From Geosiphon pyriformis uo1 (lineage: Eukaryota > Fungi > Glomeromycota): DNA of 64,000 bases. Shown here piece by piece: positions 1-64,000 of this stretch (its first letter is position 1; each line of letters opens with the position of its first letter). Both the position numbers and the translations under genes were made by a program. The DNA lies in NCBI GenBank assembly GCA_016748015.1, contig JAAOMT010000328.1:574955-638954 (forward strand), read 5' to 3'. Below the pieces are notes generated by a model. It did not search any database. It worked only from the letters and a program-made list of their open reading frames with translations, and was not told the DNA's origin.

Positions 1-150
1 ACTATGGTTCTTGGCTGGTATATGTAGATTAACTAATCCAATCTTTTTTGATTTACAAAGTGTTGCTTCTGCTTCAAAAATCTGAACCTAATCTTTTACT
101 TTTCTTTCTATGGCTAATATGTACTGGTTATATGATAGAATAGAAATTGA

Positions 151-927
151 TTAATGGGTGGAGATAATTTCTCCCTTGTCAATAACTTCTTTTTTTGTCA
201 TATTAATTAGTATATCTACTTTTTTTGTTGATCTAAATCTATTAATTTTTTTAGCTGTAACCCTTAATTCTTCCTTGTTTCCCACTAATACTAACTGAGC
301 TATTTTAACCAGAGGCAGGAATATTGCCTGTGCTATTTTTTTGTTTGGCTCTATGATATAGGTCTTTTCTGAGTCATATTTTAGTATTGTAATAATATTT
401 CTTATGTATTCTGTATCAATTATTTCTTCTTTAATGTTAATTCCCTTTTTTGTTAAACTACTTCTGGATGCTAACTGAACCATTGTTGTTGCTGGAATTT
501 CTAATGCTACTTTCAGATTAATGCATGTGCACAAATGTGGTTTTAATTTAATAATATTTTTCTTTGGATATCTTAGATCAAATCTGGCATCAGTATTATG
601 CACACATTCTGGCATTATATTTTTATTATTATTACTAAACCATTTCAATTCCTGCTCCTTAGTGAGATTAAGAAGCACAATATATTGTTTAGAGTTTGAA
701 TCAGAGTTTGAATTATTGTTGTTGTAATTGTCATTTTGAATAAAGCTAGAATTGTTGCTTTCATTGTTGTTGTTGTTAGCATTTGAATTGGAATTAAAAT
801 TTGATTCTGATTCTGATGCACAGTTGCTGATTGGTTCTTCCTCTTTGGAGATTATGTAAATTATACATAGTAGTGGATTGTAAATAAGGTTATACTTATT
901 ACAATATTCAAAATCACATGGAATCAA
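151..927 (-). pseudogene. A1 pol segment: Cys cluster, Asn/Ser linker and degenerate trimeric dUTPase domain
   Basis: ORF track shows DARFDL, ASRSSL, IIDTEY and KIAQAIF, which are decayed dUTPase motifs 1-4. Confidence 0.85.
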
Positions 928-1183
928 ACAGTAGTTACATAGTCATGTGTTTATTTCTTCCAAATGTTGCTTTTGTTTTTCTTGAGTGAGTGCCAAATTC
1001 TGATAATATTCATAGAATTCTTCTAAACCAGCTTTAATGTTGAGAAAAGCATTTGGGTTGAAAATAAGAAAAGTTTCAACTGGTTCTGATGGGTTATTTT
1101 TAATCTCCAATATTTTGCTAGGCAAAGCATTTTTGACTTTGGCACTTGTTATTCTTCAGATCTTGTTTTTGTTATATGGGTAG

Positions 1184-2194
1184 TGTTGCTGGAGGTGTTT
1201 GGTCTCTTTTCTTAAATATTGGTAATGTTGATTTGCTGTGAATTCACGTTTCCAGAAAGTAGTTGGACCTCCAATAACTGAATTTATCTTCAAATTATCT
1301 CCTATAATTTGAACTGCTGGACTTATGAGTAGAATAGCCAATTCTGTGCCAGTTACTTTGTATAGTTATGTTGTAGTAAATGTCAACTCTTTTCCAAAAA
1401 TTGTTTGTCTGGAAGCTTACTAAAATGTGTAGTTACTTTGCTGTGAAAGTCAATTCTTCTACAGGAATCTCATCTGTAGGCTACCCTAATAATTGTAAGA
1501 AGAAAATAAAAGAAAAATAAAAAAAATGTAAAAGAAATAGAATTTTGTCAAGGGAAACGTTTTCTATTCAGGCCTGAAGTCACTAACAGTTTACCAAAAT
1601 TGGTAACTAATCAATTTCAAAACGTTAATTAGGTTTTGGGGATTTTTCCAAGTGCAATAATTAAAGAATTTGGTTTTTCGAATTATTTGATATTTATTTC
1701 TTTTTGTGTGTGTAGAAATGGTTCTAAGTGATAAATCTAAAATAAGATATATTTTCTTGAAGAGAAAAGCCCTTCTTTTATACAACTTGTTGTAGTACTA
1801 GTCTATGAACTTGCACTTTTTCTCTTTGCTCAAATTTTGGCAAACTAAGGATACATTTTGATGGACTACAAGTTATTTTGCTAAACTATTGATTAATTTG
1901 GGTGAACTATTCATAATTTCGGCAAATTTCTATAAATTTCGGCAAATTTCATATAAATTTCGGTGAATTTCTGTAAATTTCGGCGAACTTTTGAATGTTA
2001 CAAAGTTCAGGATATTGTGTAATTTGATCATCTTACTTTTTGTTATACTAATTGGATTATTTAATTGAATCGTGATATGTGATAATTGATTAAATAATAA
2101 ATGATAATTTGAAATAATATTAATATACTAATTAATTATAGAAATTATAAGGGTAATTTTATGCTAATTAATAGCTAAAATTCTACTGGTAACA
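1184..2194 (-). repeat. 3' LTR of B1
   Basis: Termini TGTTGCTGG...CTGGTAACA; colinear with 10129-11139 and the same length. Confidence 0.97.
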
Positions 2195-2857
2195 TAATCT
2201 CTTCCTCAAGACTGAGCTCCATCGAAGTCCAAGCACTATCTGTGATATTGAGATAGTGATCCAAAATAATTGAAGTAATCTGGTCTGAAAATTGTTGAAA
2301 TTTTAGTTCTGTGAGTTTGCCAATGTATTGGACTTTCATTGGTTGTAGTATTGGATTTTGTAGAACATTTTTACAAGTATTAAACAAATCATAAAGTCTA
2401 AAAGCTGTTCTAAGTTTGTAATGAGTGTTTGTTGGTTCAGCTGCTGTTTTGAATTCATTGTGGATTTGTTTTTGTATAGCTTCAGGAGTGAGATTTGTTG
2501 CTTCAAGTTCCAGTTTTCGTTCATAAAGTGTCTTTCCAATGTGAAAGTATTTATAGATAGAGGTGTGTTCATTGTTCTGTTCATTGAGAAGTAGTAGAAG
2601 TTTTTGTTGCATTGTAGCATTTGGTGGAATGTCAATAGGGGCAATTAAAAAATTTTCTTCCAGTGCTTGCTTTAAAAGTCTTGGTAACCTATTTTCAAAG
2701 TGACTTCTTGTTTTTCTTCTATAGGGGTAATAGTTCTGTAAATAATTTACTACTGGGACTGTGATTTCTTTCTGAATGTAATTAATTTGATTTCTATTAA
2801 TCGTTATGAATAAGTTAACTTTTGGGATATTTGTTGAATATTTCGGGGAATAATCAT
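2175..2857 (-). pseudogene. Accessory ORF3 of B1 (about 230 aa, uncharacterised helical protein); stop codon lies inside the 3' LTR
   Basis: ORF 2175-2612 stays open upstream to about 2815 (LFITINRNQ...PPNAT-MQQKL). Likely ATG at 2857, offset by a small deletion relative to copy B3. Homologous ORFs occupy the same position in families A and C. Confidence 0.75.
2198..2207 (-). promoter_or_regulatory. Polypurine tract of B1 (GAGGAAGAGA)
   Basis: Purine run 3 nt upstream of the 3' LTR on the minus strand. Confidence 0.8.
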
Positions 2858-3055
2858 GATAAAATTGACTAATTATAAAAAGAAAGAATAAAGAAAATTA
2901 TTTTTAGATATGGGGTTTTTATTTGTTTTTGGGTTTTTGGGTGTTTTTTGTAATTATTTACTATTTTTTGTCTTTGTGTTTTTATTAAAAAATTATTGTA
3001 AAATTTAAGTGTTCAAGTTTGGTTATTGTTTTATTATAATTATTGGTTCTAAATT

Positions 3056-4390
3056 TCAGGGAATATTTTCAGGATTAATTAAAGGGGAATGTGTACCAAT
3101 TTGTGGAATTAATGTTTTAGAATTGTTTCTGAAATGATAGTGTTTCAATCTGTCTCCATGTACAACTTTTGCTAGTATTTTATCATCAAGTCTTAACTTG
3201 TATGATCTATTGTCTAGAATTTCGTGAATATAAAATGGTCCATCCCATTTGTTTTCAAATTTTCCACTCCATTGTTTTTCAGCCTTAGTTCTGTGTAAGA
3301 AAACTTTATTTCCAACTTTAAATTCGTTGATAATGGGTGGTAATTTGTTGTCATGTCTTTCTTTTTGTTGAGCTTGGAAATATTCAATGTGAGTTGCTGC
3401 TATCCTTCTTTTTCCTTCCAGTGTACTGAAAAAAGTGTAGGCCCTTCTTTGGAGTGTTTCTTGAAAGTTTTTTTCATTGATTGGTTGCACTGAGTATGTT
3501 TCTACTGTGAAATTAATTGGTAATGTTGCTGTTCTTCCATAAGTAAGGTCAAATGGTGTGTGTTTTGTAGTATCTTGTTTTAGTGTTCTGTATGCTAGTA
3601 ACACTGATGGAATAAAGATATCCCATTCCTGCTCAAAATCTGTTGAGACTTTGGCCAATGATTCACACAATGTTCTGTTGAAACATTCTACAAGTCTATT
3701 TGTTTGAGAATAATAAGGCAATGATAGAAGTCTTTTAATATTAAATTGTTCACAAATTTCTTGTATCAAGTTGTTCACAAAATGTGTTTCTTGATCAAAT
3801 AAAAGTTCAATTGGGCATCCATGTCTACAAATAATGTCTTCATAAATGAAATTTGCTACTGATTTTGCATCTGCTCTTGGGATGGCTCTAGCTTCAGGCC
3901 ATTTGGTAAGATAATCTACTGCTACTGCAATATAGCAATTTCCTTGGGTTGTGATAGGTAATGGTTCGACTAAATCAATTCCAACTCTGTTAAATAGTTG
4001 TCCAACTTTGATTGGATTTAAAGATTCTGTGGGGTGAGTTCTTTCTCTTCTTTGACAACTATCACAAAATTCTATATATTGTCGAATGTCTTTTTGCATG
4101 TGAGGCCAAAAATAATGTTCAAGAGTTCTTTAAATTGTTCCATTTCTTTCCAAGTGTGCTGAAGACGGATCTGTGTACATGTTATATAAAATTGTTTCTT
4201 TTTCATTTTCCTGTACTAATTTGAGTGGTTGGTTTGGGTTTTTATGATTTTTGTAATAGATTTTGTTGTGGTATATAAAATATTTTTTGGATTGGTGTTG
4301 TAATCGATGTTTTTTACTTGGAGACCAATTTTCTGGCATGGTAAGGGTCTCCAAATAGTTTTTGATGTTGTTGTAGTTTTCTGGATTTAT
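3056..4390 (-). pseudogene. Gypsy integrase (HHCC zinc-binding region, rve DDE core, GPF motif); one internal stop
   Basis: ORFs 4130-4354 and 3056-4099 are in the same frame. Motifs CDSCQR, VGIDL, DYLTKW, DQET, VECFNRTL, WDGPF. Confidence 0.95.
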
Positions 4391-4457
4391 TGTTGTTGAT
4401 TTTTTTGTTTGTTCTGCTGTTAAATTTGTTGGTGTTTTGTTGGTGTTGATGTTGGTA

Positions 4458-5900
4458 TTAATATTGTCTCATTCTTGAGAGGCTATCAACATTGGTGTGT
4501 AGTTTTCCTGGTTTGTGATGTACAATGTATCTGTAGTCTGCTAGGAAGTCATTCCATTGAGACTGTTTGGCACTTTGTTCAGTTTTCTTTTTATTAAGCC
4601 ATTTAAGGCCAATATTGTCAGTTATTATGTTAAATTTTTTTTCATTCTTCAGGTATTGTTGAAAGTGTTTAAGAGCCCAGATGACTGCAATGACTTCCAA
4701 TTCAGTTGAGCCATATTTGAGTTCTGTTGGCTTGAGTGTTCTGCTGGCATAGGCGATAACTTGTTCCTGGCCATTTTCATTCAATTGTGATAAGATGGCA
4801 CCAAATGCTATGTGTGAAGCATCAGTGGCTAATTGGAATTGTTCATTGAAGTCTGGGTAAGCAAGAACTAAGATTGTTGTCAATTTTGTTTTGAAAGTTT
4901 CAAAAGCTTTTTGTTGTTCTTCAGTTCATTTGTATGGTACATTTTTGTTGGTAAAATAATTGAGTAGTTTGGCAATTTCTGAGAATTCTTTTATAAATTT
5001 TCGATAGTAAGAGACTAATCCTATAAATCCTTGTAGTTCTGTGGTATTTCTGGGAGTTTGAAAGTTTTTGACAGCACTGATTGTTCCAGGATTTGGTTTG
5101 ACTCCATCTTTGCTAACAATGTGTCTGAAGAAAATTAAGCTTGTTTTTCCAAAGTAATATTTTTCAATGTTTAACTTCAATCCTGCTTTTCATAATCATT
5201 GAAAAATTTCTCACAAGTGAATAAGATGAGTCTTAAAGCTTGGTGAGTATACATCAGTGTTATCAAGATAGACAACTACTAATTGCCACAAGAGTCCTTT
5301 ATATACAACATCCATGAGTTGCTAGAATGTTGCTGGTGTATTGCAGAATCCAAAAGACATAATATTGAACTCATAGTTTTCTCTCTGGGTGGTAAATACT
5401 GTTTTGGATCAGTCTTTTGGATTCATTTCGACTTGCCAGTATCCACTTTCTAAGTCTAAAGTTGAGAAAAACTTGGCTTTTCCTAGAGCATTTAGCATGT
5501 CATCAATTTTTAGAAAAGGGTAAGCATCTCCAATTGTTACACTGTTTAATTGGCAATAGTTAACACAAAATCTGATTTTTCTATTTTTCTTTTTGACAAA
5601 AACTACTGATGAGACCCAAGGACTTCTTGATGGTTGAATCAATCCGTTATTGAGCATTCTCTAGACTTCTTCTCTGATGAATTGGTGGCTGGCAGGTGGC
5701 ACTCTGTAAGCTTGCTGATGTTTTGGTGGAGCATCTCCTGTATGGATTTGATGTTAAACCATATCCATTTTTCCCAGGTCATTGTTGTTTTTTGCAAATA
5801 TATCTGCAAATTCAGCTATCAATTGTTTCAATTGTCTTTGTTGTTGAGGTTCTAAGAGACCCATATTGATTCGAAAGAGTTTTTCTTTCAAAAAGTGGTA
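4458..5900 (-). pseudogene. Reverse transcriptase and RNase H of B1
   Basis: SPWVSSVV..RFCVNY, STLDLESGYWQ, VVVYLDN (decayed YLDD), ATDASH..VIAYASR..ELE..ITDN..VDSLSR. Confidence 0.95.
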
Positions 5901-6304
5901 GTTTTCAGTAGTAAGAATGATATTTGGATTTGGAAGTAGAGTGTGCCTTACAATTTCGATGAAATTAAAGACAATTTGAGGGTTTTCATCTTAAAAAATA
6001 TTGCTGTGTATGATTCCAATCTCTAGTTTGTTTAATAAAACAATAGGGTAATTATTGGGGTTGTAGAATGTAACTCGAAATTTTTTCATTCCTTTGGGAA
6101 TATAAACATTTGGAATTGAGATTTTATGCTTCAAACAGATTTGTTCATTGGATTCAAAGATTTGTTGTGTAGTGGTGGGTTTTGAGCAAGTGTAAATTTC
6201 GTGATGTTTTCCAAAAGGTGAAATAGTAATTGGCTGGAGAAGTTGAAGAATCTGGTGAGATTCATTTTGTGTATTAAGAGCTATATTTACTGGAACTGTA
6301 AATC

Positions 6305-6700
6305 GTCCAGTTGAACCAAAACCTTAAGTTCCTCTTTCACTTTTTCCCAATTGTTCTCTGTTGTTTATTGATTGTAAACCCGAAATGTTGATTAAGAGTA
6401 AGTAAATTGCTTGAACAATTTTTTCAGCATGTTCAATTTTGAATGGTTTGTTTGTCTCATTCTGTAACATGATAGTAATGTCTCCAGTGTATTCTGCATC
6501 TATAACTCCTCCTCTAATATTGATTTCTTTGCTTGCCAATGATGATCTGGAGGCAATTTGAATCATTGCTCCTAGTGGAATTTCAAGAACAATTTTGAGA
6601 TTGATTTTTGTTAAAGACTTTGGTTGGAGAACCAAAGTATCTTTTCTTAAGTATCTTAGATTATATCCAGCATCAATTTCGTGTGCTTTTTCTGGTATGA
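6305..6700 (-). pseudogene. dUTPase domain inside B1 pol (between PR and RT)
   Basis: All five trimeric dUTPase motifs: DAGYNL, ASRSSLA, GVIDAEYTGDI, EKIVQAI, RGT*GFGSTG. Confidence 0.93.
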
Positions 6701-6859
6701 TTCCTTGGCCATGGTTGTCAAAATATTTAAGTTGTAGAGGTGGTTGCTTTTCAAGAAGATAGATGAGAGTGGTTGGTAGTTCTTCTACTAATTCAGATAC
6801 TCCAAATTCGATTTCATTTTCATCATTCTCATCTGGCAGAGGAATGCTAAGAGCATAAC

Positions 6860-7480
6860 ATTCTAAACACCATTGTTTATCACAAGGCATAACACATTTT
6901 TCACACAATTGAATGTTCATTTGCTTTAATTATTGAATTTGAGCTTCTTTGGTCAGATATGTGTGGCTTGCAATTTGGTAGTAGGTTTCTACTTCATCTT
7001 TATAATCAAATTCAGCTAATTCTATGGTATACTCAATGTATTCAGCTTTTTTCATTTGGCAGACATTTTCTTGGGTGGCTCTATTGATTAATGTCATTGC
7101 TAGGTCAAAATCATTTCAGCATCATGAGGGTAGTGGTAAAGTTTATTGAGAGCACTGTTGTATGCTGCATCAAATGGTGTTCCTCTTCTGACTTTTTCCG
7201 AAATTAATAGAGCATATTAACAGGTCTGATCACATACTCCTCCTCTCATTACTACATCAATCCAATTGCATTCTTCTGATAGTCTTTCTCCACAAGTAAG
7301 GCAAGAAGTTTTGTTCCATTTTCCACTTCTCTTTGGGGATCCAAATTGTTCTCTATGGCATGTCTTACAGAAGTAACAAATGTGAGTTTCATATTCCTCT
7401 TCTGGGAAAATACAGGCTCCCATAGATGAAAGCTTCTTTTTGCAATCTTTGCATTTTAGTGAAATGTATGGTAGTTTTTT
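6860..7480 (-). pseudogene. Cys-rich putative Zn-binding region between protease and dUTPase
   Basis: CKDC..MGAC..CYFCKTC..CLTC..CDQTC ... LCEKCVMPCDKQWCLEC; equivalent Cys clusters occur in family A copies. Confidence 0.65.
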
Positions 7481-7648
7481 TCATGGTTCTGGTGTGGAAT
7501 ATCTAACTTTCTTTCATCCTCTTGATTTTTCAAAAATCTCTTGTTCTGTTTTCTCAGCCCAATTAGATGGTAATCTAAGAGCCATGTAGGTTTCAGTGAG
7601 TGGCATTTTCTTCTCTTCTTTAAATTCAAATACTGGAGCTTTTTCTGA

Positions 7649-8050
7649 TCATTTGTTAAAGGTACCACAGGTTGCAGGTACTATGGTATATTGTTCTTGG
7701 TATGAGATTTTAAGTTCTTGAGTTTCCCAGTTCAGGTTTGTATTGGCCTTGAGAAGCCAATCATTTCTAATTAGAGCTTGATATTGGGATGCATCTATAA
7801 CAAGAACTTTAACTGAAATGGTGATTTTATCAATTGTAAAGGGGAAATCATCAATTTCTCCTACTGAAGTCTTCTTTATATCATCAGCTGTGACAATAAC
7901 TGTTTGAGCTGGTCTGTCTATGTTTTGTTTGAGTTGTTGCATCAGCTGGTAAGTGATGATACTTCCAGCTGATCCACTATCTAAAATTAAGTAAATGGGT
8001 TTTCCTTCTACTGTAGCTTCTGTGTATATAGCAGTAATTGCTTTCTGTTC
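7649..8050 (-). pseudogene. Retropepsin aspartic protease of B1
   Basis: PIYLILDSGSAGSII at about 7955-8000, followed by QALIRNDWL (decayed IGNDWL). Confidence 0.92.
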
Positions 8051-8589
8051 ATTGACTGCTGTATTACTAAGCAGAAATGGTAATTCATTTGCTTCAAATT
8101 CAAATGGAAATATATCTGACAGATTGGCATTTTGGGCAATTTGAGCTGATAGAATGGTGTGGTTGGAAGGATTTGATCTTGGTGCTGCAATTTCATCTTC
8201 AGAAAGTGCAATTTGTTGAAAATCCGATTCCTCTGGTATTGTAAGATAACTGGGTTGAGTATGATAGTAATTAGGTCTTTGCTAACCAGAATTTTGGGGA
8301 ACCAACTGGTTATTTGGATTGATTCTGTTGTTGTTATTCTGCAATTGATTTTGGGGTGTGGATTGGTTATATTGAACCAATCTTCTTGCTGGTACTTGAT
8401 ATTGTTGAGTGAGTGGTGTCTGATATGGCTGAATTGATAAAGGTTGCTGATATTATTGCTGCATTGGTTGTAGAGCTGGTAAATAGTAACTGTTTTGATT
8501 TTGTGGTCTTAGTGAATAATAGGTTGGTGGTGGAGATTGGTAATAAGATTGTTGTGGTGAAGAGTAACATTGATTACTCCTGTTTTGTT

Positions 8590-10105
8590 GGTCTCTTTGT
8601 AATTTCCTACAATCTTGTTTCTAGTGTCCTGGAATTCCACAATAATGACAATTTTGAAGTTGGTTGTTGGATGGTAATCCAAAATTGTTTTGGTTGCGTC
8701 ATTGTGGAGGTTAATATCTTTGTGGTTGTTGTTGCTGTTGTTGTTGGTTTGTGAAGTAGCTTTCAACCTTTTTTGTGAGTTGGTCTATCTTCTCTTCAGC
8801 TGTTGAGCTGGTTTCTCTAATAGCCAAGTTAACAAGTTTGGTGTGGTTTGCTTCTTTCATAGCCATTTTATAATTCTTTGCATGTCTAATGGCAGTTGCT
8901 AAGTCTGCTAGAGCATGTGAGCAGACTTTCTTAATCAGTTTGTCTTTTAACCCTGCTATAAACTGATCCAGAATTTGAGTATCAGAATAATAATCATTGG
9001 TTTCCAATTGTCGGATTTGTTTGAGAAGTTTGTTGAATCTTTCAAGATAGGTCATAACAGTTTCAGATGTTTCTTGTTTGATATTGTGAAAGCAGTTTCT
9101 GAGAGTGATAGAAGTATTGTTGTTGGTAAATTGTTGTAGAAAAGCATCTTTGAATGCTTGCCAGTTTTTAAATGGTTTTTCTAAGTTTTCAAACCATTCT
9201 CCTGCAGTTTTTTGGAGAAAGTATAGAATTGCTTTGAGCATTCTTGCTGCATTCCAACCATTTGCATCTCCTGCTTTTTGAACTTTGTCAAGCCATTCTT
9301 GAGGACTGGTATCATTATCTTTACCAGTAAATTCTGGAATCTTTGCAATATAAGCAGTTGCCATTTCCTCTTTGTTTTCTGTGGCTTCTTCTTGTTCTGA
9401 TTCAGTTTCTTCACTTTTCAAATTTTTTGAATGATCACTTTCGTTTTCCTGCAAGTATTCAATAATATTGGTGCTTGTTGATATGGGTTCCTGCTGTTGA
9501 GTAGGATTTTTAGGTGACTGAAAATCTTCTGGTCTGGAGAAATAGTTAAGTGGTGAATTTGATGTTTGTGGTTGAGCAAGCAAAATTGGAAATGGTGTAA
9601 TAGAAAGTGGTAATTTGATACTGGTTCTTTGTTCAGGTGTTTGCAAGTGTTTGGCAGTTATATTTGATAGTATTGGAGTGTTTGGAGTGGTTTTTGCGTG
9701 TTGTTTCACTTTTTGTTTGCCTTTGTTGCTTGTTTTTGTTTCTGATTCAAAGTCAAAAGAGTATTTAGACTGTACTGGGTATTTTTCTTCACAATACTTG
9801 ATAATGTTGTAATTGAGTTCTTAAAAGTAGGTGGCAAGTGTTTCACTGTTAAGGTCTTCAGTTCCCAATCATGAATAGTGCACTAGATTATTGTAGAAGT
9901 TGCTTCTCACTTCTGAAATGTTGTAGTTTCCAAACAAATAATTGTTGATACAGTTTTCAATGTATTGGTAGAGTGTTCTTTCAACAATTTCAATTCCGTC
10001 TAAGATGTTGAATCTCTGTTTGCAATGGGTGTAAATTGACTAATAATACTCTAGAGTTGTTGTATCTGGTGTGGTCACCACTTTAAAGTTTGTTGTTTGC
10101 TGTGT
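8590..10105 (-). pseudogene. Gag of B1 (retrotransposon gag capsid plus CCHC knuckle)
   Basis: ORF 8711-9709 has IPEFTG..EWL..AGEWF..IKQ..YLERF..FIAGL; CHYCGIPGH*KQDC at about 8610-8650. Confidence 0.9.
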
Positions 10106-10108
10106 TAT

Positions 10109-10126
10109 TTCCATGGGAGAGCACCA
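10109..10126 (-). promoter_or_regulatory. Primer-binding site of B1 (TGGTGCTCTCCCATGGAA)
   Basis: Starts TGG 2 nt after the 5' LTR; complementary to a tRNA ending ...GAGCACCA (tRNA identity not determined). Confidence 0.85.
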
Positions 10127-10128
10127 AA

Positions 10129-11139
10129 TGTTACCAGAGGTTTTTGGTCTCTTTTCTTAAATATTAGTAATGTTGATTTGCTGTGAATTTACATTTCCAG
10201 GAAGTAGTTGGACCTCCAATAACTGAATTTATCTTCAAATTATCTCCTATAATTTGAACTGTTAGGCTTATGAGTGGAATGGCCAATTCCATACCAGTTA
10301 CTTTGTATAGTTACGTTGTAGTAAATGTCAACTCTTTCCCAGAAATTGCTTGTCTGGAAGCTCACTAAAATGTGTAGTTACTTTGCTGTAAAAGTCAACT
10401 CTTCTACAGGAATTTTATCTGTAGGCTACCCTAATAATTGTAAGAAGAAAATAAAAGAAAAATAAAAGAAATGTAAAAGAAATAGAATTTTGTCAAGAGA
10501 AATGTTTTCTATCCAGGCCTGAAGTCACTAACAGTTTATCGAAATTGGTAGCTAATCAATTTCAAAACGTTAGTTGGGTTTTGGGGATTTTTCCAAGTGC
10601 AATAATTAAAGAATTTGGTTTTTCAAATTATTTGATATTTATTTTTTTTTGTGTGTGTAGAAATAGTTTTAAGTGATAAATCTAAAGTAAAATACATTTT
10701 CTTGAAGAGAAAAGCTCTTTTTTTATATAACTTGTTGTAGTATTAATCTATAAACTTGCACTTTTTCTCTTTGCTCAAATTTCGGTGAACTAAGAATACA
10801 TTTTAATGGACTACAAGTTATTTCGCTAAACTATTAATTAATTTGGGTGAACTATTCATAATTTCGGCAAATTTCTATAAATTTCGGCAAATTTCTTATA
10901 AATTTCAGTAAATTTCTGTAAATTTTGGCAAACTTTTGAATGTTACAAAGTTCAGAGTATTGTGTAATTTGATCATTTTATTTTTTGTTATACTAATTGG
11001 ATTATTTAATTGAATCATGATATGTGATAATTGATTAAATAATAAATGATAATTTGAAATGATATTAATATACTAATTAATTATAGGAATTATAAGGGTA
11101 ATTTCATGCTAATTAATAGCTAAAATTTTACTGGTAACA
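10129..11139 (-). repeat. 5' LTR of B1
   Basis: Perfect 9-bp terminal inverted repeat TGTTACCAG/CTGGTAACA; adjacent PBS. Confidence 0.97.
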
Positions 11140-14100
11140 ATAGCTATCCAGATGTGCCAAAGCATAATTTTATGTGGCATTAAAAAATATTCCATAACTA
11201 ATCCAGTCACTAATAAGAATCGTGTATTGGCATGAGGTGTCACACATTTTTTCTTGACCAGGAATGTTGTTCTATATTTTTTTGTTAAGTAATTGTTCTC
11301 TACAAGCAAAACATGGTTTGTTGTCTCACTTGTCTTGTTATTTGGAATATTCATAGTGTTTTTTGTGACATAGTTTGTAGTAATAATAGATGTATGTCCA
11401 ATAGTCTTTGTCAGATGTGATTCATGTTTCCATAGAAGAAAGTTTCTTGTCACAATCTTGGTATTTAAGTGGGATGTATGGTGGTTGCTTCAGTGGCTCA
11501 TGTATATAAAATTTTTTCCAGTTACTAATTATTTCTTTTGTGGTGGTGTTTTTTTCTGGTGTATTCTCTTCTTTTTCTTTCCTTTTGTTGTTCCAAAAAA
11601 GTACCAGTAGTAACTTGTTGTGTTTGGTATTGGCTCAGAAAACTTGGTAGGCTTCTTAGATAGGTTTTTTTTCATCATCATTGAACTCAATAAGTAGTGC
11701 TGTAGTGTGGATGGTCTTGAAATAACCACATATGGCTGGTATATATGTGTTGTCTATTCTGGCTAAGTTGCAATTTTTGAGTAGTCCAATTAAGCACAGT
11801 GTTGGTTTTAAACAACCAATTATTGCCAATGAGTGCTTAGTATTGGGTTGCTTCTATTACCAAGACTTTGATAAATATAATGATGCCATTAACTTCAAAG
11901 AAGAAGTCATTAATTTCATCAATAGGAGTTTTAGTCATTCTATTAACTGTAATGATTTTGGCACTGGCAGCTTGATCAACTCAGCAACCTAATTGGTCCA
12001 TGAGTTGTTACATAATGATGCTGCCTGTTGAACCACTGTTTAAGATCAGTTTAATTGGCTGACCATTAATTTTGACATCAGTATACATCACAGTGATGGA
12101 TTTTACATTAAGTGTGGCTCCATTAAAGAATGGTGTTTCTACTTGGTTTTTTAATTTGAATAAGAAAATGACTGTTAAAGAGTTATTATTGATAATAGCA
12201 GTATGTTGTTGATAAATGGCTGTTTTTGATTGGGTTCTGGTTTGTTGGGTGTGGTGTCTTCTGGGGTAACCAAAAGACTTAAATAGTTTTGGGAATTCAG
12301 GTTTTGAGAGTACCCAGTTTCCAAACTCCACTGGCATGATCTTAATTGTTAATTGGAAGAACTGAAGATTAGTTAATAGATTATTATTGCCAATCTCCAG
12401 TTTTGTTGGGTTATTCTTAGCCTTTGGTTTCCAAGTAACATTGGAGCTGGATTTTGAAACAGTATTTGAATCAGTTGGGACTAATAGATTACTTGTGACT
12501 GTGATGGTTGATAAATTATTAGAATAGTTGGCTGATAAATTAAAGGTACATATATTGGCTGCTGTATTATTTGAGTGTAATTAGATGGATATTGATCTTA
12601 ATTTAGGTGATAGTTTGGAGTTTAAAATTTGCAATTGGGGGTTTTTGTATTGATTTTCTGATCATGAATTATTATAAAATCAGCAGTCGGCTCTTAGATA
12701 ACCTTGTTTACCACAGTTGTGGCAGATACATGTTTCTTGCTGCTATGGCTGATTATATGAAGAGGATGAACATAACTGATTTTGGAAATAATTTGCATTT
12801 CTCTGATTATTTTGTTGTTGTGAAGGTTAATAAATGGCTTGATTATTAGTTAAGTATCCCTCTAATTTCTGATTAATTGAGTCACTGAATTGCTTTAGCT
12901 TGAAATTCAAGTTAGATAATCTGTTTATTACTAAATTTACAGCTTGAATGTGGTTGGCTTTTAATTTAGCTGATTCTAAATCTCTAATATAGTTAATAAC
13001 GTCCTGAAAAGTAGCTGGACATAGTAGGCATATGTATTGTAGTAGGCTGCTGTACAACCCACAAATAAACTGATTCAAAATCTGGAGTACTGTAAAGTAG
13101 TTTGTGTTAATGGCTTGAATTTGATGCAGATTTTGGTGAAAGTGTCTCAAGTAAGTTGTGACTGCTTCAGTGTTTTTTTGCTTAATAGTAGTAAAATTAG
13201 TTGCTAAACAATTAATACTGTTATAATTGCTGAAATATTGCTAAAATATGACTTTGAATGTATTGAAATCTTAGAGTTTGTTTACAAAATTTTGGTACCA
13301 AGAATTGGCAGTATTTTGTAAAAAGTATAAGATGGCTTGTATTGCTCTAGCATCATCCCAGTTGTTGGCAGTTATTGCTTTGGCTATGTCATTAAGCCAA
13401 ACTTGGATATTATCTTCTTTGCCAGTAAATTTTTCTAACTTAACAATTGATACATAGGCCATTAGTACAATTAGTGGTTGTTGGAGTGGCTATTAAAGTG
13501 GTTGTTAAAGTGGTTGTTGTTGAGATGGTGTTTGTGGCTGTTGAATTGGTTTGACAATTAGTTTAATTGGTGGCTGATTGATTATAATTATTGGAGGTAA
13601 GTGTTGTTGATTAATTATGTCGGAGTTGGGATTGTTCTGATTTTCCTGAATTTGAATATTTAGGATTTGATTTTCTGAGTTTTCTGTAACTGGATTTTGT
13701 TTATTAATTTCTTGATCACTGCCTTCTTTTTCTTTAAAGTCAGTTATTTTCCAGAAGCTGGTGGTTCTGAAATCTGGTTGTAGTGGTTGTGATTAAATTT
13801 TTGATGGTATTGGGGATTGCAATTTAAATCCCTCAAAATAATTGCTGTATGTTCTTAATAACTCTGTTTTCTTTTGTTTACTTTGAAATGGAATTCTGTT
13901 CAATAGTATTGTTGCACTTGCTGTAGTCATGCTTATTATATTAATAGTACTTCCAAGTGTGTAATAATATAATAAATTAGCAAGTAAATCAAATTTTTGT
14001 TTCTTCCAAGTGGGTAGTTGGATTTGCTATTGTGTTCCTGCTGATGTTTGTAATCTTCTTTTTTTTTGTTGGCAAAAGTAATAAAAAATCTCTGCTTGGT

Positions 14101-14426
14101 GTATTTTTCAATTTTTTTGTTTATTTCTATGATTAGGAATGCAAATAAGTAGTTTTGTGGAAGAGTAGTACTTTGGAGTAGTTTACTAAAGAAATTGTTG
14201 AAGGCAAATTCTGGATCTTCTTGGCCTCCCAAATGATATATTATTCTCTCATTAATATAGCAATTGAAAGCTGATTCTGTTGGCCAACTATTATTTGTTA
14301 ATCTGAGATAGGTGTAATAATATTGAAATAAGAATTTTGCAAATCCCAAATAGTTTGTTCCTATTTCTTTAGATTCTGCCACTGTTTCAGATAGGTGTTA
14401 TTGGTACTGGTTTTTTGTTAGATTAT

Positions 14427-14444
14427 ATTTCACAGGGAGCACCA
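14427..14444 (-). promoter_or_regulatory. Primer-binding site of A1 (TGGTGCTCCCTGTGAAAT)
   Basis: Same TGGTGCTC core as B1, 2 nt from the LTR end. Confidence 0.82.
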
Positions 14445-14446
14445 AA

Positions 14447-15314
14447 TATTATAGGTAATTATTTAAAGTCTTAAATCAAATAACAAACCCATAACTTGGT
14501 GTTCAATAATTAATTTCATTGGTAATATTTGAAGGTTTTGGTATCTGAAGACTTTGGTTGAGTTCTTTGTATAATGAACAGAGATTCACTTATTGTTTTA
14601 TCTGTAGCTTTTCAGAACTGCAATTCCATCAAATTTTTTTCTTAGCATAATGGCCAGTAATCTTTCTGATAAGCTATTCTCAATTAAGTGTTCTATTTTT
14701 ATTCCTGGGTTTTTTACTAGTCACTTATATTCTGACATCAGTATTTTTGTATGTTAATTCTTTTAATCAAGTTAGTAAAAATAAACAAAGACAGAAAATA
14801 AAATCGAGAAAAATAAGAAAAGAAAATAAAAGAAAAGAGAGAAATAAGCCAAGACAATAACTGTTAGTATCTTGTCAATAGTCATGATTAAGAGCTATTG
14901 TTTTAGTGTGGTTAAGTATCAATTACTATCAACACTTTATGTTAATAATAGAAGAGTAAATTGAGAGAACAAATAATTATTTATTGATATTTGTGAATTA
15001 AAAGATTGCTTAAATAAAATTTAAACTACAAAGTTTGTCTTTTCTACTTTTAACACTATCACTATATATACATAATTGAGATTCTTCAATTTTTTGATTT
15101 TTCACACCAGGAATTTTGGAATTTCTGGAATTCTGCAATTTCTTTGAGAAAAATCCTGGAATTCTGGAATCTTGTAATTTCTCATACAAAAATCCTGAAA
15201 TTTTTGAAATTCTGCAATTCTTTTAAGAGGAATCCTGAAATTCTACATTTACTATAACTACTTTTGATTGGCTAATTTATATGCTAATATACTTTCTATA
15301 TTCTATGAGTAATA
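14447..15314 (-). repeat. 5' LTR of A1 (868 bp)
   Basis: Homologous to the other family A LTRs; TG..CA termini decayed to TA..TA; TATA-like element and GGAATTCT-type U3 repeats. Confidence 0.88.
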
Positions 15315-18300
15315 ACATAATAACAAAAAAATGACTTGGTATAGCCAAAACTGTTTTTGTTTACATTAATAACATCATTATTAAAACTGACATGAAAGTT
15401 TTTGAAAGTAAAAAATATACTATTATTATTGCCAATGAATGACTTAAAAAAACAAAAGTTTTACTTAACTATAAACTTTATGAACTAACTATTAGATATG
15501 ATAAGAAGTCCATTGTAATTAAGTGTTATTATTAAACAACTTCTCTAATAACCAAGCAAAGTTCAAAAGAAAAACAATTAAACAAATTAGATGATGAAAA
15601 AAGCAAAAAAAAAGAGAATAAAAAAGAACAAGAAAAAACTGCTAAACTTGCTTACACTATTTTTATTAGTAATATGGTTTTTGTGTTTGGTACTAATACA
15701 ATAAACTATTGTATTCTCCCAGTAATGAATACATATTATGCCTAATCTATTATAAAGATTAGGAACCTATTAGTCTAATACTTAAAGAAGAAATAAAAAA
15801 AGTACAAAAGTTTTTTGAGAACAAACTACTTGAAATCCAATTATTAATAATAGGACACAGAAAACTTTTTTTTAAAGAAAGAAAAGTAAATATTGAAAAC
15901 CTATTGGCTAAAAACAGTCCAGTTATATTAAAAAAAAGTGATACTCTTAGACATACTTATGTAATACAACACATTATTACCACCAGAGAAACTTGATTCA
16001 TTTATTTAAAGTTTTATCAATCCAATTGACACAATGATAAGTTTATTAAGAAAGAAATAAACTGAATAAAAAATCTTGGATTTATACAAAAAACCAAAAG
16101 TTAATAGGTCTTTTTAGTTATAGTAGTATTCAAAAAAAATAGAATTTTATGCTTTTGTGTTAATTTCTGCCAATTAAATACTATTACTAAAAAAAACATA
16201 TATTCACTTTTCAAGATTGATGCAATGTTAAACAAATTCAATTGTGCTGCTTTCTTTTTAACTATTGACTTAACTGTTGAATTCTGGCAAGTAAAAATGA
16301 ATTCAGAAAGCAAAAAAAAACCGTCTTTATCATCAAGTATGGTATCTATAAATTTACAGTTATGTCTTTTGGTTTTACTAATATTTCTTCTATCTTTCAA
16401 TGCTTAATAGACAAAATATTCAAATCAGTAAAAGAAAACTTTGTTTTGGTTTACTTAAATAATATAATAATATACTCAAGAACCTGGAATAAACATCTTG
16501 AACACTTGCAAAAAAATTTTGATCTTTTCAGAAATGTTGGTCTTAAAATCAACCCAATTAAATCTTTTTTTGAATAACAATTCACACAGTTTTTTGGTTA
16601 TTTTATTACAAAAAATGGAATTTTTTTGATCCAGCCAAGATTAAAAAAGTCTAGAACATTAAACAACTAATAAATATTTATAAACTATGCTCTTTTCTTG
16701 GTTGGTCTTCTATTATCAAAAATTTGTTAAAAATTTTTCCAAAATTGTCTCTCTTCTTAATCAACTACTTAGAAAAAATGTTAATTACTATTAAAGTACA
16801 TATTAACAAAAAGCATTTGAAACTTTAAATAAAAAATAAATTACAAAACCCATTCTCATGCAATCTAATCTGAATTAATTTTTTATCTTTTATACTGATG
16901 TATTTGATTATAGACTTGATGCTGTTTTCTTATAAAAAAACAAAAAAAACAAGGAATATACTATAACATATGCCAATAAAATGCTTTTATCAGCAAAACA
17001 AAACTATTTAGTTACTAAACAAAAATGCTTAATAGTAATTTGAGTTACTAGTTATTGGAATAAATATTTTTTTAGTATAAAGTTATTGGTAGTAACAGAT
17101 TACTAAACTTTGGTTTGGCTATACAACAAAAAAAAGCTGGTACATAAATAGATAACTTGTTAAATACTTTACTTGGATAAATTTGACTATGATATTCAAT
17201 ATTATAAAGAAGCAAATCATCAAAATGCCAATACTCTTTTCAGACTTATTATCCAAAAATAATACAATATTCACAAACCAAACTAACCTAATTATTAGTA
17301 ACTTCTTTTTAACTAAACACAATAATGAACTTGAACAACTATTCTGCACTAATAAAATTTTTGGTAAAAAACAATATTCACTAAAATACAATTAACAACA
17401 AAAAAAACATTTGTACAAACAATCAAATTTTTATTTGATCTATTAAAACCAGTTATATAAAAAAAACAAAAAAGATCCTGATCATTCTCAAAAAGTTATT
17501 AGATTTGAAAAAAAAAAATTGTAATTTACAATATGTATACTAACTCATTAGCTAGACACTTTGAAAAAACAAAAACAATTCAGAAAATTTTAATTCACTA
17601 TTATTGGCCTACTTTGGAAAAAGACATTACTAAATACATTAAAATCTGTGATACTTGTCAAAGAAAAGGAAAACTCAATTGCAAGAAAAATATTTATCCA
17701 ATCTTTATTGGTCAACCATTTAACAGAATTAATATAGATATTGTTGAATATTTAACAGTAATTTCTGATGGCAACAAATATATTATCACAGCTACTAATT
17801 ATTTTATAAAATAGATAAAAGCTAGAGTCACTTCAAATTAAACAGCAATCTCAATAACCAATTTCATTTATAAAAATATCATTTGTTGCTATGGCTGCTT
17901 CAAAGAACTTTTATCTAATAGAAAAAAAGCTTTTCTCAGTATATTAGTTAAAAAACTTTGTAAAAAAATGGGAATATGTCATAAACTCTCTTCTTTTTAT
18001 CATTTTTAGACCAATAATCTAGTAGAATATTTTAACAGAACACTATATAAAACTTTAGCCAAAACCAGTAAAGAAACAAACTTATAAAACAAAGTACTAT
18101 TTTCAGTTTTATTTGTTTATAAGACTGTAAACCATAACATAATAAATTATAAACTCTTTTATCTGCTCTATAAATAAGTAACAACTTTACTAATAGAAAC
18201 TAATATTGAAACAATACTTTTTAAGGAAATAACAATAAGAAATTACAAAAACATTTTGCAAAAAAAACTTGATACTATTTTTGACTCCTTAATAGAAACA

Positions 18301-19080
18301 TGAATAATTGCCTTTAAAAAGATAAAACAGTTTCAAAAAAAGCTTAAAAAAAAAAAAACCTATAAAACACTTTCTTTAAATATTAGTGACTTAATTTTAG
18401 AATATTATTTAGACAGAGACAATGTCTATGATAATAAATTCTCTAGCCAGTAGAAAAAACCCTTTATAGTCAACAAAGTTTTAAATAATAGTTTATATAT
18501 TTTACAAGATTAATATAAAACAATCTTCAATAATTGTTTTGTTAATAGTATACAACTCAAAAAATATTACAAACGACTTAATTGGTTATCTGTTATAGTA
18601 ATATTGGTCCAAATAATCAACAAAAATCAGATATAAATAAATACACTATTTCCAAAACAAAGGTATTTTCAATTAAAATAAACAATTATTTCTTAGATCA
18701 AAACATTCAAAACACTTTCTATACTCTTTATAAGTATTGAATCAAAAATTATTCAAATGCTATTTTAATCATTGGAAAACAAACTACTATAACTGATAAC
18801 AATAGAACACATACTATTATTAAACTAAAGAAAACAACTACCAGAAGAGAAAAAATTGGTAACAAAATAGATAAATATTTGCTAAAAAGTATAACAACAG
18901 TAATATTTTTATCTTTTATTACAATTGAAAAAACAATCCCAAAAATTTTGTTTATAAACAAAAACTTGTTATATAAAAAACAACTGGAGCTTTATGATTA
19001 CTTTGGTAAAATTATAAAAAACATAAAGCTTTTGAAAAAAACAACTTTAAAGATACAGGTAGAAATTTTGGGCATTATAT

Positions 19081-19737
19081 TGTTACAAGTTAGAGTAACA
19101 AGCTAATAAATAGCAAGGAAAAACAAGATTATAGAATAATAAAATTAATCAAAGAGAATTTAACTTCAAGAAACAAATTAAATGAATATGAATTCAATGT
19201 GCAAGATCAGTCTTATAAAATATCTCAATCACTATTTTTTTAAAAGATAATTAGAGAATCTAAAGGTAAAAAAATAGTCTGTACTGTCAACAAATAATAA
19301 TACACTAGTATAATTTTATGCCTTATATTGGCACTTTTAAAATTTGATATTAGGTATTAAATGTGCTTTTTAGTCATGTTTTATTCAATAATCTTCAAAT
19401 ACTACTATTATACGAGTTAGAAAAAGGATAAATAAATGCCAACAAGTAATCTTTTATTCCAAGATATTTAGATACTTGAAAATAAGAAAAAAAAATTAAC
19501 AAGAAATTAAGATAAAATTGTTATTTTATTTCTTTGCTTTTTTTGATTTTTACATGCTTTTCTACAGCTAAAAAATTTATTGCTTATATAGTTTTTGAAA
19601 GTGGTTAATAATCAGGTCAATAATTAAGTTAATAATTAAGTCAATAATTACTATCTAAAAATAGGGTGGCTAATTATATAATATTAATGGCTAATACATA
19701 TAATAACTAATAAAAAGTATAAATTTCAACCATAATA
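19081..19737 (-). repeat. Solo LTR of family C inserted in inverted orientation into ORF3 of the family C element
   Basis: Reverse complement of 19965-20630; perfect TSD ATAT (19077-19080 / 19738-19741). Confidence 0.92.
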
Positions 19738-19964
19738 ATATGATTAAATGTCTTAAGAGTTTTAACCATTGCTAAAAAAGCCAGAACTCTTATACAAAGA
19801 TTTGGTTTCTTGAATACAAAACTTATTTTATCTTAGATATTATATATCTTATCTACAAAAGACTTTAACAAACTAGTTAACTTTGAGCTAAACAAAACTC
19901 TTTAAATAAATTACTTTATGAATAGCTTGATTTTGCTAAAACTTAATCTCTTTAGAGAAAATAA

Positions 19965-20630
19965 TATTATAGTTGAAATTCATAGTTTTTATTAGTTATT
20001 ACATGTATTAGCTATTGATGTTATATAATTAACTATTCTATTTTTAGATAGTAATTATTAACTTAATTAATAACTTGACTGTTGACTTAATCATTGACTT
20101 GATCATTGATCTAATTATTGACTATTTTAATAACTGTAGAAAGTATTAATATAACAAATAATCAAAAATAAATAAAATAACAACTATCATATTAATTTTT
20201 CTTATATTGCTTATTTTTCTTTCCTTATCTTCAAGTATCTAAATATTTTGGAATAAAAAATTATTTGTTGGCATTTACTTACCCTTTTTCTGACTTGTAT
20301 AATTATAATATTTGAAGATTATTAAATAAAATATGACTAAAAAGTATATCTAATACTTGATATTAAATTCTAAAAGTGCTGATGTGAAACATAGAATTAT
20401 ATTAATATGTTATTATTTGTTGACAGTATAGACTATTTTTTTATCTTTAAATTTCCTGGTTATTCTTTGAAAAAAATAGTTATTGAGATATTTTATAAGA
20501 CTAATCTTACATATTGAATTCATACTTATTTAATTTGCTCTTTAAAGTTGAATTTCTTTTAATTAATTTTATTATTCTATAATTTTGTTCTTTTTTATTA
20601 TCTATTAACTTGTTATTCCAACTTGTAACA
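19965..20630 (+). repeat. 3' LTR of the family C element (666 bp)
   Basis: Follows the PPT and ends CTTGTAACA; contains 12-bp TTGACTTAATCA-like repeats. Confidence 0.88.
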
Positions 20631-23010
20631 ATATCATAAAATACTACTTTTAACAAATTTATAATATTAATACATATTATATTATTATTATTTAATAATT
20701 TATTTTATTTTATTATTGTTTGTAGTTTTGAATTGAAAATTTACATGTAATTTATATGACTAATAATTAATCTTTACATAAAATCAACTAATTTTAATAT
20801 AATAATCTTAATTATATTAAATATTATTTTAGCTTTTATTAACTAATTTTTAAAAATAAATTCTTTATATAAAAACAAATATAAACTAATATTAAAAAAA
20901 CTTAAGATCAATAACTAAAGTATTACCAAAAATATTAGACTAATATTAATTAAAAACTTTTAAAAAAAAACTACTTGTTTAATAACTCTTAAAAAATAAA
21001 TAAATCTAAATTATAAACAAAAACATAATTTAAAAACTTTATTTTTTTATATTATATATACATATACTTAAATATTTACTATTATATAATTACTTTTTAA
21101 TAGCAATTAAATATTTTTTATATGGAGTTTTTATTAAATATATATGCAAATTAATAGTAATTTTGTTTATAAAACTAACAATTACATAAAAGTTAAAATG
21201 CCAAACCAAACCAAAGCAATAAAATATTAATTAATATTACCAATGAATAAAAAATTTATAATCTTAAAATCTGAATTAGTTTTTTACAAAAAACATTTAA
21301 TTATATTATTTATCAATTTAATAAAACAATATATATTGTTAAAATTATTTAATTAATTACTATTAAAAAAATTTTCTCAATATTTACTTAAAAAATAAGT
21401 TTTAAAAACATAATTAAGTTTGTTAATATATTAATTTGTTTATTGTTTAAGACATCAAAATAATCTTTAATTTTTATTTATTTAACAAAAATATTTTTAA
21501 ATTTAATTAAGTTTCTAATATAATAGTACTTAATTCAATAATTATTATAAAAATTAAGACTTTTTAACAATAATTCAATATTATATATATTTAAAAATAC
21601 TTGGCTATTAGAAAAAAATATAATATTAAATAATATTAGAACATACTTAAGCATTAAAACAATAGTTTGTATTTTAACTAAAGTTAAAAACAACAAACTA
21701 TAAACTTTAATATCAATTTTTAAACCAATTTCAGATTAATAATCTGTAATATTATTAATAGTACCAAAAAAACCAAAATTTATAATAAATTTATTTATAA
21801 AAATTAAGATATTAGACAAAAAAACAATTTACAAACCAAAATAAGTAAATACAAAAACACTTGTATTTAATATATTTATTTAAAAAGTTTTTTAAAAGAA
21901 AACAAAAAGTTTTTGACTAAATTTCTATTTATAACAAAATAAAAAAATTAGACTTTTTAAATTTATGTGCTTTTAATAACAAAAAATTTTTCAATTAAAA
22001 TACAATTCATAATTATTCAATAGTTAATCAGCAAAAATAATGCCAAAATGTTTAAGAAACTTAAAAATCTTAAAATATTTTGTGAATTTAATATATCTAA
22101 GACAGAAATATTATATTCGAAATAAAAAGCATTAAAAACACTAACAGCCAGAAAAACTTTATTGTTTAAAAATATTTTTATTATATTGTTAGAAAATTGT
22201 TTATAAAATCGATTTTTAATCTGATTAAAAAACAGAAAATATTTCAAAAAATCTAGTATATTATTTGTAAATCTAATAATTTGTGTTTAAAAAATTTGCC
22301 AAAAATATTTTTAATATTAATAAAACAAATTATTAAAGTTATTTTACTCTTAGCTTAAACTTAATCAAATGGTTTTAAATTATATAATAATATATAATAT
22401 ATAGTATTATAATTCTAAAATTATAAATTTAAGTATTTTTTTTGAATATTAATAATTTTAGTTTGTAATATAAGTACTATGTATTATAACTGTTTTAACT
22501 ACAGTATAAATATAGTTGTATGAATTTATTTTACAATATATAGAAAGAAAAAAAACAAAAGTTATAAATAATAATTATAAAATAAAAAAATAAAAAATAA
22601 TTATTGTTGTTTTTGAACAAAGGCACAAAAAATAACATAAATTATCAGAAAACAATTAAATTATTCTATTAAAATCAAACCAAAATTTTTATAATTAATT
22701 ATTAAAAAGATGTGATGTTTAAATATTTAATTTAAAAAATAAAAATAAAAATAAAACATTAAAAAATCATAAAAATAATAATACCAATAGAAATAGTATT
22801 GCTTAAATATTTAGTTAACATATTTTAATATAGAATTTTCAGATAACATTTTTATTTTTATTTAACAAAATTATGATAAAAATAATTCTTTTAAAAAGTA
22901 GTATAAAATAATATAATTAGAGCTAATTGCTTGTAACAAAATAAAAATATATATAATAATATAAAGAAGATATAAAACAGAGAAAAAAATAATAAAAAAA
23001 AAAAAAAAAA
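20631..23010. other. Extremely AT-rich, heavily decayed block of unknown origin ending in a poly(A) run
   Basis: No recognisable motif; long A run ends at 23010 and abuts family B sequence. Confidence 0.4.
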
Positions 23011-24208
23011 CTTATTATTTATAATAAACTATATTTTTCTTTAGATAATATGCAAGCTTTCATAAATAAAAACTTTTTGTTGCAATTTTTGTATCTAAGT
23101 AGGATATATAGTGATTGTTTCTTCAGTTCTGGTTTTCAATATAATATATATCAATTATTAACTGGTTTAATTATAGAAATAAATTATTAGCTGGTTTTTT
23201 TAAACTATAATAATATTGGCTGTAATGTTTTAAATAATTGTTTTGTTTTTTCAGCTCAATTGGATATTAATTTAAAAGCTATGTAAATCTCAGTAATTGG
23301 TTTCTCTTTTTTTTTTGAATTTAAACATTAGAGCTTTTTAGATTGTTTATTAAAACTACTATATATAAAAAGTACTTAGGTATATTGTTTTTAATATAAG
23401 ATTTTAAGTTTTTAGATTTTTCAATTTAAATTTAAATTGGCTTTAAAGAGCCAATTGTTTTTTACTTAGGTTTAGTATTAAAGTATATTTATAACTAGAA
23501 CTTTTACTAAAATAATAATTTTATTGATTGTAAAAAAAAAATCATCAATTTTTTTTATTGAAGTTTTTTTTATACTATTGGCTATAACAATAACTGTCTG
23601 GATTGGTCTGTTTATATTTTGTTTGAGTTGTTGTATTAATTGATATGTAATAATATTTCAGGCAAATTTACTGTTTAAAAATAAGTAAATTGGTTTTTTT
23701 TTACTTCTGTTTTAGTATATATAGCAGTAATTGCTTTTTGTTTTATAATAGCTGCATTGTTAAACAAGAATGGTAATTTATTTGCTTTGAATTCGAATAG
23801 AAATATATCTAAAAGATTGGTGTTTTTGGCTATTTTGGCTGATAGAATAATATAATTGTTGCTAAAAAAATTTTGTCTTGGTACTGTAGCTTTATTTTTA
23901 AAAAATATAATTTGATAAAAATCCTGTTCTTCAGACATTGTTAAATAGCTAAGTTGGATATAAAAATAATTAGGTCTTTATTGAACTGTATTGTGGAAAA
24001 CTAATTAATTGTTAAGATTAACTTTGTTATTATTTAAAAATTGATTTTGTGGTGTAATTTGGTTTTATTAAACCAATTTTTAAGTAAATATTTAATATTG
24101 TTGGGTAGATAATAATTAATATTGTTGAATCTGTAGTAGTTGTTGATATTATTGTTGTATTGGTTATGAAACAGATTGATAATAATTGTTTTAAGATTTT
24201 AATAAGTA
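23011..24208 (-). mobile_element. Family B remnant B2 (protease to gag C-terminus), left part
   Basis: Colinear with B1 about 7380-8490; ORF 23675-23938. Confidence 0.85.
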
Positions 24209-24450
24209 CAATTAGAAAGATTTTAAATTTTGTAGATCAATTCTAGAATAATTCACAAAAAATTCTTGTAATCTAATTAATGTTCAGCATTATTAGTATA
24301 GAAAATTTGATAATACTTTATTAATCAAATACTTCAAATAAAAATTAAAACTAACAATAGAAACATACTTTTATAAACACAAAGTTTCAAAATCTATAAA
24401 GATCTACACAACTTTACATAGTAATTTTTTATTAAATTGGATTTAAAATT

Positions 24451-27400
24451 ATGTCTTGCTTTATAATAAATGCCAAAAACTTACTCTGTTTATTTGAATC
24501 TCTTATTAGTGAATATGACAAAAGTTAATTAACAAAATGTAAGACCAAAGAAAATCAAAGATAATAACATACATCAGCTAGTGTTACAGCAAAAAGAATA
24601 ACAGAAATAATTAAGTATTTTCCTAGATTAACTATATTACTTAACTCTCTAAACAATTACTTTTTATGTGAAAGACATTATAATCAGATTGTTGTTAAAA
24701 AGTCTTTTATTAAACGAATTACTAAATCAAATAATTCAACTTTTTTAGATTTAGAAAAAACAGAAAGAAAAAAACCAAGACTTTTTAATAATAACAAGTT
24801 ATTAGAATTAGAAAAAACTTTTTCTGATTTTGGAATCCAAGTATTCTTGCCAGATCTAATATATGAAATTTATATAAAATAGATACAGAAGCTAAAAGAT
24901 ATCAATCAGCAATTATTATCTAAGAATACAACATTAAAAAAACAATTAAGTGAAGTATTTAATAATCAACAAGATCATATTAAATTTATAATAAAAATTA
25001 CCAAAAAAAAATAAAATAATTTGTATAATGATATAATAAGTTTGAAAAAAAATCATGAATGCTTTAGTCTAGATAGTTTTTTAGAATATTGTTCTTTAAT
25101 ATAACTTGTAAAACAAAATCCAGTTATTGTAAAATTTATTGAAACTTTTACTTATAATAAAAATAAATATCAAAATAAAGAGGAAAAGCTTTTTAAGTGT
25201 GCTGTAGCAGTTGATGTTATATATGGATTAAGACACTTAAAATATGTTTCTGCTATTAATTTAGCTACTTTAACAATCAAATATTTAGTAGCAAGATCAA
25301 AAATAATTATTGATATTGATAATCATATTATAAATTCCAGTTGTTATAAAAAGTTTACTAACTGGTTAGAAAGTTTGGCTATAGAACAATCAAAGCTTTC
25401 CAAAGGATTTTTATTTTTAGTCTTTGACAATAAACAAAAAGATCAAAAAAATTACTTAGATTGTAAATATAATACAATCATATTCAATATTATTATGAGT
25501 TTTGTTGTTTTAATTATAATTAAATTAATAATATTCAAAATATAGATTCTTGGTTGTATTTTGAACTTCCTGAAAAGAAATATGAGAAATTATTTTCTTT
25601 AACTTAAGGTATGATAAATAAAATTCATAAAAAACTTATTAATTATCTTATTATTATTTTAGAAGAGCTTTGTATAGAGAAAAGTCAAGAAACAAATGTG
25701 ATTGATAAATTAATACAACATCAAAGCCAAATTGGTTTTTTAAAAAAATGTCCAGCTTGTCAATTGTCTAACATTAATAATAAAAAGCAAGTTTGTTCTG
25801 TATACTATAACAAATTACTAACAATCACTAAAATGAATCAATTAAATAAATCAGTTGACATTACCAAAAACCTATTCCTTATTCTTACACATTTGAAAAT
25901 GCACAATTGTATTCAAAAATTAAGGTTTATATGCTGTAATTATATGTTCTTAATCCAATAGCCATAAACTCAAACTCAATTGCCAATATTCAAAAAAATT
26001 TTGAGTATATTAAAGAACTATTTAGCATTAAAGATGGTAGCTACTGTTATCAGTAGAATTCTAGCCATTAATTAGCATGAAATTATTTTCATAATTAATA
26101 TTATTAATTAGCATATACTATTATCATTTCAATTATTACTTATTATTTAAACAAATTATCAAATATTATTATTCAATTAATAATTCAATTTGTACCATAG
26201 AAATTAAGATGATTAAATTACACAATATCCTGAACCATTTAATATAATCAAAATTCGCCGAAATTGATGAAAATTCGCCGAAATAATCAATAGTTTGTAA
26301 AAATAACTTGTAGTTTACTAAAATGTATCTTTAATTTGCCAAAATTAGAGCAAAGAGAAAAGTGCAAGTTCAAAGACTAGTATTACAATAAATTGTATAA
26401 AAAAAGAGCTTTTCTCTTCAAAAAAATGTATCTTTTCATAGTATCTTATTATAGTATCTTACTTTAGATATCTTAATTAGAACAAATCATCTTTTACACA
26501 TCTCAAATAAAAATTAAATATTCGAAAAACCAAATTCTTTAATTATTATACTTGAAATTCTTTCAATACAACTAACATTTTGAAATTGATTAGCTACCAA
26601 TTTCAGTAATCTGTTAGTAATTCCAGGCTTGAATAGAAAACATTTCTCTTGACACAATTCTATTTCTTTTACATTTCTTTTATTTTCTTTTACTTTTTAT
26701 TATAATCATTAGGGTAGTCTACAGATGAAATTTCTGTAGAAAAGTTGACTTTTACAGCAAAGTAACTACACATTTTTAGTGAACTTCCAGACAAGCAATT
26801 TCTGAAAAAGAGTTGATATTTACTACAATGTAACTACACAAAACAACTGGCACAGAATTGGTCATTCTACTTATAAGCCTAACAGTTCAAATTATAAAAA
26901 ATAATTTAAAGATAAATTCAGTTATTAAAGGTTTAACTGCTTCCAGAAAACGTGAAATTAGCAACAAACAGACATTAACAAAATTCAAGAAAAGAGACTG
27001 AAAACCTTCAGTAATACTGCAGATAAGTTATAATAATATGTGATGAAATATCTTATCATCATGCACAAACAATTAAAAAAGACTTTTTTTAGCTTATATT
27101 AGTTCTGGGCACTCTTTATAAAGAAATAAATATGCAAAAAGCATTTGTTAAACTGAATTAAAATATTAATATAAAATACTTTGCACAATGTTAGAAATAT
27201 TAAAATGAAAGTCAATTACAGTTTTTTAAAAAATGTCCTAATTATTATAAGTTATGAGATTCAATATGTAATATATATAGACATGCAATGGCTTTTGAAT
27301 TAATGTGACCATATATTGTTTCTAAGAAAAATCCACCTGTTAAAAATTACTTAGAATGGGCCCAAAATGAAACAGATCTTATATTTAGGTTAAAGTATAA

Positions 27401-28240
27401 ACAAGTCTTTTTTTATTTACAAGCAATTATTAACTTTCACACTAAAGTTTGTTTCAATAAGTTTTTATTAAGACTTATGACTAGACAAATGTTTGTACCA
27501 ATTTGGTTTGCTCAGTGCTATCCTATTTACTAATTAATTGAAATTGTTGATAAAAAACAATAGCTATGATTGAAGTCTAAAGTTTGCAAGCTGATTCAAA
27601 AAAGAATTGTAATTTCTTGATCTAAACTTTCAAATAAACATTAAGACCATAATGCAATACTTAAAAAAATTAACAAAATGCTCAAATTGTTAATTTTTTC
27701 TACATCTTCACAATGGCATTGGAAAATTGCAGTGTATAACTGTATCAAATTTGAGAAATTGCATACTAACTTCTTTAATGTTATCAGATATTCTAAAAGT
27801 GAAATATACAGATCTCATACACATTCTAGCTTTATTGTTGAATCAAATTAATTTCAAGTTTAGATAAGAAAGACACAATTGTAAATTCAAATGTCTCTAA
27901 TTGTGTTTTTTGTAATATTGGCCATGAATAAATATTAAGCAAAGAAATAAAAAAATTCAGTAAAATTGCACAAATAAAAAAAATAGACTTTTTTAAAGCA
28001 AGACAAATTAAAAAAATATTATTAAGTACTTGAAAACCAATTTCAGTAACAAATAAAAAAGCAAATCATCAAAAAATGTAAATCTGTTAATAAAATCACA
28101 ACTATTATCTATTATTAACTCTCTAATACCTCTTTTAAATAATCATATTTTTGAAGCTTATCAAGTTAATTATGTAATAATCTAATAAATATCCTTCAAA
28201 AAGTTAAAAATATATTGTATTGTGTACAGTTTTGTTTATG
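24451..28240 (+). pseudogene. Putative DDE transposase, DUF6589/Academ-like; split by the solo LTR at 26045-27016
   Basis: Manual translation: N-terminal C..C..LCERHYN; VFDNKQ..KNYLD; CPAC..VC; after removing the LTR, R.V..CDEISYHH, LGTLYKEIN (decayed PGxLHEEMN), YYKLWD (HHKxWD), NAILKKINK (DxxxEExNK). The 3' end is approximate. Confidence 0.7.
26045..27016 (+). repeat. Family B solo LTR (972 bp) inside the transposase
   Basis: Homologous to B1 LTRs; TSD CTAC/CTGC. Confidence 0.93.
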
Positions 28241-28254
28241 TTGAATTGAATGTA

Positions 28255-30420
28255 TTATTATTTATAATTATAACTGTGATCAGTTAATACACAATGCTTG
28301 TATTTTTGAAGATGTTAACTATAAATTCAATGTTTATAATACAATTGTTTCTATGGTGGATGATAATTTTAATATATGCAGCCTGAAAGTTACATGGAAT
28401 ATAAATTGCAGTTATTGTGGCACTATTACCAGTAAAATTTTAGCTATTAATTAGTATGAAATTATTCTTATAATTCCTATTATTAATTATTATATATTAT
28501 TATTATTTCGATTATCACTTATTATTTAATCAAATTATCAAATAACATTACTCAATTAATAATCTGATTTGTACCATAGAAATTAAGATGATCAAATTAC
28601 ACAATACTCTGAACCATTTAACATAGTCAAAATTTGCCGAAATTAATAAAAATTGGCCGAAATGATCAATAGTTCAGTGAAATAACTTGTAGTTTGCCAA
28701 AATGTATTTTTAGTTCATCCAAATTGTAGCAAAGAGAAAAATGCAAGTTCAAAGAGTAGTACTACAACAAGTTGTATAAAAAAAGAGCTTCTCTTTTTAA
28801 GAAAATGTACCTTCTCATAGTATTTTATCATAGTATCTTACTTTAGATATCTTAATTGAAACAAATTATCTTTTATACATCTCAAATAAAAATTAAATAT
28901 TTGAAAACCAAATCCTTTGATTATTACACTTGAAATTTTCTCAACACAAACTAACATTTTGAAATTAATTAGCTACCAATTCAGTAATCTGTTAGTAACT
29001 CCAGGCCTGGATAGAAAATGTTATCCTTGTTAGAATTCTATTTCTTTTACATTTTTTTTATTTTTTTTTATTTTTTTATCATAATTATTAGAGTAGCTTA
29101 CAGACAAGATTCTTGTAGAAGAGTTGACTTTTACAGCAAAGTAACTACACATTTTTAGTGAGCTTTCAGATGAGCAATTTCTGAGAAAGAGTTGACGTTT
29201 ACTACAATATAATTACATAAAGTAACTGGCAAAAAATTGGTCATTCCACTTATAAGCCCAGCAGTTCAAATTATAGGAGATAATTTGAAGATAAATTCAG
29301 TTATTGAAGGTTTAATTGCTTCCAGAAAACGTGAAATTAGCAACAGACAAACATTAACAACATTCAAGAAAAGAGACCAAAAACCTCCAATAACAGCACT
29401 AATGCTCATACTTGGCAAAATTCTTGCTCAGAGCTGCAATATAAAGATTATAAGTTAGATCTTCTTGCTAATACATGTTTTGTAAGATTCTAAACTTTAT
29501 TCAGTTCTATTATTTGAATATATGGTTAAAATATTTACCTGTTGCTAAAGAGAAGACTATTGGATAGGTTCCATAGAGCTTTGGTAACTACTATTGCCAA
29601 TTGTTTAATAGTAATAATTTTTAATATATGGCTTTTTGCCACTTCTTCTTATTAACTCCTATTTGCAACATTTTTCACAAGCTAAAGAATTCAGATTACA
29701 TACAAAAATTTTATTGGCCATCAAGATTGGACTTAGTGCCAATGCTGCCATTGTATTATATATACTCATTTTTAAAACATAATATGTTGAGTCTAGATCT
29801 AAATCTCCATTCTATGTGATTATGTTTGAATTATAAAAAGCATTCAACACAGATTTATTTGCTCCAAAAAAGTTGATTTTTAATACATTTTTAAAACTAT
29901 TAGTCAAATTTTTGCTTACTAATACTAAATATTGGTCAAATAATAAATATAATTGCTAATATAAAGCTCTTTTTTAATTACAGATGCCAAAGTTGATGTA
30001 AAACCATATTTATTGGGTATATATTGAAATCTTTATGCTTTGAGTTTTATTATTGATCATATTTTTTTTCCTAAGGAAAGATAAATTCGAACTCCATTCT
30101 CAGTTGATTTGTTTAAGCAATGTCCTATTAACAAACTTGTTTCCAAGAAATCTCATTGGACCATTATTTTCACTTGTAGATCTTCCAATATAGAAAAAAA
30201 ATAATCTTGTTAGCCAAAGTTTAATCCAGAATAACTTTATTGATACCTACAGCAACAGTCTCCAAAGTACTATCAGTCTTTGAAGCATTACTAGTCTTTA
30301 AAGCACCAAGAATAGCAGTACTATACTATATGTTAACTATTATTAAAACTCTTATAATATTCACAAATAACAAGTCAAATATAATAGTTTTGTTATTGTT
30401 TTTTGATGGCAGTGGCAGCT
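28255..30420 (-). pseudogene. Second, convergently oriented gene of the TIR element; function unknown; one probable intron; split by the solo LTR at 28424-29395
   Basis: One frame from about 30420 to 29540 is broken only by point stops (…IWFYINFGICN*KRALY*QLYLLFDQY…ACEKCCK*ELIRRSGKKPY…). CAG|GTAAAT donor near 29540 and TAG acceptor near 29507; the frame continues across the LTR. Ends are approximate. Confidence 0.55.
28424..29395 (+). repeat. Family B solo LTR (972 bp) inside the second gene
   Basis: Perfect TSD GCAC (28420-28423 / 29396-29399). Confidence 0.95.
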
Positions 30421-30565
30421 TATAAAAAAGAATAATAATTGAATGTTGTAATATTTTAGAAATTTTGTTTAGTGTTTTAGAATCATTTCTAAAAACTTCT
30501 CTAATTTTTTTTACTATTATAAAAAAAATGATTTCTATTAACAAATTGAAAAATCTCTCTAATTG

Positions 30566-30903
30566 AAGTAGTAAGTAAGTAATAATAGTTAATAATATGA
30601 CTGTTAAAATTGAAAATAATATTAATTATTTTTTTGTTACTAGTCTTATTGCATTTTTTAGCAGTTTTATTTCCAATATTTTAGAATCTTACAATAGTAA
30701 CAGCTTTGAGATTGGTTGTTTATTAATGGTAAAAGATTGCTTTGGTTTTATTGTTATAATAATTGATATCTTTGTTGTTGCTATTGTTGATTTGTAAAAT
30801 AGTTTTTAACTTTCTTTATAAGTTGGTCAATTTTTTCTTTAATCATTAAACTGATTTCTTTAATAACTAAGTTAATAAGCTTTATATAATTGGTTTTTTA
30901 TGG
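30566..30903 (-). mobile_element. Family B remnant B2, right part (gag C-terminus)
   Basis: Colinear with B1 about 8500-8865. Confidence 0.82.
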
Positions 30904-33395
30904 TATTATTAGAAATTTTTGGTTTTTTTTTTGAATGTTGTTAATGTTAGTTTGCTGTTAATTCACATTTATTGGAAGCTAGTAAATTTTTAATAACTGA
31001 ATTTATCTTTAAATTATTTTTTATAATTTAAACTGCAAAGCTTATAAGTAAAATAACCAATTCTATACTAGTTACTTTATGTAATTATTTTGTAGTAAAA
31101 GTTAACTCTTTTTTAAGAATTGCTCATCTAAAAACTTACTAAAAAATGTGTAATTACTTTGCTATGAAAGTCAACGTTTTTACAGAATTCTTGTCTATAG
31201 ATTATCTTAATAATTATAATAATAAAAAAATAAAAAAATAAAAGCAATATAAAAAATTAAAATTTTATTAAGAGAATTATTTTTTATTTAGGCCTGGAGT
31301 CACTAATTAATTTCAAAATATTAATTAGGTTTTAGAAATTTTAAATGCAAATAAAAAAAATTGGGTTTTTAAAGTATTTAATATTTTTATTTTTTTTGTT
31401 ATGTAACCAATAATTAATTCTAATTAAAATAATTCTAAATAAAATGTTTCTAAGATAAAATAATTTTAAGGAAAGATATATTTTCTTATTATAATACTAG
31501 TCTATGAACTTGAACTTTTTTTGCTATAATTTTAACAAACTAAAAATATATTTTAACAAACTACAAGTTATTTTGTCAATTATTTCAGTGAATTATTTAT
31601 TATTTTGGCAAATTTTTAAATGTTACATAATTTGAAATATTGTGTAATTTGATTATCTTAATTTCTATTGTACTTATTAGGTTATTAATTAGATAATGAT
31701 ATTTATTAATTTTGATTAAAATAATAAGTGATAATTAATATAATGATAATAAATGCTAATTAATAATAAGAATTATAAAATAATTTTATGTTAATTAATA
31801 ATTAAAATTTTATTAGTAACATAATCTTTTCTTTAAGACTAAGTTCTATTAAAATCTAAATATTATCTGTAATATCAAAATAATAATCCAAAATGATTAA
31901 AGTAATTTGATCTAAAAATTGTTGAAATTTCAATTTTGTGAGTTTGCCAATGTATTAAATCTTTATTGGTTGGAGTATTGGATTTTGTAGAACATTTTTA
32001 TAAGTATTAAATAAATTATAAAGTTTAAAAGCTGCTTTAAGTTTGTAACAAATGTTTGTTGATCCATTTGCTATTTTAAAATCATTGTAAATGTGTTTTT
32101 ATATAACTTTAAAAGTGAGATTGATTGCTTCAAATTCCAGTTTTTGTTCATAAAGTGTTTTTTTAATATGAAAATATTTAAAAATAAGAGTATATTTATG
32201 GCTTTGTTTATTAAGATACAGTTAAAGCTTTTGTTGAGTTGTGGTATTTGGTAAAATATTAATAAGGATAAATAAAAGATTTTTTTTAAAGCTTGATTTA
32301 AAAGTTTTGACAATTGAATTTCAGAAAAACTTCTTATATTTCTTTTATAAGAGTAATAATTCTGAAATTTATTTACTACTAACATTATAGTTTCTTTTTA
32401 AGTATAATTAATTTGATTTTTATTGATTACTATAAATAAATTGGAGTATGTTTTCAAAGCTAATATTAATTTTTAAGACATTTGTTAAATGTTTCGGGAA
32501 ATAATCATGATAAAAGTAAATAAATTAAGAATAAAATTTGGAAAAATTTGAAAAGAAAAATAAAAAATTATTTTTGGATATAGGGTTTTTATATATTTTT
32601 GGTTTTAGATTTTTTTTGTAATTATTTACTATTTTTGTTTTTATATTTGTGTATTATTAAAAAAATATTATGATAATAGTAAATTAAATATTTAGGTTTG
32701 GTTGTTGTTCTATTATAACTATTGATTCTAAATTTTGGAGAATATTTTTGAGATTAATTAAAAAGAAATATGTACTAATTTGTGGAATTAATAGTTCAGA
32801 ATTGTTTTTGGAATAATAATACTTCAATTAATCTTCATGTACAACTTTTGCTAAAACTTTGTTATCAAGTTTTAATTTATATGATTTATTGTCTAAGATT
32901 TTATAAATATAAAATAGTCTATCTTATTTATGTTTAAATTTTCTATTCTATTGTTTTTTCATCTTAATTTTGTATAAGAGAACTTTGTTTCCAATTTTAA
33001 ATTTGTTGGTAACTGGTAATAATTTGTTGTTATGTTATTCTTTTTGTTAAGCTTAAAAGTGTTTAATATAGGTGGCTGTTATTTATTATTTTTTTTTTAA
33101 AGTATTGAAAAAAATATAAGCTTTTTATTAATGTGTTTCTTGTAAGTTTTCTTTATTGATTGGTTACATGAAATATGTTTTTATAATAAAATTAATTGGT
33201 AACATTGCTATTTTTTTATAGATTAAGTTGAAAAGTATATGTTTTATGGTGTTTTGTTTTAGTGTTTTATATATTAGTAATATTAATAAAATAAAGATAT
33301 TTTATTCTTATTTAAAATCTGTTAAAACTTTGGCTAATAATTTACATAGTGTTTAGTTGATTATTTTACAAGTCCATTTGTCTATAAGTAATATG
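30904..33395 (-). mobile_element. Family B copy B3: 3' LTR (30904-31821), PPT, ORF3, integrase C-terminus; truncated by the hAT element
   Basis: Colinear with B1 1184-3715. Confidence 0.92.
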
Positions 33396-33820
33396 TAAAG
33401 TTTTAATGTTTAATTTGGTTTAATTCAAGTTTAATTAAACTATTAAATCAAATTAAACCAAACTCAAACAAAAAATTGGCAAAATTTTGAACCTAAACTT
33501 GAATTAGACATAAAATTACTAAACTTAAACTGAATCTGAACATATGTAATAAGTTTGGTTTAAGTTCAGTTTAAAATTTATAAACATGTTTAGATTTGAC
33601 TATTAAAAATATTATATTATATTATATTATTATTTAATTTTTTTTTCAATGGTCTCTGTATCTATAATTGAAACTACTATGCTATTTTTATAGTTTTAGG
33701 CACTAAACAAGACTTTATATTTGTAGTCATATTTTCATTTGCAGAAAAGACATATTTAGAAACAACAAATGATTTTTAAATTACAAAATAATTATAAACT
33801 ATATATGTAAGATAAGAAAA
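33396..33820 (-). mobile_element. hAT DNA transposon 3' end (dimerisation domain plus subterminal repeats)
   Basis: Minus-strand 33660-33820 reads FSYLTYIVYNYFVI*KSFVVSKYVFSANENMTT..L.PKTI, a C>T/G>A-decayed FPxLAxMARDYLAI..SSVxSERVFSxG. Decayed GAACC/GGTTC subterminal repeats at 33400-33575. Confidence 0.75.
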
Positions 33821-36800
33821 TTGTTGCTAAAGCAATCACAGCAAATAACTGGGATGATGTCAGAGCATTTTAAGCAATCTTATATTTTTTTTAAAATACT
33901 GCTAATTTATGGTATTAGAATCTTGTCAACAAACCACTAAACTTTAATGTGTTTAAAACCACATTTCTACAGTATTTTAGTGATAATAATAGTATTAACT
34001 GTCTAGCCAATAGTTTTACTACAATCAAACAAGATAATACCAAAACAGTCACTATTTACTTAGGATGCTTCCACAAAAATCTGTGCTAAATACAAGTTAT
34101 TGAAGCTGACTATTTTACAGTGCCACAGATTCTGAATCAGTTTATCTGTGAGTTGTGCAGTAGTTTGCTATAGAGAGTACATTTAATGCATCCAAATACA
34201 CTCCAAGACACAGTTACACATACATGAGATTTTGAATCAGCAAAGTTAGAAGCCAACCATATTCAAGCTGTAAATCTAATAATGAATGGATCATCTGAAT
34301 TGAATTCCAAATTGAAACAATTCAGTGATTTAATCAACCAGAAATTGGAAGAATACTTAGCTAACAATCAGACCATTTATCAATCTCTACAATAATACAA
34401 TAATTAAGGAAACTCAAATTGTTTCCAAAATTAATCATATTTTTTATCATCAATTAATCAACTGTAACAGCCAAAAATGCATATTTGCCACAATTGTGGT
34501 AAACAAAAACATATTAAAATTGACTGCCACACTAGAATTAATAATTAATGATCAGGAAATTAATATCAAAACTCTGATCACTAATTTCAAACTCCAAATT
34601 ATCACTTAAATCAAGATCTGTATCAACCACATTATACTTCAATGATGCAATAAGCAATATACTTGTCATTAATTTATTAGCCTCTAGCACTAGTAATATA
34701 TCAACCACAGCCACAGATCATATATCAACCCCAATTATTCCAAATACCACCACAAAACTCAGCTTAAATATCTGAAAATCAAAGACCAAGAGTGACCCAA
34801 AACTGGAGATTAGCAATAGTTGTTTATTAGCCAATCCCAAACTCCTCAAACCAACTATTAAGATTATGTTAGTGGAGTTCAGGAACTGGGTACACCCAAA
34901 ACCTAAATTCTCAGAACTATTTAAGTCTTTTGGTTAACTCAAAAGACACATTACTCAACAAACTCAAGTCCAACCAAAAGCAGTCATTTATCAACAACAT
35001 TCTACCAGCAACTATTACCAACAATGACTCATTAGAAGCCATTTTTTTCTTTGAACTTGAAGAACCAGCAACAACACCCTTCTTTAGTGGAGCTGTTCTT
35101 AACACCAAACCAATTATGGCCATGTATACTAATGCAAAAGTTAATAGCCACCCTATTAAACTAATTTTTGATATTGGTTTAGCAGACAGCATTATTACCA
35201 AGCAACTTATGAACCAATTAGGTTACCAAATTGATTGTGCTATCAGCACCAAAATAATAACAGCTAATAAAACAACAAAAACTCCAATTGGTGAAATCAA
35301 CAACTTCTCTTTTGAAGTCAATAGTATTATTATGCCTATCAACATATTGGTAATAGAAGCCACCCAGTATTAAGCTCTTGTTGGTAATAACTGGCTGTTC
35401 AAAACCAATGCAGTGCTCAATTAAAACACCCAAGAGCTACAACTCAGCCAAAATGGCCAACACATTTGAGTACCAGCTACTTGCAGACACTTCAAAACCA
35501 CCACACCAGTACTATTAATAGAATTTAAGAAAAAAAAGAAAAAACCTATCTGGAAAGCCTACCATGTTTTGTGGACTGAAATTGACTGCCACCAATACTC
35601 TTGTGAAATGACAAAAAAAAAGGAAAGGAAAAAAATAAGCCACAGAAAGACACTATTAACAGTGAAACCACTAGTAATTGGAAAAAAACATACTCAACTA
35701 ACATTAGACCAAAACCTTTTTTTATTCCACTTAAGTATAAGAATTGCAAAAAAAAGCTCTTCTTCATAGGAGCTTGAGTTATATTTAACAAAAACTACTG
35801 AACACACACTCATTATTACTGCAAGCCATGCCACAAAAAATGCTATGGTTATTCCAAATGACAAGACAAGTGAGACAATAAACCATGTCTTACTTGTAAA
35901 GAACAATTATTTGACAAAAAAATATGGAACAACATTTTTGATTGAAGAAGAACATGTGATGCCTTGTGTCAGTACATAATCCTTATAAATAATTGGGTCA
36001 GCAGAAAAATGTCTTTTAATGCCATGTAAAACCATGCTTTATTATACTTAAACAGTTACTTACATGATAAGGATAAGATCTGAAGAATGACAAGTGCTAA
36101 AGTTGAAGGTACTTTGCCCAAAAAAATATTAGAAATTAAAAATAATCCACCTAAACCAGCCAAAACTTTCCTTATTCTTAATTCAGATGTTTTTGTTAAT
36201 ATCAAAACTGGTTCTAAAGAATTCTATGAGCATTACCAAAATTTAGCACCAACCAGAGTAGAACAAGAACAGTGGTTAAAATAGTTAAATGCTTAACTTT
36301 GTCAACACTGTTTAATATCATGTGACTTTCAATATTGTGATAATTGTAACCTTATTTACAATCTATTACCATGTATGATATACATAATTCTTAAAGAGAA
36401 AGAACCAATCAGCAGCTGTGCCTTAGAATTAGAATTAAAGTTCAATTCTGATTCAAACTCTAACAATAATAACAAAAACAATGGTTTTAGCTCAGTTCAA
36501 AATGGCAACACTAATAACAACAATTCAGACTCTAATTTAAACTCAGAATTATATATTGCACTTTTTGATTTTTCCAAAAAGCAAGAACTAAAATGGTTCA
36601 GCAATAATAATAAAAATATTATGCCAAAACATGTGTATAATACTAATATTAGATTTGATCTGAGATATCCAAAAAAAAATGCCATCAAATTGAAACTATA
36701 TTTGCATACTTATATTGATCTGAAAATAGCACTGAAAATTTTAATAACAACTATGATTCAACTAGCATCAAAAAGTAGTTTAGCAAAAAAAGGAATTAAT

Positions 36801-39800
36801 ATTAAAAGAGGAATAATTAATACAGAATATGTAGAAAATATTATTATAATGCTATAAAATGACTCAGAAAAAGAATATATTATTGAATTAAATAAAAAGA
36901 TAGCACAGACAATATTTTTTTTATCTCTGATTAAAATAGCTCAAATAGTATCAGTAAAAAATAGAGAGAAATTAAGAATGACAGCAAGAGGAATCAGTAA
37001 ATTTGGATTCATGGGTAGAATAAATATACCAGTTAATATGGCAAAGAAAAAAGTTATTGACAAAGAAAAAATTACCTCCATCTGTTAATCAATTTCTATT
37101 TCACCATATAACCAGTACATATTAGCTATAGAAAGGAAAATAAAAGATCAAGTTCAAATTTTTGAAGTAGAAACTACAATTTATAAATCAGAAAAAATTG
37201 GATTTACCAATCTTTACATACTAGCCAAAAGTCTTAAACACACAAAATTTCTATGTACAATACAATAGAAGAGATTATCGAAATACCAAAAAGAACTATC
37301 ATTGAATACTTAAACACCAAAGTTAAAAACCAACCACCAAGCACTATTTCAGATTTTCCACAACTATGTGAATATGTGGATATTACATTACAAACAATAT
37401 ACAAACAAGAAAAATATTATTTGCTCCAATCAGAACAATTGGAACGAATGTACTTAGAAAATCTAGACCCATTCCAACAAATGCAAATTAAGATGTTGCT
37501 TAACAATTTCATTAATATTTTCACAAGTGAAAATGAATTTGGTAGAATTAATATTATTTAACACCAGATCAAGACTAGAAATACAATGCCAATTAAACAA
37601 AGAGCATATAGAGTTTACCAACAAGTTATGAAATTATCTAACAAAAAATCAACCAGATGTTAGACAATGAGTTAATTCAACTATTAATGAATTCATAATC
37701 ATCACCAGTAGTATTAGTTCACAAGAAAAATAGAAAAATTCACTTTTGTATGAATTATAAAAAACTTAACAATATTATTCATGAAAACAGTTATTCAACT
37801 CCATGAATCCAGAAATTATTTGATACTTTTGAAGGAAAAAAATGGTTCTCCACATTAGATTTGGATAGTGATTACTGGCAGATAGCCATAAATTTAGCCA
37901 ACAAAGAAAAAACCACATTCACTACCAGAAAAAAGAATTTCGAATTTAAAGTTATGCCATTTGGCTTAACCAATGCTCCAGCCATATTTTAATAGCTTAT
38001 AGAAATTGTTTATACCAGACTGCTATAGAAATCAGTAGTTATATATTTGGATGACACCAATATGTTCTCAAGAACATTTGATGATTATTTGTATCATCTT
38101 TAGCAAGTGTTTAAAAGGTTAAAAAGAGCAAGATTGAAACTAAATGCAACCAAGTGCTTTTTTAGCAAAACAGAATTGAAATTTTTAAAACATGTCATAA
38201 GCAAAAACAGCATCAAGACAGATCCAAACAAGATTGAGATTGTCAAAAACTTTCTGGTATCAACAAATTTAACAGAACTACAAGCATTCTTGGAATTTGC
38301 TGAATATTACTGCTGTTTTATCCAAAACTTCTCCAAACTGGTTCAACCACTTTACTAACTTTAAGCCAAAAATGTAAAATACAAATGGACTAAAAAACAG
38401 CAAAAAGCTTTTGATACTTTAAAAAAAAAACTTATTTAAGCACTAGTATTGATCTATTCAGATTACAATAAGCCATTTATTATTACCACTAATACATCAA
38501 GTTAAATATTGAAAGCAGTATTATTACAAAAAAGACCAAACAGAAAAGAATACCCAGTAACATACATCAGCCAAAGTTTAAGTCCAGCTAAAAAAGACTA
38601 TGGAATATCAGTACTAAAACACTTAACTATCTATTGGACAGTTATGAAATAGAAAGAATACTTAAGTCAAAAATTCGACATATATACTGATTACAAAGAA
38701 TTGACATTAATCCAAAAGCAAAAATTTGGAAACAATTATCATATTAGATAGAAAATAAAACTTTTACCATTCAAATATACAGTACATTATAAAAAAGGAA
38801 AAAAAATGGAAATGCTGACAGCTTGTCACAAATAAGACAAATTTAAGAACATTTTAACTCAAAAATATAACAAAAAATAAATATATAAAAACATTAATAA
38901 CTCCAACACTATATTAATACTCAGCAGTTTAAAGAAAAATTATCTTAAAAAAAACAAAACAACATAAAACAACAATCAAAATATTTTCTTACTCACCAAA
39001 ATATATTATATCAAAAAAACAAAAAAGATCCAAATCAATTATTCAGAGTAATTACAGAATTAAAAAAAGAAACAATACTATATAACATGTATTTAAATCT
39101 GACAGCAGAACATTTTCATAAAAAAACAACCATGAAAAGAACCAAAAAAAAATATTATTGGCCATTAATATATCCAGACATTATCCAATATGTTTAAAAT
39201 TATAATGTTTGTCAGAAAAGAGAAGAAACAAGACTCAGTAAGCCACTAAGCCCAATTAAAGTGAAACAACCATTTGATAAAATTGGAATTGACTTAGTCA
39301 AACCATTAACAATAACCAGCAAAGACAATTGTTATATAGTAATAGCTATAAATTATCTTATAAAATGGCCAAAAGCAAAAGCAATTCAAAGAGCAAATGC
39401 AGAATTTATAGCTGAATTCGTTTACCAAGATCTAATTTGTCAACATAGATGTCCAAAAAAATTGGTATCAGATCAAGAAACTTACTTTGTAAACAGAACA
39501 TTAGCAGAATTAAGCCAAAGATTTGGAATTAAGAGACTATTATCATTATCATATTATCCACAAACAAATAATTTAGTTGAAAAGTTCAACAGAATATTGT
39601 GTGAAGCAATTACCAAAATCAGCCAAAAAAACCAAAATGAATGAAATTTGTTTATACCATCAGTATTATTTATTTATTAGATAATAAAGCAAAATACTAT
39701 ACAAACAATACTATTTGAACTTGTTTATAGTAGAACAGCAACTTTACCAGTTGAAATAAAAATTAATACATATCTAACTGAACCAATAAACAAAGCCAAT

Positions 39801-40294
39801 CTCCAAAGAACATTGCTAAAAAAAATATACAAACTAATAGAAACATTAAAAAACAAAAAATGAAAAGCAACTAATAACATTCAAAGATCACAAAAAAAAC
39901 AAAAAGAAAAACATAATAATTAATTACCAAATAAACCAGTTGAATTTAGAATTGAAGACAAAGTATTTTTACATTATACCAAAATAGAAAAACAATAGAG
40001 TGGAAAATTTGATCCCAAATGGAATGGACCATTTCACATTAAAGAAATTCTAAGAAATGGAGCTTACAAACTAAAATAGAACAATAAAATCTTAGCAAAA
40101 GCAGTACATAGAAATTGATTGAAACCATATTACAATATAATACTATCATCTACCAGTAATATTCTACAATTAGGAGTACAACAAATACTAATCTAACCAG
40201 ATAAGATCTCATGAAATTTAGAACCAATTATAAATATTGATTCAAATACATCAAATTGATTGACCAAAAGAGTATATAAAGACATAATATACAC

Positions 40295-41186
40295 TATTAC
40301 TTATAAAAAAACATACAAAAAAATAGTAAAAAAAACAGATAGACCAATAGAAAAATAGTAGTTAACACATAGGCACACTGCTTAGTGATGTAGAGCATTG
40401 TTAGAAATTATAGCACATTGTTTAGCAATGTAGAGCATTATCAAAAAATCATAGTATATTGTTCAGCAATATAGAACAATATTAGAAAATTAGAGCATAT
40501 GCTCAACAATATAAGTATTGTTCAAGAAATCATAACACATTGCTTGGGAATATGAGCAATCTTGTAGAACCCAAATTATGTATATATAGCAAGAGCATTA
40601 GAAGCAGAAAAACAAATCTAACAGAATAAAATCAGCAATATTAATAAAATAACTATTTATCATCCAAATTACTTTTTTTATTATCAACACTACATGTTGA
40701 TAGTATTCAATACTTAATTATACTGGAACAATAGTTTTTAATCATGGCTATTGATGGGATACTAATTCTTTATTGCCTTGGCTTATTTCTTTATTTTCTT
40801 TTCTTTTCTTTTATTTTTGTTTATTGTTGTATACTAATTGATTAAGGATTAAATACTGAATTATTGACATTAAAAATAACCTGGTAAAAGACCCATAAAA
40901 TAAGAGTAGGGAACTTGGAAATTGAGGATAGCTTACCAGAAAGGCATAACTGTTAGAATAAACCAGCCATCACACTGAAAAAAAAATTTGACAGAATTGT
41001 GATTCTAAAAGACTATTAAAACAATCATTGAATTTTTATTCATTATACAAAAAACTCAACCAAAACCTTTAGATACCAAAACCTTCAGATACCAAAACCT
41101 TCAGAAAAAATCAATTGTAACCACTATTAAGCACCAAGTTATAAGTTTGTTATTTAATTTAAGACCCCAAATAATTACCTGTAACA
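40295..41186 (+). repeat. Family A solo LTR inserted at the start of A2 ORF3
   Basis: TSD ACAC/ATAC; the uninterrupted site is visible in A3 at about 48455. Confidence 0.92.
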
Positions 41187-41587
41187 ATACAACAAAAAAA
41201 CTAAAGAAAATAAAAATACCAGACCATATCTATACTTTAATTCAACAATTATTTTAGGTCTTAAATTAACAACAATTGGACATAAAAATTACTATCAACC
41301 ACCAAACAATCTGCTATTGAAACACCAAACAAAAAAAAAATATACTATATTAGCAACCACAGAACCAACTAAGAAGCTGGTCAAATAAAATAGTAAAAAA
41401 AGTGAAAAACACTTTTGAGAAAATACCCATCATGGTTCCAACAGAAGAACTTTTAAAAAAAAATTGGAAACAGTGAATAGAACAATTTCTAATACCATAC
41501 TACTATTATTAGTTAGGACAAAAGTTGAATATTCAGAAGTTATATCTTAATAAAGCCAAAAAAATATTCAATTAAGAGATAATACAG

Positions 41588-42351
41588 TATTACAGGAGAG
41601 TTTTTTTGGTATATTTTAATTTTTAATATCCCATTTTAATTGCAATCAGTCTTTCATGAGTTCCTCAATTTTATGTATTAGATATTAATGATAATATACT
41701 GAAAGTTTTTTCTTAATGTTGTGATGTAAGTCTTTCTTTAATTCTAATTGTTTTTTTATGTTGTGTACTTCTTTTCAGAGGCTAATCTGAAATTTATCCA
41801 CTGTTTGGGGTCTTTTCTGAGGCTATTCTTACAATTGCCTGATGTGTTTTTCTAATCTAGAAACACAGAATATTAATGACTTTTTTGCAATTTTTCTAAG
41901 TATATAATAAAGCTTTTTCAATTTAATTAATAATCATGTGAATAATTTTGATCAGGAATTATTCTTCCAAAGGGTTCAAAAATAGAATGATAGTTTCATT
42001 TGCTAGAGAAGATATGTGAATTTTTGTAATTGTGATGTTAATTTTATTTATTATTTTTATTAATTCTTTTTGAATAAGATTTTATTTAGATATTTGTTGC
42101 TTTGAGTTGAAGCTGTTCAATTTTTCATTATTAAAAACTATTGTATATATATATAATTATTGTTTTACAAAATAATATCTTGTAATACTCTATTTCTATT
42201 ATTTCTAAATAGTGCTTGCTAGTATTGCATGGTAGTGCTTACTGTTATTTGTAAATTATTTCTTTTTCTTTTTATAAATTGTTGCTGTGCTATTTTATAA
42301 TTAGCTAATTTATGTTATTTATAATTCTTATTAAATTCTTGAACTGTAACA
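41588..42351 (-). repeat. Solo LTR of a further family (764 bp) inside A2 ORF3
   Basis: Termini TATTACAG...CTGTAACA, TSD ACAG/ATGA; absent from the homologous A3 site at about 48858. Orientation inferred from U3-end similarity. Confidence 0.8.
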
Positions 42352-42623
42352 ATGATATATTAAAGACATTATTGGAAAGAAAACAAATTTGACACTACAC
42401 ATTAAAACAATCTATCAATTATACACAATATTTTAAAACTACCCAGAAATATTGTTACATCCTAAAATGAAGACAATAACTATTAACCAGTAGAAAAAAA
42501 TAAACAACTTGCAAATCGAAGATATAAGAAGCAGAATTGAACAAACAATATTAGAGAAAAAAGTTATGAATCTAATTCAAAATAAAGATTTCAATAAAAC
42601 TCAATATTAAAAGAAGGAGATAA

Positions 42624-43519
42624 TATTATTCGTAAAAAAAGCATACAAAAAAATAGTAAAAAAACAGATAGACCAATAAAAGAATAGTAGTTAACACATG
42701 AGCACATTGCTTAGTAATGTGAAGCATTGTTAAGAATTACAGCATATTATTTAGCAATATGAAGCAATATCAAAAAATCATGACACATTGCTTAAGAAAT
42801 TATAGCACATTGCTTGAAAATGTGAATGATCTTGTAGAACTCAAATTATGTATATATAAAAAGAGCATTAAAAACAAAAAAGACAGAATTCCCAGCTAGA
42901 ATTAATAACAAAACTACTCTGTTAAGACATTTTAGTTAGAATCATCAATATCAATAAAATAATTATTTACTATCTAAATTACTCTTCTTATTATTAACAC
43001 TTTATGTTGATAATATTCAATACTTGATCACACTAAAACAATAGCTCTTAATTATAACTATTGACAAGATACTAACTTTTCTTGTTTTGGCTTATTTCTT
43101 CATTTTTTTTTCTTTATTTTCTTTTATTTTCTTTTTTTGTTTTTGCTGTTAATTTACTAATTGATTAAAAGATTAATGCATAAGATACTAGTATTAAGAT
43201 ATAGTACTAGTAAAAAACCCAGGAATAAGAGTAGACACTCAGATTTAAGAATAACTTACCAGGAAATTGCTGGCCACCATGCCCAGAAAAAAATTGATGA
43301 AATTGCAATTTCAGAAAACAATGGATAACAACAAATACTTGAATCTTTGTTTATTATACAAAAAACTTCACCAAAATCTTTAGATTAACCAAAGTCTTCA
43401 GATTAATCAAAGCCTTCAAATTAACCAAAACCTTCAGATATTACCAACAAAATTAGCTATTGAGCACCAAGTTACAGGTTTGTTATTTGATTTGAGACTC
43501 TAAATAATTATCTGTAACA
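42624..43519 (+). repeat. 3' LTR of A2
   Basis: Follows the PPT, ends CTGTAACA, flanked by GCAC. Confidence 0.92.
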
Positions 43520-46500
43520 GCACTCATAAAGGTTTTTATTATGGAAACCACCCAGTACCAAGCTCTAATTGGTAATGATTAGCTGTTCAAAACCAACACC
43601 ATACTTAACTAGACTACTCAAAAATTGCAATTTAGCCAAAATAATCAGCAAACTTTAGTACCAACCACTTGCAGTTATTTTAAACTCAACATTATACTGG
43701 CACCACTTATAGAATTTAAGAAAGAGGAAAAAAAACTTACTTGAGAAGCCTATCAAGTTTCATGGACTGACATTAACTACAACAATCTACCACCAGTACC
43801 TATATAAAAAGAAAAGAAAAAAAGAAAAAAAAGAGAAAAAAAACTCCAAGCAACTACTTTTACATATACACTATACATTACTACCACTCAATCACAGCCA
43901 AACTATTGTTGATCCAAGCTAATTTGTGTCAATTGTAATAAGAAATTGTTAATAATAGGCACATGTTGTGGCAACAATGAAGAATGATTAATGGCCATGA
44001 AATACTACTGCCACTTATGTATTTTTAAACACTTTAAACAACCAAAATAACAAGGCAAATGAGACAATAAACCATGTCTTGCATGTGGAACAATTTTTCC
44101 TGATAAAAAAATATGAAATGACATTCTTGGACAAGAAAAAACATGTAACAAGATGTATCAATACACAATTTTGATCAATGATTAGATACAAAAAGAGACT
44201 CCAATTAATAATATCTAGAAACAAGCATTATAATGCCTAAAGAGATACCCACATGATAAACACAAAATCTGGAAAATGACAAATGCCAAGATTGAAAGTA
44301 CTACTCCCAGCAAACTGCTGAAAATTAAGAATAATTTTCTTATATTATCTGAATCAGAATACATCTTCACTTTTGATGTCTTTGATAACATTAAAGACAA
44401 TTCAAAACACTTTTATGAATATTATTAAAACTTGGCACCTATATAAGAGAAGCAAAAACAGCATTTAGAAAAATTAAACATTTGACTATGTAATTATTGT
44501 TTAATTCCATGTGACTTTTAGTATTGTGATAAGTATAACCTTATCTACAATCTACCATCATAAATGATCTATTTAATCTCCAAAGAGGAAGAGCCAATTG
44601 GCAAATGCACAGCAGAATCAAAATTAAAATTCAATTCTGATTCAAATTCTGACAATAACAACAATAATAATAGTTTTAGCTCTGTTCAATATGGCAATAA
44701 TAACAGCAAAAATTCAAACTCTGATTCATCTTCAGAACAATATATTGCACTCCTTGATCTTTCAAAGGAGCAAGAACTCAAATGGTTCAGCAATAATAAT
44801 AAAGATATTATGCCAGAATGTGTATATAATACTAATATAGAGTTTGACTTAAAATATTCAGGAAAAGATGCCATCAAATTAGAACCACATTTATGCACTT
44901 GCATTGATCTGAAAGTAGCACTGAAAATTCCAGCAACAACAATAGTTTAATTGGCATCTAAATTTAATTTAGCAAAAAAGGGAATCAACATCAAAAAAAG
45001 AATAATTAATGCAGGATATATAGAAAATATTATTGCAATACTACAAAATAATTCGGAAAAAGAATATGTAATTGAATCAAATGAAAAGATAGCACAAGCA
45101 ATATTTCTACTTTTAGTAAAAATAGCTTAGTTAGTATTAGTGGGAACAAGAAAAGAATTAGGGATTACAGACAAAAGAAAAAATGGATTTAAATTTATAA
45201 ATAAAATAGATATACCAGTTAATATGACAAAAGAAAAAATTATTAACAAGAAAAAAATTATCTCCACCTATCAATCAATTTTTATCCCATCATATAACCA
45301 GTATTTAATAGTTATAGAAAGAAAAATGAAAGATCAACCCCAAATTTTTGAAGCAGAAGCCACTATTTGTAAATCAGAAAAGATTGCTATCATCAACTTC
45401 TATATACCAGCTAAAAGTCACAAGCACATTAAAATTCTCATCTATAATACAACTGGAGACATCATCAAAATACCAAAAGAAACTATCATTGGATATCTAA
45501 GCACTGAAATTGAAGACCAATCACCAAGCATCATACCAGATTTTTTACAACTGTGTAAATATGTAAATATCACATCACAAACAATATACAGACAAGAAAA
45601 ATGTTATTTGCTCCAATCAGAACAATTAGAACAAATAAACTTGGGAAATTTAGACCCACTTCAACAAATACAACTCAAGATATTGCTTAACAATTTTACT
45701 AATATCTTCACAAATAAAAACAAATTTGGTAGAACTGACATTATTCAACACCAAATCAATACTGAAGACACAATGTCAATTAAACAAAGAACATACAAAG
45801 TACTACTAGTAAGTCATGAAATTATCTGACAGAAAATCAACCAAATGTTGAACAATAAGTTAATTTAACTATTAATGAGTTCATGATTATCACCAGTAGT
45901 ACTAGTTTGCAAGAAGAATAGAAAAATTCACTTTTGTGTGAATTACAGAAAGCTTAACAGTATTACTCATAAAAACAGTTATTCAATTCTATAAATCCAG
46001 GAATTATTTAACACTTTTGGAGAAAAAAAATGGTTTTTTACTTTGGATTTGAATAATAATTACTGGCAAGTAGCCATAAAACCAGAAGACAAAAAAAAAA
46101 CTGCATTTACTACAAGAGAAAAAAATTTCAAATTTGAAATAATGCCATTTAATGTTCCAACCACTTTCCAACAACTTATGAAAATTGTTTATACTGGATT
46201 GTTATAGAAATTAGTAGTTGTTTATTTGAATAACACCAATGTATTTTCTAAAACATTCAATGATTATCTTTATTATCTACAGCAAGTGTTTAAGAAACTC
46301 AAATGAGCCAAATTGAAACTAAATGCAAACAAATATTTCTTTGGCAAAACAGAATTGAAATTTTTGGGACATGTTATAAGCAAAGATGGTATCAAAACAG
46401 ATCCAAATAAAATTGAGATAGTTAAAAACTTTCCAATACCAACAAATTTAATGAAACTACAAGCATTCTTGGGATTTGCTGAATACTACTACTGCTTTAT

Positions 46501-49500
46501 CCAGAACTTTTTAAAAATAATTCAATCACTTTACCAGCTCCAAGCCAAAAATGTAAAATATAAATATACAGAAATCCAACAAAAAGCTTTTAATATACTA
46601 AGAAGAAAGCTCATTCAAGTGCCAGTATTGATCTATTTAGATTACAGCAAGTCATTTATTATTACAACTAATGTATCTGGTTAAGCATTAGAAGCAGTAC
46701 TATTACAGAGAGGACTGAATGAAAAAAAAACATTCAGTAGTTTATGCTAGTTACAGCTTAAATTCAGCTGAAAAGAACTATAGAACACTAGCACTAAAAC
46801 ACTTAGTTATCTATTAGGCAGTTATAAAATAGAAGGAATACTTAAGCCAAAAATTTGACATATATACTAATTACAAAGGATTAACATCAATCCAAAAACA
46901 AAAATTTGGAGATACCATCATACCAGATAAAAAATAAAACTTTCACCATTCAAATATACAGTACATTATAAAAAAAAAAATGAAAATGCTGACAGTTTGT
47001 TGCAAATGAAACAAATCTAAGAACATTCAACCCAAAAATATAACAAAAAATAAATATACAAAAATATTAACAACTTTAGCAATATATTAATACTCAGTAG
47101 TTCAAGGAAAAATTATCTTAAAAAGAATAAAACAACATAAAACAACAATCAAAATATTTTATCACTTACCAAAATATACTATATCAAAAAAACAGAAATA
47201 ATCCAGATTAATTACTTAAAGTAATTACTAAATCAGAAAAAGAAACAATACTATATAACATGCATTCAAATTTAACAACAGAACATTTTCATAAAAAAGC
47301 AACCATAGAAAGAACCAGAAAAAAATATTATTGGCCATCAATATATCTAGACATTATCTAATACATTCAAAATTGTAATGCTTGTCAAAGAAAAGAAGAA
47401 ACAAAACTCAAAAAACTACTAAGACCAATTAAAGTGGAACAACTATTTAATAAAATTAGAACTGACTTAGTTAGATCATTAACAATAACCAGCAGAAGCA
47501 ACCATTATGTAGCAGTAATTATAGACTATCTTACAAAATAGCCAGAGATAAAAGCAATTCAAAGAGCAGATGCAAAATCTATAGCCAAATTTATTCATTA
47601 AAATTTGATTTGCCAATACAGATGTCTAAAAAAATTGTTATTAAATCAAAAAACTCATTTTGTAAACAGAACACTAATGGAATTAAACCAAAAATTTGGA
47701 ATCAAAAGACTATTATTATTACCATATTATTTACAAACAAATAGTTTAGTTGAAAAATTTAACAAAATATTGTGTAAAGCAATTACTAAAATCAGTCAAA
47801 AAAACCAGAATGAATAAGATTTGTTTATACTATTAGTACTATTTGCTTATTAAACAATAAAGCAATATACCACACAAGCAACACCATTTGAATTTGTTTA
47901 TAGTAGAACAGCAACTTTACCAGTTAAGATAAAAGTTAATACATATCTAACTGAACCAATAAATGAAGCCAATTTCCAAAAAACATTGCTAAAAAGAATA
48001 TACAAACTAATGGAAACATTAGAAAACAAAAGATGAAAAGCAGCTGATAACATTCAAAGATTACAAGAAAAACAAAAAGAAAGACATAATAATCAATTAC
48101 CAAATAAACCAGTTGAATTCAAGATTAGAAACAAAGTATTTTTGTATTGTACCAAAGTGAAAAAACAATGGAGTAGAAAATTTGACCCCAAATGGGACAG
48201 ACCATTTCACATAGAAGAAATTCTAAGAAATAGAGCTTATAAATTAAAATAAACAACAAATTCTTAACCAAAACAGCACATGGTAATTGACTAAAACCAT
48301 ATTATAATATAGTACTATTATTAATAATATTTTACAACTAGGAGTACAACAAATATTAGTTCAAGCAAATAAGATCTCATGAGATTTGGAACCAATTATA
48401 ATTATTGATTCAAATGCATCAAATTAATTGACCAAAAAAGTATATAAAGACATGATATATGTGACAAAAAAACCAAAGAAAATAGAAATACCAGACTATA
48501 TTTACATCATAGCTTAACAATTATTTCAAGCCTTAAATCAACAACAATTAAAAATGGAAATTACCATTAATTACTAAACAATCTGCTATCAAAACACCAA
48601 ACAAAAAAAAAATACACCATACCAACAATTACAGAACCAACCAAGTAACTGGTTAGATAAAATAGTAGAAAAAGTAAAGAACACTTTTGGGAAAATACTC
48701 ATCATGGTTCCAATAGAAGAACTTTCAAAAAAAAATTGAAAACAATAAATAGAACAACTTTTAATATTATACTGTTACTATTAATTGGAACAAAAAGTGG
48801 ATATTCAGAAGTTATATCTTAATAAAGCCAAAAAAATATTCAATCAAGAGATAATACAGAATATTAAAGACATTATTGAAAAGAAAACAAATCTAACACT
48901 ATATATTAGAACAATCTATTAATTATACACAATATTTTAAAACTACCCAAAAATATTGTTACACTCTAACATGAAGACAATAATCATTAACCAGTAAGGG
49001 AGAATGAACAATTCATAAATCAAAGATATAAGAAGCAGAGTTGAACAAACAATATTAGAAAGGAAAGTTATAAACCTAATTCAAAATGAAGATTTTAATA
49101 AAGCTTAATATTAAAAAGGAGAAGATAATATTACTCATAGAAAAAGCATATAAAAAACAGTAAAAAAAACAAATAAACCAATAAAAGAATAGTAGTTAAC
49201 ACATGAACACATTGTTTAGCAATATGGAGCATTGTCAAAAATTTTGGCATATTGTTCAACAATATAGAGCAATATCAGAAAATTATAACATATCACTCAA
49301 CAATATAAGCATTGCTTAAGAAATTATAGCACATTGCTCGAGAATGTAAGTGATCTTATAGAACCTAAATTATGTATATATAGTAAGAGTATTAAAAAGA
49401 GAATTAATATTAAGATCTCTTAGTTAAAACCATTAGAATTATCAATATTAATAAATAATTATTTACGATTTAAATAACTTTCCTCATTATTAACACTTCA

Positions 49501-49960
49501 TGTTGATAGTATTCAATACTTAATTACACTGGAACAATAGTTCTTAATTATGACTATTGACAGGATACTAACATAAATTGCTTTGGCTTAAATTTCTTTA
49601 TTTTCTTTTCTTTTTTTTATTTTTCTTTTATTGTTATATATTAATTAATTCAGAATTAAGTACTGAGTTATTAACATTAGGATATAGCACTAGTAAAAAA
49701 CCCAGAAATAAGAGTAGACACTCAGATTTAAGGATAGTTTATCAGAAGATTGTTGGCTATTATGCTGAGAAAAAAATTAATGGAATTGCAATTCTGGGAG
49801 ATGACTGAAACAACAATTGAATCTCTGTCCATTATACAAAAAACTTTACTAAAACCTTCAAATTACCAAAACCTTCAGATATTACCAATAAGATCAGCTA
49901 TTAAGCACCAAGTTATGAGTTTGTTATTTGATTTGAGACCTCAAATAATCATCTGTAACA
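43520..49960 (+). mobile_element. Family A copy A3 (from protease to 3' LTR 49129-49960); host of A2
   Basis: ORFs 44564-44950, 45140-45829, 46313-46684 and 47605-47817; uninterrupted ORF3 region at about 48480-49110. Confidence 0.93.
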
Positions 49961-51215
49961 GTAAATAAGTAATTTTGTAAAAGTGTAGTGTGTTAAAGTA
50001 GTTCACTAAAAAAATAGTTGAAAACAGATTCTGAATTTTTTTGTTCTCCCAAGTAGTATATAATTTGTTTGTTAATGTAACAATTGAAAGCTGATTCTGC
50101 TGGCCAACTATTATTTGTCAATTCGAAATGATTTTGGTAATATTAAAATAAGAATTTCATAAATTCAAGTAGTTTGTTCCTATTTCTTCTGATTCTGTTA
50201 CTGTTTCAAATGGTTGTAGTTGGTGCTGGTTTTCTGTTGGATTATATCTTACAGGAAGCACCAAATATTACAGGTAATTATTTGAAGTCTGAAAACAAAT
50301 AACAAATCTGTAACTTGGTGTTTAATAGCTGTTATAGTGTTGGTTTTTAAAGGTTTTTGATTATCTAAAGATTTTGGTTAAGTCTTTTATATAATAAACA
50401 GAGATTCAATGTTAAAATTCTGTGGTAATGTTTCTAGTTTTTTCTTCAACTTTCGAGTTGGTGTGCTTGGTTGTCTATCACTTTTCAGAATATCTATATT
50501 CTGTCAATTTTTTTCTCAGCTTGATGACTGGTAATTTTCTGGTAAGCTATCCTCAATTTTAAGTGTTTACTCTTATTTCTGGGTCTTTTACTAGTGCTAT
50601 ATCTTGACATTAGTATCTTACATATTAATCTTTTAATCAATTAGTAAATTCACAATAAAACAAAAGAAAAAAAAAGAAGTAAAAAAAATAAAGAAAATAA
50701 TAAAAAAAGAAATGAGATAAGCCAAGGCAAAAAAAAGTAAATATTCCATTAATAACCATAATCAAGAGCTATTGTTCTAGCATAGTTAAGTATCAATAAT
50801 TATCAACATGGATTGTTGACAAATGAAAAGATGAATTGCAATATTTGATATTTCTACTTTAAGTCATAGAATATTATCATATAAAGAGATGGATATGAGA
50901 TTGGAACTGGAAGTTCTAAATTAAAAATTCTAATGAAGAATTTCGTCTTTTTTGCTTTTAACACTACTGTTATATATACATAAATTTTGTTATACAAAAT
51001 TTTTTGAATTTTTTAATTCTCTAGCCAGAAATTCTGTAATTTTTTGAGAGAAATCCTAGAATTCTGGAATTCTACGATTCCTTATACTGAAATCCTGTAA
51101 TTCTGGAATTCTGCAATTCCTTTGAGAAGAATTCTGGAATTCTACTTATACTATGTCTTATTTTAATTGACTAATTTATGTACTAATATATAATTCCTAT
51201 ATTTTATAAGTAATA
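49961..51215 (-). mobile_element. Family A copy A4: 5' LTR (50266-51215), PBS (50246-50263) and gag start; host of A3
   Basis: Colinear with A1 14140-15314. Confidence 0.9.
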
Positions 51216-53926
51216 ACATCATCACTTACTTGGGATACTTCTATAAAAATTTGTACCAAATACAAGCAATTGATGTAAATTACTTCACAGCACTACAAAT
51301 TCTAAACCAGTTTATTTATGGTCTGTAAAGTAGTCTTCTATAATGCATATGTCCATTATATCTACAAACACTTCAAGATACAGTTACATATATCCGAGAT
51401 TTTGAATCAGCAGAGCTGAAAGCCAATTATGTCCAAACTGTTAATTTAATAATGAATGGATTATTTGACTTAAACTTTAAGTTGAAACAATTCAGTAATT
51501 CTATCAATCAGAAATTAAAGAAATATTTAGCTAACAATCAAGTAATTTATTAATCTTTACAATATTGTAACAATTCAAGAAACTTTAATTGATTCCAAAA
51601 TCAGTTACATTTTTTATCCTCAATCAATTAACTATAACAGCAAAAGATACATATTTGCCATAATTGTGGTAAACAAGATTATTTAAGAGCTAATTGTCAT
51701 GTTAGAATTAATAATTAATAATTATGAAATCAATATTAAAATTCTAATTGCTGGTTTTAAATTTTAAATTATACTTAGAATCAGAAACCATATTAATCTT
51801 ATTACATCTTAATAATACAACAACCAATATATTTACCTCTAGTGTATTAAGTTCCAGCACCAGTTATCTATAAGACACAGCCACAAACTATCTATCAGCT
51901 ACAGCCACAAATCATCTATTAAATCTTACCAATTTAAATACCAAATTAGATATTATTTGGCAATCAAAGACCAAAAATTACTCAACATAATTGGAAATTG
52001 ATAATAGTAATATACCAGCCAATTTTCAGTTCTTTAAATCAACTATTAGGATTATGTTAGTAAAGTTTGAGAAGTGAATACACCTAAAACCCAAATTCTC
52101 AGAACTATTTAAGTTACTTAGTTATCTTAGAAAATGCCTAATCCAACAACCAAGAACCCAATCAAAATCAACTACCTACTAACAACATCCCATTAATAAC
52201 TATTACTAAAGATAAATTACTTACTACAATATTTTTTTTTGAATTCAAAGAACCAAATAAAACACTATTATTTAGTAAAGCTGCTTTTAATACCAAATCA
52301 ATTATTGCAATATATACTGACACTAAAGTTGTGTTATCTTATCAAGCTAATTCTTAATAATGATTTAGCAGACAGCATTATTATATACCAACTTATAGAC
52401 CAATTAAGTCACCAAGTTAATTATGCTGTTAACACCAAAATTATTATTGCCAATAAAGTAACAAAAATACTTATTGGTAAGATTGATAACTTTTTATTTA
52501 AAGTTAATAGTCTAACAGTATCAATCAAAGTGTTAATAATAAAAGTCACACAATACCAAGTACTTATTAGTAATAACTGGCTGTTTAAAACCAATATTAA
52601 GCTTGACTGAAATACTCAGAAGCTACAGCTCAGTCAAGATAATTTGCAAACTTGGGTATTTGCTACTTACAGCTATTTCAAATCATCTACCATGCACTTA
52701 CTAATAGAATTTAAGAAAAAAAAAAACCTACTGAAGAAGCTTATCAAGTTTTATGAGTCAACAAAGACTACAATAAACTACTACCTATTCTAATTTGAGA
52801 AAAAAAGAAAAAAGAAAAAAAAAACAACTTCAAACCATCATTTCAACATATATTCTATATAATACTACATTACCAAGACAACCAATTTATTGCCAACCCA
52901 AATTAATCTGCATTAATTGTGATAAAAAATTGTTAATAATAAACAGATGTTGTAGTAATAATAAAAAATAGCCAATAGCAACCAAATATTATTGTTATTC
53001 ATGCATTCTTAAACACTTTGAATGACCTAAATAACAAGAAAAATGGAACAATAAGCTTTGTTTTACATGTAAAACAATTTTTTTTGATGAAAAAATATAG
53101 AACAACATTCTTGAGTGAGAAGAAACATATGATAAATCATGTTAATATACAATTTTAATTAACAATTGGATATAAAAAAAGACTCCAATTAATGCCATCT
53201 GAAAACAAGTACTGAGATAATTGAAAAGTTATCCACATAACAAGCATAAGATCTGGAGAATGGTGAGTGTTAAAGTAGAAGGTGCTTTAATTAGTAAAAT
53301 ACTGAAAATCAAAAACAATCTATTAACACTTTTTGAACCCAAATTTGTTCTAACTTTTAACTTTAATAATGATATTATGGACAATCTCAAGTAATTCTAT
53401 AAGCATTACCAAGACTTAGTATCAACTTGTAAAAAACAAAAGCAAAGACTAGAACAATTAAATACAAGACTATATAGACATTGCTTAATTTCCAGTGACT
53501 TCAAATATTGTGGTGATTGTGATCTTATTTACAATCTACCATCTTACATTATTTATTTGATCTCTAAAAAAAAAGAACCAATTAGTGGGTACACATCAAA
53601 ATCAGAATTGAAAATTGATTGTGATTTAAACTTCAATAATAACAACAATAATAGTTCCAACTTCATTTACTATAACAATAACAACAATAATTCAAACTCT
53701 AATCACAACTCTGAACAATATATTGTGCTTTCAGATCTTTTTATAAAACAAAAATTAAAATGGTTCAGCAATAATAATAAAAGTACAGTAAACTCTCTTT
53801 ATAATCACACCTTTTAGTCAGCACATTTGTGGTGACTATAGAGAGATAAGACTATAAAAAATAATTAATATCTTATTATATGATCTATATATTACATGCA
53901 TAATATAATAACCAATTATATATATT

Positions 53927-55468
53927 TTATTTAAAAAAGCTATCTATTTGCAACTGTTTTTTTTCTTTTTGAACTTTGAGAACAGTATTATAAATTAATG
54001 TTTTCAAAGTTTTAAAAAAGTCTGAATCAACTTTTTCACTATACTGCTCTTTACAATAGCACAATGTATCTTTAAGTACAGTTTTACTTTGATGTATAGA
54101 TAGTAAAGACAAAGATTTATTTTTATCTTTACTTTCTAAATCTTTATTTGCATTAAAATTTTCACTATACTTAATAAGATTCACAATTTTATCCTCTGAA
54201 ACATAAGTGAATAATGGTTCAAACTTGTCAATATTAATAAAGTCTATTGCCAATAGCTTGTCAATATTAATGTGCTCAATAAGAACTTGTACTTCTTGTA
54301 GGAGTTTTTGTTCAATATCTAATAGATGGGCTGGCATTTGACTATTATTCAGAATTCCCATATGATGCCAACAGTTTTGGATTGTAGTTGTTATTACCAT
54401 TAACTATGCATCAATTAGAAAGTCAACTGCATCTTTTAATATTACTGTTGATATTAGAATCTTGCCATTATACTAATTAATAAGATAGAAAAGAAACAAC
54501 TTTCGGTATTGTATCTTAAAAAATACAATAATTCCTGCATCTAATAGTTGCAAATAGGATGTTGTATTAGATGGTAAGTATCTAATTATAATATTAGATA
54601 ATATGGAAGGTTTTCTATCATGAAGACTAACATTATCAAGCAATAGCAAAATCTTTTTTTTTTTGTGATGCATTTCTTCATTTAATGAATTAAATCATTC
54701 ACTAAAAATATTGGTTTGTATCCATGCTTTTGTATTGTAACAATAAGTGATTGGAAATGCATTTATATTAATATTGCAAAAACATTGTAACTTTACAGCT
54801 TTGCCGATAATTAAAGGCTGCAACTTGATACTGCCTGTTGCATTACAAGCAAAAAGTATGATAATTCAACTCTTATTATGCTTGGTGCCAGAAGTAGATC
54901 TTGTTGTCAAAGTTGCATTTGGTGGCATTCTAAAGAATAATGCTGTCTCATTAACATTGTAAACATTATTTAGATCATATTTACTGATAATCTTATGCAG
55001 TTTTTCTCATTCTTCCAAGAGGACACTGTTTGCTTTACCATGCATCTTAATGTAGTGCAAATTATGACGTTTCTTGAACTTTTCTAACCAATCATCTGAT
55101 GTTTTAAAGTTATTTTCTTCTGGAAACTTTTCAATAAACTTGAGGGCTTTTGTTTGTAAAATTTTTCTAATAAGAATACAGTTGGTAGCTAGTGCTTCAA
55201 GCATTTATTCTCTCAGTACATTATTTATTTTCAAAAACATCTCTTTTTTGTCCTTTGTCAATTAACCAGAGTTGCCAGATACATTTTTTTCAATCTATTA
55301 GTCTGATTTTACAAGTATCTTTGTTACAGTGAAATGGTCAATCTTTAGATTGAATATTTTGATAAATCTATTTGCTGAGTAGTCAGGATGCTCTAGTTTG
55401 TACTGGCAGAGAGCCTTTTTAATCTCCAAAAAGATTGCTGCTTGCTTTTGGTTTGCATTTTTTGGCAT
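53927..55468 (-). pseudogene. pogo-family transposase (CENP-B/Tc5 HTH plus DDE_1, DD31D)
   Basis: ATG at 55468; ORFs 55007-55204, 54473-54673 and 53927-54400 are all in the ATG frame (514 codons). Motifs SDDWLEKFKKRH, NVNETALF, LLDNVSLH..LPSNTTSYLQLLDAG. Confidence 0.93.
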
Positions 55469-56399
55469 GTTAATAAGAACACACTTTTTATTGTATTTTG
55501 CTTTTATAACATATTGATGTATCTGTTATGTCTCAAACATTATTTTGTCTTATATCTAATTGGACATGTGAAGTGTCTCAGATTATAAAAAGTGGCCAAA
55601 TTATAAAAATAAAGGTTTTAATCCAACTGTAGGATTCTAAGTACAAATGACAGATTCTTGGTAAAAAAAAACCTAATTTCAATAATGCATTTGTGCTACT
55701 TTTTGCCTCTTACCCCAAATACAGCAATGTTTATATCAATCATGTAAACATTACAGCTAATAGAAGTGGTTGACAATTTATTTTCCCACTCTAAAAACAC
55801 TTATTGATATGCTTTATGAGTTTATTAATTAAAAACATAATAATAAAACATAAAACATCACAATCCATTTTTAACGCCAATAAGGCAACACATTGTGAAT
55901 TTATTTCATCAGTTATCTATAGTGTTGTATTGGTATTTAATGGCTAAGTCAAGATTTGTTTACGATATAAGATATCTGGAAGCTATAAGAAGAAGCCAGT
56001 TGATTGGACAATCAAGATACATGATATAATAATTGTAATTACAGAGGTAAAGCAGAAGATATCAATTAAGATGTGAGCCAATATATAATTCAACTTTAAA
56101 GCATCCATGCAATGTAATAAAAAACATTTCTATGACATAGCCTTGTGAGAAATTGAGATGTTTGGAATAATTACTGTGAGTGATTGGGTAATTATCAAAG
56201 TAGTTTCAAACAGGATCAATAATAATAGTAAAGTTGAAATATTGTTAAGTTCATGCTCCTCTCTTTTCTTGCCTATTAGTGAGGCAACATTGAATAAAAA
56301 CCTTTTGTGTGGTCAACTTAAAAGCTTGTTTGGTCAGATTAAGTGGAGTTTTGACCAACAAATTGAGTCTCAGGGTTTAGGTAAATAACAATGTATGGA

Positions 56400-57125
56400 A
56401 TTCACTCTTATTCTGATCAATACCACCACACTCATAACAATGACCTAAATTGTACATTGCAGTAAAACTCCCTGCATCAACTGTTTTTTGATATAATTTG
56501 ACCCCTTCACTCTTGTTCTATTAACACCTTTACTATACTCATAGCAATAACTTAACCAATTCATTGCACCAGAATTTCCTGCATCAACTACAATTCAAAA
56601 AAATTTGACCACTTTACTTGTGTCCTAATTGACATATTTGTCATTAAAATAGCAATAACTTATCTAATTCATTGTCCCAGAATTTCTCATATCAGCTGCT
56701 TTTCGATACAATTTAATAGCTTGATCTGTGTCCTGATCAATGCATTTGTCATTAAAGTAGCAATGTCCTAATTGAGTCATTGCTTCAGAATTCCTTACAT
56801 CACTTGCTTTTTGATACAATTTGACAGCTTGATCCATGTTCTGATTGACATTTTTACCATATTGATAGCAATGACCTAATCAAGTTATTGCTTCAGAATT
56901 CCCTGCATCAACAGCCTTTTGATATAATTTGACCTCTTAACTTTTGTTCTAATTGATACCTTTATCATGCTAATAGCAATAACCTAAATTGTTTATTGTA
57001 GCAAAATTCTTTGCATCATTTGTCTTTTAATATAATTTGACAGTTTGACATATGTTCTAATTAATACCTTTGTCATCAAAGTAGCAATTTTCTAATTTAT
57101 CCATTGCTGCAGAGTTTCCAGCATT
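56400..57125 (-). pseudogene. Sel1-like repeat array (7 x 36 aa) carried inside the pogo element
   Basis: 108-bp period, e.g. LGHCYQYGKNVNQNMDQAVKLYQKASDVRNSEAMTQLGHCYFNDKCIDQDTDQAIKLYRKAAD. Confidence 0.92.
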
Positions 57126-57179
57126 TAAACAGAATGGATGGTGAAAATCTAATTTAAGATTTTTACATTTTTAAAAAAT

Positions 57180-57580
57180 ACCTCCAAACAGCCATAACAA
57201 CTAACATGACAATGATAATTCAGTTTGCTTACTTCCCAATAGTCTTAACAATCAATGTGACAATAATAATTCAGTTACTTATCTCCTAATGGCCTCAACA
57301 ATCAATACAACAATAATAATCAGATTCACTTACCTTTGGATGGTTTTAGTAATTAACACAACAATAGTAATTCACTTACCTTTAGACAGCTATGACAATC
57401 TATACAAATATATTAATCAAATTTGCTTACTTCTAAATGATTATGGCAATCAATATAACAATAATAATCAGATTCACTTACCTTTAAATAGCCTCGACAA
57501 TCAATATAACAATAATAATTTATTTCACTTACTTTTGGATAGTTATAGCAATTATCACAGCAATACTAAATAAATTTATT
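57180..57580 (+). repeat. Tandem repeat of about 51 bp (7-8 units) inside the pogo element
   Basis: Unit such as ACAATAATAATCAGATTCACTTACCTTTAAATAGCCTCGACAATCAATATA; reads NNNNQIHLPLNSLDNQY on the + strand. Confidence 0.85.
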
Positions 57581-60500
57581 TAGTGGCTTGAGCAATTATT
57601 CAATATTTGCCACTAAAACAAAGCAGAGCATGCTATTTTACACCAATTTGCTTGTTGTAACTTTTAAAATTATACCAATAAAATAATAAATTAATAAATA
57701 AAGCAAACAATAATAGATTAATATAAGTCTTATTATTGTAATACTTAAATGTAAAATAGGGTCGACATTTTAAAATAATATTTGAAGCATTTTTTATAAT
57801 CTAAGATATCTTACATATCTGATTAAATATGAGATAACATCTAATGTTCATATCTAATATCATATGATTATAGTGTGACTATAGAGAGTGGAAATTACTT
57901 ATATTCTGCTATTATATTTGTGGAGATAGGAACTATAAAGAGATAATATTATATATAAATGGTTTTGGTTTTTAAAAAAATGTGATTATAAGAAGATAGT
58001 AACTATAACCAGAGGGACTATAAAGAGAGTTCACTGTATTATGTCAGAATGCATATATAATACCAATATAAAGTTTGATCTTATGTATCTAAAAAAAAAA
58101 CTGTTATTAAATTGAAACCACATTTATATATCAGTATAAATCTGAAAATAGTACTGGAAATTCTAGCAACAACAATAGTTCAACTAGTTTCTAGATCAAG
58201 TCTAATAAAAAAAAGATTAATATCAGAAAAAAAATAATTAATACAGGATATATAAAAAATATCATTGTAATGCTATAAAATAACTTAAAAAAGAGATATA
58301 TTATTAAACCAAATAAAAAGATAGTATAGACAATATTTCTGTCTCTGGTTAAAATAACTTGGTTAGTCCCAGTAAAAAAAAAAGAAAAATTAAGAATTAT
58401 GGCAAGAGAAATAAGTGGATTTGAATCCACAGGTAGAATAAATGTATCAGTTAATATAGTAAAAAAAAAACCATTAATAAGAGAAAAATTATCTTAACCA
58501 ATTAATTAGTTTCTATTCTATCATATGACTAGTATATATTAGTAATAGAAAGAAAAATGAAAGACCAGTCTCAAATTTTTAAAGCAGAACCAACTATTTG
58601 TAAATCAAAAAAGATTGGAATTACCAATTACTACATACTGGCCAAAAACTATAAACACATCAAAAATTTTATCTACAATACAACTGAAAACACTATTGAA
58701 ATACCAATCAGAACTACTATCAAATACTTAAGCACTAAAGTTAAGAACCAATCACCAAATATCATTCCAGATTTTTTACAACTGTGTAGATATATGAATA
58801 TTATATTACAAATAATATATGGATAAGAAGAATATTATTTGCTTTAATCAAAATAATTAGAACAAATAAACTTGAAAAATTTAATTCTATTTCAATAAAT
58901 ATAACTCAAGATACTACTCAACAATTTCACCAACATATTTGCCAGTAAAAATAAATTTGGCAGAACAGATATTATTTAACATCAAATCAAAACTGGAGAT
59001 ACAATGCTAATAAAACAATGAGCATACAAAATACCATCAACAAGCCATAAGATCATCTGACAAAAAATCAACAGAATGTTGGACAATAAATTAATTCAAT
59101 TATCTATAAATTTATGATTATTATTAGTGATATTAGTCCAGAAAAAGAATGAAAAAATCCACTTTTGTATAAATTACAGAAAGCTTAACAGTATTACTTG
59201 TGGAGACAGCTATTTAACTTTATGGATTTAAGAATTATTCAATACATTTGAAGAAAAAAAATGGTTTTCCACATTAGACTTAGACAGTAATTACTAACAA
59301 GTAATCATAAAACCAAAAGATAAGAAAAAAACTGTATTTATAATCAGAAAAAAAAATTTTGAATTTGATGTTATGTTTTTTGGCTTAATTAATATACCAG
59401 CTATCTTCTAATGGCTAATGGAAATTGTCTATACTGGATTACTATGGAAGTCAGTAGTAATTTATTTAAATAACACCAATATGTTTTCCAAAACATTTAA
59501 TAACTATTTTTACTATTTATAACAAGTATTCAAAAGATTAAAAAGAGCCAAATTGAAATTAAATACAACCAAATGCTTTTTTGACAAAACAGAACTGAAA
59601 TTTTTGGAACATATTATAAGCAAAGATAATATTAAAACAGATCCAGATAAAATTAAGATAGTTAAGAACTTTTCAATACCAACCAATTTGACAGAACTAT
59701 AAGCATTTTTGGAATTTGCTGAATACTACTGTTACTTTATCCAAAACTTCTCCAAACTGGTCTAACTACTTTACTAGCTTTAAACAAAGAATGTGGAAAT
59801 ATGAATGGACTGAAATCCAACAAAAAGCTTTTAATATCTTAAGAAAAAAACTTATTTAAGCACCAATACTGATTTATTTAAATTACAACAAGCCATTTAT
59901 TATTACTACTAATGCATTAGGTTAAGCATTAGGAGCTGTACTACCACAAAAAAAATTAAATAGAAGAGAACATTCAGTGGTATATGTCAGCAAAAGTTTA
60001 GGTTCAGCTGAAAAAAATTATGGAATTCCAATATTAGAACACTTGGCTATCTATTAAACTATTACCAAATGAAAGAAATATTTAAGTCAAATGTTTAATG
60101 TGTATACTGATCACAAAGAATTGACATCAATCCAGAAGCAAAAATTTGAAAACAACCACTATGCAAGATAAAAAATAAAACTATTATCATTTAATTATAT
60201 AATACATTATAAAAAGAGAAAAGAAAACAGAAATACCAATAGTTTGTTACAAATAAAACAAATCTAAAAACATTTTAACCCAAAAATATAACAAAAGATA
60301 AACACACAAAAATATTAACAACTTCAACATTTTATTAATACTCAACAGTTCAAGAAAAAATTATCTCAAAAAAAACAAATTAATATAAAACAGCAAGCAA
60401 AATATTTTATTACTTACCAAAATATATTATACCAAAAAACAGAAAATACTCAGATCAATCACTCAGAGTAATCACAGAATTAGAGAAAAAAACAATACTA

Positions 60501-63222
60501 TTCAATATATACTTAGATTTAACAGCAAGACATTTTTATAAAGAAACAATCATAGAAAAAACCAGAAAAAAATATTATTGGCCATTTATGTATCCAAACA
60601 TCATTCAATACATTTAAAATTGTAATGCTTATCAGAGAAGAAGAGAAACAAGACTCAATAAACCATTAAGACCAATTAAAGTAAAACAACTATTTAATTA
60701 AATTGAAATTAACTTAGTTAAACTATTAACAATAATTAGTAAAGACAATTGTTATATAGCAGTAGCTATAAACTATCTCACAAAATGGCCAGAAGCAAAA
60801 GCAATTTAAAAAGCAAATACAGAATTTGTAGCCAAATTTGTTTACCAAAAGTTGATTTGTTAATACAAATATTCAAAAAAACTACTATCAGATCAAGAAA
60901 CTTACTTTATGAACAGAATATTAACAAAATTAAGTCAAAGATTTGAAATCAAAAAACCATTATTATTATCATATTATCCACAAACCAATGGCTTAGTAGA
61001 AAGATTCAATAGAACATTATATAAAGCAATTTATCAAGATTAGCCAAAAAAACCAGAACAAATAAGATTTGTTTACACTATCAGTATTAGTTGCTTATCA
61101 AACAATAAAGCAAGATATCATACAAGCGACACCATTTAAACTTGTTTATAGTAGAAAAACAATATTACCAGTTGAAATAAATATTTACATATATTCAATA
61201 GAACCAATAACAGAAGCCAACTTCCAAAAAACATTGCTAAGAAGAACATATAACTTAATGGAAACATTAGAAAACAAAAGGCAAAAAGCAGCTGATAATA
61301 TCCAAAAGTCACAAAAAAAACAAAAAAAATAACATAATAACCAATTACTAGATAAACCAGTTAAATTTAGAATTGAAGACAAAGTACTCTTATATTGTAC
61401 CAAAGTAAAAAAACAATAGCATAGAAAATTTGACCTCAAATAGGATAGACCATTTTACATTAAAGAAATTCTAGGAAATAGAGCTTATAAACTATAATAG
61501 AACAACAAAATCTTAGCTAAAGCAATATATAAAGATTAATTAAAACCATATTACAATATAGCATTATTATTTACCAGTAATATTCCACAACTGGAAATAC
61601 AATAAATACTAATTCAATTAAATAAAATTTTATGAAATTTAGAACCAATTATAATTATTAATACAAACATATCAAATTAAAATAGTAAAAAAATATATAA
61701 AAAATTAACATATAACAAAAGCAAAACAAAAAATAGAAATTACTAATAACATCTACTTATTTACATAACAATTGTTTTAACTAAACCAAAACCAACAACA
61801 AAACATAAAAATTACAATTGACAAACTATTCAGTACAAAAATAAAAAGAAGAAGCCAAAATATTCATACAAAAAACACCAAAAATCAAGAAACATAATAA
61901 ATAATATACTAATAAAAGTAAGATTATTAGTAAAAACATCCAAGACAACAACATTATATAAGAAATTAACAAAAAAAAACTAAAAATAATGGACACAACA
62001 ATTTCCAAAAAACTTTTGCTATTATTACTTAGGACAAAATCTTAATATTCAGAATTTATATACAGACAAACCAAAATAATTGTTTAACATGACAATATTG
62101 AATCAACTCAAACAATTTGTGAAAAAGAACAACTTATCTACATAGACACAAGCTATATACCAGTTATAAGCAAAATTTTAAGACTGATTAAAAATACTAC
62201 TGCATTCAACAATGAACACAATAACTATTAATTAATTGGAAAGGATTACCAATACCCAATTCGAAAAATTACAGATCAAAATTTTCCAAATAATTTTCAA
62301 AAAAAAAGTTAGAAAGTTAATCCAAAAAGAAGAGTTAAAAAAATTAAGAGATTTTGATAAAGCTTAATATTAAAAAGAGGAAATAATGTTACTTATAAAA
62401 ATTTAAGAAGTCTTAATAAGAATATAAAATAACTAATTAGAGATAAATATAGTAAGAAAAAAATTTCAGAATTCCTTTCAAGAAATTACAGGATTTCAAG
62501 AATTTCAGGATTCCTTTTAAAAAATTGTAGAATTCCAAGAATTTTAGGATTCTTCTTAAGAAATTACAGGATTTCTAACTAAAAGAATTAAAGAAATCTA
62601 AGAAATCTCATATAATAGTAATTATATATATATAACAAGAGTATTAGAAGCAGAAAAGTAGAATTTTAATTAGAATTAATTTAATTATCCAATACTTTTC
62701 TCTTCAAAAAATAGTTTTCTACAACTTGAAATAAAATCAATCACATATTAATAAAATATCAATTATTATATGAATTTATATTATTGTTGTTTAATTAAGA
62801 AATATTAGTTGCTTTTATTCTATCAACATTTTATGTTAATAGAATTCAATACTTAACCACACTAGACCAATAGTACTTAATCACAGCTATTAACAGGATA
62901 TTAATTTTTTATTTTTTTTTATTTTTTTTATTTTTTTATTTTATTTTGTTGTTTATTAATTAATTAAAAAATTAATGTGCAGAGTTATTAACATCAAAAA
63001 AGACTGGTAAAAAACCCAGAAATAAGAGTAAAAACTCAAAATTTGAAGATAGCTTATCAGAAAGAACCAACAATCAAGCTGAAAAAAAAATTCATGAAAT
63101 ACACTTCTAGAAGAATATTAAAACAATTATTGAATCTTTGTCCCTTATACAAAAAATTTAACCAAAATCTTTAAATCACAAAAACTTTCAGATATTACCA
63201 CCAAGCACCAGTTATTAATCAC

Positions 63223-64000
63223 TGTTATACTTAGAAAAGAAAAAAATAATACATAATAGAAAAAAAAAACACATGATTATCAATTAGCCAATTAAAATAG
63301 AAGAAGAAAAAAAAGGATTTTTCAGGAAATTCTGAATATTTTAGGAAATTCAGGATTAATCAAGAAATCCAAGCTATTTCAGAAAAGTTGAGGATTTTTC
63401 AGGAAATTTTAGATGTTTCAAAAAATCAAAGATTTTGCAGAAAATCTAGCAAAAGAAAAAAAATTTCTCATGTAAAGAGAATTATGTATATATAGTAGTA
63501 GTATTAGAAGCAGAAAAGACAAATCTTTTAGTTTTGATTTCCTTTTCTATCTATTTCCTAATTACTTCAAAGATAGTTCATATTTACTAAAATGAAATTA
63601 TCAAATTATCAATAAAATATTTATCTACATTCAATTTATGTTGTTATCATTTGATTGAAAAATATTTATCAAAACTCTAATTATTAATACTTTATGTTGA
63701 TAGCTGTTGATACTTAACCACACTAGAATAATAGCTCTTGATCATGACTATTAATGAGATACTAATTTTTCTATTGTCTTGGCTTAATTTTCTTGATTTC
63801 TTTTATTTTCTTTCTTTGTTTTTTTTCTTCTTTTATTTTTTGTTTATTGTTGTTTACTAATTAATTAAAGATTAAGCACTAAGTTACAAACATTATAGGG
63901 ACTGGTAAAAGACCTGTGAAACAAAGATAAAACACTCATAGAATTAAAAATAGCTTACCAAAATAATTGCTGACCATTATGCTGAAAAAAAAATTCGATG
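63223..64000 (+). repeat. Family A-related LTR inserted into the U5 of the A5 3' LTR; continues past the window
   Basis: Starts TGTTATAC right after ...TTAATCAC; R-U5 is homologous to family A LTRs, U3 is different. Confidence 0.85.

Follow-up and report, generated by a model that had tools for sequence, protein, structure and literature searches.

The question raised by this locus of Geosiphon pyriformis uo1 (assembly GCA_016748015.1, contig JAAOMT010000328.1) is what kind of element occupies positions 24209-30565 of the window, that is, of the whole 64,000-nucleotide stretch of DNA that was analysed, and to which family its decayed gene belongs. Comparison with related sequences showed that this segment is one dead copy of a terminal inverted repeat (TIR) transposon family, whose uninterrupted elements measure about 4.4 kb and of which the Geosiphon genome holds at least 40 copies (a search with the left part of the element gave 42 matches, with 40/50 candidates scored, and a search with the right part gave 134 candidates). 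The family termini, CAGTCAGGGAGATTT and AAATCTCCCTGACTG, were kept in all copies, and in the transition-corrected consensus the TIRs are perfect over 15 bp (CAGTCAGGGAGATTT). The ends of the window copy, CAATTAGAAAGATTTT at 24209 and ...AAAATCTCTCTAATTG at 30565, are the C>T/G>A-decayed form of these termini, as is CAATTAGA, the TIR start given in a preliminary description of the locus, whose ends were confirmed. The termini and the flanking target site duplication (TSD) are located as follows.

24204-24208, no strand: left copy of the TSD, AAGTA; the same 5-mer stands at 30566-30570, and the empty sites overlap by 5 bp.
24209-24223, plus strand: left TIR, reading CAATTAGAAAGATTT in the window copy (consensus CAGTCAGGGAGATTT).
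30551-30565, minus strand: right TIR, reading AAATCTCTCTAATTG in the window copy (consensus AAATCTCCCTGACTG).
30566-30570, no strand: right copy of the TSD, AAGTA.

The exact 5-bp duplication reported earlier is therefore present on both flanks, and its length holds across the family: among 13 copies with two recognisable ends, ten carried a perfect 5-bp TSD, one was off by a single transition and two were discordant, which makes 5 bp the length in 11/13 Geosiphon copies, as well as in two Gigaspora elements. In addition, two empty paralogous host sites (C637 and C777), shown by coordinates, have the flanks side by side, with an overlap of exactly 5 bp. TIRs, a TSD of constant length across copies and empty sites, the traits of a TIR transposon, were thus all found. 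The subterminal copy of the TIR motif proposed at 30490-30505 did not survive this comparison, as the likeness was made by decay in the window copy; the consensus has TCTCCCTGACTG at the terminus and CTTCTCTAATTT in the subterminal position, two sequences that do not resemble each other.

The copy is embedded in a decayed Ty3/Gypsy retroelement and is interrupted by two solo LTRs of a Gypsy family.

23238-24208, no strand: host, decayed Ty3/Gypsy internal region, homologous to 7541-8502 of a fuller copy.
26045-27016, plus strand: solo LTR 1, Ty3/Gypsy family, with the 4-bp TSD CTAC (26041-26044) / CTGC (27017-27020).
28424-29395, plus strand: solo LTR 2, from the Gypsy family of LTR 1, with the TSD GCAC (28420-28423) / GCAC (29396-29399).
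30566-30905, no strand: host Gypsy internal region, resumed; window 30691-30882 corresponds by homology to 8639-8839 of the reference copy.

Both solo LTRs, which had been recognised beforehand and are each bordered by a 4-bp TSD, are 972 bp long and 86% alike. Their removal leaves 4405 bp, in agreement with the earlier estimate of about 4.4 kb, and the resulting sequence is colinear with uninterrupted copies of 4394-4434 bp. As regards the host, it had been stated that a Gypsy gag resumes on the far side of the element. The resumption itself stands, given that the flanks are adjacent at C637 and C777, but the location inside gag does not: in the reference Gypsy, which is the fuller copy at window 1186-11143, the segment 8639-8839 reaches the 3' end of gag, and the insertion site lies some 200 bp downstream of the gag ORF, outside gag proper.

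Between these ends, a single verified gene is found on the plus strand, split by solo LTR 1, which is inserted 8 codons upstream of the catalytic D2.

24466-26040, plus strand: transposase pseudogene, part 1 (N-terminal coiled coil, D1 and zinc ribbon).
27017-28220, plus strand: transposase pseudogene, part 2 (D2, decayed PG.LH..MN motif, catalytic E and C-terminal tail).

The encoded transposase would be about 930 aa long, and its frame carries 23 stops in the window copy. Every copy of the family has 12-27 stops in this frame, none being intact in the Geosiphon genome; transitions outnumber transversions by about 40 to 1, and 97% of the stops go back to CAA, CAG, CGA, CGG or TGG. Because no Geosiphon copy is intact, the frame rests on the consensus and on homologues. 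The transition-corrected consensus opens a frame of 840 aa (the profile searches used natural ORF pieces), and the tail continues in register with Gigaspora proteins, reaching about 28180-28220 and aligning with the C-termini of the G. rosea protein P0002 and of the ORF of the G. rosea element L062. The motif series FDN, CDG.PY, PG.LH and D...E..N noted previously proved to be real and conserved, with PG.LH..MN as the fuller form of the third motif. In the window, the D1 (FDN) codon is at 25426-25428, the CxxC...CxxC zinc ribbon starts at 25749, the D2 codon is at 27042-27044 (CDE in this copy, CDG in the consensus) and the catalytic E at 27663-27665 now reads AAA. From conservation and the predicted structure, we infer a catalytic triad formed by D331 (FDNEQ), D545 (CDG.PY) and E752 (D..LEE.NK); D144, D381, D584 and E588 were nearly invariant among 43 sequences. 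The protein would have a coiled coil at its N-terminus and a catalytic domain of the RNase H fold, in which D1 and D2 are separated by an inserted zinc ribbon, and D2 and E by an inserted all-helical domain.

A profile built from the natural ORF pieces recovered 356 homologues, among them P0002 (1015 aa, 52% identical). Intact relatives from Gigaspora, Diversispora and animals match the Pfam family DUF6589 (PF20231), some of them above its gathering score of 27 bits (P0175, 37.6; P0105, 33.4; P0235, 32.9; P0233, 32.6; and P0098, 32.3 bits), whereas P0185, the closest intact relative of the L062 type, stays just under it (24.9 bits). Many homologues fall below the threshold. The matches, of low score (21-38 bits), are limited to part of the sequence but colinear, at profile positions 39-165 and 301-407; they take in the surroundings of D2 and, towards the C-terminus, those of E, and leave out D1 and the zinc ribbon. 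The nearest Atlas clusters of the homologues were likewise DUF6589. Pfam searches with the natural ORF pieces of the window copy and of other copies gave no match, nor did a PF20231 scan of the Geosiphon genome, a scan that was blank in all control genomes too. Judging from these sequence comparisons, the predicted transposase is a divergent member of DUF6589, as the motif series had led to propose.

The same ends were found in another fungus. In Gigaspora rosea, L062 (4735-8627) has the TIR CAGTCGGGGATTTT, the perfect TSD CACTA and a single intact ORF of 974 aa, and L061 (7125-11620) has the TIR CAGTCCGGGAAATTTCC and the TSD TATTG. Both sister elements share the family termini and the 5-bp TSD, encode one gene each and extend for 530-700 bp after the stop codon. 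Ends and TSDs were also sought in relatives from animals and unknown eukaryotes (L064/L065, L066, L067 and L068) and were not definable there, L064/L065 being two 7.2-kb copies, 98% identical, with no TIRs at their homology limits; from the Diversispora element L063, the left end alone was recovered. DUF6589 is a widespread eukaryotic family without assigned function, which one recent preprint counts as a possible virulence or epigenetic factor in rust fungi (bioRxiv 10.1101/2025.10.24.684071). While the PF20231 entry assigns no function, here the protein sits between TIRs with TSDs. Because ends and 5-bp TSDs recur across copies and in another fungus, the position of DUF6589 relatives between conserved TIRs in two distant mycorrhiza-type fungi indicates that they are transposases, and the earlier suggestion that the locus gives structural evidence for the mobility of this protein family is borne out. 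The element ends and the TSD rule can be used for annotating DUF6589-type elements.

The preliminary description had also proposed two tail-to-tail genes and regarded a convergent partner as a feature of the lineage. Downstream of the transposase gene, the following features were defined.

28221-28419, no strand: start of the Geosiphon-specific 3' region, without similarity to the Gigaspora sister elements.
29548-29955, minus strand: remains of the orphan antisense ORF 2, which measures 136 aa once the consensus is corrected and is truncated by the 3.9-kb deletion form.
30060-30538, minus strand: remains of the orphan antisense ORF 1, which spans about 160-180 aa once the consensus is corrected.

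Some coding origin of this region is possible, since in the corrected consensus the two ORFs, on the same strand, measure 172 and 136 aa, lengths that hardly any of 1000 dinucleotide shuffles attained (maximum 179 aa for the longest ORF and 115 aa for the second longest); moreover, the Geosiphon genome annotation calls many ORF1 copies hypothetical proteins. It is nonetheless unlikely that ORF1 and ORF2 specify an accessory protein which the Geosiphon family requires or carries along. Neither Gigaspora sister element has the 3' region, each encoding one gene, and in searches covering proteins of about 0.55-1.75 times the query length, ORF1 had homologues in Geosiphon only and ORF2 had none among 5.8 billion proteins. 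The antisense ORFs gave no Pfam match and a language-model recognition score under that of real proteins, and the AF2 model of ORF1 had a pLDDT of 40 and no confident fold. The first ATG of ORF1 is 28 nt from the element end, which leaves no room for a promoter, and the commonest form of the element, which includes the youngest copies, lacks consensus positions 3086-3606, so that ORF2 is truncated. Most likely, therefore, the 1.4-kb 3' region is an addition peculiar to Geosiphon that holds no functional second gene, and neither the two-gene layout nor the convergent partner can be maintained.

The nature of the catalytic core was approached through its predicted structure. The AF2 (AlphaFold) model, with a pLDDT of 83.7, is that of an RNase H-fold DDE enzyme, in which the conserved D, D and E are placed on beta1, beta4 and the following helix, and model residues 135-625 align with integrase, Tn5, P and Hermes cores. 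No PDB entry was matched by Foldseek at E <= 0.001, and in a structure-alignment search the best solved match was the P element transposase (Z 11.6 over 340 residues), followed by Hermes (Z 9.2), integrase cores (Z about 8) and RAG1 (Z 6.3). These matches, together with a large helical insertion between D2 and E, as in the P and hAT superfamilies, and termini that start with CAG, as those of many hAT elements do, might suggest a divergent member of P or hAT proper. Yet this is very unlikely: identity in the structural alignments is only 8-9%, the motif is G..H in place of the C/D..H of hAT and P, no Pfam match to Tnp_P_element, THAP or the hAT dimerisation domain (PF05699) was obtained, and the TSD is 5 bp long, against 7-8 bp in the P superfamily and 8 bp in hAT. 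What is shared with the Drosophila P element transposase (PDB 6P5A) and the hAT transposase Hermes (PDB 8EDG) is the RNase H-fold DDE core and the large insertion between the second D and E, that is, a resemblance of fold; in contrast to them, the family lacks THAP, GTP-binding and hAT dimerisation domains and has a zinc ribbon between D1 and D2. The sole traces of hAT domains were a faint PF14372 match at a non-homologous N-terminal position and a precomputed one in P0176. A relationship to Transib/ProtoRAG, as the 5-bp TSD common to Transib might suggest, is largely refuted and retains hardly any probability: the termini are CAGTC and not CAC heptamers, no RAG1 core match (PF12940) was found, RAG1 aligns less well than P (Z 6.3 vs 11.6) and Transib ranked 21st in Foldseek. 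Mollusc members of the family do carry the RAG1 N-terminal-like domain PF12560 (RAG1_imp_bd), and because of this they may be elements of the N-RAG-TP type described in Aplysia (Panchin and Moroz, cited in PMC8355894); the Geosiphon and Gigaspora proteins differ from these, PF12560 being absent from the N-termini of the glomeromycotan proteins searched.

There remains Academ, a rival for the name of the element and not for its mechanism. Of the published lineages, AcademX has an XPG nuclease and TSDs of 3-4 bp, and AcademH has a helicase and TSDs of 9-10 bp (PMC10045372), just as had been stated beforehand. The claim that the element fits neither holds with respect to its 5-bp TSD and the lack of both partners (no XPG or helicase Pfam domain was detected in 19 full-length homologues or in genes adjoining homologues), but not with respect to the convergent gene. 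Like the present family, Academ elements are DDE TIR transposons of eukaryotes that code for a large transposase, and their distribution among fungi and invertebrates is similar; with its single gene, the family departs from their published descriptions. Academ is known from cnidarians, molluscs, echinoderms and fungi, where DUF6589, a family added to Pfam after 2017, is found too. Besides, Academ has been annotated in AMF genomes (PMC11952901), it had no Pfam family in 2017 and was most abundant in Pucciniomycotina (PMC5751038), in which DUF6589 is also reported to be enriched (bioRxiv 10.1101/2025.10.24.684071). The DUF6589-type and Academ transposases may be the same protein family, and a third, undescribed Academ lineage without XPG nuclease and helicase and with 5-bp TSDs, DUF6589 being the Academ transposase core, is quite possible, if somewhat short of probable. 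It is also conceivable, though rather doubtful, that DUF6589-type transposases make up a superfamily-level eukaryotic cut-and-paste lineage of their own, distinct from AcademX and AcademH, characterised by CAG...CTG termini, TSDs of 5 bp and a core that resembles P/hAT and contains an inserted zinc ribbon, and spread over Glomeromycotina, chytrids and many invertebrates. If so, the mollusc members with the RAG1 N-terminal-like domain would be N-RAG-TP elements, and the RAG1 N-terminus would have been donated by a transposon that makes 5-bp TSDs itself.

Whatever its name, the locus is quite probably a dead member of a Geosiphon pyriformis family of autonomous cut-and-paste DNA transposons with a single gene. 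The original element would have been about 4.4 kb long, with perfect 15-bp TIRs and one plus-strand transposase gene (~930 aa). The transposase would bind the CAG...CTG ends, excise the element and integrate it through a 5-bp staggered cut, with a probable preference for AT-rich targets of the TAATA/TATTA type. The window copy would have entered a Gypsy internal region and later received two insertions of a Gypsy element, both since reduced to solo LTRs. Massive C>T/G>A transition mutation inactivated it, as it did all the other copies. A transition-only process that killed all Geosiphon copies can imitate a deviant genetic code, and the intact-looking Gigaspora copy is a candidate active element.

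The stretch at 24209-30565 in the window is a genuine transposon copy, dead and with well-defined limits, that has one gene. It opens at its left end with CAATTAGAAAGATTTT, its right end reads CAATTAGAGAGATTTT when reverse-complemented, and AAGTA stands on both sides, so that the sequence agrees with the ends and the target site duplication (TSD) given in the preliminary description. The element is interrupted in two places by direct repeats that are 85-86% alike and about 975 bp long; they start with TGTTA/TATTA, finish with TAATA/TAACA, and share their LTR family with a fuller Ty3/Gypsy copy at 1186-11143.

Features of the interrupted element and of the Ty3/Gypsy copy (window coordinates)
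26045-27016, LTR 1 inside the element, with the 4-bp duplication CTAC/CTGC
28424-29395, LTR 2 inside the element, with the 4-bp duplication GCAC/GCAC
3056-4099, minus strand, integrase of the Ty3/Gypsy copy
6324-6920, minus strand, dUTPase in the pol region of that copy (PF00692, E 1.8e-18)
8711-9709, minus strand, gag of that copy

Excision of both LTRs, as had been proposed, left an element of 4405 bp, colinear from end to end with uninterrupted copies elsewhere in the genome. The element sits in a Gypsy internal region of which the genome has about a thousand copies. About 20 bp past the end of the host fragment, another LTR of the same Gypsy family (30926-31821, minus strand) opens a new element copy, and the locus is thus a stack of nested Gypsy insertions.

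Searched against the genome, the left 1.8 kb of the element gave 42 matches and its right 1.2 kb gave 134 candidates, all at 82-90% identity. Full Geosiphon copies measure 4394-4434 bp, and the commonest form is a 3.9-kb derivative lacking consensus positions 3086-3606, among which the two least diverged copies are found. Differences between copies are nearly all transitions (about 40 to 1 versus transversions), and a consensus was built by restoring C or G at positions where no fewer than a quarter of the copies retain that base. Measured against this consensus, the copies have changed near-exclusively by C>T/G>A in every dinucleotide context, CpG being affected twice as often (56% of cytosines, versus 24-34% in CpA, CpC and CpT); the GC content of window positions 20000-34000 is 14-25%. 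The transposase frame is broken by 12-27 stops in each copy, and by 23 in that of the window. In the 19 copies analyzed (L041-L059 and that of the window), 97% of these stops can be traced to the transition-prone codons CAA, CAG, CGA, CGG or TGG, and 20% of the Trp codons now read TGA instead of TGG, a decay that imitates genetic code 4. The pattern looks like RIP-like or deaminase-type hypermutation of Geosiphon repeats. In the public annotation of this genome, the decayed pieces of the transposon are entered as some 30 separate "hypothetical proteins" (P0001, P0239-P0267).

All copies share their termini, the consensus reading CAGTCAGGGAGATTT at both ends, with 15 bp perfect and scattered matches to about 25 bp. 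The terminus first reported, CAATTAGA, is this family terminus altered by C>T and G>A, and the supposed subterminal copy of the inverted repeat is a likeness made by the same decay, gone in the consensus. Tabulation of the TSD across copies, proposed as a check, showed identical 5-bp flanks in 10 of the 13 copies having both ends (TAATA four times, TATTA three times, and AAGTA, AAATT and TAGTT once each); one of the remaining pairs is a single transition apart, and two are discordant. In addition, at paralogous host sites on the Geosiphon contigs C637 and C777, the left and right flanks of the element lie adjacent and overlap by exactly 5 bp; these are empty sites, which demonstrate that an insertion took place and how long its duplication is. 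Four copies (L037-L040) have the same flank, TACATGTTCAATTAAATATG, beyond the right terminus, and have multiplied along with their surroundings, either as part of a repeat in which they are nested or through segmental duplication.

In the consensus, a plus-strand frame stays open for 840 codons and, past one leftover stop and a frameshift, remains in register with the C-termini of Gigaspora proteins to about consensus 3000-3070 (approximately 28180-28220 in the window). The decayed transposase pieces gave no Pfam match. A search of 1.84 billion representatives with a profile of natural ORF pieces, whose tiling had been checked, retrieved 356 homologues, the closest full-length one being RIB08136.1 of Gigaspora rosea (P0002, 1015 aa), with 52% identity to the consensus. 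Dozens of others come from Gigaspora, Diversispora and Scutellospora. Oysters, mussels, clams and sea urchins have relatives that are 25-28% identical across about 700 residues, and a chytrid and a rotosphaerid gave shorter matches in this search. Intact homologues match Pfam DUF6589 (PF20231), five of them above the 27-bit threshold, with the glomeromycotan proteins covering profile positions 39-165 (the CDG / PG.LH..MN region) and the animal ones positions 301-407 (the D...E..N region). The nearest neighbours in the ESM Atlas, by language-model and fold searches, are DUF6589 clusters as well, and the assignment originally made from motifs is therefore right. The family places DUF6589, a domain of unknown function, in a mobile-element context, and its ends and TSDs bear out the proposed mobility of these proteins.

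The element had also been described as carrying two tail-to-tail genes, and the 1.4-kb 3' region of the corrected consensus contains two ORFs on the antisense strand, ORF1 with 172 codons and ORF2 with 136, which exceed nearly all shuffles in length. However, two sister elements of G. rosea do not have this region. One of them (L062, positions 4735-8627, from QKWP01001766.1) is 3.9 kb long and has the termini CAGTCGGGGATTTT, a left subterminal sequence recognizably as in the Geosiphon family, the TSD CACTA without a mismatch, and a single ORF that runs uninterrupted for 974 codons; the other (L061, positions 7125-11620) measures 4.5 kb, with 26-nt inverted repeats and the TSD TATTG. After the stop codon, both have just 530-700 bp, and are thus single-gene elements. 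Moreover, homologues of ORF1 were found in Geosiphon only, as other copies of the family, and the protein search, which covered proteins of about 0.55-1.75 times the query length, found none for ORF2; Pfam gave no match, and the protein-likeness score is low. The AF2 model of ORF1 reaches a pLDDT of 40, 28 nt separate the first ATG of this ORF from the element terminus, and ORF2 is cut short in the most successful derivative, the 3.9-kb form. An antisense gene beside the transposase is consequently quite unlikely, and the element is read as having one gene.

The L062 element shares 78% DNA identity over 2.4 kb with consensus 603-2962, the similarity stopping at the transposase stop; such identity between two distant glomeromycotan lineages could reflect horizontal transfer or unusually slow evolution. 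This element is apparently intact, its inverted repeats are conserved, and it is a candidate active transposon; eight cluster members stand at 90% identity or more.

Residues 225-900 of P0002 were modelled with AlphaFold from an alignment of 43 homologues (pLDDT 83.7, pTM 0.80), and the model was compared exhaustively with solved structures. It matched the P element transposase of Drosophila at Z 11.6 (340 residues, rmsd 5.8), Hermes at Z 9.2, Tn5 at Z 8.9, the cores of retroviral integrases at Z about 8 (spanning model residues 135-625) and RAG1 at Z 6.3.

The RNase H fold is thus split in the model. In this predicted fold, the first strand bears D1 (FDNEQ), the D2 (CDG.PY) strand is preceded by an inserted zinc ribbon (CxxC...CxxC), and between D2 and the D..LEE.NK helix sits a helical domain of about 180 residues; the motif residues named here are all nearly invariant in the 43-homologue alignment. 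Taken together, fold, conservation and TSDs suggest D331/D545/E752 (consensus numbering) as the putative catalytic triad, and the enzyme would act by cut-and-paste transposition with a 5-bp staggered target cut.

Among published lineages, AcademX has TSDs of 3-4 bp and an XPG nuclease, and AcademH TSDs of 9-10 bp and a helicase (PMC10045372). In contrast, the Geosiphon family has 5-bp TSDs and neither partner, the misfit to both lineages noted from the start; its TSD rule lies outside every described Academ lineage. That DUF6589 is itself the Academ transposase core is a real possibility, if somewhat short of probable, and the links are circumstantial: both are abundant in rust fungi (bioRxiv 10.1101/2025.10.24.684071; PMC5751038), AMF genomes carry annotated Academ (PMC11952901), and Academ had no Pfam family in 2017 (PMC5751038). 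The family lacks the defining features of Transib, P and hAT; P and hAT provide the nearest folds to the P0002 model.

Some mollusc members of the family carry PF12560, the RAG1 importin-binding / N-terminal domain, at 33, 25 and 22 bits.

Carriers of PF12560
P0238 (Mytilus edulis), residues 47-130
P0078, residues 44-185
P0237

These members may be the N-RAG-TP elements, known from Aplysia (Panchin and Moroz, cited in PMC8355894) and proposed as donors of the RAG1 N-terminus.
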